From Zootoca vivipara (taxonomy: Eukaryota): a DNA stretch of 64,000 nucleotides. Below are positions 1-64,000 of the stretch, one piece after another. The translations under genes were made by a program, and so were the position numbers. Under the pieces are notes generated by a model, which did not search any database, was not told where the DNA came from, and worked only from the letters and a program-made list of their open reading frames with translations. The stretch spans positions 38,316,001 to 38,380,000 of the forward strand of contig NC_083292.1 in the NCBI RefSeq assembly GCF_963506605.1. The letters run 5' to 3'. Numbering within the stretch: position 1 is the stretch's first letter; each line of letters begins with the position of its first letter.

Positions 1-338
1 TCTAACCACTACGCCACACACTGGGCCTCTATGTTAGGGGTTAAAACTCCCATTAGCAGCAGAGGCTGATGGGAGTTGTAGTCCAAGACATCTGGAGGGA
101 GCCACTGGCTAGCTAATTCTTCCAGTTGAGCAATCCTGCAATCCTCCACAGTGACCTTTTAATGCACACACAGGCACATGCGCTTTTTGGATGTTCTGAG
201 CACACTGCAAAATCAGAACAAGTTCAGAATTATAGCAAGCAACTGACACAGGGGCAACACCTCTGTTCCCACAACAATAAACCAAGGAAATCAAAGTAAT
301 GTTAAAAGTGTGTGCACACATGTGGTGTGGTGTGGGGG

Positions 339-388
<50 letters not shown>
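339..388. repeat. (GT)n(GA)n microsatellite
   Basis: Seen directly. Confidence 0.95.
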
Positions 389-393
<5 letters not shown>

Positions 394-3300
394 CTCAGAG
401 AAATAAACCTTGCCACTTCCCTTTTCAGAAGCTACCGGGGGGGGGGGGGGTGTTAATGCAGAAAAGAACCCACCGGGTCCAGCCATTTGAGATTCCAGCA
501 GGATATCTAAAGACCTATAGAGGAAAATCAGCATTTAAAAAATCAGGGGCTGTGAAAGGAAAGGGGTCTTCTTCCAAGCCATCGCCTCCAATAGCCGGAC
601 CTCCTCTTAAAGATTTAAGATTTAAATGGAGGCATTGTTGGGTTAAATGCGGGACACCCACCCACCCAAAAGGAAGCATTGTCATCGCAAATTAGCTGCC
701 ATTCTTTTCCTGAATGAAAGGGGGGGGGCTTACTCTAATGCAGAGAATGCAATATATATCCAGAAGGCAGCTTCTAATAAGGCTTCCTTTCGGCCTTTTG
801 AGTTTGTTGGGGAAAGGGAAGGCTTTGTGTGGCCTACCCTCCACTGCCTGTTGCTTCCCACCCCACCTGCTAGGAACAGCTGCACAGCATGGGCCTCAAC
901 TCTCATGGGGCGCATGTGCGCAGTGGGGCTCTGGTGCTGAGCATGGAGGATATGTAGCAGCTGGCCCAAAGCACAGGAGAACGGGAGACCACAGTGGTTC
1001 CCCAGAGACTCCAATTTTCTCCCTCCTACCCCCCCCATATGAAGCCAATAAAAATCCTCCCCCTTGCTCATTCTGACTGTAAGCTCCTTATGGGCAGAGA
1101 CCTAATGCCATTTTGTTGTTGCTGTTGCTGCAGTTGTTTGCACTCAGGCTACACGTGTGCAAAAAAACCCACACAGGCAGTTGCCTTAGACCACGTCAGA
1201 CCGTTGGCCCACCTAGCTTAGTGGTGTCTACACTGACTGGCAGCAGCTCTTGAGAGTTTCAGGCAGGAAGTTTCTCCCCAGCCCTCCTTGGACTGAAACT
1301 TCTGCAAGCAAAGGCCAATGCTCCATCACTGTGCTACTGTCCTTCCCCAAAAGATTCCAGTAAGCTTCCAGTCCTCATGGTTCTGAACAAAGGACTGGTT
1401 TAAACAGGGACACATGAAGCTGCCTTTTACTGAGTCAGACCTGGCCCAGTATAGTCTACACTGACTGGCAGTGGCTCCCCAGGATTTCAGACAGGGAGTC
1501 TCTTCCAGCCCAGCCTGGAGACGCCTTTGGGGATTGAGCCCGAGTCCTTCTGCATCCCAAGCAGGTACACTACCACCAAGCTTACTCCAGAGAAAACATG
1601 CCAACGATGGAAATAGATTTAGATTTCTCTCCCCCCCACCCTTTAAAGGATTTAAACACACAACCAACACTGATCGCCTGGCCCGGGAGGCAGTGACAGA
1701 TGGACAAGCCCAGCTTTTTCATCTCCTCAGCTCATGAAGCAAGATGCAACACGCCAGGCGAGGCTTGGGGAATGGACAAAAAACAACAAACAAGGCCTGG
1801 GACGGAGGCCTGGCAAGGAGGCCGCCATGCCTGCCTCAGCCCTGGCTGCAAAAAGGGGCAGAGTCAGAGGCAGGGAAAGTCGTTCTGCAAGAGCTTTGCA
1901 GCGCACAGGATCGGCTGGAAAGAGCTACAAAACCTGTTAGGAATTCATCCTGTCATATTAAGTCTCTCCCTCGGCATTTTGGGAGTGGAGAGGAGTTTTC
2001 AGGAGGGAGGAGGCTGTTTTAAAGATCACATGCAGTGTATCAGGAGACAACCTGGGGTGCCCATTTCTGCTCCTGGGCATTTGCGGCAGAGCTCCTGAGG
2101 GGAAGGTCTCAGCTCAGGTAAAATGCCCCGTGTTCAATCCCTGGCATTGGTGGGCAAGATCCATGCCAGAAAACCTGGAGGGGCACTGCCAGCCCGTGTA
2201 GGCAGCATGAGCTAGAAGGACTAAAGGTCTCCTTCTGCAGTAAGGCAACTTCCTAAAGTACAATTTAAAGCCAGCCATTCATTCACAACCCTGAGGACTA
2301 GAATCTTACTTCATCTTCAGGAGAAGCCCTGTGGGAGAGCGACCACCTTGCATGTAGATGTCTATGAGATCGATCCCAGTGGCATCTCTAGGCAGGACAT
2401 CCTTCACCTCTGGAGATGTTGCTTTCTGGGGCTGATGGGATTTGGGAGTCCCAACAACATTCAGTGGAGGGGCACAAAAGCAGTTTCCCACCCTGGTATA
2501 GAAGGCAACCACAGTGTGCAGAAAGGCACACTTGAAGATTATTCAGATCAGTGATCTTCAACCGTGGTCCCCAGATGTTGTTGGGACTACAATTTCCATC
2601 ATCCCTAACTATGCGGGCCAGACATGATGGGAGTTGTAGTCTGACAAGGTAGATGGACACTGATTTAGATGATTATTTATTATTCATTTCGACAATTTAT
2701 ATCCCGCTTGAATACAGTCGTCTCCAGGCAATGAAGCCAAAACAAGTTAAAACTATAAAAAGTCAGAGTTCCATTAAAAAGCCTGCTGCAATTTTTTAAA
2801 GTCTTATGTTAGTGCCAGTGGTTCAATGGGTAGAAGACGGCCTGTCTAAAGCGACTTCCACACAATCAAGCCCACTGCGCTGAATGCATGGCTCCTGAGA
2901 GGCACCCAAGTAATGAGAACCACAAACAGTGACTCTCCCTCAGAGACTGATCAAAGGGATCAGGTGGTCCTAATATGATGCTGTTGGGGCAAGCAGACCC
3001 CCGCCCGCCCCATCCCCATCCCCAACCACCAAACCCCACACCTCTAAGGGAGACGGAAGAGGCAGCTGAGATCAGACAGCTCCTAACTTAACACAACCCA
3101 GTCTTGCACTCTGCTGCCCAGGTCTCAAAATCTGTATCCTGGAGGTTCAATCTAGAACCCCCCCTTTTCCATTCCGTCCTATGCCCCTGCACCCCCAACC
3201 TGAACCATTTTAATATTTCGGATTAAAAACCCGTCTGCTGGGGCCTTCAGCTGAAGTCTGGCACGGCACGCGATTAAATTCCAGTTGTCTTTAAGAGACT

Positions 3301-4689
3301 TAAGCCTTGACCATCTGCTAACTTCCACAGAGACACCCAAGTGGGGAAGGAAAGGAAGGCCAGGAAAAGTGCAATTTTGTAAAGGGAGAAAACAGAAAAT
3401 TAAAAATATATATATTTGGCAGGCTTGGTGTTGCGTTTCAAGGGTCTCCACATTAGCATAGTGGGCAGACAGACAGGGAACCTGCGAAGCATTAAAAATC
3501 TACGTTATCTGGCTAGCATCTACTCTCAGGGTAAACGAAACAAACAAGGCCAGGATACGAAACAGGGAGAACCAAGTGACAACACCTGTCCTGGACTGTA
3601 TGATTTCAAGATGCTGATGGAAAGTGACATAACAAAAATCCCTGAAAGAAGAAAGCTAGCATCTCAAGGAGGAGCCTTACTTTCTTCCTGACATGTAACT
3701 ATCTTTTGGGTTCTTGGTTCTCAGCCCCCTCCACCCTGCCATTTTCATTGCTCTTCCATTAGCATGATTTCAATTCCTGAATGTCAGCACCCATGCTCTG
3801 GTCAGGAATGCCGGTTCACAGAAATTACTGGCACCCATTTAAAAGCATACACGACCCCGCTGGGAATTTGGGAAACAGAATTAATGGTGTCCAACGCAAC
3901 TCAAAAACATTGATGGCCAAATTGGCATTTTAACTCAAGGCTGTCCACCCTCCAAGACCTAGTGGGAAGTTTTAGAAGATCTCCAGCCCTCCAGATGTTG
4001 CTGAAATAGCCACACTACTAGCTATTGGGATTTGGGGGAGACTGACAACACCTGGAGCACCACGGGTCCCCCAGACCCTGACGTAGCACTTCCCATCATC
4101 ACTGCCATGCAGGACTTGGGAAAAGTCCTATAATCTCTTAGGCACTGGAGGGGATGGGATGGGTAAAACGCCAAGCAAAGCTACAGCAGACTCTTGGGCC
4201 GAACCCCCCTCAAAGCCCATTGGGGAGCTGCCTCTCTTTTGCAGAAAAATATCCCCTTCATACTCCTGCTCTGAGCCCTGGGAAAATGGAATCAAAAGGT
4301 TTTAAATGCATAACAGCAAACTAATATTTGATTAACCCCCTCACACCTACTACTGTATGCCTCTATCCATGAATATTTGGAGACTGGGGGTAGGGGTGGG
4401 GAGAAGCTCCAAAATCAGAACACTTCTCCAAATGCCACCAGGGCTCAGCATAACTCCGTTCAAAAGGCAAACAAAAAAACAAACGCAAAACCACAATTAA
4501 GGAAATATTTTCCTGCTTTTTTCCAGGATTTATTTTCAGTTTGGAGGGAGGGGGAAGGTTCTGCCTACTCAACAGTCTGTAAACACAAACTGTCCACAAA
4601 CAGGCAAACAGCAACAACCCGATATTTATTTACACAGTGAATTGATTGATTTTTCAGGTTTTAGGTATCAATTGGCTGGTAGTGAGATA

Positions 4690-5116
4690 CAGTGGAACCT
4701 CGGTTTATGAACACCTCGGTTTACGAATTTTCGGTTTACGAACACTGCAGACCCATCTGGAACGGATTAATTCACTTTCCATTACTTTCAATGGGAAAGT
4801 TCGCTTCAGTTTATGAACACTTCAGTTCATGAACAGACTTCTGGAACCAATTACACCCATGCTTCGGGTTAAGTACACTTCAGGTTGAGTACTCTGCGGA
4901 CCCGTCTGGAACGGATTAATCCACTTTCCATTACTTTCAATGGGAAAGTTCGCTTCAGTTTATGAACGCTTCAGTTTAAGTACTCTGCGGACTGTCTGGA
5001 ACAGATTAATCCACTTTCCATTACTTTCAATGGGAAAGTTTGCTTCAGTTTATGAACGCTTCAGTTTATGAACAGACTTCCGGAACCAATTGTGTTCATA
5101 AACCGAGGTACCACTG
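4690..5116. mobile_element. Tigger/pogo-like MITE with internal tandem units of about 115 bp
   Basis: TA|CAGTGGAACCTCGGTTTATGAAC...GTTCATAAACCGAGGTACCACTG|TA; GGATTAAT-CACTTTCCATTACTTTCAATGGGAAAGTT occurs three times. Confidence 0.85.
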
Positions 5117-7127
5117 TATACAATTCAATAAGGGGTGATGGCAAACCTCTAAAGATTTCTACTCTTCCACCTCCACGAAATCCTAGGAGAAGGAAGTCTC
5201 ACCTCCTCAAAAAAACAAAACAAAACACCCCATCACAAATGTTGTGTATCTTGGGAGGACAAATTTTCTTTCACCCAACCCCCAATCTGAGAATAAAATT
5301 GTTCACCCCTCTCAATAAACTATATGCTTTATATATATTTGTGTGTGGCAATATTAAAATTTTCCTCAGATTTTTTTTTTGGGGGGGGGAGCAGAGAAAA
5401 GAAGGGATCTGGAAATTGCTGTCCATCCCCTTTTACTCTCCCAGGATTGTTTTTTTCTACTTTTGCTGGGGGGGGAGGGTTGAAGAGAAGGGGGGGAAAC
5501 AGGTCAAACCCCTGAAAATGTTTAACTTATTTAAAAGGGTTGAAATCTGGCATTGCTTTCTCAAGTCTACTTTGCTCCCCTAAAATGTTTATTTATCCTG
5601 GGACCTTCTGCATGCAAAGCGTGTGCTCTATCACTAACTTATGCACCCCCCTCAATTTCTTTAATACATATAGGGAGAGAGAAATCCCAGGTTCCCCCCC
5701 CATATTCCTTCACTATGCCTTCAAATCAGGACTGAGCTGCATCCTTCTCCCTATTCCCCCCCCCCCGCAACCCCATTCTATTTTAATGTTGAGATACTCT
5801 ATATCAGTGGTGAAAAAGGGCCATATTTGATGAAGTGAAGGGCCATGAGGGCCAACCAAAGTTGTTGAGCTTTTTTAGGGTTGAGGTTGTTGAGGTTTTT
5901 TTTAGGATTTTAGGAAATAAACCAACCGGCAGGCCGGATTAGGCCCCCGAAACCAACTTTGGACATGCGTGTTCTATATGCAACCTCATATTGTCCCTGC
6001 CTTCTCAAAGGAGTTTTGAGATGGACTCCTTTCTCTCCCTGCATTTTTTAGATCTCACCTCGCCAGTGTGAAGGGGAGCACCAATCTCCCCATGCTCTCA
6101 ATATTATTTTCATGCACAACCCCACCATCCCAGGTTTTTCAGGAGGGAGCACCCATCTTCCTTTCCTCTCAAAGCAGAACTCAGATGCCCCCATCTCCTC
6201 CAGTCTGAGACCCTCCCCACTCCTCGCAGTTCCAGGTTTCTGTTGAGATACATGGATTTTTGGAGTTGGGGGGGGAGGACAGCACCCATCTCCCTTCCTT
6301 TCACCCCCCCGCCAAAAAATCTGCTTGACCTCTCAAAGCAACATTGAAACGGACCCTTCCAACCATCGTGAGCGCCATTCCATCCCAAGTTTGTTTTTGT
6401 GAGTAGGAAACAGAAGAAACCACCATCCTCCTCCTCACTTCCTCCTCTTTCAAAACAGGACTGAAGTGGACCAGTCCCACACCATTTTGAGGTGCCCCCT
6501 CCCAGGATCTATTTACACCGAGATGCACTGAAAAGAGGCGAAGCCCCATGTTATTCTGACTTCCCTCTTTGGGCTCCCCAGAGGGCTTTGTTGGGGGTCA
6601 TCCCTTCCCACATTTTAAGTCTTCAACACCCCCCCCAATCCATCCCATGTTGGGGTGTTGCTCTTTTTCTCTATTTTTGCAGGAGGGAGGAGGAACCGTC
6701 AGCCTGCACCCCCTCCACACACAATTTCCTACCCCCTCAAAGCAGGACTGAAATGCCCCCCCCAATACCAGAACCTCCCCAGTTTATTTAAGCTAATATC
6801 CACTGAGGGATGAAAACCGCCAGCCTATTCTGTACCTCCCCCACTTGTAACCCCCTTGGTGGGGGGGGCCTTGTCCCCCAATCCCTGATTTTGAGAACCC
6901 CCCATCCATTTATGGTGAAATATTCCTCCTTCCCCTCCCATCCCTGTAGCGCCAGACCCTCCTCCCCATTACTCCTCCACAACCCCATCAATGCAGAAGC
7001 CCACCCCATTTTGAGGTCGCCCCCCCTAATAAATCTCCCTCCGCGCCCCCACCCCTTTAATCGAGGCCTCGTGGGCGGGGCCTGGCGAGGCCCCACCCCC
7101 TTAAAGGGGAAGGGCTTTCGGGCCTAC

Positions 7128-7300
7128 CTGCTCGGCTCCGGCTCCCTGGAGCGCCCCGGTGTCGTGTCCGCCTCGGAGAGGGGCAGCTCGCCCAGCGGCT
7201 CCGCAGGCTCCCCGCCAGGTCCCTCTCCCGACTGCGGGGCGGCCTCCGCCTCCTCGACCGCTTCCTGCTTCTCCGCTCCGGCCCGGCCCCGGGTCCCCTC
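7128..7300 (-). other. ZNF687: Non-coding first exon of the next minus-strand gene, probably ZNF687 (coding exons would lie left of this window)
   Basis: Minus-strand donor GAGCAG|GTAGGC at 7128/7127 inside a CpG island, with a G-rich sense-strand tract downstream as at the PSMD4 and PIP5K1A first introns. Identity rests only on synteny (PIP5K1A-PSMD4-ZNF687 are co-oriented in mammals). No coding sequence seen; the 5' end is approximate. Confidence 0.5.
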
Positions 7301-7979
7301 ATTGGCGAGGCTGGTTGCCGCTCTGAGGGTGACCTCCCGGTTGCCTGGCGCTCCATTGGGCGAACGGGACGTCGGTCAAGAGAGGCTCCCGGTCTCCCCG
7401 CCCGCCATTGGGCAAAAGCGGCTATCAGTCAAAGAGTACGTTCCGCCCTCCCCAAACTCGGTCCTCGTCGGGGGCGGGGCACAATCGTTCCGCTCGCTGG
7501 GCAGCCCTACTGGCTGGGAGGCCTGCCGCTCAAATGGCTCGCGCCCTCCTCATCCGCTGTCTATTTGGTGCTTTGCCAAGCAGAGCCAGGAGGAGAGATG
7601 TAGTCAGCTGGGTGAGCCTCCCACCGGCCAGCGTCTATTGGCTAAGGTATACCTATCATTCTCCAAGATATCCAACTAACTATTGGCTAGGGCTGCTTGC
7701 CACTCAGCTCGGTGCCAAACAGCCTTTCTATTGGCTGCGAGCCTCAAGGCGGCCGGGCTTTAATTTCATTCGCTGGCCACCTGAGGGAATACAGAAACGG
7801 CAGCAGGTGCCCATTGGCTGAGGCTTCCCGTCTCAGACAAGAACCGCCTATTAGTATTCGGCAGGGGAGATGGGCGGGGCTTGCAGGGGGCGGGAAATAG
7901 CGTCCCACTCTCTACCTTCTAATTGGCTGTACTTCGTGCTTTTTAAAACGAACAAACCACCAGCGAAATAAAAAAAATT

Positions 7980-8058
7980 CCTTCAGTAGCGCCTTAAAGA
8001 CCAACTAAGTTTTTTATTTTGGTATGAGCTTTCGTGTGCATGCACACTTCGTCAGATC
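7980..8058. mobile_element. Short Penelope-like retroelement fragment
   Basis: CAGTAGCGCCTTAAAGACCAAC...GGTATGAGCTTTCGTG...CACTTC resembles common reptile Penelope termini (recall). Confidence 0.4.
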
Positions 8059-10604
8059 CAGCACTTAGGCTTATTGGGGGAAATCCGTGTCACTCAAATG
8101 AGTTGCCCCCGCCTGAGGCGTCTCACGTCACTTTACTATTGGAAGGCGGGCCGTATTCTTGCCATTCAAAATAATGACTGAGCCCTCTAATAGCTGCACG
8201 CGTGAAGGAACGCCGAAGATCTGGGTGGCGATTGGCCAAAGCAAACGTCCGTCCAAACACTCCTCGCAGGAGGCAGAATGAATGGAAAGCAGCAGTGCCG
8301 CAAGGGATTCTGGGATAGTGGCCTTTAAATGAAGACGCGCAAAGGAGGTCTGAGCGTGAGGCATTATGGGGGAGTAGCGCACGGGATTCTGGGTAATGAC
8401 ACCCTTGACCTAACAAATTGATTCTTTTACATCTGGATCAAACCTTACACAACTGCACCTTCTTGCACCTTCACAACTGCAAGCTCCATTTAGGACATGT
8501 TATTTAATATTAATTAATGGTATTACAACTTAATTTTTTTATTGTTATAAATAATGTTTCTACCAAGGTTGCGGGACACCTGCAGCATGCAATGTGCTGC
8601 TGAGCTATAAGTGGTCAGCATGGCCAGTCCTTGGCGGGAGTTGTAGCGCAGCAACAATGGAAGTGCCTAGGGTTCTTGCCTAGGGAACTTTCCAAAGAGG
8701 AATACAACAGGAAGAGCCTCCCAACTGTGTATGCTCTGTACATTTAAAGCACCCTCCCCAAAAATCCTGGGAACTGTAGTTTACAGAGCTACAATACTCA
8801 GGAAAATTCTAGTCCTCATGGTTCTGATATAAAACAGGAAACTTCCGAGTCAGACCACTGGTGGTCTGTGTACCTCGATGCGGCTCAAGACGGCGACCAA
8901 CAAGTTAAAGCATGCAGTGCCCTCAAGGCCTCCCCGTCCCCTTTTCTCTGAGCCTGGGAGGCATTGTCCTTTGTCCTCCCACCTTGCCAAGGGGAGCCAA
9001 ATGATTTTCATCTCCCGCCGTCCACTTCTCCTTCGCTGCCCTATCGCTGTGATTGGGGTGCATCAGCTTGTAAACAATCTTGCTTTTATGTGCCTCCGAA
9101 ATCAGGCTCTTTCCACCCCGCCACCCTCCCTGAGAGCCAAGGCCTTTCGCTTGGAAGTTTTCCGAGCCGATCGAGTGATGCGGCAGTTTCTCCCGAAAAC
9201 AGGGCCTCGTCTGTGCCTCGGTCCGCTCCGTTTTCAACAGCGAGGTTATCGGGGGAGAGCCTCGGCCTCTCTTTCAAAAGGGCCTTTTCTTCCCAGCATG
9301 TCAGGTGGTGGAACCTGAGAGAGTCGGCCGCAAGCCAGAAAGCTTTTGGCTGGAGGAATGAAGTCTCCTTTCCTCGCCCCCCCCCCCCCCCGACTTCTGC
9401 CGCTCCTCAGAGGGCTCCTGGAATAAAGGGTTGACTATCCTTTAAGTGTAGATCAGAACATCCGCAAAACACGAGGTTGCCATATTTTATTGCATGCTTT
9501 TGAACGACAGTGGGGGAGAGACAAAGGGAAATTCAGCAGCAGGTCAAATCCTGCTGAATGTAAGGATTAGCGGGGGAGGAGGCAGGCTTCACCAGACGAA
9601 TATCTGCCTATTACACGGCAGCCACGCTGGAGAGGAAACTGCTGTAGTTGTAATTCCACCTGTCACTTTATTGAATATAATTTCTTTAAAAAACAGCACA
9701 ACAATCTGCGCTCTTGAAGTAAGCAGCAAATAATTGTAGCGTTGGAAGGGACCTGCAAGGGTCATCTAGCGCAACCCCCTGCAATTTGTCTTGCTTGTCT
9801 GGATGAGGGATGGAGGGGTGTGTGTATGTGTGTACTCAAACAGAGGAAACATATAGACAGACTGCCTTACAGTGAGTCGGACCATTGTGGTCCATTTAGC
9901 TCAATATTGTCCTCACTGACTGGCAGCAGCTCTCCAGGTTTTCGGAGAAGGGGGTTGTCCAAGCCCTAAGTCGAAACGCCAGAGATCAAACCAGGGATGT
10001 TCTGCGTGCAAAGCAGGTGCTCTGCCACAGAGGTATACAGCCGTTCCCTTAAAAATAGGCTTAAGATTCTCATCCTCATGGTTAAAGGTCTGTTTGCAGT
10101 ATTGCACTCTAGAGTCCAAGCAGGGAATGAAAAAAGAAGAGTGTCTATCAGGGCATGAGCAGAGTGCACCCACTTTCTCATTAGGAGATTGGGTATCCCA
10201 GCCAGAGATCCTTTTTAACTGTAAAATACGATGAAGGTTCATGCCAAATGCTTGCCTTACTCCGAATGCATTCATTGAAATTAAGGGGAATTTGCAGGGG
10301 TTGGTCTAGATGTCCTCAGGGTCCCTTCTATCTCCAGAATTCTGCGATTAACTTAGATCTATTGGTTTCAGGGAGTCTCCTTCCACTTCGCTGGATGCAA
10401 CCCTCTGTAACCCTCAGCCCACAAGTGGAAACAGAACTAGCCCTATAGAAAAGGCCTTTGCACCTTGCTGGGCAGCAGGTATTTGGGGGCAGAAGGTGGG
10501 GAGAGGCGGCAAAAATTTATTCAGTGCCCCCATGAGAGCCTGGAGCTGGGATGTGCACAGAGGGGGCTATTGTTTGGTAGGGCTCTGTGCCAGGCAGCCG
10601 AGAC

Positions 10605-10614
10605 TTTATAAGAG
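10605..10614 (+). promoter_or_regulatory. TATA box of the SFTPC-like gene
   Basis: TTTATAAGAG about 85 nt upstream of the ATG at 10692, consistent with a TSS near 10635-10640. Confidence 0.6.
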
Positions 10615-10691
10615 CTTCCCGCTGGCATCTCACACGCCTACGGAGAAGCCAAAGTCTGGATCCATTCAGCCCTACCGTTGGGGAAGAGAAA

Positions 10692-11155
10692 ATGGTGAGC
10701 GAGGACAAGAACCCCGAATCATGGCCGGCAGGGCTGCACCTCAAGAGCCCACCCTACGTAAGTAGTTCACTTTAGAAGTGAGGGGGGGAAGGCCACCTCA
10801 ATTTTTAAACCCCATTGTGTCTCCCGTTCCTTTAACCGCTGCTCAACAGGCAGGAATCCATCAGGGGAAGTTCTTCCCAGCCTTGTGTGGTTGCCGTGTG
10901 CAATGGCGGGGGAGAGAAGCTGCACCGGTGGGATTTCTGCCTGCTGCCCTGCTAGGGGGTAGGGGTGCAACTTCCAGTGTGGGAATGCCTACGGTTATTG
11001 ACTTGCCATTTTTTAAATCTTCGGGGCTCGGTTCTCCAGCGCGACGAGAGCACTCTGAAGCATGTGCAGAGTGCAAATGCAGAAACAGGCTGACATTTCA
11101 CAGATTTTAGAAAAGGGATTTCAGGTGCTGTGAGATGCCATTACCTTCATCTTTC

Positions 11156-11210
<55 letters not shown>

Positions 11211-14200
11211 CTCTCCCTTCTCAACCCTTCCCCAATTTTTGTTCAGACTCTCCACTCCAGCCTTGAGCTGGCAGAGCCTCCTGTCGCCTCAAACCGCAAG
11301 CTGGTGATTCTGATGGTGGGCGCCGTCTCAGCCCTCAGCATCAGCATCGTGGGGGTCCTGCTGGCCACCTACCTCGGGCGGGCGGACTGCATCCAGGTAC
11401 GTTACGGAGGGACAGTGGTGACGGAGGCAGCACCTGCCTTCTGCCTTCATAGACGGAAGTCCTGGGGGTCTGAATCCAGCACATTCTGCCTTCCGCCACT
11501 GCAGAAGTCTTGGGTGGCCAGATCCAGCACCTTTGGCCAAGGCAGCCGCATTTCAATCTGTTTCCCCGTTTCCTTTCTCGGCAGAGAGACTCCTTCAGCT
11601 TCCTCCCTCCCCAAGTCAACGTCCAGAACGAAGCGTCTCTCTTGCTGGCGCTCAGCGAACTGGGTGAACAAGGCGTCGCTCCAGGAATCACCTGCGACTT
11701 AAGAAACGTGAGTCGCAGAATCGCCAATAGGGCCAGAATTAGTGTCACAAGAGGTTATGAGGACAGTGTTGCTGTTTTTATCTCCCAGTAGGGTGTCCTT
11801 AAGTTGTCCGGTAGTGCCTTAGCGGTGACTGAACCACACTAAGGTGGATTTAAGAACATAGGAAGCTGCTTTGAGTCAGACCGGTGGTGGATCTATCTAC
11901 AACGACTGACAGCAGCTGTCCAGGGCTTCAGGTTGTGAGGTTTTTCTGGAGATACTGGCAATTGGACCGGGAACCTTTTGCATGCCAAGCAGACATGGCA
12001 GCTCTTTCACTGAGCTACTGCCNNNNNNNNNNNNNNNNNNNNNNNNNNNNNNNNNNNNNNNNNNNNNNNNNNNNNNNNNNNNNNNNNNNNNNNNNNNNNN
12101 NNNNNNNNNNNNNNNNNNNNNNNNNNNNNNNNNNNNNNNNNNNNNNNNNNNNNNNNNNNNNNNNNNNNNNNNNNNNNNNNNNNNNNNNNNNNNNNNNNTT
12201 TCAAGCTCTCTCTAGAGCAGGCATGGCCAAACTTGGCCCTCCAGATGTTTTGGGACTACAACTCCCATCATCCCTAGCTAACAGGACCAGTGGTCAGGGA
12301 TGATGGGAATTGTAGTTCCAAAACATGCCTACTCTAGAGATATCCAAAGTGCATCAGAGTTAATTAAACCACACTGAGGTGCTCTTAGGAGCATGGGAGT
12401 GGCTCTTTTATTTATTTGAAATGTATAGCCTGCGTTAATGCAATAAAAAAAGACAGAGCTGAAAACAAAAATAACCTTTGCAAAATGGATGAGATGTAGC
12501 GGAAACAACAGCCAGGCTGAACGACCCGAAAATCATACCTGGGGACAGGAGGGAGAGTGGGATTCGGACGCTGCTGGGCCAAGGGGTTTGGGAGCCTCCT
12601 CTGCCTGGTCCACCTCTCCCCTCTCTCTCCCCCAACAGCACTTGATGGTGTACCATGGCCAGCCAGAAGGGTGTGTGGCCCGAAAGATGGAGGTGTCTGA
12701 ACCGCTCCCCTCCTGCCAGGAACTGGAGGCGTACTTCCAAGCTGTCTTGGTGAGGATCAGCAGGTGTCCTGGAGGCGGTGCTAGGCCATAGCTGCCAAGT
12801 TTTCCCTTTTCTCGCGAGGAAGCCTATTCAGCATAAGGGAAAATCCCTGTAAAAAAGGGATAACTTGGCAGCTATGTGCTAGGCACATGGGGAGTAGCTT
12901 GGACTTATGGCCCTTGCCCTGAAAGCAAAGCAAGATCCTAGTCCTCATTGTTTTGAGGACAGGGCTGATTTGAACAGGAGCAGAGGGAAGTGCCTTAGAG
13001 CAAAGGTCCATCTTGAGAAACTGAACCTTCTGTATTTGAGGCATCAGCTCTACCACTGAGCTACGGCCCTTTCCTTAAAAGTAATTCTAAGATTCCGGTC
13101 GTCATGGTTCTGAAAGAAACGCTGACATATAATTAAATGCAGCATCTCAAAACAAAGCAATCATGGCGCCGCCTTTGAACTGTTATTTTAAACATGATTA
13201 ATGCAGACATGATCAGTAGTGGTTTATTATTTTATACATAAAGGCATTTTTTTACTTTATACATTTTTATCTGTATGCAAACTCGTTTAATAATAGTTTG
13301 GTAATAGTTGATCTCTGGTTTTAAAAATACGGTTTTAACTGTACGGTTTTATGTGTGACTGCTGGAAACTGCTCTGATTTCTCCCCCCCCCCCCCTTGAA
13401 CAAATACCAGTATATAGCTGTTGTTATATACTGCAAACCAACAAATTATACCAGCCGACTGAAAATCATACGGTTAAAAGCGATTTAGCAGCACAAACCC
13501 CCTGCATGTTTGCTCTGAAGTAAGCCCCACTTGTTCAAAGGGTTTTACTCTCAGGTAAATAGGCCTAGCGGGGGTTGCAGACTTAGAGGTGTTTCATCTG
13601 ACAACAGACTGCAGTTTAACTAATATAGGTGCCAACTAAGGGAGCCAAAAAAGGGGGTAACTCATCCTTCAAGGTGTATTCGGGGGGGGGGGTCTGAAGA
13701 GTCTTGCTTCCAGCTTCAAGACTTGTGGACTGGGGTCCACCTCTTCAGATGCATGAAGTATCATCTTGAGTTGCAAATATAACACCCACAGGTGCTCAGA
13801 GGGGTGGTTGTGGTTCTGAATTCAGAAGGAAGTTTGCAGCAAGTTTAAGGACAAGTACCATATACTTGTCCTTAAACTTTAAGTTTGAGGACAAGTACCG
13901 TATAAGGGACGCGGGTGGCACTGTGGGTTAAACCACAGAGCCTAGGGCTTGCCAATCAGGTCGGCGGTTCGAATCCCCATGAGGGGGTGAGCTCCCGTTG
14001 CTCGGTCCCTGCTCCTGCCAACCTAGCAGTTCGAAAGCGCGTCAAAGTGCAAGTAGATAAATAGGGGGAAGGCAAACAGCGTTTCCGTGCGCTGCTCTGG
14101 TTCGCCAGAAGCGGCTTGGTCATGCTGGCCACATGACCTGGAAGCCAATAACACGAGATGAGCGCCGCAACCCCAGAGTCGGTCACGACTGGACCTAATG

Positions 14201-15547
14201 GTCAGGGGTCCCTTTACCTTTACCATATACCTAACAGAGTTATGTAGCTAGGTTGGAGTGTCTAAACCAAAACAGTCCAAAAACACTAAAGTGAAGACCC
14301 AGTGTCAATAAGCAGGGAGTTCCAGAGATCGGTGATGTCTCATTAAAGGGCTGAGAATGTGTGTGAGTACAGCAGCAAGGATTCTCTGTGCACAGAAATG
14401 GAAGGAGAGAAAACACACCCAGAGGAAGAATGGTTGATGAAAACCTTGGAATATGCAGAGATGGCAAAATTGACGGCACTGATAAAAGATACAAATTTAG
14501 AATGTTTTAAAGAAGACTGGAAACCATTTCAAGTTTTTATAAAAAGTTACTTCCCGTATGTGAAGACCACAGCGGGGATTGAAATGTAAGAAAACAGCAG
14601 AATATATTAAGAAACATTTTAGAAATTTGGTAAGACGGAACCTTCAAATGCAATTGTGTGTAACTTGCGTCATATTGAGAGCATGAAGCGAAAACATTGT
14701 ATATAGCAGTTGTCAAACCTGCTTTTGCTGGCTCGGTTTCTTGTTGCAGAAAAACGCCACGCTGGGTATCACCTCGGAGGTGCAGATCGTGGGGACAGCA
14801 TCCCTGGGCAGCCTCACCACACTGCTGTGTAGCAACAAGCCCACCTACCTGGTCAACAGTTTTGCACGTAAGTAGGGTGGAAAGGTGCCGCTGGAGTGGA
14901 CTGTACAGATTGTACCTCTGTCGGAGGGTGGGGGGGAAGACAGAGAGATAAAGGTCTGGATATCTGATTTAGGAGCTGGGAGGAAGCTTTGAACTATACG
15001 TCCCAGCAACAGCAGCAACCCTGGCCATTTGGCCAATGCTTGCTAGGGCTGATGGGAGTTGTAATTCAGCAACAGCTGGAGGGCCGAAGGTTCCCCCACA
15101 CTTTGTTTAGAGATACCCAGATCTCTCTCGCTCGGTAAAAATCCAGCCGATGTAGTTTGTAAAATGCCCAATTTTGGAATGTGCCAAAAGTTCCTCTAGT
15201 CCAAGGAGGGCTAATCCCTGGTTTGGGGAGCCGGTTTGCACATACACACCCAAAAGAATTTGGATCAAGTTTTTTTTTTAATGATTAAAGTAGACACAGG
15301 ATTGCACACAGAAGCTTTTTGGAAAAAGGTGAGAGAATGGCATCAAAGGCGCCCTTTGGTTGGAAAAGGGAGAGCTTACATCACAAGAGCCTTTTGGCAG
15401 AACGGGGAATAGAATAGCATCGCACACAAACACAACAGGGGATGCCTTTCCTGTTAGACAGAACTTGTTTAGCCCACCTCTTCTTAAAATATACTTTCCC
15501 ATTTCTTTGCAGCTTCTCCAAGGCACACCATGAGCAGACTTGCTTAA
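10692..15547 (+). CDS. Pro-surfactant-protein-C-like type II membrane BRICHOS-domain protein (probable SFTPC paralog), 191-200 aa
   Basis: GT-AG exons: 10692-10757 (MVSEDKNPESWPAGLHLKSPPY), 11247-11396 (TLHSSLELAEPPVASNRKLVILMVGAVSALSISIVGVLLATYLGRADCIQ, single TM), 11585-11707 (123 nt, ...LALSE...GITCDLRN), 12639-12749 (111 nt, HLMVYHGQPEGCVARKMEVSEPLPSCQELEAYFQAVL), 14750-14867 (KNAT...SLGSLTTLLCSNKPTYLVNSFA). It then either reads through RK-stop (14875) or splices to 15513-15547 (PSPRHTMSRLA-stop). Introns 1-4 are phase 0 and the frame is open. BRICHOS Asp and both Cys are present. Confidence 0.85.
11151..11212. repeat. (CTTT)n microsatellite just upstream of the SFTPC-like exon 2 acceptor
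   Basis: Seen directly. Confidence 0.95.
12023..12198. other. Assembly gap (N run)
   Basis: 176 N. Confidence 1.
12218..12331. mobile_element. hAT-type MITE with 8-bp TSD
   Basis: CAGGCATG...CATGCCTA termini flanked by CTCTAGAG on both sides; internal GGACTACAACTCCCATCA/TGATGGGAATTGTAGT palindrome. Many degenerate copies of this family occur through the window. Confidence 0.8.
13906..14224 (+). mobile_element. Sauria SINE (lacertid POM/Squam1 type), near full length
   Basis: tRNA-like head GGGACGCGGGTGGCACTGTGG...GGTTCGAATCCCC, Bov-B-like 3' part GAGTCGGTCACGACTGGACC, (CCTTTA)n tail, imperfect TSD TACC(G/A)TATA. Confidence 0.9.
14415..14700 (+). mobile_element. L1-like LINE 3' fragment in intron 4 of the SFTPC-like gene
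   Basis: EEWLMKTLEYAEMAKLTALIKD...EDWKPF resembles the squamate L1 ORF2 C-terminus; related sequence at about 46250-46430. Confidence 0.6.
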
Positions 15548-15791
15548 GACAAGCCGGGAAGTTGTGCAGATCACCAATTAACATCTCCTCTTCCCTCCTC
15601 CCTGCAAAAACCCCCAAGACGTGACAAAGGACCTCAGAATGGCGCGTGATCCTGTCACTATTGATTCCCCCCATATAGTATGTGGGGAGGGGGCTGAGAC
15701 CCTGTTTCACTGCAGCTCAAATTTGTATGTGATTTCCCCCCCCTCCCTGCAACTCCTTGTCATAACCAAATCATTAGCAATAACAAGAATT

Positions 15792-15797
15792 ATTAAA
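15792..15797 (+). terminator. Probable polyadenylation signal of the SFTPC-like gene
   Basis: ATTAAA followed by a GT-rich element (gtgtttgtgtgt, about 15811-15822). Confidence 0.45.
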
Positions 15798-18253
15798 AAA
15801 AACTGAAAGGGTGTTTGTGTGTCCATTTCAGGGTAGAGTGTTTTGAAAAGGCAAACTCGAGTAGCGTTGGGGCAACACAGCCACAATTCTGCATTGGCAC
15901 AGATTGCGATATTAAATTTCCTGAGAATCTGAGCAAAATACAACACAAGAAAGCTCAGCCTCCCTTATTCAATGTGACATGTGCCCTCTGGCGGGAGAAA
16001 GGATCACTGCATCACACACAAATCTTTGTTTCCATCGCCCAATCTCAAATATTAAACATCTTCCTGCACTTGCCAATTTGTGGCCCTCTGCCTGGTCATT
16101 TGCATAACTTTATAGTGCTCTGCATCACTGCTCATTTGCTGCTTGATAGGCGAGGGTCCCCAAGTTGGCTGCTTTCGGTCCTTCCTGCAGAAGCGCAGCT
16201 GCCTCACCAAAACATCTGTGCTCATCAGCTAAGGAGGGTTTGCAGGAAGAGCAGTACCCATTGGCTATGAAAATGCTGAAGTTTTCTGCACTTGCTCAGC
16301 TGCAGAAAACTTGCCTGCCTCTAGTAAAATTAAAACAAGCTTAATTTTTTAATCCATTTAGGCTATATATACTGCTTCATCACAATAGTCTCAAAAGCTC
16401 TGATTTTAGAGAAACATAGAACTGAAGAGTTGGGGTCATTTGGTCCACCCCCCAATGATGAAGGGAGGAGCATCCATCAGCTTCTGAGTCGGTTTCACTG
16501 TTGCCAACAGCTCTTGCTGTTAGAAAGTTCTCCCTGATGTTTAGCCGGAATCTCCTTTCTTGTCATTTGAATCCATTGCCTTAACTCCTTCCCTCTGGAT
16601 CCGAGCATTAAATGTACATTCCCCTCTCTCACAAACCAGGGTTCCTGGCTTATACTAAAAATTCCAGGACATGTATATATATTTTTAAAAAGTTTATGCA
16701 AATGTCTTCTGAGGCTACATTTCTGGGGTACTTAAGTTCCCTGGTCAGCTTCGGAAGTACTCTAGGAAGTTCCGACCAAATTTTTTGCACTCTACTAAAA
16801 GTTTCCCTCACTGCACAAACTGCACTGTTTCAAAACAAGGCAACTTCAGACATGGGTTATGAGGCTGGCTTGTTTAACTAACCACTCAGCTGTGAACCAT
16901 GATTCCTGCTAGAGCCCTGTGCAACAGAATAAGCCGGCTTTCTATGAAAGGGAAACTGATATTAGGTTCTGCTTGGCTTCTGGCTTCGCAGGAGCTTGAA
17001 CCCTTGGCTTTGCCCCTGCTCAGCTAGAATGTAGCATCCTTGCATTGGTACCTGTGGGGTCGAAGGAAGCTGCCCAACTCCTTAACATAAGATTCCAGTT
17101 AAATGGGAATGAAAGCAGCTAACATTTGGGGCTGAACACCTTTTTAAAAAAGAAGAAGAGGGGTTTCCTTGGAGAGCAACTCAGTCATTTAAAAGCACCA
17201 GATGGCAAAATTCAATTTTCAGACCGCATGATATACTTTTGATACTGGCTGCTGGGAAGTATTTGTTGGGAAGGAGTTTATGAATCCATTCATGGCTATG
17301 GTAGACATTCAGCCATAAGGACTAATAGGCCTCAGCTCCCATCAATTCATGTAATCCAAATCCATCCAAACTGATGGCCAATCTCTGCTTTTTGTAACAA
17401 GGGTCGTAGTTGGATGGTTTAGAATTGTAAGCCTTCAGGTAGGGACTGACTTAATTCTCCATGTACGTAAGACAGTCTGGAAGCCTCTTTGGCTGAAGAG
17501 AGTGGTGCAAATAAATACATACAAAAACTAGAAAGCCCTGTGAAAAACTGCAACTCAATCACATCTTTATATAAATCTATCACACAGAATACACTTGGGA
17601 TACTGCGTGTGGCTCTAATCACCTTGCCTCAAAAACGATACTGTAGAGCCGTTAAAGGTCCAGAAAAGGGCCACCGAAATGATCCAGGGGGGTGGAGTGA
17701 CCCCCGCATGAGGAATGTTTGCGGCCTTTGCAGCCTTTTAAAGAAAGGGCAGGACAGAGGAGACACAACAGAGGTTCAAAGTGGCAAAAGTGGAGAGAAG
17801 CTTTTCTCTCTCAGTGCTGTCAAACTGTGTCAAAAGGCACAGTGATTCAGGATGCGCAAAAGGGTTAGGGTTAGGGGTGTCCTTTGAACACCTGGAGGGC
17901 TGCAGCTTTGGGGAAAGGGTGTTCCAACCCATAATAAGCCCACCTGCTTCCTAGTTTCCCCTTTTTGTCATGGGCGCTAAAGCCTTGCGTCTGTTGAAAC
18001 CAGAACCTTGAGTTCTCTGTCCTGCCGGCAGCTGGAAGCTTTCCGGTGGCCGCAGTGCGTGCGCCTCTCAACCTCTTCACGCCAATTTCGTGGCAGGGAA
18101 ACGAAGGTGCCTGCGCGCAGGGAGGGGGGCGGTGCCGTTTTGTCAGAAAGGAAAGGGAAGCTAGGAGATGGGCCGCTCACGTTCTGACATAAACCACAGC
18201 TTAATGGAAGCAGGCGGTGGAAAAACGCAACACCGCAAAGAAAATTTAAGGTT

Positions 18254-18259
18254 TTTATT
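18254..18259 (-). terminator. PSMD4: PSMD4 polyadenylation signal
   Basis: AATAAA on the minus strand about 250 nt after the stop codon. Confidence 0.75.
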
Positions 18260-18511
18260 ACCCCTTAAACCACAACCCAAAAAAGAAGAGAAGTTCTACC
18301 CACCCACCGCCACCCACCCTGACCCACAATAACCTGGTGACTCTCCCCGCCTCTCCCCAACTAGCCTGGAGAGGGAAGATTACGGACACTGACGGCTAGA
18401 AGGCTAAGTGAACTGGGGCATGCAGAGCCGACGATGCTCTTGGCTGCGTAATGGGGCAAAGGCGAGTTGGGGGCGCCAGTGAGGGCCCGCGGCCTGCCCC
18501 TTCTCCCCACA

Positions 18512-25039
<6,528 letters not shown>

Positions 25040-25340
25040 CGCGGCCCCTTCCCAGTCCGGGCCCAGGAGGTGAAGGAGAAGGAGAAAGACAAGCGGCAGC
25101 CTTGGAGGCCTCTTCCTTCCCCTCTTCCTCTGCCTCACTCTGTCGGCCTCTCTCACCTCGCTTCCTATTGGCGGCCCATGGGGAGGCCCAATCAGCGGCG
25201 CCCTCCTTGGCAGGTCCCCACGCGGAACCCGACGGGAAATGTAGTCCTCCTGGCTCCGCCCCCGCTCCCTCGCCCGCCCTTCTGGTCCTCGGGAGGAGGA
25301 AGAGGCGCAGGCGCAGTTGCCACCGCCAGCTGCACCTCTT
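25040..25340 (-). promoter_or_regulatory. PSMD4: PSMD4 CpG-island promoter and 5'UTR
   Basis: CCAAT boxes at about 25167 and 25188, GGGAAATGTAGT ZNF143-type motif at about 25234, GC boxes. Confidence 0.7.
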
Positions 25341-26020
25341 CCTGCCTGTTTAAATAAATGAAAATAAAAATAAAACGGCGGCCTAGTGATTAGAGCAGTG
25401 GGGGACCTATATTTCTTTTTTTGGGGGGGGGGGGCTGAAGCTTGATCTGTCTTTGCAACCAGCAACGAGGTCTGAGTAACCAATGTTACCTTCATCAATG
25501 GGGTTGCTCATGAGTTTACATTTTTGGTATCCAAATTGTTGTTGTTGTTAATAATAATAATAATAATAATACCCCTCCCACCTGGCTGGATTGCCCCAGT
25601 CACTCTGGGCGACCAACATCATATCTAAAAACATAATAAAAACATCAAGCATTAAAAACTTCCCTATACAGGGCTGCCTTCTAAATGTGTGAAGTTCTTT
25701 ATTTCCTTGACATTTAAAGGGTGTTCCACAGGTGTTCCACAACCAAGGCGGCCCTGTTCTGCGTGGTTCCCTGTAATTTCACTTCCCACAGGCTGAACAC
25801 TTAAGTACTTATTGTTAATTCCTCTAGTGGCTGGGGAAACCCAGCCAGATAGGAGGGGTATAAGTAAGTAAATTATTATTATATTAGTTAGGGTCTTGAC
25901 CTCTCTTTACAAAAAGGGGTGGGGGTAATTCCATTACCCACAGCAGAACAGCCAATTTACCACAACACTACACCATTGCAACATCTGTGCTTCTGATTCT
26001 TTGGGATTGAAACATACATA

Positions 26021-26238
26021 CAGTGGTACCTCGGGTTACAGACGCTTCAGGTTACAGACTCCGCTAACCCAGAAATAGTACCTCGGGTTAAGTACTTTGC
26101 TTCAGGATGAGAACAGAAATTGCACCGTGGCGGCAGTGGGAGGCCCCATTAGCTAAAGTGGTACCTCAGGTTAAGAACAGTTTCAGGTTAAGAACGGACC
26201 TCCAGAACAAATGAAGTTCTTAACCAGAGGTACCACTG
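26021..26238. mobile_element. Tigger/pogo-like MITE
   Basis: TA|CAGTGGTACCTC...GAGGTACCACTG|TA. Confidence 0.85.
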
Positions 26239-27351
26239 TACCACAAAAAATAATTAGTTTTGTGTCATGAGACTGAAACTGGGTCTACTAGCCTCAAAAA
26301 CTAAGCAACGTGGACTACACATTCGTTTCATAACAGATCCATACCTAGGTTAGAGCATCAGGCTAGGACCCGGCGGAGACCCAGGTTCAAATCCTCCCAC
26401 TTGCCCATTAGAAAAAATGTCTCTGCTACCCTTACAGGCCAAGGCTGCGAAATGTTTTTGGCTCTATGGTCCAGAAGATCCTTCTTCCTTGTGGGCCAAA
26501 TCTGGTGGCTGGGTCAGCAGGGCCACCGACCTGTCAATCACCTGACATCACAAAGTGGAGGTATGGGTACATCCCAGAGTCAAGGCGGGATTTAATGGCG
26601 CCCTCCTGCCCATCAAATGACATCATGAGAGACATCAGCTGATGGACATGGGTTGGGACCCAGCAACCCTCTGATGTAGGCTTAGAGCAAGTGTTGGGGA
26701 ATGCCTTCAGCATGAGGGCCACATTGCCTTCTAAATAACCTTGAGGGCCAGAGGCAAAATGGGCGGAGCAACTAATGCAAATTTGATATTTGTCCAGGCT
26801 AGTTTTGAACCACGCCCCAATCTATCCTCAAGCTACAAGCAAGAGACATAAACAGAGTTCACGAAGCATGCAGGCTACTTAGGGGTTCAAAGCAGGAACC
26901 AAGAACTGTGTGGCTTGGGGAAAATTTGGATAGTGACATGGAGGGAATGTAAATGACTAAATTCCAATTCCACTCTTCCTTCTCCTCCATGGAGTTCAGA
27001 GCGGCAGGCACACATCTTCAATCCTCGCCTCCTTTCACACTTTACAACCTTGCATGGTAGGTTGGGTTTCAGGCTGCAAGGCCACCTCCGTTTCTGCTTT
27101 GCGACCAAGTTTATCATGCAAGAAAATCTCCTGGATCTCTGCCCCCCAGAGCAAGGGAAGAGATCCAATCCTGGGTGGGGTAAGAGCCCCATCGGCGCCT
27201 TTCAGCGGCGGGACACCCTACTTGCAAGTAAGGAGACCTCAGGGAGCAGGCAAGCATAATGTGGGCATAAAAGAGACGCACATGATCCAAATGACAACAA
27301 TGTACAAATGCAGTAGCAGAGGCGGACACTCTTAAAAGAAATAAAGACGGC

Positions 27352-27357
27352 TTTATT
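27352..27357 (-). terminator. PIP5K1A: Probable PIP5K1A polyadenylation signal (3'UTR about 2.8 kb, 30110 to about 27335)
   Basis: AATAAA on the minus strand at the end of an AT-rich, repeat-poor UTR-like stretch. Confidence 0.6.
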
Positions 27358-30110
27358 GGACTGAGTAGCATACTGCATGTTACGCCCCATCGTGTCCGAC
27401 AGATGAAGCTGATAAAACAAGTGTGGGTTGTTGTTGTTTTGAGAGAGCGAGGGGAAGGGGGTTTCAACATCCACTTGAACAGGCAATGATATGCCTCAGA
27501 GTCACAAGGGGCGAAGTTACAAAAATCCACGGCACGGCACATCGAGATGGGTGGCTACAAGGATGCTTGGACAGGTCCAGAACCCAACCGTGCATTCATT
27601 CATTCACTCTCTCTCTCTGCGCCAGAAACAAGTCATGGATGTGGCTGCGTGAAGCGGCTGGTCCTCAGTTGTCCCGCCTCCGATGAGGGGAGGTAATGGC
27701 AGTTAGTCCCAGCGCTGAATGAGAAACCAGTCCCACTCACTTCTTGAGGCTGATGTGGAGCTTTTCAAAAAAAGATACAAGGCGTGGCTTGTCTCCCCAC
27801 CCCCAATTCTTTTAAAACACCAGAACTTGTGCTTGCTGCTTCCTTAAAACCCAGTCAAAGCAAAGTCATTAAATCGTAACACTATAGAAATAATCCCACT
27901 CCTCTCACCTCACCTTTTTTTTTGGGGGGGGGGTTGGGGTGTGTGGAAGTATACACTTAAATACAACTTCATAAATATTAACATTATGGGGAAAAAACCA
28001 AACCAAAAAAACCTTGTGTTCTTTTCCTCCTTGCGGGACAAAAATAGACGATTCTGGGGATGTTTCCGAAGAGTCAAAGGGTGTCTAATATAGACATTTA
28101 CTTAAAAATATAACTCTTAAAGAGAATTGTGGAGAGGGCAGGGTAAGGCAAGGAAGTAATTTCTCCAAACACAAAGCTGTGTTGTCACCTGGAGTTCTGT
28201 ATGGCTAGAAAAACTGCAGGAATTTAACTACTTTTCTGCATTATGAATGCAAAATAGGATTTGTCCATGTCCCTACTTTGTTTGCTTGTTTAAAAAATAG
28301 AATCAACCAATTATGCCCGACATGTCATGCTTCCTGATCTCTTCACCAAATTTAAGAGACCAAGAGTGCTCCGTTCGCCCTTCCTCCCCCCCTTTTCAGA
28401 GTTAAACAAGGTACACTTGTCAAGCCTGGGCCGAGTATAACGGCTAACCCTGGCTGTCCCTAAGGTGCAGCCCACCTGTGAAAAGCTAACTGTGGGTAGT
28501 CAAAAATTGGCTACATCCACATCAGGCACTGAAAAAAAGGGGGGGGGTTATGTGAACTTGTGGGGCACTCCCTGTTCCTTACAGAAAAAAGAAAGTGTTT
28601 TGCTTCAAGTTTAGGTTCCGGTGGAACGGAGGGAACTTCCGCTATACATCAACATTTTAAACAGAATAAAACCAGCCTGTTTTCATAAGCCTCTAAGCTT
28701 CTTACTGTGATTACTGACAACAGGGGAGATATAAAAAAATACATTTAGGAGAAATATAAATTCTCTTGGTGGAATTCTCTAGGGAGGAAAGGGCTGTCAT
28801 AATTTCAACTTGACCGTAAATGTAGAACATTACTTTAAAAAAAGTATGGCATGACACATGTTCCAAACTGCAGAAGGGGCTCCTGTTTGGAAAATTTAGT
28901 GATTCTCTCACTAAAATTTTGTGCTGCCTTCTTCCCCGCTCTCTCTCCCCCTAATTTAAAGACCTAGTTGCTTTCTTCATAGTTGAAGGGCATCGCAACT
29001 TGGAACGGGGTAGGAAACTTTCACTACGTACAAAGGAGGAAGTGGGCTGTTTTTATAAAGCAAAAGGAGCTGGAACGCTGGAAGATATATGTGTGTGTGT
29101 ATATGTATAATTAAAAAGAAACAAACCAGAAACCAGGGAATTTCAAAATTTTCTTTTTTTAAAAAAAGGAGGTTTATAAGTCTGGAGTCCCTTAAAGGAC
29201 TTAATACTGAGAAAGGGAGGTGTCTTCCTCCCTCACAAAGGCCAGGGGAGATTAAGTTTGGTCCGCTAGTAAAATGCTGAAGGCTTAAAAACCAGCATCT
29301 GGCCATTTTTGCTTCTGAGCAGACGTGCTTACAGTGCTTCTGAGCAGACGTGCTTACAGTAGAGTTTAAAGGGGGTGAGGTGCTATCGCTTGCACTAAAA
29401 TAAAAAGCAAGATTTAAAAATGTGCAAGACATCATTGGATGTGTGACCCGCCCCCACCAAGAGGATAGTTTCTCCATTGGACCCCTTGGAGAAAAGGCTG
29501 TTCTTGGTGCATCGGAAGTTTCTTGACCTAAAAACGACATACTTTAAAAAACAAGAACCTAAAGAACCATCACCCCAATACGGCAGTTTGAAAGGGGGGG
29601 GGAGTTTTAAATACAAGTTTAAAATAAAATGTCAATGTTCATATTTTTGCAAAGCGTTCCAAGTGGGGCAAGACCAACAGATACCCTGATTCCCCCCCCC
29701 CCCCGCTCCCGTGAAGGATCGGGAACACAGAGAGGAGCCCCTTCGCAGCATCAAGACGTTCTCTGCTCAGGCATTTGGGACCACCTAGAAGGGTACCTGT
29801 CCCTTCTTGAGACACAGCCTGGAAAACCCTTGTGGCTCAGGGAAGGCTCTTCTGCCTGCGCCAGAGGAAACCTAGGGTCCCCCATCAGAGACCCGGCGGA
29901 CTTCAGGAACGTTGGCGGATAACACTACTTTGCCGCAGGTGTGTGTGAGAGAGGGGCTGAGCCCCCCGTTTTGTCTGTTCGGATCACTTAAAAGTTCTAG
30001 GTATCAGCAGCCTGGGAAGGGCTGGAGGTTCAGTGCTCCACAGACAACGCAGAGTGTGTGGAGGAAAGTCTTCCGCTCATGTCTAAAGAAGGAATCCACC
30101 CCATGATATT

Positions 30111-33100
30111 TCACTGCAAAAAGAAAGAAAGAAAAGGGAGTTAGGCAGGTTTCAGGAAGATTGTGCCTGCAGCTTAGGAGAAGATTTCTGTGGTGGAGTG
30201 ATGCATTGTGGGAGAAAAGGATATGCTGTTTTTGGAAAGAGGCAAACTGAAATATCCTTGGGAAGAAATGAGGATTTTAAAAAAGTGGAAAGTAGTACCA
30301 GTTCTGAATGACGGGGATCAGGAGCTTGGCAGTACACCTAAGAGAGTGCAAATACTAAATCGAGTTTGGTTCTGATCTTCTGGGGTTTGATTTAACTACT
30401 GTGGCTAAAAAACGGAACTTCTCTTGAGTTGCCCTGGAAGTGGGAACTCCCTTAACAGGGCAGCTGCAAGCAGCAGCGTAACTCGAACTCCCTGCCTATT
30501 GAAAGCAGCACCTTCTCTGTACTCTTTTTGGTTTAGACAAGCCTTCCCAGACTTGGATGCAGAATGTGGATGTATGTTTTAATGTGTTTTTAGCTGATGT
30601 TCATCTTTTGAACATTTTAATAGTTGTTTTTATGGATACAGTCATACCTCTGAAGTCGAACAGAATCCGTTCCAAAAGTCCATTCGACTTCCAAAGTGTG
30701 GCTTCTGATTGCCTGCAGGAAGCTCTTGCAGCCAGCCAGAAGCCGCAGAAGCCTCGTTGGATGTCCGGCTTCCAAAAGAACACTCGAAAACCAGAATACT
30801 CACTTCCAGTTTTCGATCGTTCAACTCCCAAGACGTTCGGGAGCCAAGGTATGACTAATTCTACTGTTTTATTCTCTTTGTAAACTGCTTTGGGATTCTT
30901 CTTCTTTTTACAATACAGTGGTGTGTAATTTTATTAAATAAATAAGCATAGGCAAAGTCAACTAGGGGTCCCCGAGTGCCTGAGGTTTGCCAGTGCTTTT
31001 CGTGAGTTCCAAGAGTCCAATGCAGCTGCCAGGAGGGCACCAAGCTGGTGACCCCTCCTTCTCTTAAAAAAGACAACTTACAAAGCTGATCTCCGTCTCT
31101 GGCAAGTCTTCAAATTGCTCCGTCAGCTCAGAGGGACGTCCTGGTGCGGAGGGTCCTGGAGAAATGCTGGGTGGGGGCAGAGGGGAGAAAAGAAGATGCT
31201 TTAAAAAAGGCCGCTATGATTATGAAGTGTACCCTCCCCAGGTTACACCGCAAAGGCTGCTCAAAAACAGGACTGGTGTTCGTTTATGGTACCAGCTTTC
31301 ATGGGCAGGTGTTTGCTACAAAGGAATCCCTTTCCTCCCCATAAGTGGCCAGCTGATCAGTAGTAAGGGCTTCTCCCCCAAAGAACCCCACAGCTGTATC
31401 AGGCCAAAGGAGGTTCATCTTGTCTAGATTCCTGTTCTCACAGAGCCCAACCAGATGCCCCCAAGGGAAGCTCTTTAGCAGCATGTGAGAGTCAGAGAAG
31501 AGGGGACCATCAAGATGCAAGGAGCTTCCTGCTGGTTCCCAGAGGGGTCTCAGGGCTGCTGAGCCTTTCCTTCGCCTCCACTGCAGGAAGGGGAAAGATC
31601 AGCTCCTTGTTGATTAGTTTAACCCACAACACACAGGAAAAAATCTCAGCCAAACCAACTGGTAAAAACCAAAGCTTCCTCCCCATTCATCATTTCCATG
31701 GAGGGTGGTGGGGAGGGGGCATTTGAGAAGTCAAAAACTTTATTGCTGCTAACAAGAGTAACTCTTGAAGCACACGGGGATGAAAGGTGGGATCTTATTT
31801 CTATACAGCTGCTTGCTTAGCTCTTCCCAGGTTCCTGTTGCTCTTTCTCTGATCTTGCTTGTTTTGAATCCAGTTAACTTCTCCAGACCAATTCTCTGCC
31901 CCAACCTGAACCAAGAGAGAGTTCAGCTGCAGAAAGAAGCTGATCTCACTAGAGAGAGAAAGTCTGTGTCTTGGCTGCAGGTGGCAGTTTGATGGGATCT
32001 GGGCATAGCTGTCAAGTTTTCCCTTTTTTAAAGGCAAATTCCCTTATGTTGAATAGGCTTCATCGTGAGAAAAGGGAAAACTTGACAGCTATGGATTTGG
32101 GGATCATCTATAAAAAATAAATGAAAATTGCTGCAAGCAGCAAACCTCCCCTTCTCCCTGATGAACTAGCTTTCTACATGCAGGAGAATTAAAACTGTGC
32201 AAAAGTCTTGAGTGAAAAATTTCTGGCTGAGCAGGAATTAGATTTTGCTGAATGTGACTCAACATCCCACGAAAGAGGGGAAAAAACCCAAACCCAAGGC
32301 AGTTTCCAACTTGCAATTCCACGCCGGGGGGAGGGGTCTGTGCCTTAAGGGATGGGGGTGACCACTATCTGTGGCCCTGCAGAGATTGCTGGAACTCCCA
32401 ACTCCCATCAACCAGCACAGCCAACATTCAGGGATGATGATAATGATGGGAACTGTAGTCTGGCAACATCTGGAGGTCCAGAGGTTCTTCCCATTCCAGG
32501 GTATTATTGGGACACCGCACATTGATGCCTTCCTTGTCTGACAGGGTGAGTTTTTCACCTACTTGGGAGAACGTTGAACTAGCTACCTCTGAAGATAAGC
32601 TGTTTTCCTGTGACCTATGTGGAGATCAAGAGACAGACCTTTCATCATTCCTTAGACGGCTGTACTCTATTAAACACACACCAGTGACCCCCCACCTCCT
32701 TCCCTTCCCACAAGATCTTCCGGGTCAAGGAAACCTCTTCTTTTAAAAAGTAAAAAAGGCAAGTGATGGCACCCTCTCTAAAATGTGCTGCATTTCTATA
32801 GCCTGTTTCAGCTAAGAAAACACGCTATGTGCTGTGACAGCCAAGAAGGGAGATGGCAGAATAGGGGGGGCGGGGTATTTGTGTAGCAAGGAACAAAGGA
32901 AGAAGCCTGCTTTTAAAACATTTTTTTTGCCAGCTTTTTAAAGCTTACTTTACTTTGTGCAAAACACAAACTGGCCTTTTCACAAGGTGGCACAAATACC
33001 TAGCTCCAATCCCACCCCCCCACCCCCCAATCTTCACAGGGGCTGGGAGAAGCTCTTCAAAATTGGGACAATGGGGGTCATCTAAAAGTGGATGAGAAAG

Positions 33101-36100
33101 AGAAGGAGGAATGTGTTGTGGAAGAACCCCAAGGGGTCAGTGCAAGGCAGGAAGGTGGTCAGGTGAACTGCTCACAGCCAACGCTGTTTCCCTGCCTTTG
33201 AAGCAGTGGCACCCAAACTCCAGAACACAATCCCCAGGGAGGCTCCCCTTGATGCTGTTTCGAGGACAGGATAAACTGCCTTGGTCCCCCCCCCCAGGTG
33301 TTTTTGATCCTGCCTTTTCATTTCTGTGCAGTCTTCACACACCTCTCTCAAAACGTATCATTTGTATGTTTTGATTGTGGCTGTTGTTTTCTTAAGATGT
33401 CCTGGAGATCTATTTGAAGGGTAGGGCGGAAACCCCCAAAATAAAAGAAGTTGGCTGACAGGAGCTTATCGTGCCTTTTTTATTTCTTTAATCCCATAAT
33501 CTGTTCCGAGGCCTACAGAGAAGGGGTGCTAAAAGCACCTCCTAAGGGCTTCCTGGTGTGTGTAAAGACAGACAAAGTAAGGCAGTCTCCACCTCCCTTA
33601 ATCTATGAGCAATTTTCTTTTCCTTTTGGAACAGTTTTTGAACTTGTCAATAAATAGAACAAAAGTGCCCCACCGGCTGGTCTGCGTATGTCTCATCTCA
33701 CCTACGGCTACTGCTGAGGCTGAACCTGGTCTTGCTAAAACACATGTCTGCATAGCTCTGCCTGTAACCTAGGCAAAGATTAAAAGGGGAAGGGGGAAGG
33801 GTTAATTAAGTGCATCATTCTATATGGGCAAGGCTGAAAACACAGCTGGACACCAAGCTGTGAGAAACCCAGGGAAGCCATCTGAACAGCAGCCAGGCCC
33901 AGCCTTTAGAGTCTGCTTTCTGGGGCAGCTAGAAGCCTGGATGGCTGACTGGGTGGGCAGGGAGGCAGGAATAGCAGCTTCGCTGGATCAGACCAATGGC
34001 CGATCTCAAATCCAGTATCCTTCTTTCCCAGACGTCTCTGGGGATCTTTTGGGTCCACATTGTGGGGTGCTCTCCATCCCAGGTGTGGGTAGGCTGGGCC
34101 GCAATCAACAGGAACCTTTGCAGGATGGTTAAGGATGATGGGGAGGGCAGGGAGGAGACAAGGCATGGATTCCTGCTCTGCCCATGCCACGTACAGTCAC
34201 AGCAAAGAGGCATTTCAGCACAAGTTAAGAATAATTCAAACATCACCCAATTAGGACAGCAGAAAAGCCCCTCCTCAAGTTCAAAGGTGAAAAAGAGACA
34301 GCTACTAAGGTCTTGGCCCCCCACCCCTCACCTAGGGAAGGAGCTCTCTGGAGTCGGATCCATTGAGGTACCTGATTTGTGCACTTCCACTCCTATCGAC
34401 CTAAACAGAGAAATAAAAAGAGAGAGAAAGATGGAGAGCATGCCTGATTCTCAGTGGCAATGAACTGAGTGGTGAGGATCTAGGAATCTGAGCTGCTTTG
34501 CACAATACTTTTTGGAAAAGGAGGGGAAAAACAAAACAGCTAGCATGGCTGAACCAAGAGAAGAAAAGTTCATATATATTCTCCCTCTTTTTTCCTCCTT
34601 TATCCTGGAGAAGAATCCCACCCCTGCTATTCACAATCCAATTTCCAAGCTGCTGATTCAGCAAGAGATGCAAATAAAATTGTAATCATTAGTCCAGGAG
34701 GGATTTCCCCCACCCTTAAAAAAAAAAACCAGCAGGTGGAGCTGCTATTAGCCCCCCACCCAGCATCACCCCTTTTTTATTTCCTTAAATCTCCTCTTCT
34801 CATTACATATCAGGAGAGGGAATTTAAGGAAATACAAATGGGGGGTGAGGCTGGGTTGGGGATTGGTGATAAAGCAACAGAGAGGGGAAGGAACATTACA
34901 TGAAAAGGGTGGCGAGAGAGAAATTAAGCTAGCGTGGTATATTTGTGTCAAGAAAGCGCAATTGCATTTCATCCAATAAAGTGCAAAAGGGGGGAGAAGC
35001 AAGACAAGACAGACTTTTTAACCACAACTGATGAGTGACTTCAATTAAGCGCCCTCAACAAAACCTGACAGCTCCCCACCTGAAGCTGTGATTTCCCTCA
35101 TCTCTGTCTGTTCATGCCGTGCAAATTTATATTTTTAAAGGGGAGATTCCCAAGTGCAGGGGGTGGCTCAGGTCACAAGGCCCCCGAGCAAAACTGCTTT
35201 TGGCGAAGAGCCTGTTGCAATTAAAACAGGGACTTTTTAAAAAAGCTAGTCGTAAATGGCAATACTGCTGGTCGTGCAGCTGAAGACTAAGCTTAGCAGG
35301 GTGGGCTGGGCTAAATACAGGAGTAGTTTTGAACTCGCACACCAAAATCCTCTTGCCCCGCAAGGCAAATCTTAAGATATTGAAGATGTTGCCAAGGGTC
35401 TTTGTGACATTTGTGACAAAACAACCAGTCTAGATTGGTGTTCTGCCTGGACACTGGGGCATCAAATGTGGTTTGCAGCCTGCTTGGGTGTTTGTTCCTA
35501 AGCAAGGAGAGGTTGCGAGGGAGAAGTGAAGTCCTAATCCTACAGCTTCTCGTAACACTCCCCCCCCCCGAAAAGCCCTTGGGGAGCTCTATGAACAGAC
35601 CAACTGAATCAGAGCAAAAGTCTGTCTGCTTTGGTTTCCTGTCCAAGCAGATGCCTTCCCTGAAAAGCTCACAAGCAGGATGCGAAGGCGAGAGCCCCCT
35701 GCACACCCACACCCCTGAAATTCTGTAGTTTCCTGCCTCTGAACCTTGGGTGCGGCCTGGTGTCTGTGTCCCTCATCTCCCTGTTGAACTTTGACATAGT
35801 TGACTAAAGGTCGATGAGAGCAGGCAGGCCCCACTCCTTGAGGGATGACAGCTGGCCCACCAGCTGCCAGCTTCGAAGGCAAAAAGAAGGGGGGAGAAGA
35901 ATGCAAACCACAGCCAAATAAATTTGCTCTATTACAGGGGAGGGGAGGGATCAAAGGATTGGTGCAGCACACCTCAGTCACTTTCCCAAGGCACCCACTT
36001 CCCATCAGGGAAAGCCAGCTGCAAATCTGGGCTGCCATGACCACTGCCTGCAGATCCTCAGCCCTAGATCGCAGGATGTGACAGTTAATTTTGTAATAAA

Positions 36101-37423
36101 ATAAACCCACTCTCACTACAAACAGTCTTACGGCAGACTGGTTTCCACACGTGCATGTACGGAAAACCTGCGAGTCAACAAGAAGCCAACAGCCAGACCC
36201 AGCCTTACCTGTTGGCTGGTGAATCGTGGCTTCTGCTCCCCAAGGAGGAGGTGGATAAGGTTGTGGCAGCTGAGTCGCTGTTTATTTCCTCTGCAAGGGG
36301 AGTGTGGGGGAGAAGGTCAGGGCGGCCCAGCTGGGAACCTGAGGAAGAGGGAAAAGGGGTGCTCAAGCTTTAAAGCTGTAATTTGAGGACATTGTAATTT
36401 GGCATCTTCATCTCCCTGTTCTTCCTTCCATGCCTTAGCCTGGAATCTGCTAGGAGGAACTGCCCTTGGCTTCTCATTCACTCCCAGCCGGGGGGGACCC
36501 TTGGTGTTGTTCCGTGCAGTAGATGGAAGAGGCTTCAACAACAGATCCCTGCTTCACTTTAGATAGTACCATAGGAAACTGTTTTGTACCAAGTCAGACC
36601 TTTGGGCCAGCTTGCTCAGTGGTGTCTACACTGATTGGCAGCAGCTGCTCTCCAGAGCTCCATGGCTCTCTCTCTCAGCCCGGCCTGGAGACACCATTGG
36701 GGATTGAACCTGGAACAAAATGTTCTACCCACTTCCTCTGGGTCTCTGCCCTACCCCACTCCATCCCAGACTAGTTTGAACAGCATCATGCTCAGAAAGA
36801 CAAACAGAAGCCCCCCCCACTAAATCCACCACTGGGCAGAGCCATTACGCACGGAAGGGGCATGAAAGAAGAGTCTGGATCCCCCAACAGGTCTTTTCCC
36901 TGTCTCTGCGGAGGGTTTTTATGCAGGGAGCATGAAACCTCCCCGCCTGAAGCATGAAATGTTGCAGCCAAGCAACTGATGAAGACACATCTGGGTGTCG
37001 CCACAGCTTGTCAGGCTGGGACAGGCAGGAAGGCCTTGGTCCTGACATGCCTCCCCCCCCAACTCCTCCCCCCAACCTCTGGGGAGCCACCAACCTTGCT
37101 CGATTTCCGCCTCCATCGTGAACTGCGCTTTTGCCTCGCACAGCCCTTGCACCTGGGATGGGGCGCCACCCTGGCCTGGCCGCCGGGGAGGTCCTGCACC
37201 AGACCGGCTCTTTTTCGAAGGGGAAGATTTAACTTTGAAAGGGAAAGAGAAACCAGAGACGTGTATACCAGATGTAGCCTTATTGGCAGCCTTCGTCTTG
37301 CCTATTAAGCAAGGCGCAAGGCTTAACACAAACAAAATATAGGGGTGGAGGGGGGTACTCAAATCACTTGAAATAGAAAGCCTTTTAAGTAGCTGTGACT
37401 CAACAATAACCAAGTTAGGACTG

Positions 37424-37461
<38 letters not shown>

Positions 37462-37882
37462 AACTGAAATGTCCAACATACTGTAGTTCAGTGGCTCACT
37501 TTGGGATGCTCTCTTTGGGGAGAGACCACGGTACAAATCCCCACTCAAGCCCAGCAGCCTTAACCAGATAGGCTGGAGAGTCAACCCAGGGGCCATCGAT
37601 AGGCAAAGTCGGGCACTATGACTGAGCTTCAGCCTCTCTCCCTAAACATCCCAACCAAAAAGCCAAACTGAGAGGTTTCAATGGCTTCTCGACCACCTGC
37701 GGCCTTCTGGGCGCTGTTGGACTCCCATCAGCCAGCATGGTTATTGCTTGTCAAGGTTTTTTAGAAGCTCCAATGGTTTCTTATTGTCTTAACTCTGCAA
37801 TTATTTTTAATTTGTACTGCTCTAACTTTTTGATGTTTGTCTCCCTGGGCTCCTTTGGGAGGAAGGGCAGAAAGTAGTAGTA

Positions 37883-37927
<45 letters not shown>

Positions 37928-40900
37928 GGAATGGTGATAGGAGTCCTGCAAACATCTGGAGAGACAAAAGTCCCATGCCCTGGACTAAGAACTGCTTAGA
38001 TTATGTACCATCCAGTATGGCAGGGTTTATTTTGGGTCCGCTGGGAATCCTTCCAAGGCATCAATGCAGCAGAATTGTCACACTATTTTCAGAGATGGCC
38101 CAGAAAAGCCTGCTAGAGTTCCACCCACCCAGAACAGGGTACGTTTGTGACCAGTGAACCCAAGTAACTTACAAGGGATTTTCTTGAAGACAATGTTACA
38201 CATGAACCGCTGGAATCTTTCTGCATAAAAACTGGGCCGGTGAACCGAAACTGTATCCTGCAATGAAGAGCCAAACAGCAAAGAGTCACATCAAGTAAAC
38301 AAGGATGAAAGCAAAAAAAAACCCCAGGCAACAAAATTTAAATCGGAATAAAACCAGCAACAATTTGCCCACATAGTAGAAAAAAGCAACCTCAAAAACT
38401 GACATCTACACAATACATGGCCAGAAAAAAAACTGATCAGAAAATGATTAATTCATAACAAAAGGGCCCATTGTAGGCCAGAAAATTCTGGGAGCAAAAA
38501 AAGTAAAAAACTGGTGCCCAAAAAAGATGTTTGGTGCCAGGTGGGCTTCTCTGGAGAAACCACCCCAAAAGCATTAAGGAGAGTTCACCTCAAAAGCATC
38601 GTTCTATTTACTGAAAACAACAACAAACTATTACAACATCTAGTTCTAGGAAGAAACTCAAGGCAGCTAACAAATAAAAAAAACACCACAAAATGCCTGG
38701 ATCCTTGCATCTGCAGGCTCTGGTCTCCCCACACACCCCAAAGAAATGATGGCCAAAATTGACATACAAAAGCGGGGGGAAGGGAATAGCGTTCTCTCTC
38801 TCTCCTTTACACCCCGCTTTCCTCCAGCTTCAGAAGTAAAGCAAACAATCGTCACCACCCAGCACTTCCCAGACAAGACAGAACAACAAGAAGCAGTGGG
38901 TTTTGGCTGCTCACCCCATCATGAACAAGGGCTTTCCACGAGTGCTCCAACTTCTTAATGAACCTAGTAAGGAAGATTTTGAAAGGTGGAGACAAGTTAG
39001 CCTCACAGATTTTAAGATCAGTGCATTTTTTTGAGGGAGGGCAGAAGAAGAGGAGACGAAGCAACCTTCTACTCTTCCTAACCCCATGTTTTGTCCACTG
39101 GCCTGCTATCCAACTTGCCTGTAATCCAAGCCTCCCAAATTCAGCTTCCTTCCAGAGGGACACTCTAGGCCTCGCCAGGAGGATTATCTTGTCTGCTCCT
39201 GGATCCCCTGGTTTTGCTATTCCAATTCTTAATAAATAAAATGGCTGATTCTAAACATGTCTGGTTAGCCTCGAATCTCATACACAAACCAGGCTGATTT
39301 CTACTTTTGTGGGTTTTTCTTTTTCTGCACGCACACACACACACACACGCACACACACACCCCTCACTCTGAAGTTTAACTGGCTGCAACTCACCACCAA
39401 GTGGTTTGTTGCCTTGGCGCCACAGAAACACTTTGCTAACAGTGCAATACATTGAGAAAATTCCTGGCCAGAGCAAGCCACCGCCTGCTCCCTTTCCTCT
39501 CGCTGACTTCCACCCCATGTTATCACTTCCTGTACACTTCCCTCGGCACAACAACTCAACCTGATGTGCAGCCTAATTTGTGAGGGCTTGCCCGCTCAGC
39601 CTGCTTAGTCAGTCTTAATTACTTCCAGAGAGCAGGAGATTCATTGCTTGCCCTTTGCTATTTTCCTAGGTGGCGAAGGCAGCCCTGCACCTCTTTGGGC
39701 TCCCTTCTGACTCCCGCACTGACGGCTTTAATTGTCAGGCTTTAGCCTGCTGAACTGATTGCCTCTGCATCTCCTCACAGCCACAGTAAGTTTTGTATCT
39801 GGGGGAATGCAAGGCAGCAGTTTTCCTTGGAATTGAGATAAAATCCCAACGCAGAAAAGCCCAGCCCTTAGGGAAGGCCAAGACCTGTCCCTTTCAGAGG
39901 GGTCCTCTAACTTCTAGATGGGAATTGGGAGTCTAGCCACATCTGGGGAGCCAGCAGTTAGCCACATCAGAGGTGGGGAACTACTTGTCAACCCAAGGGC
40001 TGTTTTCTTCTCCATGGCAAGACTTTGGGAGTGAGGGCACACACGCCAGTGGTAGATGGGGCCAGAGGTCAGAGCAGGAGGAGCAATGGACTGGTCTTTG
40101 TACAGTCCAGCTATGCAGATGCTGAAAACCTTCACACACACAAAGGCACCTCTCCCCATCCAGCCAAACGAGAGGCACGATCACAGTTCTCAAGGGGAAG
40201 GGTTCTTTTGGTGGGTGAGTCCCAAAGGCTGGGCAGAGAAGCCCAGAGGGCTGCATTTGGCCTCCAGCTTTTGCCATCTGTGATGGCCAGGGATGATGGG
40301 AGTTGTAGTCCAGCAACCTCTGGAGGACCCCAGGCTGGCAATGACTGGATGAAGTGGTAGGAACATAAGAAGAGACCTGCTGGATCAGGCCAATGGCCCA
40401 TCTAGTCCAGCATCCTGTTCTCACACTGGCCCACCAGATGCCTGTGGGAAACCCACAAGGAGTATTCAAGCACAACAATCACTTCCTGGGGTTTCCAGCA
40501 ACTGGTATTCAGAAGCAATACTGCCTGAAACTGTGGAAGCCGAGCAAAGCCATCACAATACAAAGATGTTGACTCCTCACCTGTAAGATTGCAGCACATC
40601 GATGATCCCCACGTAGAGAAGCAGCCTCTCCCCCTTGGCGTTCCGGGCCGGGATCCCTCCCATTCTGGGCAAGAGAGGTGAAAAGGAAAAAAGAGAAGAG
40701 TCTCAGAAGGTGCCCCAGCCCAGCCAAAAGGCATTTTCACCCACTGCTCCCACCCCTGTGGTTCAGCCCCACGCAGAGCCCATTGGGAACAGTTGGGCCT
40801 GGCTTGGCACTTGGCCAAATGCCCACACACAAAGCGGGAAAATGACTGGCTTGCAGCATGAGAACAGCCAGGTCAACAGTTTTGGGGAGAGGCATTTGGA

Positions 40901-43900
40901 AAGCTCTTGAACAAAAGGCTTTGTTAGGTTTGAGGCCGAGATAACCACTCCTCTGCTGTCACACGGTCTTCCCCAACCTGCTGCTCCCTCCAGTCATTTG
41001 AGATTAATGTCTCTCGGAAACCCCCAAAGCAACTGGAAATGCACTGAGTTGCACTGGTTTAATGGCTGATCTAAGGAGCCTCCGAGGGGAAGGAGCAGCT
41101 CACAGGATCCAGGGCCTGGACCTCACAATAATAATATAATAATAATTTATTATTTATACCCCGCCCATCTGGCTGGGCTTCCCCTGCCACAAGCATCTGC
41201 CTCCACCCCCCCCAATGGCTCCTATGGGTTAGAAGTATCAATCCCTCCACCCCAAGCATCTAAATCTTTTGGGGATTGCATGCACCTCTTCAGAACTCAG
41301 AGCAGTTTAGCTTCAGAGACCTGCTTCTGAAACATAACTGATCTGGCATATGGCAGCTTCCTTGGAGATAACAGATGCAGGAGGAAAAATGAAGACTGTG
41401 GCACATGAACTCTCCGGGGGCCCCATTTCAAAGGCGAGTGGTTGAGGTGCTGCCAACCCCAACCCCCATGAAATTTAGAGCTCCAACCTGTTCTCTAGGA
41501 CAGCTACAGCCCACTTTTCTCATCAGCATGAAATGTTGCACGAAGTTAATCAAATATGCAGGTGTCCTTCATCTGCATAATTCAGTGCAGGCAACAAAAC
41601 CAGGCTCTTCTCAAAGGGACTCAGATCATGCTCCTTGCCTGGTTGGCTAGGCACCCCCATTCCAAAGCAGCCAGAGACTTACTGGTCATCTGTTTCAATA
41701 GTGCCACCTCGCCGGGCTTCCCCTTGGATGGCCTCCATTGCTGTGGAGTACAGGGCCTTCTGGGGTGCTGGCCGCCGTGTGTCCGCCACGGCCACCCCAT
41801 CTGCCACGGCACGCTCCCGCTGAGCCAGGTCGATGTTGTGGACTGCCACGAGCAAGCTGTAGTCCATGATTTTGAAGCTCTGCAAAACCTGAAGTATCAA
41901 AAGCACACAAAAGCAAAATGCTGCCGGTATGTTCTAAAAACCAGGATCTAACTAGATCGAGGTATGGGGAACTTGTGGCCCACCCCTCTCCATGGGAGCT
42001 AGAATCCAGCTAGATTTGGAAAGCATCAAGTTTCCTTCCCCTGAGCTAGCAAAGGGGAGTCTGTGTTATGTTGTTTGTTCCTAGTTTGTTTTTAGTACAG
42101 TGGAACCTCGGTTTTCAAACATAATCCATTCCAGAAGACCATTCGACTTGCGAAACATTCAGAAACCTAGGATCAAGGGGGAAGGAGGGAAGTCAAAGCT
42201 CGGCAGAGCAAAGAAAACTGTAATGATTGATAAGATGTTAAGAAGAAATTTTTTGTGTTTACTATGTTTATTATGTGTTGCTGTGTTTGTGATTGTATGT
42301 GTGGTTTGTTTTTGTTTAAATGTGTTTAATTGGAAAATCTAATAAATTGCTTTTAAAAAAAACCTAGGATCAAGGGGCGGTCAGCAAAATCCATTGACAA
42401 ATGGGAAAGCATGCAGCAGAAGCTGTTAAGACTTCCAAGGCATGTTCGAAAACAGAAGCAATTACTTCTAGGTTTTCGGCATTCGGGTTTTAAATTGTTC
42501 GGCTCCCGAGACGCTCAAAAACTGAGGTTCCACTGTACTCTATTTACATTTGCAAGCTCCACACTTGCTCAGAGGCCCCAGCTGCTGCAACTCAGAGTGT
42601 GAGCAGAAGCTGCCTGGTGACCCCCGAGCCTTGGGTGGAAACAACCTTCCTCCTCCCACATACCAAGCAGTCTCTCTGCAGTGTCTTGCACAAGGCGCTG
42701 TACATGTCAGCGTCCAGGAAGAGGCCGTCGGCAATGTCCTGCATGAAATCCAGGTCCTTGTAGGTGGGGAAGACCTTCTCCCGCTCCTTCTGGGAAGCCC
42801 GGCGCTTGTAGGTGGAGCCTTTCAGGTCGTACTTCTGGTGCATGCGCACGGAGCGGGGCAGCAGGTTGTTCATCACCACAATCCGGATGTTCTTGCCGCC
42901 AGCTTGCACACAGTAGAGGCCGTAGAACTTGGGGAGGAGGGTCCTGGGGTTCTGGTTCAAGTTCTGCAATAGGGGGGGGGGAAACCCAAAGTTCTCATTC
43001 CAAAGTCAAAGGAAAATAAAGATAATAACAAGTTCAGAGCTGGATAGGTCCAAAAAGTCACCCCTCCCAGAATGAAGAGTAGTTTAAGCATCATTATATT
43101 TAATAAAACCTCTCATTCATCGTATGCTGCTTTAAAAACAAAAAACCAGGGAGACAACATCGGATTCTTCTTTCGCGTCCCAAGTCGCCCGGCTCTCCCT
43201 CCCGGCTGACTCACCATGTAGTAACCCGGCAGCAGCTTCTGCAAGAACTCTGCCTCTTTGTGCTGAACTGTTTTGATGATGAACTCGTCGTCACTGGTGA
43301 CGTAGAAGATGGAGCCGCTGGCTCCGGAGTTGGAGAGCTCGATGAGGGGCTCACTGCAAAGGGAGCACTGCGGGGAGAGGAGGCAACAGAAGAAATGGAG
43401 AAGGACATTCTCACAGGCTTCTAGCCTTGCCTCTCTGGACACAATGCCAGAGTTTCGGACAAGGGGCATCCCCAGCCCCACCTGGAGATGTTAGGGATTA
43501 AAACCTGAGTGTTTTTACATGCAAGGCTGAGTTACAGCCCCACAAGAACGAAAGGCAACCGAAAGACATCCCAGTGGCGCTCTTTCTCCAAGCCAGCCCC
43601 CAATGCTCAGGGAGTTGCTTGTTCCTGCTCAATGCCGCTCAAAGTGTATAGAGACTGATCTGGATCACCCCACCAGAGTAACCTCTGTTCTGGCCGTTTT
43701 AAGTACAGCAGTCAGGCTGAAATCTACCCACTCCACCCTGTCGCAACTCATCTCTGTCTGGAGAGAAGATGGGGAATTCCTTTTTAAAAACTATCGGGCA
43801 CCTGCCTCCACTCACCAGGTAGTCATCCGGCCGGATCCCAAACAGTTCACGGAAATAGCGGAAAGCGACAGGAGCGTAGGTTTTGAAGCGGAAATCGTTG

Positions 43901-46900
43901 TAGTGATGGGCTGGGGTGAGGTTGCTGCCTTCACTGGAGATTGAGAGGACAGAGGCAAATGAGCACCATGCTCTTTCTGAGTCGCCGCCATCTGCTAAAA
44001 GCGGCTAGTTCTCAAATCTTCGACCTGCACAGTCACTTTCCGTATCAATGCGTCTATATCTGTGGCTCTGCTATGAAACTGGTACACAGCGCAGAGGATT
44101 CTGGGAAGGCCCTAAGGAGCATCATTGGTCCACACTGGCCCGCTGAGCTAGTGCCTACACTCCTGTGTAAGCTAAAGATGCCCCCAATTATGTGCCACAA
44201 GGACACCAGTCTGTCACTCATGTGGAACCGCTGGTAATCTTTCCAGGGAGGCCATCAGGGTTCCTTGCAAGAGTTTTGCTGAAGACTGCTGAGCTCTGGA
44301 GAAACGGTGTCCCTTAGCATCTGTGTGCCACAAAGTAAAAACATTGGTGGCCCCCCAAAAGTGGGACTCTTCTTCTTCCAGTGGGGTGGGAAACTTGCAC
44401 CCTCGCCCAGACACTCCTGGACTCCAGTGCCCATCATCTTTGACTATAGGTCACACTGGGCCTGGGACCCCTTTTCTTTAACTCTGTGTATAACATTGGG
44501 GTGCAAGTAGCTCTATTCTGTTGTATTTTTGAATCCCCCCTTTTAAAATGGTTTGTTTCTTATATTGTGTTCCGATGGATTTGTTAAAAGGCATTTATTG
44601 TAAGCGGCCCAGAAAATGCTATGAAATGGGGTGAGATTCAAATGCTGTAAATAAACTAATGAGAGATGGAAGCCCAAAACATCTGGATGGCTGCAAGTTC
44701 CTGTGGAGGCTCAAGGCCCCTGTGCCTTAATGTTTTGTCCACAGCATCTGAAATTCTGAGCTACCTTGTCAGCTGGGGTCTTATACTGGGACAGACCATT
44801 GGCCCACCGTGTCCAATGCTGCCTACCCTGACTAGCAGCCACTTTCAGGGAAGGGGCATATTTTATGGAAAGGGCAGTGGCTGAGTGGGAGAGTACCTGC
44901 TTCAATCCCCATGGCATCTGCAAGTAGGGTTGGGGGGGGGGATCCCCTTGGGAAACTCTGGAGTGTTGCTGCCAGTCGGTGTAACTACACTGAGTTAGAT
45001 GGATCAATGGCCTGACTCAACCAGCTTCCTGTTTAAAACATTCCTTTATCCCAAACCATGAGGACTAGAATCTTACTTTATTTTTAGAGGAAAAGTCAGT
45101 GGTAAGATCACTGGTGGCTCCCCAAGTTCAATGCCCAGGTATGGCTGGGGATGTCACCTGCCCGCAACTCAGGAGAACTGCTACCAGTCAGTGTGGACAA
45201 TACTAAGCTAGTCAGACCAGTGGTCTGACTCGGTATTAGGTAGCACCATCTGTTTCCTGGGTCTTGAGCCAAGCAACATGCGTCCTAGAACCTGCTCTCT
45301 GAGATGGAAATGCCAGAGGTTGAAGCTGGGAGTTTCTGCATGCGAAGCACAGACTCTCCCAGGGCTCACTGCTTGGTGCGTGTTTTATTTCTATTGGTTT
45401 TGCCATTTTTAAAAAGTGTCGCTGGACTCCCTTCTCCCATGCCCTGCCTGCTGCCTGCACTCAAGACGGGGACAACTGAAAAACGTAAAAACACTTACCC
45501 CGGGAAGAAGATGCTCTCCACTACGTAGAAATCTTGCATGAGGACATCTCGCTCTGGCTTGGTGCTCAGGCTCCCTACCGTGTGGGTGATCCCAAGCTGG
45601 ATGGCACCTTTGAGGGCTGACGAAGTTGTCTGGAGGGGGAAACAGAGAACCGGCGTTAGTGTCTCCTTTGTGGGATTCCGCAAGACACCTCCAAGCACTT
45701 TCTTTTGGATGCAAGCAAAGAACACCAGCATTCCACCACGCTTTCAAAAACTCCAAATTTTACCCTAACCCTGCTAATTAAAGCATTTTTTTTAAAGGCT
45801 GAAAACTCCTCTGTAGGAGAATGGGAAAGGGAGAATTGTGGACGATAAGGCTATTGATAGTTAAACTGTGGAGAAAAAGAAGGTACAATGGTACCTCAGT
45901 TTAAGAACAGTCCTGTTTAAGAACGAATCAGTTTACGAACTCTGCAAAACCGGAAGTAGTGTCCCGTTTTGAGAACTCTACCTCGGTCCAAGAACGGAAT
46001 CCGAACGGTGGAAGGGCACCAGTGGCGGGAGGCCTCATTAGGGAAAGCGTGTCTCGGTTTAGGAACGGTTTCGGTTTAATAACGGACTTCCAGAACAGAT
46101 TAAGTTTGTAAACCGAGGTACCACTGTACCTTTTATCATATATGGTGGTCATGTAAGGCAATAAAGGCTTTCTGGGAAATGATATACAATGAACTGAAAA
46201 TAAATGTTTAACTTTAAAATAACTTTTGTAAAAAAAAAAAAAGAAAGAGTCCCTACTAGAGAGGAATGGCAACCCAAGCTGTTAAGACTAGGCCAAAATG
46301 GCAAAACTGACTGGAAAGTTCAGGGACCAAGAGGACAAAAACTTCAAGAAAGAATGGGGAAAGTTTATAATTTATTTAGGATACCACTGCACGCAAATGA
46401 AAACATTAGCCAGATTTTAATCTCACTTGTAATTTAACAAATACTATGGACAATATGGATAGATATAAAATATAGCTATGGTCCATGGGGTCACGAAGAG
46501 TCGGACACGACTAAACGACTAAACAACAACAATGAAATAACAAGCAGTTGAAAATGTTGACAATAAGACCCATGGAGGGGATGGGGAGGAAGTCTTGAGA
46601 TTCAGAGAAATCTCTTTATATGGAAATGTATTTCGTATTGTTATAAATTTATATTTGTAAGATCAAATAAAAAACAAATTAAAAAAATTAGTTAAACTGT
46701 GGAAGTCGCTCCCACAGGAAGCAGGGATGGCCACCAACTTGGATGGTTTTAAAAGAAGATTGGACAAATTTAGGGAGGATATGGCAATGGCTACTAGCCA
46801 GGATAGCTCTGCTCGGCCTCCATGGTCAGAGGCACTAATGCTTCTGAATATCCACTGCTGGAAATTGCAGGAGAGAGAGTTGCTCTTGGGCTCTTGCTTG

Positions 46901-49900
46901 AAGGTTTCCTAAAGGAATCTGGTTGGACACTGTGAGAACAGGATGCTGGACTAGATGGGCCACTGGCCTGATTCAGCAGTCTTATTCTTATGAGAACTTC
47001 ACACAACACTGCTGAACTAGAGTTGACCACAAGATGTGGCTGTGCCAGCTACAGTCCAAAACATCTGGAGGGCCCCAGCTTCGGAAAGGCTGCATTGGAG
47101 CTATCCTACCCTTACCAAGGATTGGTGGTGGGAAGGTGCACTGAATTATAAAAGCTGTGCTGCTTACATTTCAGTGCCAAGTGACCCACCAGTTTGCCAT
47201 CTTCCCTTCCCCATCTACGCTGACATTTAAGCTACCTACCAGCTGAAGAAAACACCTATCTCTGAATGGGTACAAACATAAAAGCCTGCTGGATCAGGCC
47301 AATGGCCCATCTAGTCCAGCATCCTGTTCCCTCAGTGGTCAACCAGACCAGATGCCTGTGGGAAACTCATAAGGAGCATTGGAGCACAAGAGCACTCTCC
47401 CGTGCTGTGTTTTCCGGCAACTGGTATTCAGAAGCATTGCTGCCTCCAACTGTGGAGGCAGAGCACAGCCATCCCAGCTAGCAGCCCTCAATAGCCCTCT
47501 CCTCCTCCATGAATTTGTTTAATCCTCTTTTAAAGCATCTGCTGTAAGCAATCACTTCCTCCTGTGGGAGTGAATTTCATAGTACAACTACAGTCTGCAG
47601 AAGCTTCTGCTGCAATAAATCAGCCTTTCAAGAAAGGTTCCACAAGACTTTCTGTTACATTTTTAAATAGGCAGTTTAGTCTGCAAAATAATAAAAGAAA
47701 TCCAGCCGGATCAGAACATGGCAACAGGCTTTTGCTCGGCGGAGCTTTATAATGCATGCAGAACATTGGTGCTGAAAAGAACTGCGCTGGCTGCCAGTTA
47801 GTTACTAGGCCAAGTTCAAGGTGCTCATTCTGGTATTTTAATTGAGATTTTATGGCTGCGTTTTGGCTTTCCTTAAAAGAAAAAGCAATATACACATCCT
47901 TTTGATATAAAATAAAATAAATCTGCCTTGGAAAATCTGCTGGAACCTCATGACGCAAGCCGTCCCTGACCCCCCCCCCCAAGCTGCTGCATTAAAGCAA
48001 AATCCAGGTAAATATATATCTGCTACTGCCAGGCCCAGATCAGATCACCGCTTATCTTCCAAATGGCTCCAGGCGTCTTCGTCTGCAAGAAGCGCTTACG
48101 TACTATACTTTTATCTGGCTTTTTGGACAATTATCTCCTCCAACTGTGGCATGCAAATATTTAACAAGAGAAGGAGAGGGTGGTGATGTCCTGGCATTAG
48201 GCTTACACACATAGAAACAAACCAACAAGGAGGCAAGATGAAAAGGGGGCAGGGAGTGGAAGAAAAGGCCCTTGAGAAGGTAATCGACACCTCTTGGCCA
48301 GGGCTACCGGTACCAATTTGCTAGGAAAGATATAGGTAGCTGTGTTAGAGGAAATGTCAAAATCACAATAAGGTGATTTATCCTCTTTATTTGGATGGAC
48401 TAACAATTGTGAGCAAACTTTCGAGGTATCGAAATTCTTCTTCAGGCAGAACGTTAAGCAAAAGGTGGGAGACAGGATAGAAAGAAAAGGCTGAACAGTC
48501 CCAAAGAATGTTGTTGGTGAGACATTTAAGATGGAACATGGGAGATACTAAGCAGACTTCAGATTATCTTTCTTGGGGTGCAGTTTGTCTGAATCAAGGC
48601 TCATAGCTAAACTCGCCCCTCACTGACTATGGGCTAGTAAGTCAGTGTGTTGCTTAACTGCAGCTCCCATCAGTCCCAGCGAGTAGGGTCAATGGTGAGG
48701 GATCATGATGGGAGTTGTAGTTCAGCAACATTCAGGGGCCAAAGGCTCCTTCCCCATGCCTGACTTAAGTTAGAGCCATGCAGAACGTTGATGGGGACAG
48801 GAGAGGCAAATGGTGGAACACCACAAATCAACAACCAGTTTTGAATGCGGTGAAACAGAGGAATTCACAAAAGGGAGAAACAAGATAAATCTGTGTATGT
48901 TGCAGGACCGAGGAGAAAAAGTAAGCACCAGCTCTATTCAAAACACATGGTCGTCTGCGGGAATGGGTGCGCCCAGGCAAGCCTGCTGCATGGTGCCCAA
49001 TATTATTCATTGTTTTTTATCGAGCCTGTCGGAGAATGTGATGGAAGGACGCACCCCGAAAACGGCCTCACTGGATTCAAGTTCCGTCTCGTTTGGCAAT
49101 TTATTTCTAATACCAGCCAGGCTGTGCGTCTCTGGGAAACACACAAGCCAGCCGCAAAGGAGAAAAATCACCTCCCTTTTGCCCTTAGCATCCAGCCTTA
49201 GTAGACTTCCTTTGTACACAGAGGTTCCACTCAGCTACCGTGTTTCCCCTTTTTTAAGACACCGTCTTACAACAATTTTTTCTCAAAAAAACACAGGGTG
49301 GCTTACTTTCGGTGGGATGTCTTATTTTTTACTACCGGTATGGTTTTTATGGTATTACCCCTTATGGCCTCCTCGGCTGGGCCAGACCGCTGACTCAGGG
49401 CACTGCTGGGTGCTTGGCGCTGCAGCAGCCGGTTCCGGGTGGTGGGGCGGCAGGCCTCCTCGGCTGGGCCAGGCGAGGCCGCTGGTTCAGGTGCTCCACC
49501 TGATCGTCTAATAATGCAATGAGCACAGTTGCAAAGAACAATATCCCTGAGCTGCTTTCTCATCCAGGTCCTGCGCTTGGCTCCCAACTGAAGGCACCGC
49601 GCGCAGCGTGGGGAGTTCGCTGGGGCGGAAGGGGCCTCGGGAAACTTGGTTGCCCAGGGAGCGCCCCAACCAAACTCCATGCAACCTTCCCCCCGCCCCC
49701 TGATGCCCCTTTCTGAGCCCTTCCCCTTCCCCAGGGGCGCGGGGGTAGGAAGGGAAAAGGGGAAGCGCGAGCCCTTCCTTGGTGCTTCGGCCTTGAGGAC
49801 TCTCGCCGGGCACCTGTGCTTGGGTCCGCCGGGAGCTGGCCCGCCAGGGCGAGACTTGTTGAGGCCGCCCTCCGGCGTCGCCCCTTCGCTCTGCGCCTGG

Positions 49901-52900
49901 CCCCTCCCGTGGGGCTGGAGCTCGCCCTGGGCTCGCCGGGCAGCGCGCTCGCAGTGCCTCTGCCGCGGTGGCGGCAGCGGCAACAGCGGCTCTTCCTTGC
50001 GCTCTTTCCCAGCTCCCGCAGGCAGAATGGTGGCCATAGCCCAGCAGCCCTCAGCGGGCTGCGGGGCGGGTCCGTAGCTGGTGCGGGGTGGTGTCCTTTG
50101 CTGCGATCGGGAGCCAGAAGCGCCGGGCGTCGCGCCAAGTGTCCGCGCACCCCTCTTACTCTCGCTCTCCATGGATGAGAGAGCAGGGGGCGGCCCCAGG
50201 GTGCCCGGCTCGGAGAGCCCCAACCGGGCTGTGGAGTAGCTGCTGGAGCTCAACAACATTATCGAGAACCAGCAGAAACTGCTGGAGACGCAGCGGCGCC
50301 AGATCAAGGAGCTGGGCTCACTGCTTCTTCCAGGGAGACTTTACAGTGTCTTCATGCGGCAGAGGGGCTGCCCGCCGCCGGGTCTGCTGCCCTCAGGGAG
50401 ACAAGAAACAGGGTCCTCTTAAATGGTGTTTTTAAACGCCATTTTCTTCCCCGTGCTTCCCGCCTCCGCTGCATCGGAGCGCAGCAGAACAGCTGATTGG
50501 AGCCTGGCTTCACAACTAAGCGCACTCCTGCAGTGCCGGCTGCAAGGAGTGACTCTATGAGTGGAGGTGCCTGTGGGGGTTGGTTTCCGCGGTGTGGAAG
50601 TATGGCTTATTTTCGGGGAATGCCTTATATTGCTCAGATGCTTAAAAACCCTGCTATGGCTTACTTAATGACTACGTATTAAAAAGGGGGAAACACGGTA
50701 TCAGGGGTGTTGGCAAGAGTTTGCTATCCTTCACAAATGCATAAGAACCCAAGAAGGGCCCTGCAGCTGAATCCGGCTAAAGGGAGCCCACCTGGTGCAG
50801 CAGCCGGTTCTTGAAGTGGCCAGCCAGATGCCCCGATGGAAAGTCAGTAAGGTGTGCCCGAGTGCAACAGCAACTCTCTCCTCTTGTGGTTCACAGCAAC
50901 AGGCATTCAGAGGCATATTGCTGCCTCCGAGTAGAAGCAGAACATAGCCATGGCAGCTAGTGGCCACTGAGAACTTTCTAAACACCTTCTGAAGCCATCC
51001 AACTTGGCAGCCATACACGTAAGAGGGAATTCCCTTGTTTCGCTATGCCTTACGTAGGGCTCAGAAGAGCCCTACTGGATCAGGTTGAAGGCTTGTCTAG
51101 CTCAGCCTCCTGATCTCACAGTGGCCAAGCGGATGCCTCAAAAGCAGCACAAAAACCTGAGCACGAAAGCGTTCCCCCCACTTGCAATTCCCAGCAGCTG
51201 CCATTTAGAGGTCCCCTGCCCCCTGAGTGGATGCAGAACATAGTATCTGATTGTGCCTGCAGGCAGACATTTATGGACTCTGCAGCAGCTGAAGGAAGGC
51301 CGGTAAACCAAAACTGAATCTTTGACAAGACAGAAACGGTGGGTGGTTCTTGGGTCTGGGAAAATGGGTTTATCCTGCTCTGGCTGGGGCTTCACTTCCC
51401 CAGACAGAGCAGGTATGCAGAGAGCGGGGCCCATCAGGGCAGCTCAATTTGCCCCACAAAGTACTGGCCCATGATGTCATCAGGCAGCACCACTGCAAGA
51501 CAACACTTAAGGAAAAAATGTGCTGGTTTAGGTGGGGTTAGAAGGAGGCAAAACTTCTTCCCTTGGCTGGAAACCCTTTCAAACTCCTACTTTACCCAGG
51601 TTAGACATTTGTCATCTTAAAAGAAAATGAAAACAAGGGGGAAGTTTTCCAGGCTGGATGCTTAGGGGAGATTCCTGCTCGCCACAGGAGACCAGGAAAG
51701 TGGGCCTATTGGCAAGGCTGGTGCCAAACGGTTCTTGAGAGTGTGAGTTTCCTTGCAGGGCTCCTAGCAACAGTACAAGCTGCTTGAGGGGAAATCCCCT
51801 CCTCCTTATTCCTTTCCGCCTTTCCATCCCAATGCAAACTCCCTAAGAGCCAAGATCAGATTTCGAAGATCCCAGTCAAATTGGTGCTGGGGTTTTTCCG
51901 CCTGTCCCAACCCCAGGATGAAAGCAAACCCTGTGACCTCCCTTCGACAGCCATCATTCGTCTCCAATGTCAGACAAAAAAACTTCAGCTTCACTCTTTA
52001 ATCTGCTGAGATAAAGATCCAAGGCAGAGGCAGCTCCACTTTGGAGACTCATCAACACAGAGATAATTGTAAGGTTAGGACTGCTTACCAGTCCTGTTCT
52101 TTGCTGGAGGATTTTTTTTGGGGGGAGGCGGGCACGGTGGGAGAGGAGAAAAGATAACAAGCAGCTCAGTAGCCTTTGCTACTGAACCACAGCAGAGTAG
52201 AATATAGCACTGTGTGCTGCAGAAATCCAAGTCTCAGGAAACTGAAGGCTTTTTAAAACCACCACCACCACTACCACCCAGTTTCTAACTCTTAGGGAGA
52301 CACGCTCAACAGTGGAAACCTCAGAAGCCAGAGAGGGAACTGCTTGGGTTTCTTATGGATCACAAGAAGGGTGTCAAGCTGAGATTGTGCCTGTGCAGAA
52401 TCAGAAGTCTTCCCCCAGCTAGTTCAAAAGTGTGTGGAACTGCCTTTAGAAGTACCTGTGCGACGCTACCTTCAGACCCCTCCTCAAAGCCCACCCTTTC
52501 TGCAAAACCTCTGCCGCAACCTCTTAACCCCACAATCCACTTTAGCCAAGTGCAAGCACATGCAGCTGGAATAATGGCATACCACTGGATTATAGGCTGT
52601 TTATTTGTACAGTGTGGAAAAAGTTCCATGCACATAGATGGTGATATATAAATAAAAATAAAGAGGTTAAATAGGAATGTAAAAAGCTGCCTTATACTGA
52701 GTAGGGCCCTTGGACCATTAGCTCAGTACTGTCTCCACTGACAGGAAGCAGCTCTCCAGGGTTGCAGGAAAGGAGTCTTCCCCAGCCCTGTCTGGAAATG
52801 CCACTGGGGACTGAACCTAGGACCTTCTGCAGATGCTCCACCTAAAAATAAGTAAGATCCTAGTCCTCATGGCTCTGAACAAAGGACTAGTTTTAATAGG

Positions 52901-55900
52901 AAACTGCCTTATACCAAGTCCCTTGTCCATCTAGCTCAGTAATGTCAGCACTGACTAGCAGCAACTCCTCGTAGTTTCAGGCAGGGTGTCTTTCCCAGCC
53001 CTACCTGGAGATGCTAACCTAGGACCTTCTGCATGCAAAGCAGATGCTCCACCCACTGAGCTACAGCCCTTCCCACAGCCACAGACTCCCTCAGCTAAAA
53101 CCCTACTCTCTCCACTTCAGCCTCTTTAAATCTGAAACACAGGGAAAGCAAACTGGACCCACTCTACAGGGTTGTTGTCAAGAATCCCTGAGCCAATTTA
53201 TGTAAAGGCTTGGACGTGGGTAGACCCTCCCAGCTCCCCTGAGCCCCAGCCAGCATGATCAATGGTCAGGGATGATGGCAGCTGCGGTCTGACACCACAG
53301 CATCCAGACAGCACAACGCTAGGTACTTTTGTGCTAAGCAATAGAACTAGCAGTGACTTGCGAGGTGCTGGAAGACTCTGTAGGACCTAACCGCCCTGTA
53401 CTATCAAGCACTTTGCAAAGCAGAACTAAGCAACAGGCACAGCCTGTGTCACAGAACNNNNNNNNNNNNNNNNNNNNNNNNNNNNNNNNNNNNNNNNNNN
53501 NNNNNNNNNNNNNNNNNNNNNNNNNNNNNNNNNNNNNNNNNNNNNNNNNNNNNNNNNNNNNNNNNNNNNNNNNNNNNNNNNNNNNNNNNNNNNNNNNNNN
53601 NNNNNNNNNNNNNNNNNNNNNNNNNNNNNNNNNNNNNNNNNNNNNNNNNNNNNNNNNCATTCACATTTTTTTTCCAAAATATAGTCGGCCCTCCACAAGG
53701 TCTGAGGGACAGTGGACCGGCCCCCTGCTGAAAAGGTTTTGCTGACTCCTGGTTTAGAGACTAAGAACAGAGTTTGTGAGCCAGAAAGCTGGAGCTAGGA
53801 GCTCAGAAGACAAGGGGACAGAGTGAGGCTTAGGCAAGCCATATTTCTGAGTTGCACCCTGGTGGTGATTTTGTCAGATTTTTCCCACCTCCCCCCACCC
53901 CAATCTATAAAAAAGGTGGTATAATATTATCCCACTGCATATGGAAGGTGTAAATCTTAACATAACCAAGGCTGCAAAGAACTTAGAAGCTGCCACCTTA
54001 AAAAAAACACCAAACTCACTAGAAAGTTTAAACTGTGCCGGACGGTTTAAGCTCGAATTATTTCATTTACTGAATTTAGAGTGCTGTCTACAGACAGACG
54101 CATTGCAATTGGTTATTTTTGGCACATGACCTATTTCAAAGTGAAAGGAAAGGGCTGTCCAGCCCTGGTGGGTGTTCTCTATTATCCCCCTCCCCCACCC
54201 AACATCTAGACACAGACAATCCGCAAAGAGTGGCTCATACTGGTAGGTGGGCAGGATAGAGACAGAAGGGCAGACCAGACAAATTTTTACGTCCATCCAT
54301 AAAGCCAGAGATAGGCAAAGAAACAGCCCTTGGATTATATGTGGGCAGGATACCAAAAGGACATCATGAGGGTTGTACCCAAGGAACCAAAAACTGAACA
54401 GCTGATTCATTTTTAGCATGTTCATCCTGCCTTTCTATAAAAAAAGCACATCAGGAGGAGAGGGAGAAAGAGTAGATTCAAAATTAGGGTGAAATTAAAA
54501 ATATGAGACTTGCACAATAGCAGAAGTGCCTGATGAAAAAGGAAACCTATCAGAAAGTTTCAGCTGCCTGCAAAAACGTGAGCTAGGAGAGTGTCTTCTG
54601 GCAGGATGTTCCACTGCCCTGGAGCCAGCACCAAAAAGGCTCTACTTAGTATGCCATAACAAAAAGGGTTGGGCTCAGAAGATGACCCCAAGCACTGCTG
54701 AAAATCAACAGGTGTAGGGGCTGATCAGCCCCCTTGATAGAAGACCAGCAACAATAACTTTGTGGTATCAGTGCTACAAAAATAAAAGAAGATGGCTGCA
54801 CTAGTTTCCCTGGCCTGTTTGACAAGTCTCACTTGCCAAAAAATCTTACCCAACAAAGAAACACACTAGGAGCTGTGAGTGGTGTTGGAAGGCCTGATGT
54901 AGCCCTGAAGTGGTACATTTCAAAGGCCTACCACCATATTATCTGCTCATCCCTTGAGAACTTTGACTCCAGACTGGTTGTTGTGTGAGAATAAGCTAGA
55001 GGGAAATTGTAACAAAATCAAGACTTTTCAAACCAGCTCTTCAGAGCAGCTCCTAGGAAATCAGCTGCTGTGGGGTGGGGAAAATACGCATTTGAAAGGG
55101 GGTGGCGACAGAGAGAGAAAATGAACTTTTTCTTTACTGTCTGAAAGTGTCTTGTTTTGGAAGCAGCCAATAATATTCAGTTTCAAATTTTCACCACTGA
55201 GAAGGTCACACACATCCAGGCTTTCTGACTTACAAAGTTTTTACACTGCAGGTTTAAACTGCTGCCTTCTATGTGTCATGGTGTTGTCTAAAAATAAAAT
55301 AATAATTATTCTTGCAAATATAAATGTTAATTAAATCCACACCCTATAATCATTAAGGGGGAATTCAAGGTCTCATTCCTTCCTAAAGCATGGAATACAA
55401 AGAGGGAAACATACCATCCCCGAAGTCCAACAAGGTGGTTGAAGTTCAAAGGTTAAGAAATCTCCCTTTTCAGTGATCTCATCCATGTCCCTCCAAGATG
55501 TACACTTCAGCCCTGCAGCCTGCTGCTATCTGATAGGAGAAGACAGGTAAGAAGCTTCCCTCAGGACCGGTGGACTCCCACCCAGAGGAGTCCAGCAACC
55601 CAGCCTCTGAAGCCTGCCCATGACTCTGTGACAACCAGGTACACCACCCTTCTTCTGAAAAGACAAATCGTGACATCAAGGGAAAGGATGACTTATGAAC
55701 ATGCTCCCATTGACCCCGGCACTGCAACAGCAAAAACCCCTCACCCTAATTCAGGAAGTGGGCTGGACCCTGCTCGAATCATTCCCACAGAAGAAGCACC
55801 ACCACTTCCTATTCTGCTTTTGTCCGCCTCCCACCACCCACAAAAGGGTCTCAACTCCTTCTGACCTGCAAATAATACTCCTACAACTCCAGGAAAAAAA

Positions 55901-58021
55901 ACCACACATGCAGGAGCTCAGACCGCAAGTCAGCGAGCCAGCCAGCTCCTTCCTTTACAGAGTGCCCAGTGTCCACACAAGCTCCCTTGGGGGAATAGAC
56001 TGGAGGACACTGCCCCAAGGACCTCCCTGTGTCCCCTGCTCGCATTAACCTTCCCCACCCTCAAACACTAGGAACCTAAGATGCTGCCTTAAGACAGTCA
56101 GTCAGAAGCTTGGGTCTGTCTAGTTTAGTATTGTCTACGCTAACTGGCAGCAGATCTCCAGGCTTTCTAACAGGGACCGATGGGATCAAACATGGGACTT
56201 GCTACATGCAACGAAGGTGCCCTACCAATGAGTGACAGTGCTACCCCATAACACTCTTGTTAAACTGAAAAGAAAAACAAAGTCATTCATACACAGAAGA
56301 AACTTTGAGGACTCAACCCGCAACCTCAAACCACCAACCACTTGCTTCTCCACAAGGGCCCCTCCTTGGGACCCGCTCATCTACTGCCCAGTGAACTGCA
56401 TACAACACAAGTTATACCACAGTCTCCACATCCGCCATAAGGAAGGCCCCAGTCCTTTCCTCCAGGAAAGGGGGATGCCCCCTCCTGAACACCCCCACCA
56501 AAGCAGGGACTTGTTTCCTTAAGCGACCCCACATCCCACACAAAAATATGTTCGCTCCCAGAATCCTCTCTCTTTATGCCGAGGTGCAATCACTCACTCA
56601 CCATATGTTCAGTGTCATGGCAGGCTCCCACTGCCCCCCTGTTTGGGGGAACCCTCTCCAAATCCCAGCAATCACCCCCAATTATTGGAATATCATGGAC
56701 CACCATGACAGCCCCTTTCTGAGGCAATAGAGAGAAAGCCCCCCACACTGAAGGAGGCACTTCGTTCATCCATGCAACGCGACCCCCAGGACACCCCAAC
56801 CCAAACAGGGGGGTCCACTGCCTCCCCATTGCTCAGCAAAAAGGGTCTGATTCATTATATCACCCTATACACAAAAGAACACACGCACACCCACGCCAAT
56901 CCTAGAGACTCTGCCACCTCTAACCTTCCATTTAATTTTTATTTAACGGCAACATTATACCCAAAGCTTCTATTCTCTGAAATCTGCAGTTTTAGTATAT
57001 GGTTGCATTTTTAAACAAATTGTTGTTGAACTCTGCCTTCAGTGCTACTTACAAGCAGGAAGGTTGCTTTTCAATTAATGGAATCCGCACTGGGGTGGTG
57101 GAATACATCCCCCCACAACTCTTTGGAGCCTTCCCATACACCCCATATTCAAAGCCAACTACAGTACTCCCCCTGCTGAGAAATAAGAAAAAGGCCCTTC
57201 CATACCCCACGCATTGATCGCTCCCCAAATAAAAGCTCCCTCTCCCCAAACCCATCACACTTTCCCCTAATGTGAAGCGCCCCCCCCAATAAAACCCACA
57301 TCCACCTCCTTTCTCCCTCTTTGGAGGGAGTCTCATAACCCACCCCAAATATATACAGTATTCCATTGCAAGCAACATAAGATCTGCCAACTATCTCCAT
57401 ACATTTGCCCCTTCTTTCCCCCCTCATTTCCCCCCCCCCAGGGGCAGAAGTCACTTTTCACACACACCCCAACCCCCCCCCTGGGGTCGGGGAGAAAAGA
57501 AAGCTGTAGATTTTCTACTGTGGGGGATTCGGGGTCCCCCAAATATACAAGGGGTGGGGGGAGACTGACACCCCATTGTGAGTGAGTGGGGGGTCTCACT
57601 CACCTCTCCCACCCTAAACTGCCCTCCCCACTCACAGGGGGAGCCAGTCTCTTTCTCCTCCTCCTCCTGTGAATTGGGGGAGCTGAGACCCTTCAATAAA
57701 ACAGCTTTCTCCCCCACCCAGACACCTGGGTGAGATTCATTTACCTCACATAAAGATGCAAAGGCCCCCCTCCCCAATCTTTCTATTCCCCCCCTCCATG
57801 CAGCTCTCTTACTCACACGGGGGTCTCAGAGGAACACATTTTAAGACCCCCTCCCCAAATATCCATTCCTGCCCACCACAGAGTGGGAATCCCCCCCCAA
57901 CCAACGTTCCTCTCCGAGATTTAACACACACACACCCGCCACAGAAAAGGGAGTCACAACCTCGCCCCTCACCTGAGGAAACGCCGCTGCTCCCCCCAGG
58001 CTCGGGCCCGGCTGACGCCAT
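30111..58021 (-). CDS. PIP5K1A: Phosphatidylinositol 4-phosphate 5-kinase type-1 alpha
   Basis: Exons 58021-57973 ([16 protein letters not shown]), [missing exon(s)], 45629-45499 ([14 protein letters not shown]), 43933-43816, 43367-43215 ([22 protein letters not shown]), 42963-42664 (YDLKGS), 41888-41683 (IMDYSLL), 40664-40581 (IIDVLQSY), 38963-38915, 38257-38173, 37232-37095, 36338-36209. Less certain C-terminal exons: 34400-34332, 32614-32559, 31155-31082, and stop TGA at 30113-30111. Position between VPS72 and PSMD4 identifies the alpha paralog. Confidence 0.95.
30639..30857. mobile_element. Tigger/pogo-like MITE
   Basis: TA|CAGTCATACCT...AGGTATGACT termini; internal sequence related to 42098-42535. 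Confidence 0.7.
37426..37460. repeat. (GT)n microsatellite
   Basis: Seen directly. Confidence 0.95.
37873..37927. repeat. (AGT)n(AAT)n microsatellite
   Basis: Seen directly. Confidence 0.95.
42098..42535. mobile_element. Tigger/pogo-like MITE interrupted by a poly(A)-ended retro-insertion (42181-42359)
   Basis: TA|CAGTGGAACCTC...GAGGTTCCACTG|TA; 18-bp TSD AAACCTAGGATCAAGGGG at 42163-42180 and 42360-42377. Confidence 0.85.
45873..46688. mobile_element. Nested cluster: L1-like 3' insertion containing a Tigger-like MITE (about 45886-46126) and a Bov-B/Sauria tail (about 46479-46531)
   Basis: 15-bp TSD TAGTTAAACTGTGGA at 45858-45872 and 46689-46703; AATAAA plus A-rich end; GGGGTCACGAAGAGTCGGACACGACTAAACGACTAAACAACAAC. 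Confidence 0.7.
49238..50698. mobile_element. Non-autonomous Tc1/mariner-type DNA transposon carrying captured host sequence (Pack-TIR-like)
   Basis: 23-bp TIRs CCGTGTTTCCCCTTTTTTAAGAC and (reverse complement) CCGTGTTTCCCCCTTTTTAATAC, 21/23 identical; TA at 49236-49237 and 50699-50700; GC/CpG-rich interior with no transposase ORF. Confidence 0.85.
50171..50315 (+). pseudogene. IQSEC2: IQSEC2 (BRAG1) N-terminal coding fragment with a premature stop, inside the transposon
   Basis: [47 protein letters not shown] versus recalled human IQSEC2 ...[38 protein letters not shown]; the Tyr codon is TAG at 50237-50239 and similarity ends after about 48 codons. Confidence 0.85.
52683..53075 (-). mobile_element. 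Tandem pair of squamate tRNA-derived SINEs (Squam3-like) joined by a conserved spacer
   Basis: Two units with GCTGCCTTATAC...ACTGAC...GCAGC...CTGGA...GGACCTTCTGCA. Other copies at about 1180-1590, 2100-2250, 9860-10050, 11860-12020, 22515-22690, 36585-36720, 44866-45180 and 56085-56230. Confidence 0.65.
53458..53657. other. Assembly gap (N run)
   Basis: 200 N. Confidence 1.
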
Positions 58022-58700
58022 TTTACCGATTCACCCTCCTTTCCGCCTCCTTTTCTTTAAAAAAATTATTCCGTATTATTATCAATTTTTTTAAAAAAAT
58101 AGTATTTTTTCGCCGCCTCGCTTTGCCTCACGGCTGTAATTCTCTTTTTCTTGTTTCTTTCTCCACACCGCTCTTCATCATTATCACCCCCCCAGGCTCT
58201 TCACTTGGTCTCGCCCGCCTCGCTTTGAGCCGCGACTGCGGGCCGCACCACCCGCGCGCTCAGAGGGGTTGCCACGCCTCCTCCCCTGACCCGTCTCTGA
58301 TTTTTCACGTCCACAAACACGCACAACCCCCGCTTCCTCTCGTGGACCCGCCCAAACGGCGCCGGCACAAACCAATGCACGCAAAGGGGAGGGTGGAGCG
58401 TCAGAGCGGCGGCTGGGCAAGATGGGTGGGGGGGGAAGCTCTGCCTTGTTTATAACGGACCGCGGGTAAGGGGACCGGCACTGCGCATGCGCCAGGAGGG
58501 AAGTGGGCGGCCGGGGCTCTGAAGAAGGCAGCCATGCGTCGTGTGGGAGTGGGCGTGGCTCCACGGCATCTCAACGAGCACTGGCCTAGTTGACGTTGCC
58601 ATAGCAACGCCAGGCTGGGCCACCCCGGCCCCTGAGGGATGCTACTTGATGCAGCTACACCGTTGCCATGGTAATGCGGCCTTGTTCGATCTGTGCAGTG
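58022..58700 (-). promoter_or_regulatory. PIP5K1A: PIP5K1A CpG-island promoter and 5'UTR with NRF1 and two RFX X-box motifs
   Basis: TGCGCATGCGC 58482-58492; GTTGCCATAGCAAC 58595-58608; GTTGCCATGGTAAT 58662-58675; CCAAT at about 58372. Confidence 0.7.
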
Positions 58701-58904
58701 GGATGACCTCATCAGATGTGACACCACACCATATTATTATTATTATTATTCCATTATTATTAAAAATAGCAACAGAAACACTAATAAAGATAACACACCT
58801 CCCACTACTTTTGTATCAAAATTAGCTTTTGCATCCTAGCAAAAGCGTTTTATATAATCTCTGCCCCGTGAAGGCCTCATCAAATGTGACACACCAGCAA
58901 CAAT

Positions 58905-59120
58905 CCCATCGTAGCCAGTGTCAGGATGAGGAACTGGGAGAACAGGGTTCAAATCCCAACACAGCCATCAAGCCCACTTGTGTGACCTTAGGTTAGTCAC
59001 TGCCTCTTTTAGCAATACTGTCACAAGATTGTTGTGAGGAGCAAATGAGGAGGGGGGAAACCACATATGCCACCTTGAGCTCCTTGGAGAAAAAGGTGAG
59101 ATAGAAATGCAATAAAATGA
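58905..59120 (+). mobile_element. Old MIR-like tRNA SINE
   Basis: B-box GGTTCAAATCCC, TGTGACCTTAGG core, GTTGTGAGGA; antisense relative at about 62570-62750. Confidence 0.55.
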
Positions 59121-60552
59121 ATAACATTAGCAATGTGAATAAAAAAATAGCACTAGCATTACAGCAAATTAGCATGAGGCATTCGGTCTCCAGCATTGTT
59201 TAACACCATTTTAGTTAGTGGTGACAGAGGACCCCGGGTTAGGGAATCCAGATCTAACTAATGTTCACTATGGAACGAGCATGCAATATCTCTTCACTGC
59301 CCCTCAGCTGCAGAATGCATTGGCTTTTATCTCGATTAGTAAGGATTATCGCCTTCTCCCCTTTTTTTAAAGCAGCACAGAGAGATTACCTGAAAGCCCT
59401 TCCTTCTGTTGCTGTCCAGAGATCAGAGCAATGCTTCGGTGGATATTTTACAGTCCAAAATCACCTAATGAAATCAAACCACTCCATTTTACAATAGGCC
59501 TTGTGACCCAAGCCTTTGCAAGAAAAAGGAATATCTCCATACCATTTCCTTCCACCTTGATGAGTTTTACCTGAAGTTTAACAAACAGGTTGAAGGAAGC
59601 ATGTGGGTGTGTATGTGGAAAGTTCTGACTTCTGTGTTGCTGTATTGTAGCTTACTATATAAAAGTAAGTCTTATATCTTTAGCTCCACTTATTTTTCCC
59701 TCTGGCCCTGCCCACTATTGACAGGTGGCCCCCAGAAGGCTGCCTCTAACAGAATGTGGCCCTTGGCCTGAAAATGGTTCACACCACACCTGTATAAAAT
59801 GGACCTAACTCTGCTGAGTTGTGCAATCTTTTCAAAATCTATTTAAAGGAGGTGCTCTTCGGTGGAAGGCACAGATTCCTGTTTTGCTGCAGGCACAATT
59901 CTGAACAGGAACTGGAAGAGAGAGAAAACCCTTACCAGGAAGACTTGCATCACTTATGCAAGCTTGGTTCCCCTTTCGATTTCAGATGGTGTTAAGCAAC
60001 TAACAATCCAAAGGCCAAACCAGCAGCTTAAACGACAAAGTGGAGGTCACTGTATTCAGTTTCACTAGGCAGCTGGCTCAGATCACATTAGATAAAAGGG
60101 GGGGAAATCTTGGCCAGCTTCCCAGAGGAGGAGGAAAGTTCAGCAGGCAAACTCCAGAGGCTTCCTGCTCATCATCACATTTTTAGGCCCTGGAATAAGA
60201 CATATAAAAACCAATAAACTTGGGGGAGTGACATAAATGGACCTGAATGGCAACTTAATTCAAATTCTCTGACCTTTGCTGCATAATTAGGCTTCATAGC
60301 CCCCATACAACTCAACAGATCACCGGTAATCTTATACTCCCACCTGGGGAGAAGTTTCAGTGACCCCATCAAAGCACAATTTGAAGTTCTTACTTACCCC
60401 CAGTGGTAAGCCGCCATGCTACACATTTCATTATAAACCAAATCCTGAAACTTTTCAAGTAAAAGTCTACCATAAATGAAAGTACATGCCACATTGATCA
60501 TGACCTCACCAACTAAGTGGTGACAATGTTGAAAACATGTGATAATTTGACA

Positions 60553-60585
<33 letters not shown>

Positions 60586-62052
60586 TTTATTATTTACACC
60601 CTGCCCATCTGGCCGGGTTTTCCCAGCCCTCTGGGTGGCTTACAACATATCTAAAAACTTTATTAAAACATCAGTCCTTGAACTTCCCTAAACAGGGCTG
60701 CCTTCAGATGCCTTCTAAAAGTCAGATAGTTGTTTATTTCCTTGACATCTGAAGGGAGGGTGTTCTACCGGGCGGGCACTACTACTGAGAAAGCCCTCTG
60801 CCTGGTTCCCTGTAACTGTAACAGAACTAGAAACTGATTTTAATGGATGACTGGCCCCTATTTTGTTCCAGTCTTGAATCTAAATTATATTGTCTATATC
60901 CAGTGGTATTTTTCTAGAAAAAAGAGGTGCCGGAACTCACCATGAACACCTCCCTCGTTCTCTTAGAATGGCAATGGCGCCCACCTGAGGGGTGCCAGAA
61001 ATAAGTTCCAGCAAGTTCTGACTGAAAAAAAGCCCTGCCTATTATCTGATTCCCAGACCTTCAACAGTGGTTCCACAGTACCATAAGTAACATGCAGGGG
61101 GTTGGACTAGAATGATGATCCTTCAACAAGATGATCTTTAGGGGCACCTTCCAGTTCTCCACTGTTATGATTCTATGTACCAATACATGAAAAGCTAAGA
61201 TGGCTCTTCAGCTCTCTAAGAATGAAGTCACCAGTGTTTCAGTTGAAAGGAACCTCCATTCAAAGAGGCAGTCAACCTCTGGATATCAGTTGTGGGTGGA
61301 GGGAGAGGGAAAATTGCAGGATTTGTGGGCTTTCTGGAGGAATCTGTTTCACCAGTGTTGGTGGTGGTGGGGCGAGTTAGCCTTCATTCAGCAGAGCAGC
61401 GATGGCATTCTTGGAAGAGTCCACCAGCAAATACTAGCCACAAGCAGCAGATGAAACTCTTAAATTTTTTATTAAATTTGATGTTAAATTCGTAACAAAT
61501 TTTGAAAAGCAATAAAAATAAATTGGTAAAAAAGAGAAGTAGATGAAACTTCCAAATGCAGAGGTAGTGCACGTCTGAGTGGTGCTGCTTTGCAGGCTGT
61601 CTCTGCCTGCATTTGGAGACAGAATGCTGAACTTTGCAAAGGGCAGGGGATTAAGCAAATACATGAAAAATAGGCCTATCGGAGCATGATTGTTACATGA
61701 ATTTCCAGTTTCTGCAAGGGCATTAATAAAAGTAGGCTTTCAAAGAGGCAGCCAATAAAAGTAGGCTGTCTTCTGAACACCCAGCTTGCAGATGCTCCCC
61801 GTAAGCGTCTTGTTGGAAACCCATCGACTTTCTCGGCGTTCGATTCCCCTCCACAATCTCTGCGTCGACGCTCAACTAGTCGTGTCTACCCACCATCGGC
61901 GTCCGTTAGCTCGGCGCTCGATGGCTCCTCCCTCCCGTCATTCAAGCGCAGGCCTCCCGGAGACGTTGCGAACAGCCCCGCAACGCAGGGCGCGTGGTCG
62001 CGAGCCGACGGCATCGATCGCCACTCCGCTCTCCCTGGGGAAAGACTAAAAA

Positions 62053-63849
62053 ATGGCGGCGGCGGCGGCGGCGGCGTCCGCTTCGACGGGCCTGGCTGGA
62101 GGCCGAGCGCCGCGGCGGACGGCAGGGAACCGGCTCTCGGGGCTGCTCGAAGCGGAGGAAGAGGACGAGTTTTATAAGACGACATACGGGGGCTTCACGG
62201 AGGTAGGGGGCGGGACTTGGGTTGATGGGCAGCGGTAGGGTGCGTGGTTGGTCCAGGAGCGGGCTGGACTCCGAGCTCGTGGCCGAGGCGGCGCTTGCTT
62301 GTGATTGGCTGGAAGGAGGCGGGATAGGCGGGGCTACAGAGGCATGGGTCCCGTTTAGTTTGTAGTGTGTGCAATACGTATAATATAAATATTAATTTCT
62401 GGAAAGTTTGAACCAAGAAGGTCCAGCGCTTTCTCTCCACCAGCAGTTCTACCCGCATCTTCTTTTCTGCAACAGGTTGCTTGGCAGTAGACTGCTCCTG
62501 GACAGGGTGGTTTCTTTTAGTGATGGTGGCTGAATAAGTCATCTTGGTAGATAGAGGGAAGTATCTCATTTACATCCTACCTATCTTCTGCCAGGAGCTC
62601 AAGGTAGCCTACGTAATTATTTCCCCTCATTTAACTCCCACAACGACCCTGTGTGGTAGGCTAGGCAGTCACCCAGTCAGCTTCATGGCTTGAGTGGGAA
62701 TTTGAACCCTGGTCACCTAGGTATTGGTATGACACTTTAACCACACTGATTTTGGATGTCCTTTCCCATTTTCTCCTTTTTTTACAAGGTGTGGCTTAAA
62801 GGCTAGAGGGGTGGGTAAAAGATCTGCTGCGGTTGGCTTGGGGGACACACAAATTGAGTCTCTTGCCATTGCTGTTCAGAGAGCGAGCTCTCCCCACCCA
62901 ACCATCTTCTCTCGGCTGCCCTGCAGGAATCTGGTGATGATGAGTACAAAGGCGACCAGTCAGACAGTGACGACGAAGTAGATTCCGACTTTGATATTGA
63001 CGAGGGAGATGAGCCCAGCAGCGATCAGGATGACAATGAGCCCAAGCGGAAGCGGAGGGTTGTCACCAAAGCCTACAAGGTATGTGTAACAGGAGATGGG
63101 CAGAGCCGGGCATGCGGATGCCCTCCTGAAACGCCAAATCCATTAATGGGAGAGAGCAGGGCTGGTGGGAATGCTGAGCTCAAACTGCAGCAGTGTCTGA
63201 GTCGCTCTTGTGTCTCCACTGAGAGGCAAGCAAAGCGGAGCGAGGCATTTGCCCACTGCTGCAATGGAGACTGCTGGGAGTGCAGAAAAAGAAAGTGGTG
63301 AGGGAGGTGTTTGTGTGCAAGAGGCAATACTCTCGTCCCATGCGAACCGTGGGATTATCCATGGGGCGGGGAGAGTTGGCAACTTTCTGCCTGGGGTTTG
63401 AGGAGAGTGGGCAGCACATGCAAGGAGTCCCTGTGGGAAGTCATTTTAAGAACTACCATTTAGCTTTTTAAGGACCTGAATTTGCTTTTCCTCTTCCCTC
63501 CCCCTCCCTTTTTTCCTTTTGTGTCCTGCTTTCTTAGACCATAAGTCTAGAAGGGACTGTCTTGTTTTTGATTGATTGTATATAAGTTGCTCTGGGAGCC
63601 TTTTGTTGGTTGAAGAGTCAAGAAAATGTAAGCTCTGACCTTTCATGCTTTTTAAACACCTGGTGGCTTTTCATTCTGCTGTTGAATCACATCTATAAAC
63701 CGCCCTTCCTAATTTCTGTCGTTTGAATCCTCCGTAGGAACCCATCAAGAGCCTGAGGCCGAAGAAGGCAGACATTCCTGTAAGCAGCTCTCAGAAAGTG
63801 AGAGAGGAAAAGCTGGCCCCAGCCGAGCTCCAAGATGACCTCGGAGACA
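62053..63849 (+). CDS. VPS72: Vacuolar protein sorting 72 homolog (YL1, H2A.Z chaperone), exons 1-3; continues beyond the window
   Basis: Exons 62053-62202 (...LAGGRAPRRTAGNRLSGLLEAEEEDEFYKTTYGGFTE), 62927-63079 (ESGDDEY...DSDFDIDEGDE...TKAYK), 63738-63849 (EPIKSLRPKK...); GT-AG junctions. Confidence 0.97.
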
Positions 63850-64000
63850 GTAAGTGCCCATTTTGAGTGTGCATTAATTAATAAGTCTCAGATCCTTTTT
63901 ACACCAGCGATGAGGAAGCTTTCTCAGCCTGAAGGCCATATCCTTTCATAGGTGACTTTCCAGGGGCTGCATGCTAGTGCTGCGCAGGGCCAGAAGAAGA

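What the first reader, a model, noticed from the sequence alone, without database searches (positions are those of the whole stretch)
10605..15797. Intact SFTPC-like BRICHOS gene between PSMD4 and the putative ZNF687 promoter, invisible in the ORF track
Seen: five or six GT-AG exons splice into an open 191-200 aa frame (cytosolic N-terminus, one TM helix, linker, BRICHOS-like C-terminus), with a TATA box and a poly(A) signal. Recalled: human SFTPC has phase-0 introns with exon 3 = 123 nt and exon 4 = 111 nt, exactly the sizes here. Motifs align exon by exon: exon 1 end KSPPY vs ESPP|DY; PVASNRKLVI...IVGVLL vs PVHLKRLLI...IVGALL; ITCDLRN|HLMVY vs VVYDYQQ|LLIAY (conserved BRICHOS Asp); EGCV...PLPS vs TCCY...SIPS; SLGSLTTLLCSNKPTYLV vs FLGMAVSTLCGEVPLYYI. 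LALSE occurs in exon 3 of both, although at a different offset. Human SFTPC lies at 8p21 near BMP1, and I know of no BRICHOS gene between human PSMD4 and ZNF687. Inference: a DNA-level (intron-retaining) duplicate of SFTPC that is reptile-specific or was lost in mammals, i.e. a second, little-described proSP-C family member.
Basis: partly seen in the sequence, partly recalled or inferred. Interest (0 to 1): 0.92.

Follow-up and report, generated by a model that had tools for sequence, protein, structure and literature searches.

The report
Unrecognised BRICHOS gene resembling surfactant protein C
Between the ZNF687 promoter side and PSMD4 lies an intact, spliced six-exon lizard gene for a 200-residue membrane protein with a divergent BRICHOS chaperone domain; it belongs to an unstudied family found from bichir to reptiles that resembles, but is not, the lung surfactant protein C precursor.

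Summary
Six GT-AG exons on the + strand give an open 200-codon frame. Each exon peptide is found exactly and contiguously in RefSeq XP_060125357.1 (Zootoca vivipara LOC132591299, "uncharacterized protein"). A 909-nt contig of a public run joins exons 2-3-4-5-6 at these exact junctions. The N gap (12023-12198) lies inside intron 3 and does not touch the frame.

- **A BRICHOS domain is supported.** Pfam gives the lizard protein no hit, but 9 of 31 orthologs hit PF04089 below threshold over almost the whole model. The AlphaFold model's best PDB matches are the proSP-C BRICHOS structure 2YAD, then a second BRICHOS entry. 2YAD is the only Z>=5 among 48,161 chains. The Asp and two Cys that define BRICHOS are invariant. 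A language-model search puts surfactant protein C clusters first.
- **It is neither SFTPC nor reptile-specific.** Orthologs occur in squamates, turtles, alligator, frogs, a caecilian, a newt and Polypterus. Anolis, Xenopus and Pogona also have a canonical SFTPC. The poly-Val helix, the Cys pair and the SP-C propeptide signature are absent.

The family is annotated only as "uncharacterized", and I found no paper on it. A same-window scan note (s1-850528) had already flagged the missing poly-Val and Cys pair. Function and tissue remain unknown.

The parts
10607..10612 (+). TATA-like box (TATAAG), 80 nt upstream of the ATG
   Evidence: Read from the sequence. Function is inferred. One X1 contig (10551-10702) starts upstream of it, so other start sites exist.
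10692..10757 (+). Exon 1 coding part, 22 codons: cytosolic N-terminus with Lys6 and the conserved SPPY motif
   Evidence: identical to residues 1-22 of P0028. K6, P20, P21 and Y22 are invariant or nearly so in 31 orthologs. Donor is GTAAGT.
11247..11396 (+). Exon 2, 50 codons: transmembrane helix (residues about 38-66) rich in Gly, Ala and Ser, then Cys70
   Evidence: Best 19-residue hydropathy window is 41-59. AlphaFold helix 38-70. Present in the spliced X1 contig.
11585..11707 (+). Exon 3, 41 codons (123 nt): highly conserved linker (QVNVQNEASLLLALSE) and the first BRICHOS strands, ending ITC-D110-LRN
   Evidence: D110 is invariant in 37 orthologs. Present in the spliced X1 contig.
12023..12198 (.). 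Assembly gap (N run) inside intron 3; not part of the coding sequence
   Evidence: The e3-e4 joint 11707|12639 is seen in the X1 contig and in P0028.
12639..12749 (+). Exon 4, 37 codons (111 nt): BRICHOS strands with Cys125, Cys139 and the start of helix 1
   Evidence: C125 and C139 are invariant.
14750..14867 (+). Exon 5, 39 codons + 1 nt: N152-A-T glycosylation sequon, a strand, short helix 2 with Cys177, and the last strand (TYLV)
   Evidence: Donor at 14868 (GTAAGT) is used in the X1 contig.
15513..15547 (+). Exon 6 coding part (variable tail PSPRHTMSRLA, stop TAA 15545-15547)
   Evidence: The X1 contig covers 15513-15729.
15548..15797 (+). 3' untranslated region, ending at the ATTAAA poly(A) signal (15792-15797)
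   Evidence: Sequence. The X1 contig reaches 15729. The 3' end itself was not observed.
8865..9062 (+). Possible alternative upstream 5' exon (matches the N-terminus of Podarcis isoform models)
   Evidence: tblastn of P0001 and P0024 against the window, 74-76% identity. Its use in this species is not shown.
10371..10484 (+). Possible alternative upstream exon or 5' extension of exon 1; the frame is closed by a stop here
   Evidence: tblastn of P0001 and P0024. The ORF 10248-10448 ends in a stop.

Best explanation
This is the Zootoca vivipara-type copy of a conserved vertebrate gene (RefSeq LOC132591299 and its orthologs). It encodes a 200-residue type II membrane protein. The parts in order are:
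- a short cytosolic N-terminus with Lys6 and an SPPY motif;
- one TM helix with a conserved face of small residues (G47, A51, S55, G58, A62, G66);
- a highly conserved luminal linker;
- a divergent BRICHOS domain (about residues 79/106-186), with the Asp at the end of a strand (D110) and a Cys pair placed to link a strand to the short second helix (C125, C177);
- a conserved N-glycosylation sequon (N152).

It is a separate BRICHOS family that Pfam does not recognise. In layout it is closest to proSP-C, because nothing follows the BRICHOS domain.

Inferred mechanism, by analogy with proSP-C and Bri2: in the ER lumen the BRICHOS domain acts as a built-in chaperone for an aggregation-prone part of its own chain. 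With no C-terminal peptide, that part must be the TM helix or the conserved linker, which would be the functional or released product.

Shown here: gene structure, splicing, conservation, and a BRICHOS-like sequence pattern and predicted fold. Inferred: membrane topology, the disulfide, chaperone activity, the client segment and any role in the lung.
For: Gene and splicing.

Identity with XP_060125357.1.

Conservation: 44 homologs, all 'uncharacterized', from squamates, turtles, Alligator, frogs, a caecilian, a newt and Polypterus. Identity to the lizard protein is 64-67% for Xenopus and 49% for Polypterus. 41 columns are invariant in 37 sequences, including C70, C109, D110, C125, C139, N152 and C177.

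BRICHOS:
- PF04089 is the family hit by most orthologs (9 of 31). The best is 18.4 bits, E 0.0026, residues 110-183 against model positions 10-90 of 91.
- The AlphaFold model (31 sequences, domain pLDDT 66-80) has strands and helices in BRICHOS order.
- Foldseek's top five of 350,542 chains are all 2YAD, the proSP-C BRICHOS domain (E 0.019-0.036, probability 0.87-0.97, 24-26% identity). 8OVI, 'BRICHOS monomer', is at rank 13.
- VIA-align gives 2YAD Z 6.3 (rmsd 2.9 A, 70 residues) and 8OVI Z 5.0, then 3.9 for unrelated chains.
- Without Foldseek, 2YAD is the only Z>=5 of 48,161 chains (Z 5.8, 71 of 77 residues).
- The language-model search puts surfactant protein C clusters first for the whole protein (0.93, 211 of 256 features). 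For residues 73-190 alone it gives SP-C-like, ITM2 and gastrokine-2 clusters, all BRICHOS.

The D/C/C signature, the four-region layout and the placing of Asp and Cys on the secondary structure match the published definitions (PMC2751770, PMC9714404).
Against: - The lizard protein has no Pfam hit even at E<=10. All ortholog hits are below the 25-bit cut-off.
- Profiles of the family find no BRICHOS chain in the PDB by sequence and no SFTPC or other BRICHOS protein among 1.84 billion representatives at E<=0.001.
- The structure model is only moderately confident (mean pLDDT 60). Z of about 6 is in the range the tool calls 'middling'.
- Expression evidence is thin: one contig in a run whose RNA nature is guessed, plus a few raw reads in one of three RNA runs. 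The tissue is unknown.
- No experiment bears on function.
Confidence: 0.8

Rival explanations
1. It is an ancient sister gene of SFTPC. The two would share a more recent common ancestor with each other than with any other BRICHOS family, the duplication predating or accompanying the origin of SFTPC. The new copy kept the gene structure but has a different TM segment.
For: - Same layout as proSP-C only: no region after BRICHOS (PMC2751770).
- Exon 4 has 37 codons in both (PMC2063649).
- SP-C clusters rank first in the language-model search.
- 2YAD is the best structural match.
Against: - The preference for SP-C over other BRICHOS families is small: 0.87 against 0.86 and 0.84 for the domain alone, and Z 6.3 against 5.0.
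- No tree or profile comparison could be made.
- The family is in Polypterus, whereas SFTPC is reported to start in the lungfish-tetrapod ancestor (bioRxiv 10.1101/2024.07.14.603411). A simple SFTPC-derived origin therefore needs an older SFTPC or the reverse direction.
- The two loci are not linked.
Confidence: 0.35
2. It is the lizard's own SFTPC, diverged and moved to a new place (a relocated ortholog).
For: Overall size and layout resemble proSP-C. No canonical SFTPC of this genome was seen here (one search found no note of one).
Against: - Anolis carolinensis and Xenopus have GenBank SFTPC sequences (PMC6191699), and Pogona lung expresses Sftpc (bioRxiv 10.1101/2024.07.14.603411). All three also have this gene (P0032, P0009/P0020, P0008).
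- There is no PF08999 hit, no poly-Val helix and no Cys pair.
- The family is 64-67% identical between frog and lizard yet undetectably similar to SFTPC by HMMER.
Confidence: 0.03
3. The luminal domain is not homologous to BRICHOS. It would be an unrelated small alpha/beta domain that resembles BRICHOS by chance or convergence.
For: No significant sequence match at any curated threshold. Foldseek E is only 0.02 and Z about 6. Language-model scores of 0.9 or more occur by chance 4-10 times in 100.
Against: Nothing else matched the domain with Z>=5 among 48,161 chains.
Confidence: 0.1

Closest known systems
proSP-C (SFTPC), precursor of lung surfactant protein C; BRICHOS structure PDB 2YAD
   Same: - About 200-residue type II membrane proprotein with a short cytosolic N-terminus, Lys at position 6 and a proline-proline-tyrosine motif just before exon 2.
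- One TM helix, a conserved linker, then a BRICHOS domain with nothing after it.
- Exon 4 of 37 codons.
- Best structural match (Z 5.8-6.3, 20-26% identity in the structural alignments).
   Different: - No poly-Val/Ile helix; the TM is rich in Gly, Ala and Ser.
- No juxtamembrane Cys pair for palmitoylation, and no PF08999 propeptide signature.
- The motif is SPPY, not PPDY.
- The loop between the two signature Cys is shorter (52 against 68 residues; the SP-C figure is from memory).
- Extra conserved Cys70, Cys109 and Cys139.
- Present in Polypterus and coexists with SFTPC in frogs and lizards.
Bri2/ITM2B and the other ITM2 BRICHOS proteins (PDB 8OVI, 'BRICHOS monomer')
   Same: Type II membrane protein with a luminal BRICHOS domain. 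Second-best structural match (Z 5.0, rmsd 2.8 A, 73 residues). An ITM2 cluster ranks second for the domain alone in the language-model search.
   Different: ITM2 proteins have a C-terminal region after BRICHOS that is released by furin-type cleavage and is the chaperone's client. This family has only a 10-20-residue variable tail and no such peptide.
Salamander SFTPC-like (Lewis, Dorantes and Hanken 2018, PMC6191699)
   Same: A second SP-C-related gene in a non-mammalian tetrapod, proposed to have a function beyond the classical lung one.
   Different: The salamander gene is a close paralogue that matches only SFTPC in BLAST and is reported as salamander-specific. The family here does not match SFTPC by sequence search and occurs in frogs, caecilians, a newt, reptiles and bichir.
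OAF, added to the BRICHOS family from AlphaFold models (Sanchez-Pulido and Ponting 2022, PMC9714404)
   Same: A precedent for a BRICHOS member that sequence models missed and that was recognised by fold plus the Asp and disulfide signature. An OAF cluster also appears, low in the list, in the domain-only language-model search.
   Different: OAF is secreted, has a long disulfide-rich C-terminal mature polypeptide and occurs across animals, humans included.

Membership tests
BRICHOS superfamily (Pfam PF04089) | One strictly conserved Asp and two strictly conserved Cys within a domain of about 93 residues (PMC2751770) | tested here: met
   D110, C125 and C177 are invariant in 37 orthologs. Spacing is 15 and 52 residues, against 16 and 59 in ITM2A numbering (PMC2751770). 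The Pfam alignment of orthologs spans 109-183.
BRICHOS superfamily (Pfam PF04089) | Score above Pfam's gathering threshold (25 bits) | tested here: not met
   P0028 and the five exon peptides give no hit at E<=10. 9 of 31 orthologs hit below threshold, the best at 18.4 bits, E 0.0026.
BRICHOS superfamily (Pfam PF04089) | Fold: central sheet with two helices, Asp at the end of strand 2, Cys of strand 4 paired with Cys of the short helix 2 (PMC9714404) | tested here: met
   The AlphaFold model has E106-110 ending at D110, E124-129 containing C125, and H171-176 next to C177. 2YAD and 8OVI are the best PDB matches. Model confidence is moderate, and the disulfide geometry could not be inspected.
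BRICHOS superfamily (Pfam PF04089) | Layout: hydrophobic segment, linker, BRICHOS, and usually a C-terminal region | tested here: met
   TM 38-66, linker 67-105, BRICHOS to about 186. [quoted passage not shown]
proSP-C / SFTPC family | Mature SP-C segment: poly-Val/Leu/Ile helix and the SP-C propeptide signature (PF08999) | tested here: not met
   No PF08999 hit in any of 31 members. The TM reads LVILMVGAVSALSISIVGVLLATYL.
proSP-C / SFTPC family | Palmitoylated Cys (pair) on the N-terminal side of the helix | tested here: not met
   No Cys before residue 70 in P0028. The feature itself is from established knowledge of SP-C.
proSP-C / SFTPC family | Detectable sequence similarity to SFTPC proteins | tested here: not met
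   A profile search of 1.84 billion representatives returned only this family. PDB sequence searches missed 2YAD. Only the structural alignments give 20-26% identity.
proSP-C / SFTPC family | Same exon-intron structure (exon 3 = 123 nt, exon 4 = 111 nt, phase-0 introns) | tested here: inconclusive
   Here e3 = 123 nt, e4 = 111 nt and introns 1-4 are phase 0. For SFTPC only the 37-residue exon 4 is confirmed from a paper (PMC2063649). The rest is recollection. Whether other BRICHOS genes share these introns was not tested.
proSP-C / SFTPC family | Orthologous position beside BMP1/LGI3 | not testable with these tools
   The window shows a PSMD4 exon (UIM) on the minus strand at 19713-20363.

The most novel reading that the evidence does not exclude
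This is an old, overlooked BRICHOS family, the closest relative of SFTPC, and older than SFTPC as currently dated because it is already present in the bichir. Air-breathing fishes, amphibians and non-avian reptiles kept it, while birds, mammals and teleosts lost it. It would then mark the ancestral state from which the surfactant protein C precursor arose. Its conserved TM and linker segment would be a second BRICHOS-guarded membrane peptide with its own, possibly respiratory-epithelium, function.
Probability: 0.25. Interest if true: 0.75.

Novelty: new member of a known kind. Interest (0 to 1): 0.55.

Why it matters
BRICHOS domains are studied as natural anti-amyloid chaperones, in proSP-C and lung fibrosis and in Bri2 and dementia. 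The list of families is short: five subfamilies plus OAF in humans. A further family would add a new natural client-chaperone pair, because:
- it is strongly conserved for over 400 million years;
- domain databases miss it;
- it shares the unusual 'no C-terminal peptide' layout otherwise reported only for proSP-C.

It would also give a comparison point for how the SP-C precursor arose. A recent preprint dates SFTPC to the lungfish-tetrapod ancestor, while this family is already present in a ray-finned fish with lungs.

It is also a candidate for gene loss in birds and mammals. The practical result for annotation is that about 40 'uncharacterized LOC' genes can be labelled BRICHOS-domain proteins.

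Tried and rejected
- **Exon-by-exon Pfam scan:** nothing. The pieces are too short to be informative.
- **PDB sequence searches** with exon 2 and with family profiles A1 and A3: only chance hits (Wzc, cyanovirin, claudin-4, a designed repeat protein).
- **First AlphaFold run,** 9 sequences: pLDDT 42, discarded.
No SFTPC, ITM2, gastrokine, CNMD/TNMD or BRICD5 sequence was therefore available by reference.
- **Joined protein:** I did not splice the exons into one sequence. I searched exon by exon by reference and used the database protein P0028, which equals the exon translations.
Synteny in Xenopus, Polypterus and Alligator, and ortholog DNA, could not be obtained.
- **Literature:** LOC identifiers of six orthologs gave no paper. 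The supplements of a paper on genes lost in evolution (PMC10416458) do not list the Xenopus or Anolis identifiers searched; one stored file was truncated. Broader BRICHOS searches found no description of this family.
- **Readings rejected:** the 191-aa five-exon reading, 'reptile-specific', and 'relocated SFTPC ortholog'.
- **P0014 and P0015,** GC-rich Logan fragments first considered possibly avian or mammalian, match the Alligator protein and are crocodilian read-throughs of exons into introns.
Full report
**1. What is in the sequence**

Reading 10300-16100 and translating each proposed exon by reference gives six coding pieces on the + strand:

| Exon | Coordinates | Content |
|---|---|---|
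| e1 | 10692-10757 | MVSEDKNPESWPAGLHLKSPPY |
| e2 | 11247-11396 | 50 codons, hydrophobic core |
| e3 | 11585-11707 | 41 codons |
| e4 | 12639-12749 | 37 codons |
| e5 | 14750-14867 | 39 codons + 1 nt |
| e6 | 15513 onward | stop TAA 15545-15547 |

- All five introns begin GT and end AG behind pyrimidine tracts. Introns 1-4 are phase 0 and intron 5 is phase 1.
- TATAAG lies at 10607-10612 and ATTAAA at 15792-15797.
- No single ORF shows the gene. The longest ORF touching it (11130-11702, 190 aa) is exon 2 read on into intron 2.
- The N run 12023-12198 lies inside intron 3 (11708-12638).

**2. Is the model real**

Instead I searched with the natural ORF 11130-11699, scoring only its exon 2 part. 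This found 'uncharacterized protein LOC...' entries of Podarcis and other squamates and of Xenopus.

Cluster look-up added Lacerta agilis and Zootoca vivipara proteins of exactly 200 residues. A script showed that all six exon peptides occur exactly and contiguously (offsets 0, 22, 72, 113, 150, 190) in P0028, which is XP_060125357.1, Zootoca vivipara LOC132591299. The window is therefore that species or a very close relative. From here on P0028 stands for the spliced product.

Public reads support the splicing.
- Run X1, same organism label, kind guessed as RNA, holds a 909-nt contig. It lies as 11245-11393, 11582-11707, 12639-12748, 14749-14867 and 15513-15729, which is exons 2 to 6 joined at the predicted junctions.
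- That settles the gap question. Exon 3 is joined directly to exon 4, so nothing coding is hidden in the Ns.
- It also shows that the donor at 14868 is used. The product is the 200-residue form, not the 191-residue read-through.
- Of three RNA runs with raw reads (6% of each read), X19 has a few reads on exons 3-6 and X18 and X20 have none. Expression is low or tissue-restricted, and the tissue is unknown.

One loose end remains. 186 nt of the contig upstream of exon 2 did not lie on exon 1. Podarcis isoform models have upstream exons that map to 8865-9062 and 10371-10484 of the window.

**3. The family**

A profile search of the 5.8-billion-protein collection gave 44 proteins. Every one is named 'uncharacterized' or 'hypothetical', and none has a precomputed Pfam domain. 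They come from:
- lizards, snakes and an amphisbaenian;
- turtles and Alligator;
- many frogs, the caecilian Rhinatrema and the newt Lissotriton;
- the bichir Polypterus senegalus (P0060, and a fragment fused to an MSTO1 model, P0012).

A full HMMER pass over 1.84 billion representatives found only seven 50%-identity clusters, all from this family. There was no bird, mammal or teleost protein and no SFTPC.

Conservation is strong. Identity to the lizard protein is 64-67% for Xenopus and 49% for Polypterus. In 37 sequences 41 columns are invariant. The best-conserved parts are the linker and BRICHOS exons 3 and 4.

**4. Is there a BRICHOS domain**

It has no family at E<=10, either as exons or as P0028. 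Four lines of evidence nevertheless converge.

(a) *Sub-threshold Pfam hits.* When all 31 members of alignment A3 were scanned, PF04089 was the family matched by most members (9). The best was 18.4 bits and E 0.0026 in Engystomops. The alignment runs from residue about 110 to 183 against model positions 10-90 of 91, which is the whole domain at the expected place.

(b) *Predicted fold.* An AlphaFold model from 31 sequences (mean pLDDT 60, 66-80 over the domain) has the elements E82-85, H88-101, E106-110, E115-121, E124-129, H139-154, E161-164, H171-176 and E182-185.
- Foldseek's five best of 350,542 PDB chains are all 2YAD, the BRICHOS domain of proSP-C (E 0.019-0.036, probability 0.87-0.97, 24-26% identity over the whole target). 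A second BRICHOS entry, 8OVI, is at rank 13.
- VIA-align gives 2YAD Z 6.3 (rmsd 2.9 A, 70 residues) and 8OVI Z 5.0. Unrelated chains follow at 3.9.
- In the search that does not depend on Foldseek, 2YAD is the only chain of 48,161 with Z>=5 (Z 5.8, 71 of 77 residues). Everything below it matches only the TM helix.

(c) *Signature residues.* The three residues that define the superfamily are one Asp and two Cys (PMC2751770). Here they are invariant (D110, C125, C177). They sit where PMC9714404 says they should: Asp at the end of a strand, the first Cys in the following strand pair, and the second Cys at the short second helix.

(d) *Language-model search.* The nearest clusters to the whole protein are three 'surfactant protein C' clusters (0.93, 208-211 of 256 features). 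For residues 73-190 alone the nearest are SP-C-like, ITM2 and gastrokine-2 clusters, all BRICHOS.

Each line is weak alone, and the Z and E values are modest. But all four point to the family named in advance, and nothing else competes. I put BRICHOS homology at about 0.85-0.9.

**5. Is it SFTPC**

No.
- The family lacks the poly-Val helix, the Cys pair before the helix and the PF08999 signature.
- It is not detectably similar to SFTPC by HMMER.
- It coexists with a canonical SFTPC. GenBank SFTPC sequences of Anolis carolinensis and both Xenopus species were used by Lewis et al. (PMC6191699). Sftpc is reported as highly expressed in the lung of Pogona and the other tetrapods studied (bioRxiv 10.1101/2024.07.14.603411). 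All these species also carry this gene (P0032, P0009, P0020, P0023, P0008).
- The salamander 'SFTPC-like' gene of PMC6191699 is a different, much closer SFTPC paralogue.

What it does share with proSP-C, more than with other BRICHOS proteins:
- its overall size and layout, including the absence of any region after BRICHOS;
- a Lys at position 6 and a Pro-Pro-Tyr motif at the end of exon 1 (proSP-C has K6 and PPDY, from my own knowledge);
- exon 4 of 37 codons, since deletion of SFTPC exon 4 removes 37 residues (PMC2063649).

Whether the two are sister genes is open. The preference for SP-C over ITM2 or gastrokines in the domain-only search and in Z is within noise. No SFTPC or other BRICHOS sequence was available by reference, so I made no tree and no profile-profile comparison. 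The family's presence in Polypterus, set against the reported origin of SFTPC in the lungfish-tetrapod ancestor, means it cannot be a young or reptile-specific copy of SFTPC.

**6. How it probably works (inference)**

- *Topology.* Basic residues (R39, K40) precede the helix. The single conserved N-x-T sequon (N152) and all five Cys lie after it. This fits a type II orientation with the domain in the ER lumen or outside the cell.
- *Client segment.* In known BRICHOS proteins the domain chaperones an aggregation-prone part of the same precursor. With no C-terminal peptide, the client here should be N-terminal to the domain, as in proSP-C. It would be either the TM helix or the conserved linker (LPPQVNVQNEASLLLALSELGEQG, 10 of 27 positions invariant).
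- *TM helix.* It is not beta-prone poly-Val. It carries a conserved stripe of small residues (G47, A51, S55, G58, A62, G66), which suggests helix-helix packing such as oligomerisation or a membrane partner.
- *Cysteines.* There is an odd number of luminal Cys (70, 109, 125, 139, 177). That leaves room for a second internal disulfide plus one intermolecular bond.

A role in the air-breathing epithelium is suggested only by the phyletic pattern (lunged fish, amphibians, non-avian reptiles). That pattern may equally reflect annotation. I give it low weight.

**7. Context**

A PSMD4 exon (Pfam UIM) lies on the minus strand in the ORF 19713-20363. A GC-rich island (GC 0.70) lies at 7000-7499. I did not verify ZNF687 itself.

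**8. Limits**

- No human sequence was fetched or compared. 2YAD appears only as a search hit.

**Verdict**

This is a real, intact, conserved gene. It is already modelled in databases but unnamed and unstudied. It is best read as a new BRICHOS family with a proSP-C-like layout, and it is not SFTPC.

Noticed in passing
window 12235-12316, and a related copy near 15030-15075: Hairpin-forming, MITE-like repeat in introns 3 and 5, with inverted arms (tgggactacaactcccatcatccc / gggatgatgggaattgtagttcc). RNA runs show very high depth and many 'opposite strands' joints here, so it is an abundant, transcribed repeat family of this genome.
   Followed up: no
window 12780-12880 and 13900-14225: Two more intronic repeats, the second looking like a tRNA-derived SINE. 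Read depth is in the hundreds to tens of thousands in all four runs, unrelated to the gene's own expression.
   Followed up: no
window 11150-11210: (TTTC)n microsatellite in intron 1, just upstream of the exon 2 acceptor. Read laying skipped it as a repeat.
   Followed up: no
window 8865-9062 and 10371-10484: These stretches match the N-terminal extensions of Podarcis isoform models (P0001, P0024). The frame is closed in this window, so they are probably alternative 5'UTR exons from an upstream promoter. The extended 247-373-aa database models are likely over-predictions.
   Followed up: partly
run X1 contig (record 2), 5' 186 nt: The only assembled transcript joins exons 2-6, but its upstream 186 nt do not lie on exon 1 (10692-10757). 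It may carry an alternative first exon lying before 10500, outside the laid stretch.
   Followed up: no
window 19713-20363, minus strand: This ORF contains a ubiquitin-interaction motif (Pfam UIM, E 7.9e-05), consistent with a PSMD4 exon. Further PSMD4-like pieces lie on the minus strand near 21900-22325.
   Followed up: partly
P0012 (Polypterus senegalus KAG2463425.1): The C-terminal part of this family's domain is fused to an MSTO1 gene model in the bichir. This is probably an annotation merger of neighbouring genes, and hints that the bichir copy lies next to MSTO1.
   Followed up: no

Follow-up and report, generated by a model that had tools for sequence, protein, structure and literature searches.

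Gene structure and expression

The 64,000-nt window analyzed here (Zootoca vivipara, contig NC_083292.1, positions 38,316,001 to 38,380,000; coordinates below are positions in the window) carries on its forward strand a six-exon gene, whose second exon had been singled out in a first-pass annotation as the SP-C-equivalent segment of a BRICHOS protein. This exon (11247-11396) is 150 nt long with AG and GT flanks, and its translation is the string quoted in that annotation. Joined together, the six exons encode a 200-residue protein that is letter-identical to the public record P0063 (named "uncharacterized LOC132591299", Zootoca vivipara), by which we refer to the gene and its product. The features, all on the + strand, are:

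10692-10757, +, coding part of exon 1: cytosolic N-terminus, residues 1-22, with SPPY at its end (10746-10757)
11247-11396, +, exon 2: residues 23-72, Pro-rich cytosolic spacer, RK pair (11295-11300), signal-anchor helix, and juxtamembrane C70 (11388-11390)
11301-11375, +, predicted membrane helix, residues 41-65
11585-11707, +, exon 3: residues 73-113, near-invariant linker/strand-1 region (82-98) and then strand 2, with C109 (11693-11695) and the BRICHOS Asp D110 (11696-11698), followed by a phase-0 intron three codons past the Asp
12639-12749, +, exon 4 (111 nt): residues 114-150, strands 3-4 and helix 1, with the BRICHOS Cys C125 (12672-12674) and an extra Cys, C139 (12714-12716), at the start of helix 1
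14750-14867, +, exon 5: residues 151-189, sequon NAT (14753-14761), predicted strand 161-164, helix 2 with the second BRICHOS Cys C177 (14828-14830), and strand 5
15513-15547, +, coding part of exon 6: a short tail of variable sequence with no Cys, and the stop codon, followed by a 3' UTR reaching at least 15780

The transcript extends upstream to at least 10370. A single 1,153-nt contig from run X1 contains all five GT..AG junctions, and run X2 supports four of them, so the exon structure is not a product of chance; run X20 has 1-3 reads at three junctions, and run X19 has none of the listed junctions. The gene is expressed, and its splicing agrees with the model. It is also single copy, since in a genome search five of its exons match here and the only match elsewhere (E 4.6) contains a stop. 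Database isoforms of 155-157 aa, whose start Met lies inside the membrane segment, raised the possibility of a conserved secreted form, which we dismissed because that Met is not conserved.

Taxonomic distribution and conservation

A seven-sequence profile matched 43 of 7,998 scored candidates, which come from squamates, turtles, alligator, frogs, a caecilian, a newt, and Polypterus, plus one unnamed fragment, and cluster look-ups extended the family to crocodiles, snakes, Pleurodeles, and Erpetoichthys. The named records are uncharacterized or hypothetical proteins, save three that are mislabelled or fused (P0008, P0045, and one name in the cluster of P0012). An exhaustive search of 1.84 billion representatives with the family profile returned seven matches, all of them family members or fragments, and retrieved no SP-C or other BRICHOS protein. 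No named member from mammals, birds, teleosts, lungfish, coelacanth, gar, or sharks occurs in the protein collections searched, which does not by itself prove loss.

Identity to P0063 over the core is 89% in turtle, 78% in newt, 75% in alligator, 71% in Xenopus, and 56% in bichir; for comparison, the SP-C cores of lizard (SFTPC copy B, described below) and turtle are 55-60% identical, against the 89% between lizard and turtle in the P0063 family. In a tree of 36 rows and 106 columns (14 family members picked across taxa, outgroup families of one species each, and long branches), the family forms one clade with 100/100 support, on a long stem (2.36 changes per column) that is followed by slow evolution. 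The P0063 gene is thus conserved from bichirs through amphibians to reptiles, and is separate from SFTPC.

Genomic context and the two lizard SFTPC genes

The gene is flanked upstream by a C2H2 zinc-finger (zf-C2H2) gene and downstream by genes with UIM, PIP5K, and YL1 domains, which we take to be ZNF687, PSMD4, PIP5K1A, and VPS72, respectively. In human, this gene order is found at 1q21. Human ZNF687-AS1 was considered as a possible remnant of the P0063 gene. This idea gained no support, with 0 matches for ZNF687, PSMD4, SFTPC, and BRICHOS in four supplementary files of PMC5577775.

With the SP-C propeptide model, we found two tandem SFTPC genes in the same genome at 91.61-91.63 Mb of G000:C6, a contig other than that of P0063, adjoining an EPTP-repeat (LGI3-like) gene. 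In mammals, SFTPC lies beside LGI3. The P0063 gene is absent from this orthologous position, which is occupied by the two SFTPC genes; synteny is shown on the LGI side only, with no BMP1 motifs in the 130 kb around the pair. Genome-wide searches with PF04089 and PF08999 did not include the P0063 locus among their matches, BLASTP of P0063 against copy B aligned only 38 residues (E 0.009), and the P0063 core is only 22-24% identical to those of the two copies.

Copy A has a PPDY motif that spans its first intron, a single Cys, and a 10-residue Val/Ile run, while copy B combines an N-terminus that is very rich in Cys with a canonical SP-C helix and has no PPxY. The first-pass annotation had treated a palmitoylated Cys-Cys and a Nedd4-binding PPDY as settled traits of SP-C. 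Titles in the reference list of PMC8792467 support both Nedd4 binding by PPDY and SP-C palmitoylation, but neither Cys-Cys nor PPxY is universal in reptile SP-C, given the single Cys of copy A and the missing motif of copy B. The annotation had also allowed that true reptile SP-C might be equally Val-poor and Cys-less. Instead, a Val/Ile run and at least one Cys ahead of the basic pair are present in 14/14 SP-C rows, including the two poly-Val genes of this very genome.

A predicted BRICHOS domain in the ectodomain

A Pfam scan of 11 full-length family proteins and four single exons gave neither a BRICHOS nor an SP-C match, and neither a single protein nor the family profile matched any PDB sequence at an E-value under 0.1. 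Profile-profile comparison of the family with SP-C, however, aligned 146 columns (probability 80, E 1.3e-5) and placed D110, C125, and C177 of P0063 on the conserved BRICHOS Asp and Cys residues, which are invariant in the family sequences covering them (44/44, 44/44, and 43/43, respectively). In the ESM Atlas, SP-C clusters ranked first for the whole protein (0.93), and the luminal part scored 0.87 with SP-C, 0.86 with ITM2, and 0.84 with gastrokine; we count these two comparisons as one source of evidence.

Two AlphaFold2 models of P0063 (pLDDT 60.6 and 62.8; the alignment for the second included SP-C rows) contain strands at 106-110, 115-121, 124-129, and 182-185 and helices at 139-154 and 171-176, and in both an N-terminal membrane helix (38-67/69, mean hydropathy 2.47) follows the basic pair. 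For both models, the best six rows listed by Foldseek are proSP-C BRICHOS chains (prob 0.80-0.99, E 0.012-0.06). VIA-align likewise found 2YAD as the best match of the first model (Z 5.7, rmsd 2.8, 68 aligned), followed by the Bri2 BRICHOS domain (Z 3.8), and gave Z 6.7 (proSP-C) and 5.1 (Bri2 BRICHOS) for the second. The structure prediction that the first-pass annotation had proposed thus points to the proSP-C BRICHOS fold as best match, with scores of moderate strength (Z below 8) and a match that begins only at residue 101-102. At the expected place of strand 1, residues 88-101 form a low-confidence helix (pLDDT below 50) in both models; the spacing of this region to the Asp is compatible with a hairpin like that of gastrokines and reptile SP-C.

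The gene structure agrees with that of other BRICHOS genes. A phase-0 intron lies three codons past the Asp in P0063 and in 11/11 lizard BRICHOS paralogs examined, whose donors were sought by this very pattern and whose acceptors confirm the phase, and the exon that follows is 111 nt long in 6/11 of them and 102-114 nt in the other five. Together, the profile match, the predicted fold, the intron positions, and the conservation of the Asp and both Cys argue for a BRICHOS domain, and we assign the ectodomain to this fold, with a predicted central sheet flanked by two helices, at moderate confidence.

Surveys of BRICHOS proteins would likely have missed this family, as it has no Pfam match and the surveys behind the current list of 14 BRICHOS families are described as relying on SMART or HMM-detected domains (PMC9627735, PMC2751770). 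None of the 14 families in the available text of PMC10182729 fits it.

Cytosolic region, membrane segment, and tail

The first-pass annotation described the membrane segment as Val-poor and rich in Ala, Ser, and Gly, which holds for P0063 and its orthologs alike. In the 23 residues past the RK pair, P0063 has 8 Val/Ile and 8 Gly/Ala/Ser, with a longest Val/Ile run of 2. Over the same stretch, the Val+Ile fraction is 0.26-0.43 in 36 orthologs versus 0.52-0.61 in 14 SP-C rows, the Gly/Ala/Ser fraction 0.22-0.39 versus 0.09-0.13, and the longest Val/Ile run 1-3 (36/36) versus 7-10 (14/14). The observations on the cytosolic side were equally sound: residues 1-69 of P0063 contain no Cys, and the 14 residues before the membrane segment are Cys-free in all orthologs (0/36), whereas a Cys precedes the basic pair in 14/14 SP-C rows. 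The SPPY that closes exon 1 is not a PPxY, which occurs in 0/36 orthologs, while [ST]PPY occurs in 32/36. With neither poly-Val nor a cytosolic Cys, the protein very probably is not a source of classical SP-C, in line with the inference of the first-pass annotation.

The segment looks like a common type of BRICHOS-family signal anchor; that of lizard chondromodulin, for example, is likewise Gly/Ala-rich and preceded by a basic pair. Its Val-poor composition may be ancestral rather than a loss, poly-Val perhaps never having been present. Small residues recur along it, at 47, 55, 58, and 62 in 43/43 orthologs, at 66 in 42/43, and at 51 in 27/43, so that G47, S55, G58, and A62, continuing to G66 and C70, form a stripe on one side of the helix (helical-wheel span 140 degrees). 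A complex prediction with two copies of residues 34-76 scored 0.03 against a mark of 0.32, and carries no weight either way on dimerization.

The tail after strand 5 is variable and 13-32 residues long (mostly 17), with a Cys in 1/35 orthologs and a dibasic or RxxR site in 1/35. Other BRICHOS families are reported to have 29-149 C-terminal residues with a conserved Cys pair (PMC2751770), and an in-cis aggregation-prone client is described as their key trait, proSP-C being the sole family without a C-terminal one (PMC10182729). The P0063 family lacks the arrangement that is classical for ITM2, GKN, TNMD/CNMD, BRICD5, and OAF, in which a convertase releases a beta-prone C-terminal region of at least 29 residues with a Cys pair, and is thus without both known in-cis clients, i.e., the poly-Val helix and the C-terminal hairpin.

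Ectodomain constraint and a proposed mechanism

Mean column identity in the family is 0.93 at residues 82-98 and 0.92 at 104-130, versus 0.73 in the membrane segment and 0.38 in the tail. ProSP-C is reported to have the reverse pattern (membrane 96%, BRICHOS 67%; PMC2751770), because the membrane peptide is its product. Since conservation in the P0063 family peaks in the ectodomain, above the membrane segment, we argue that the ectodomain is the working part. For the same reason, a different membrane peptide is the less favored of the two outcomes suggested in the first-pass annotation. The other, action of the BRICHOS domain on other clients, is plausible. The three extra luminal Cys and the sequon noted there are not lizard peculiarities: C70, C109, C139, and N152-x-[ST] are invariant in all covering sequences (43/43 or 44/44), which with C125 and C177 makes five invariant luminal Cys.

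We propose that the P0063 product is a type II membrane protein that would stay whole, be glycosylated and disulfide-dimerized, and bind partner proteins in trans through its ectodomain, with no surfactant peptide released. C125 and C177 would form the canonical BRICHOS disulfide. C139 begins helix 1, which is described as covering face A in proSP-C (PMC5350149, PMC11168071), and a C109-C139 disulfide would therefore tie this helix to the sheet and close face A, comparable to the extra disulfide in human proSP-C. C70 would then be left unpaired, in line with G58, A62, and G66 at the end of the small-residue stripe, which suggests a covalent membrane dimer resembling that of BRI2, reported to dimerize through Cys89 (PMC4578630). 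The near-invariant residues 82-98, onto which the linker/strand-1 groove proposed as the proSP-C client site maps (PMC10182729, PMC9563204), may be the partner-binding site, and the conserved [ST]PPY may serve as a cytosolic sorting signal. As a whole, we regard this mechanism of a membrane-tethered glycosylated dimer as having an even chance of being right.

Alternative functions and origins

The domain might instead work in cis as in proSP-C, chaperoning its own membrane segment, which would later be cut out as a different membrane-active peptide. Such a protein would be expected to look like proSP-C in architecture, and P0063 does: it has no C-terminal client region, keeps the basic pair and GxLL, has a conserved membrane segment (0.73) with 30-61% beta-branched residues in the family when Thr is counted (V/I/T), and is near-invariant at the region proposed to trap the client in proSP-C (PMC10182729, PMC9563204). 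The segment itself, however, has no Val/Ile run above 3, no palmitoylation site, and a lower Chou-Fasman beta propensity than SP-C (1.19-1.33 versus 1.42-1.46, a crude proxy), and the greater constraint on the ectodomain is the opposite of proSP-C, so we consider this reading unlikely. We think it similarly improbable that the fold was repurposed as a rigid surface ligand or receptor without chaperone activity. The long stem with slow evolution afterwards, the extra invariant Cys and glycan site, and the reduced anti-amyloid activity reported for Bri2 when face A is occluded (PMC11168071) would suit this possibility, but the chaperone-regulating Asp is kept in 44/44 sequences, the cytosolic part has only about 40 residues and no catalytic domain, and the proSP-C BRICHOS domain stays active with face A covered. 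The preferred reading remains a membrane-tethered BRICHOS protein acting on partners in trans.

As for origin, profile, fold, and language-model features all single out proSP-C as the closest known relative, which is what one would expect if P0063 were the lizard SP-C ortholog or a recent lizard-specific copy, degenerated or changed in function. This is hardly credible given that two poly-Val SFTPC genes lie elsewhere in the same genome, that the core is 22-24% identical to these versus 56% and 71% to its bichir and Xenopus orthologs, and that the family is a single 100/100 clade. The idea of an SP-C that changed its function thus gives way to that of a distinct gene, located elsewhere in the genome and conserved as far back as bichirs; the label "SP-C-equivalent" survives at the level of paralogy and fails for SP-C itself, and P0063 is very likely a separate BRICHOS paralog that gives no SP-C peptide. 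An origin on the gastrokine or BRICD5 side, with a merely convergent likeness to proSP-C in the absence of a C-terminal client, is a more serious competitor, though a doubtful one. A clade of the family with gastrokines is not rejected (p-AU 0.128), single-sequence hhalign scores BRICD5 (24.2) close to lizard SFTPC-A (24.8), and the predicted strand 161-164 between the helices is described as present in other BRICHOS families and missing from proSP-C (PMC9714404). Against this, the family HMM scores 12/13 SP-C cores above all nine non-SP-C lizard paralogs (SFTPC-A 9.7 bits, SFTPC-B 7.7, BRICD5 5.4, best of 1,100 shuffles 4.6), a three-sequence SP-C profile scores 28.2 versus 22.1 for gastrokines, the N-terminal SPP-Y, basic pair, and GxLL line up with proSP-C, and the best tree, with its single-species outgroups and long branches, pairs the family with SP-C (62/82, unstarred). 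We therefore favor proSP-C as the nearest BRICHOS family, and a sister relationship to SFTPC is favored rather than demonstrated.

Sftpc has been dated to the lungfish-tetrapod ancestor, with two lungfish copies found in gill (bioRxiv 10.1101/2024.07.14.603411), and lungs are reported to be retained in bichirs and reedfish (PMC10497629). The P0063 family is present in bichirs, a lineage that reportedly predates SFTPC, and may offer a view of the scaffold from which surfactant SP-C evolved. One tentative scenario, which we hold as possible and short of probable, makes the family a fifteenth BRICHOS family and the sister of SFTPC that survives today. The bony-fish ancestor would already have had a client-free membrane BRICHOS protein, which teleosts, birds, and mammals lost, whereas bichirs (which have lungs), amphibians, and non-avian reptiles retained it. 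The scaffold of proSP-C would then predate surfactant SP-C, with poly-Val and palmitoylation added later to a trans-acting chaperone or adaptor of air-breathing epithelia.

Comparison with known BRICHOS systems

We consider the P0063 family a candidate new BRICHOS family, with a proSP-C-like layout and no evident client of its own. In the openly accessible main texts searched, we found no description of it and none of six ortholog LOC identifiers. A strongly conserved vertebrate family with neither client would allow a test of whether BRICHOS domains have native roles in trans, and a proSP-C-like gene in bichirs would date the scaffold to early bony fishes and help to trace the origin of the surfactant peptide. 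The Xenopus orthologs LOC116406912, LOC108699468, and LOC121397605 make expression and knockout work feasible.

Among known systems, proSP-C/SFTPC (PF08999 and PF04089; 2YAD) is the best match by profile, fold, and Atlas features, and shares with P0063 the type II topology, a length of about 200 residues, the SPP-Y-like N-terminal motif, a basic pair before the helix, GxLL, the Asp and two Cys, phase-0 introns with a 111-nt exon, and the absence of a C-terminal client region. P0063 differs in lacking poly-Val, the cytosolic Cys, and PPxY, in its locus and its presence in bichirs, in the three extra invariant luminal Cys, the sequon, and the predicted inter-helix strand, and in having an ectodomain that is more conserved than its membrane segment.

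BRI2/ITM2B (8OVI, 8OX2), the second structural match, is also a type II BRICHOS protein and has the inter-helix strand that is predicted in P0063. It is reported to be N-glycosylated and to dimerize via a luminal Cys (PMC4578630, PMC5350149), as P0063 may likewise do by inference. However, BRI2 has a furin-released C-terminal hairpin client in place of the short Cys-free tail of the P0063 family, and ITM2 sequences score at background against this family.

The salamander "SFTPC-like" paralogue is, similarly, a non-mammalian relative of SFTPC with a proposed new role, and is described as restricted to salamanders, with SFTPC as its only database match and the SP-C helix possibly retained (PMC6191699). 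By this description it is set apart from the P0063 family, which extends from bichirs to reptiles and retrieves no SFTPC by sequence. OAF, in turn, is a BRICHOS family that is missed by the Pfam model and was found by structure and profile comparison, having been added from human models only according to the available text (PMC9714404). Unlike the P0063 family, OAF is present in humans and has a predicted C-terminal mature polypeptide, and the Atlas score of P0063 to OAF is only 0.75.

Start codon and synteny of the SP-C-like gene

An additional ATG lies upstream of the coding start of the six-exon, SP-C-like BRICHOS-candidate gene in the window:

window:10552-10581, upstream ATG with a short frame ending in TAG

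Because this frame ends in TAG in Zootoca, while the matching frame is open in the Podarcis models and adds 47 residues to them, the 47-residue extension of the latter is not conserved.

A single Polypterus gene model (P0045) joins exons of the bichir ortholog to MSTO1, a gene that in humans lies at 1q22, and this fusion hints at an old age for the wider synteny block. Human ZNF687-AS1 is similar in position and orientation to the window gene, which sits in the interval between the ZNF687-like and PSMD4-like genes (window:7000-18000), and could be a remnant of it. ZNF687-AS1 was absent from the four supplementary files examined (PMC5577775).

SFTPC genes and their neighbors

Another contig of the same genome (G000:C6) carries the following features:

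91,607,700-91,630,100 (L023-L026), tandem pair of complete SFTPC-type genes
91,636,740-91,637,369 (L026:6740-7369), minus strand, ORF of a single exon, immediately downstream of SFTPC copy B
91,949,000-91,994,000 (L035-L039), four or more clustered gastrokine-like genes

The single-exon ORF encodes a protein with a signal peptide, RG/GG repeats, a hydrophobic Ala/Gly tract and a C-terminus that is also hydrophobic. It had no match in a Pfam scan, and looks like a Shadoo/prion-family gene. Approximately 320 kb separates the gastrokine-like cluster from the two SFTPC genes, and both groups contain 138-nt and ~111-nt exons. An origin of SFTPC by tandem duplication of a gastrokine-like gene would fit this proximity and the common exon sizes.

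SFTPC copies A and B share 55% core identity. In copy B, which lacks PPxY, the cytosolic N-terminus is extremely rich in Cys. Fused gene models in a turtle and an agamid (P0067, P0069) suggest that the tandem pair is widespread among reptiles, and this pair may be relevant to the salamander “SFTPC-like” paralogue (PMC6191699).

What the first reader, a model, noticed from the sequence alone, without database searches (positions are those of the whole stretch)
49238..50698. Pack-TIR-like element: a Tc1/mariner-type transposon that captured the IQSEC2 5' end and sits in a PIP5K1A intron
Seen: 23-bp TIRs (21/23 match) with TA duplications enclose about 1.1 kb of CpG-rich DNA containing the first 48 or so codons of IQSEC2, with an in-frame TAG, preceded by GC-rich UTR/promoter-like sequence. 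It contains the 5' end only and has no poly(A), so it is not a standard retrocopy, which would keep the 3' end. Established: gene-fragment capture by DNA transposons is common in plants (Pack-MULEs) and much less documented in vertebrates. Inference: transposon-mediated transduplication that created an ectopic CpG island oriented antisense to PIP5K1A. Retained CpGs suggest it is recent or unmethylated.
Basis: partly seen in the sequence, partly recalled or inferred. Interest (0 to 1): 0.8.

Follow-up and report, generated by a model that had tools for sequence, protein, structure and literature searches.

The report
Lizard transposon carrying IQSEC2 gene start
A 1.46-kb cut-and-paste transposon that carries a dead copy of the first 48 codons of the IQSEC2 gene, inside a CpG-rich block, jumped into an intron of PIP5K1A in this lizard species but not in two related species; this kind of gene-fragment capture is already known, and this is a cleanly documented, multi-copy example.

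Summary
The element (49238-50698) has 23-nt inverted ends (21/23) and TA on both sides. Contigs from two related species cross the site as ...CAGC-TA-TCAGG..., lacking exactly the 1463 letters. A second animal of the same species has both junctions. The ~120-140-nt terminal arms belong to a family with thousands of copies in all three species. The 1.2-kb GC-rich middle (GC 66%, CpG o/e 0.66) was found only in this species, at roughly 6-22 copy equivalents. One 94%-identical variant stands at about 12 times single-copy depth.

Codons 24-48 match the solved N-terminal coiled coil of IQSEC2 (E 4e-6). Codon 23 is TAG, and the similarity stops mid-domain. PIP5K1A lies on the minus strand, so the cargo is antisense. 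No RNA reads fell on the cargo.

It is a transposed, amplified Pack-TIR of the TA-targeting (Tc1/mariner-type) kind. Such elements are known in animals (Tan et al. 2021), though multicopy ones are rare. This scan has already reported several on other DNA of the same genome.

Two things remain untested. I could not reach the parental IQSEC2 locus, so the origin of the 700 bp upstream of the ATG is unknown. The transposase is also unidentified.

The parts
49236..49237 (.). Left copy of the TA target-site duplication
   Evidence: Related species carry a single TA here (joint 49235->50699, both = 2).
49238..49260 (+). Left terminal inverted repeat (23 nt)
   Evidence: 21/23 to the reverse complement of 50676-50698.
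49238..49360 (+). Left terminal arm ('chassis') shared with a very high-copy family. It contains a 30-nt motif (49299-49328) that recurs in direct orientation in the right arm.
   Evidence: summed depth is 29,000-89,000 in X3 against 13 for single-copy flanks, and is also very high in both related species; direct repeat, 25 of 29 aligned letters identical with one gap (30-column alignment).
49361..49469 (.). Inner left segment: GC 72%, with a 20-nt exact direct repeat (49366-49385 / 49453-49472). It is multi-copy in this species only and variable in other copies.
   Evidence: D4; depth 3043 in X3 (~230 times unique), against 11.5 and 24 in the related species. Other copies show 'goes back 67' joints and a 40-nt skip (49320->49361).
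49470..50170 (+). CpG-island-like block upstream of the ATG (GC 68%, CpG o/e 0.73, GC boxes). It is a putative 5'UTR/promoter, but its source was not tested.
   Evidence: depth 75-195 in X3. Exact-match pieces stand at 29-46 (2-3.5 times unique). It is almost absent from the related species.
50171..50315 (+). IQSEC2-like codons 1-48, with an in-frame TAG at codon 23 (50237-50239). The similarity ends inside the coiled-coil domain.
   Evidence: translation. PDB 9m46_A, IQSEC2, E 4.1e-6, 21/25 identical; the coiled coil is residues 23-74 (PMC11144418).
50316..50559 (-). Non-IQSEC2 GC-rich segment. Read on the minus strand it holds a CCAAT box (50496), an AAAATGGCG motif (50437) and a GTGAGC donor-like hexamer (50316) abutting the IQSEC2 piece. 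It may be a second captured gene start in convergent orientation (inference).
   Evidence: motifs; a 344-nt variant contig (50207-50563, depth 165) spans the junction, so the junction is shared by about 12 copies. The bin 50440-50536 stands at 1119 in X3 only.
50560..50698 (+). Right terminal arm ('chassis'), with the direct-repeat motif at 50603-50631 and the right TIR at 50676-50698
   Evidence: depth 23,600-89,900 in X3, and very high in the related species.
50699..50700 (.). Right copy of the TA target-site duplication

Best explanation
This is a non-autonomous cut-and-paste DNA transposon of the TA-targeting kind (Tc1/mariner/pogo-type by its ends). Only its ~120-140-nt terminal arms are transposon sequence.

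Its middle has been replaced by about 1.2 kb of GC-rich host-like DNA. That DNA is a patchwork which includes the start codon and first 48 codons of IQSEC2, now dead (TAG at codon 23, truncated inside the coiled coil).

The chimera was most probably formed elsewhere in the genome. The likely route is template switching during repair or replication of a chassis copy (inferred). A transposase supplied in trans then mobilised it through its intact ends, and it multiplied to roughly ten or more copies in this species (shown by depth).

One copy inserted at a TA in an upstream intron of PIP5K1A, after this species split from two relatives whose flanks differ by 5-6% (shown). At this site it is an antisense, CpG-island-like passenger with no sign of expression or function.
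For: - Ends: TIRs 21/23 plus TA/TA, unique in the window.
- Empty site: present in two related species on single contigs of 1721 and 3052 nt. The 2-letter ambiguity at the joint is the TA (table 5 and records 6 and 8). Flank divergence is 5-6% (records 6 and 8).
- Same species: both junctions are present in another sample, and no empty joint was seen (records 15 and 21).
- Copy number: the terminal arms have thousands of copy equivalents in all three species. The interior is found only in this species at 75-297 against 13 for unique sequence. A 94%-identical variant contig that spans the IQSEC2/non-IQSEC2 junction stands at depth 165, about 12 times unique (tables 2 and 8).
- Cargo identity: codons 24-48 match IQSEC2, and the match stops mid coiled coil.
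- Not a retrocopy: there is no poly(A).
- Literature: multicopy Pack-TIRs with empty orthologous sites are the signature of the transposition-dependent route in Tan et al..
Against: - The parental IQSEC2 locus was not compared, so the origin of the ~700 bp upstream of the ATG and the capture breakpoints are unknown.
- Summed contig depths are only a rough guide to copy number, and run X3 is not labelled DNA on record. Its even depth of 13 over intronic flanks suggests that it is DNA.
- The related species showed almost none of the cargo, and not even their own IQSEC2 exon 1 at 85% or better. This may come from the tool's filter against human-like conserved sequence or from poor assembly of GC-rich DNA, so absence of the cargo family there is not proven.
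- No autonomous partner or transposase was identified.
- The template-switch origin is inferred, not shown.
Confidence: 0.85

Rival explanations
1. In-situ, transposition-independent gap filling. A plain chassis copy inserted here first, and a later break inside it was patched with IQSEC2 and other host DNA at this very locus. This is the main route for single-copy Pack-TIRs in Tan et al. 2021.
For: It is the commonest origin of animal Pack-TIRs in the literature. A 30-nt direct repeat flanks the cargo within the two arms, which could be a repair scar. A 15-nt exact match links the cargo (49421-49435) to the flank 100 bp to the right (50796-50810) (D6).
Against: Both related species have a completely empty TA site, not a chassis without cargo. 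The cargo, including its internal chimeric junction, is present at several to about 12 times single-copy depth. The 15-nt match is not significant (blastn E 0.27).
Confidence: 0.06
2. The IQSEC2 piece entered through RNA: template switching onto the mRNA, or a 5'-truncation-free retro-like event inside the element. It would then not be a DNA-level copy of promoter plus exon 1.
For: Here the fragment contains only exon-1-type sequence, so nothing excludes RNA.
Against: There is no poly(A) and no 3' end. About 700 bp of CpG-island-like sequence with GC boxes precede the ATG, which is longer than a usual leader. No exon-exon junction is present that could show splicing.
Confidence: 0.12
3. The insert has been co-opted. 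Its CpG island would act as an antisense promoter or regulatory element within PIP5K1A, or the short ORF would be expressed.
For: CpG content is retained (o/e 0.66-0.75 against 0.2-0.3 in the flanks), which could mean an unmethylated state. GC boxes and a Kozak-like ATG are present.
Against: No RNA read lay on 49373-50439 in the one RNA run sampled, and only 0.6 in the next bin (50440-50536). That sample was 6% of the run, about 7.5 million reads, tissue unknown. The ORF is broken at codon 23. The site is empty in related species, so the insert is not conserved. High CpG is equally explained by youth.
Confidence: 0.05
4. Assembly chimera or chance inverted repeat around an ordinary CpG island.
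For: No single listed contig spans the whole element.
Against: Independent contigs from another sample match both junctions exactly. The boundary of presence/absence in two other species coincides to the base with the TIR ends and the TA. Chance expectation for the terminal pattern is 0.04.
Confidence: 0.01

Closest known systems
Pack-TIRs of animals (Tan et al. 2021, Nat Commun 12:4280; PMC8277862), especially the multicopy cases such as the Xenopus hAT-N8_XT element carrying the CAPSL 5'UTR
   Same: A host gene fragment sits between the two ends of one TIR element, is amplified by transposition to several sites, is absent from the orthologous site of an outgroup, and comes from the 5' end of a gene.
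   Different: The chassis here is TA-targeting (Tc1/mariner-type), not hAT. The apparent copy number (about 10 or more) exceeds the three copies of the frog case described in the main text. The host is a lizard, a group not mentioned in that paper's main text. The cargo looks mosaic. The parental copy was not verified at the 90% identity that paper's pipeline requires.
Pack-MULEs of rice and other plants
   Same: Non-autonomous TIR elements whose interiors are patchworks of GC-rich gene fragments, often 5' ends, and which multiply. This comparison is from my own knowledge of the Pack-MULE literature as summarised.
   Different: They belong to a different superfamily (Mutator, 9-10-bp duplications, long TIRs) and occur in plants.
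Other cargo-carrying copies of the same CCG...CGG / TA chassis reported by this scan in the same genome (cargos AGFG1, ATXN7L2, TRIM24, BMP8-like; notes s1-853935, s1-856131, s1-849343, s1-848604, s1-856125, s1-852027, s1-851738)
   Same: According to those notes: the same type of ends, a size of 1.1-1.5 kb, CpG-rich first-exon cargo, and tens of copies.
   Different: This report adds a base-exact empty site in two other species. I could not compare the sequences of those elements with this one.
Processed retrocopies (LINE-mediated)
   Same: A dead, partial copy of a gene at an ectopic site.
   Different: There is no poly(A), the 5' end is kept rather than the 3' end, TIRs are present, and the duplication is a 2-bp TA instead of a longer variable one.

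Membership tests
Pack-TIR (criteria of Tan et al. 2021) | Internal sequence of 100-5000 bp flanked by the two terminal inverted repeats of one and the same TIR element | tested here: met
   TIRs match at 21/23 and lie at the ends of a 1461-bp unit with a ~1.2-kb interior.
Pack-TIR (criteria of Tan et al. 2021) | The flanking ends are the true terminals of a known or repeated TE family (at least 10 bp of the consensus termini) | tested here: met
   Depth rises from 13 to about 89,000 at the bins holding the TIR ends, in three species. The empty site defines the termini to the base. No curated consensus was available to name the family.
Pack-TIR (criteria of Tan et al. 2021) | The internal sequence has a unique non-TE parental copy in the same genome (at least 90% identity, 80-120% length) | not testable with these tools
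   The rest of the genome cannot be searched here. Only protein-level similarity of 25 codons to IQSEC2 was shown. Word searches with cargo ORFs were blank.
Pack-TIR (criteria of Tan et al. 2021) | Not an intron-less retrocopy of a multi-exon parent | tested here: inconclusive
   There is no poly(A) and no exon-exon junction. The fragment covers only first-exon-type sequence, so splicing cannot be judged.
Tc1/mariner superfamily (including pogo/Tigger) non-autonomous element | 2-bp TA target-site duplication | tested here: met
   TA lies on both sides, and the empty site in two species holds a single TA (both = 2). A 3-bp duplication is excluded (CTA against TAT).
Tc1/mariner superfamily (including pogo/Tigger) non-autonomous element | Short TIRs (<100 bp) | tested here: met
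   The TIR is 23 nt, and inverted similarity does not extend further.
Tc1/mariner superfamily (including pogo/Tigger) non-autonomous element | Ends shared with an autonomous element that encodes a DDE/D transposase of that superfamily | not tested
   There is no autonomous copy in the window. Earlier notes call the chassis Tc2/pogo-like and mention a young Tigger (s1-851748), but I could not compare ends.
IQSEC2 (gene fragment) | Sequence match to the IQSEC2 N-terminal coiled coil | tested here: met
   [quoted passage not shown] The first 22 codons alone gave no hit. Distinction from IQSEC1/3 rests on my memory of their N-termini.
IQSEC2 (gene fragment) | IQ, Sec7 and PH domains | tested here: not met
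   No Pfam domain was found in any cargo ORF. The similarity ends at codon 48 of a protein in which the coiled coil alone spans residues 23-74. This is a fragment, not a gene.
CpG island (Gardiner-Garden and Frommer criteria, from my own knowledge) | More than 200 bp, GC above 50%, CpG observed/expected above 0.6 | tested here: met
   49361-50559: 1199 bp, GC 65.8%, o/e 0.66. 49470-50170: GC 68%, o/e 0.73.
Processed retrocopy | Poly(A) tail, 3'-end bias, long variable target-site duplication | tested here: not met
   The longest A run is 4, only the 5' end is present, and the duplication is TA.

The most novel reading that the evidence does not exclude
This copy is one product of an ongoing, species-specific burst. 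In that reading, a very abundant TA-targeting miniature transposon repeatedly swaps its middle for CpG-island 5' ends of host genes, possibly layer upon layer. Here there may be at least two gene starts in convergent orientation inside species-specific inner arms. The chimeras are then spread to tens of sites.

That would be a vertebrate counterpart of rice Pack-MULEs. It would seed ectopic CpG islands and promoters, some of them antisense inside genes such as PIP5K1A.
Probability: 0.3. Interest if true: 0.65.

Novelty: new member of a known kind. Interest (0 to 1): 0.4.

Why it matters
Gene-fragment capture by cut-and-paste transposons is well studied in plants. In animals it is thought to be mostly single-copy and independent of transposition: only 4 of 370 cases in Tan et al. 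2021 were multicopy.

This element was clearly transposed. It has a base-exact empty site in two sister species. It is also amplified, and it carries a CpG island with a gene start. Together with the sister cases this scan found in the same genome, it suggests that this lizard lineage hosts an active capture-and-spread system.

Such a system could be used to study three things in a vertebrate: how captures arise, why 5' CpG-rich gene ends are favoured, and whether scattered promoter copies alter host transcription.

On its own, this copy is most likely a neutral, dead passenger.

Tried and rejected
- **Reaching the parental IQSEC2 locus or sister copies through proteins.** A word search with the 59-aa post-stop piece gave 1 candidate and none scored. 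A word search with the 334-aa antisense ORF that spans the cargo gave no hit. Pfam on four cargo ORFs gave nothing meaningful. The ESM Atlas on the coiled-coil piece gave only sub-threshold unrelated clusters.
- **The big HMMER search was not run.** A 27-residue match of 29.9 bits (E 4e-6 in PDB) scales to E of about 0.04 in 1.84 billion sequences. The further chain to a lacertid genomic locus (another word search, then a contig look-up of a gene that may exceed 100 kb) looked unlikely to succeed on a night when that search is costly.
- **The two pieces of the broken reading frame were searched apart.** The first piece (22 aa) gave no PDB hit. An earlier PDB query was in the wrong frame and was discarded.
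- **Other blank searches.** Rfam found nothing in 48500-51500. The scan's notes, searched by sequence, gave nothing.
- **No further copy in the window.** No other chassis or cargo copy lies in the 64-kb window.
- **Rejected readings.** The retrocopy, assembly-chimera, 3-bp-duplication (PIF/Harbinger) and in-situ gap-filling readings were rejected. The reasons are given under rivals and membership.
- **Weak signals set aside.** The short joints linking ~48730 to 49235/6 have sides of only 20-27 letters next to a SINE-like repeat, so I treated them as repeat noise. The 87-nt-spaced repeat in the inner left arm did not reach the TRF threshold.


Full report
**1. What is in the sequence**

The stretch 49238-50698 (1461 bp) begins with CCGTGTTTCCCCTTTTTTAAGAC. 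It ends with the reverse complement of CCGTGTTTCCCCCTTTTTAATAC. These are 23-nt terminal inverted repeats matching at 21/23, and each is flanked by TA.

With up to three mismatches, the 20-nt terminal pattern occurs only at these two places in the 64-kb window. The chance expectation is 0.04. Neither the ends nor the interior recur elsewhere in the window. Inverted similarity stops after 23 nt. A 30-nt motif recurs in direct orientation in the two arms instead (49299-49328 and 50603-50631; 25 of 29 aligned letters identical, one gap).

The interior 49361-50559 has GC 65.8% and CpG o/e 0.66. The block 49470-50170 has GC 68% and o/e 0.73. The flanks have o/e 0.20-0.32. The interior therefore meets the usual CpG-island criteria.

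**2. The coding fragment**

An ATG in a Kozak-like context lies at 50171. The frame reads 22 codons, then TAG (50237-50239), then [25 protein letters not shown], and then unrelated sequence.

[quoted passage not shown] The match has E 4.1e-6, covers chain residues 16-42, and is 21/25 identical with the other four positions conservative. The first piece alone finds nothing. From memory, its ...[10 protein letters not shown] matches the residues just before that stretch in human IQSEC2, and the TAG stands where a tyrosine is. This point is not tool-tested.

The IQSEC2 coiled coil spans residues 23-74 (PMC11144418), so the copy ends at codon 48, in the middle of that domain. No Pfam domain occurs in any cargo ORF. 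There is no poly(A); the longest A run is 4. About 3% of the protein is present, and it is broken.

**3. Host gene**

PIP5K-domain exons lie on the minus strand between 38233 and 45614 (Pfam PF01504, E 4e-25). A YL1/VPS72 gene starts on the plus strand near 62050. PSMD4-like sequence lies near 22000 on the minus strand.

This is the PSMD4-PIP5K1A-VPS72 neighbourhood known from human 1q21 (my own knowledge). The element therefore sits in an upstream intron of PIP5K1A, and the IQSEC2 piece is antisense to it.

(a) *Empty site in two related species.* In organisms B and C, single contigs of 1721 and 3052 nt run through the left flank to 49235 and continue at 50699. They skip 1463 letters, and 2 letters fit on either side. 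Their flanks differ from the window by 5-6%. Neither holds a bare transposon at the site.

(b) *Present in a second sample of the same species.* In run X3, contigs without a single difference run from unique flank into each TIR (48500-49260 and 50674-51127). No empty joint was seen. The run's kind is not on record, but its even depth of 13 over intronic flanks suggests DNA.

(c) *Depth.* Single-copy flanks stand at about 13 in X3. The terminal arms stand at 24,000-90,000 in X3 and are similarly very high in B and C. The chassis is therefore a family with thousands of copies that is shared by the three species.
- The interior 49470-50440 stands at 75-297 in X3.
- Exact-match pieces stand at 29-46 (2-3.5 times unique).
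- One 344-nt variant contig (50207-50563, 21 substitutions, 13 gap letters) stands at 165, about 12 times unique.

That variant contig spans the junction between the IQSEC2 piece and the non-IQSEC2 DNA to its right. The chimeric cargo itself is therefore multi-copy. Parts of the variant are closer to IQSEC2 than this copy is. For example, the changes at 50301/2 and 50306 turn QIK into RIE, as in the PDB sequence. The variant is nevertheless also frame-shifted.

In B and C the interior is almost absent. The tool filters human-like conserved sequence, and GC-rich DNA assembles poorly. I therefore read this as 'cargo family not seen there', not as proof of absence.

(d) *Inner segments.* Two inner segments are much more abundant than the core, and in this species only. 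Segment 49373-49469 stands at about 230 times unique and 50440-50536 at about 85 times. Other copies vary there (a 40-nt skip, 'goes back 67' joints). This suggests a layered structure of chassis arms, then species-specific inner arms, then the IQSEC2-bearing core.

(e) *RNA.* In one RNA run (6% sampled, about 7.5 million reads, tissue unknown), no read lay on 49373-50439, and 50440-50536 averaged only 0.6. Reads on the arms run on into unlike sequence, so they come from other copies.

**5. The rest of the cargo**

To the right of codon 48, read on the minus strand, lie three motifs in order: a CCAAT box (50496), an AAAATGGCG motif (50437) and a GTGAGC hexamer (50316). The hexamer directly abuts the IQSEC2 piece.

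This looks like a second TATA-less promoter with a non-coding first exon and a splice donor, captured in convergent orientation. That reading is an inference from motifs only.

The origin of the 700 bp upstream of the ATG is untested. GC boxes, and an open reading frame that runs uninterrupted into the ATG, fit an IQSEC2 leader/promoter.

**6. How it most likely works**

Shown:
- Transposase-type insertion at TA in this lineage.
- Ends shared with a huge family.
- A cargo that is multi-copy with a shared internal junction.

Inferred:
- A chassis copy had its middle replaced by host DNA, through template switching during double-strand-gap repair or replication. These are the models discussed by Tan et al..
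- The chimera kept intact ends and was mobilised in trans by a TA-targeting Tc1/mariner/pogo-type transposase.

Tan et al.'s in-situ gap-filling route is disfavoured. The outgroups lack any transposon at the site, and the cargo is multi-copy.

RNA as the source of the IQSEC2 piece cannot be excluded.

A function is unlikely: the ORF is broken, the insert is not conserved, and no RNA was seen. High CpG content is explained by youth as well as by hypomethylation. Where this copy differs from its relatives in X3, it more often has A or T where they have G or C (37 places against 18). This fits the beginning of CpG decay.

**7. Comparison with what is known**

Pack-TIRs are described in animals: 370 in 100 genomes, 115 of them on TcMariner elements. 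Only four were multicopy (three in the frog, one in the alligator). Lizards are not mentioned in the main text (PMC8277862).

By that paper's criteria, this element meets the structural features. The one feature I could not test is a unique parental copy at 90% identity or more.

This scan has already reported the same kind of chassis with other first-exon cargos on other DNA of this same genome. The cargos were AGFG1, ATXN7L2, TRIM24 and BMP8-like, several of them said to be in tens of copies. Those notes are unchecked here. They also name the animal a lacertid lizard, which I did not verify independently.

**8. Verdict**

This is a new member of a known kind. It is notable for a base-exact empty site in two sister species and for its amplification, but on its own it is most likely a neutral passenger.

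The decisive missing step is alignment of the cargo to the species' own IQSEC2 locus, together with a count of TIR-bounded copies in the full assembly. N stretches (12023-12198, 53458-53657) were left untouched.

Noticed in passing
window 48600-48790: An interspersed repeat (contains GGGAGTTGTAGTTCAGCAACATTCAGG, SINE-like) stands at 1,000-15,000 summed depth in all three species and has RNA reads that run on into unlike sequence. It lies 450 bp left of the element.
   Followed up: no
window 50828-50924 and 51022-51215: Two further high-copy repeats lie in the right flank. Depth is 1,400-3,800 for the first and 10,000-42,000 for the second. Many 'goes back' joints appear between them in other copies, which suggests a rearranging repeat family.
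   Followed up: no
window 49421-49435 and 50796-50810: A 15-nt exact direct match (TGCAGCAGCCGGTTC) links the cargo and the unique right flank 100 bp outside the element, with loose similarity over about 27 nt. It is not significant by BLAST (E 0.27). It would be of interest if captures favour nearby templates.
   Followed up: partly
window 49299-49328 and 50603-50631: A 30-nt motif (TGGCTTAyTTTCGG..ATGyCTTAT) is present in direct, not inverted, orientation in the left and right arms. It is either a transposase-binding repeat or a duplication scar from the event that put the cargo in.
   Followed up: partly
window 62050-63298 (+) and about 61890-62200 (-): The first exons of VPS72 (YL1) lie head-to-head with the presumed PIP5K1A promoter, in a GC-rich bidirectional region. 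The upstream PIP5K1A exons between 45700 and 62000 were not mapped.
   Followed up: no
window 53350-53800: A very AT-rich stretch (GC 19-23%) surrounds the N run 53458-53657. The gap was left as it is.
   Followed up: no
window 50207-50563 (variant seen in run X3): The commonest relative of this cargo (about 12 times single-copy depth) lacks 10 nt at 50237, which removes the TAG, plus 3 more nt nearby. It has RIE where this copy has QIK. This copy therefore belongs to a rarer, more changed sub-lineage of the cargo family.
   Followed up: partly
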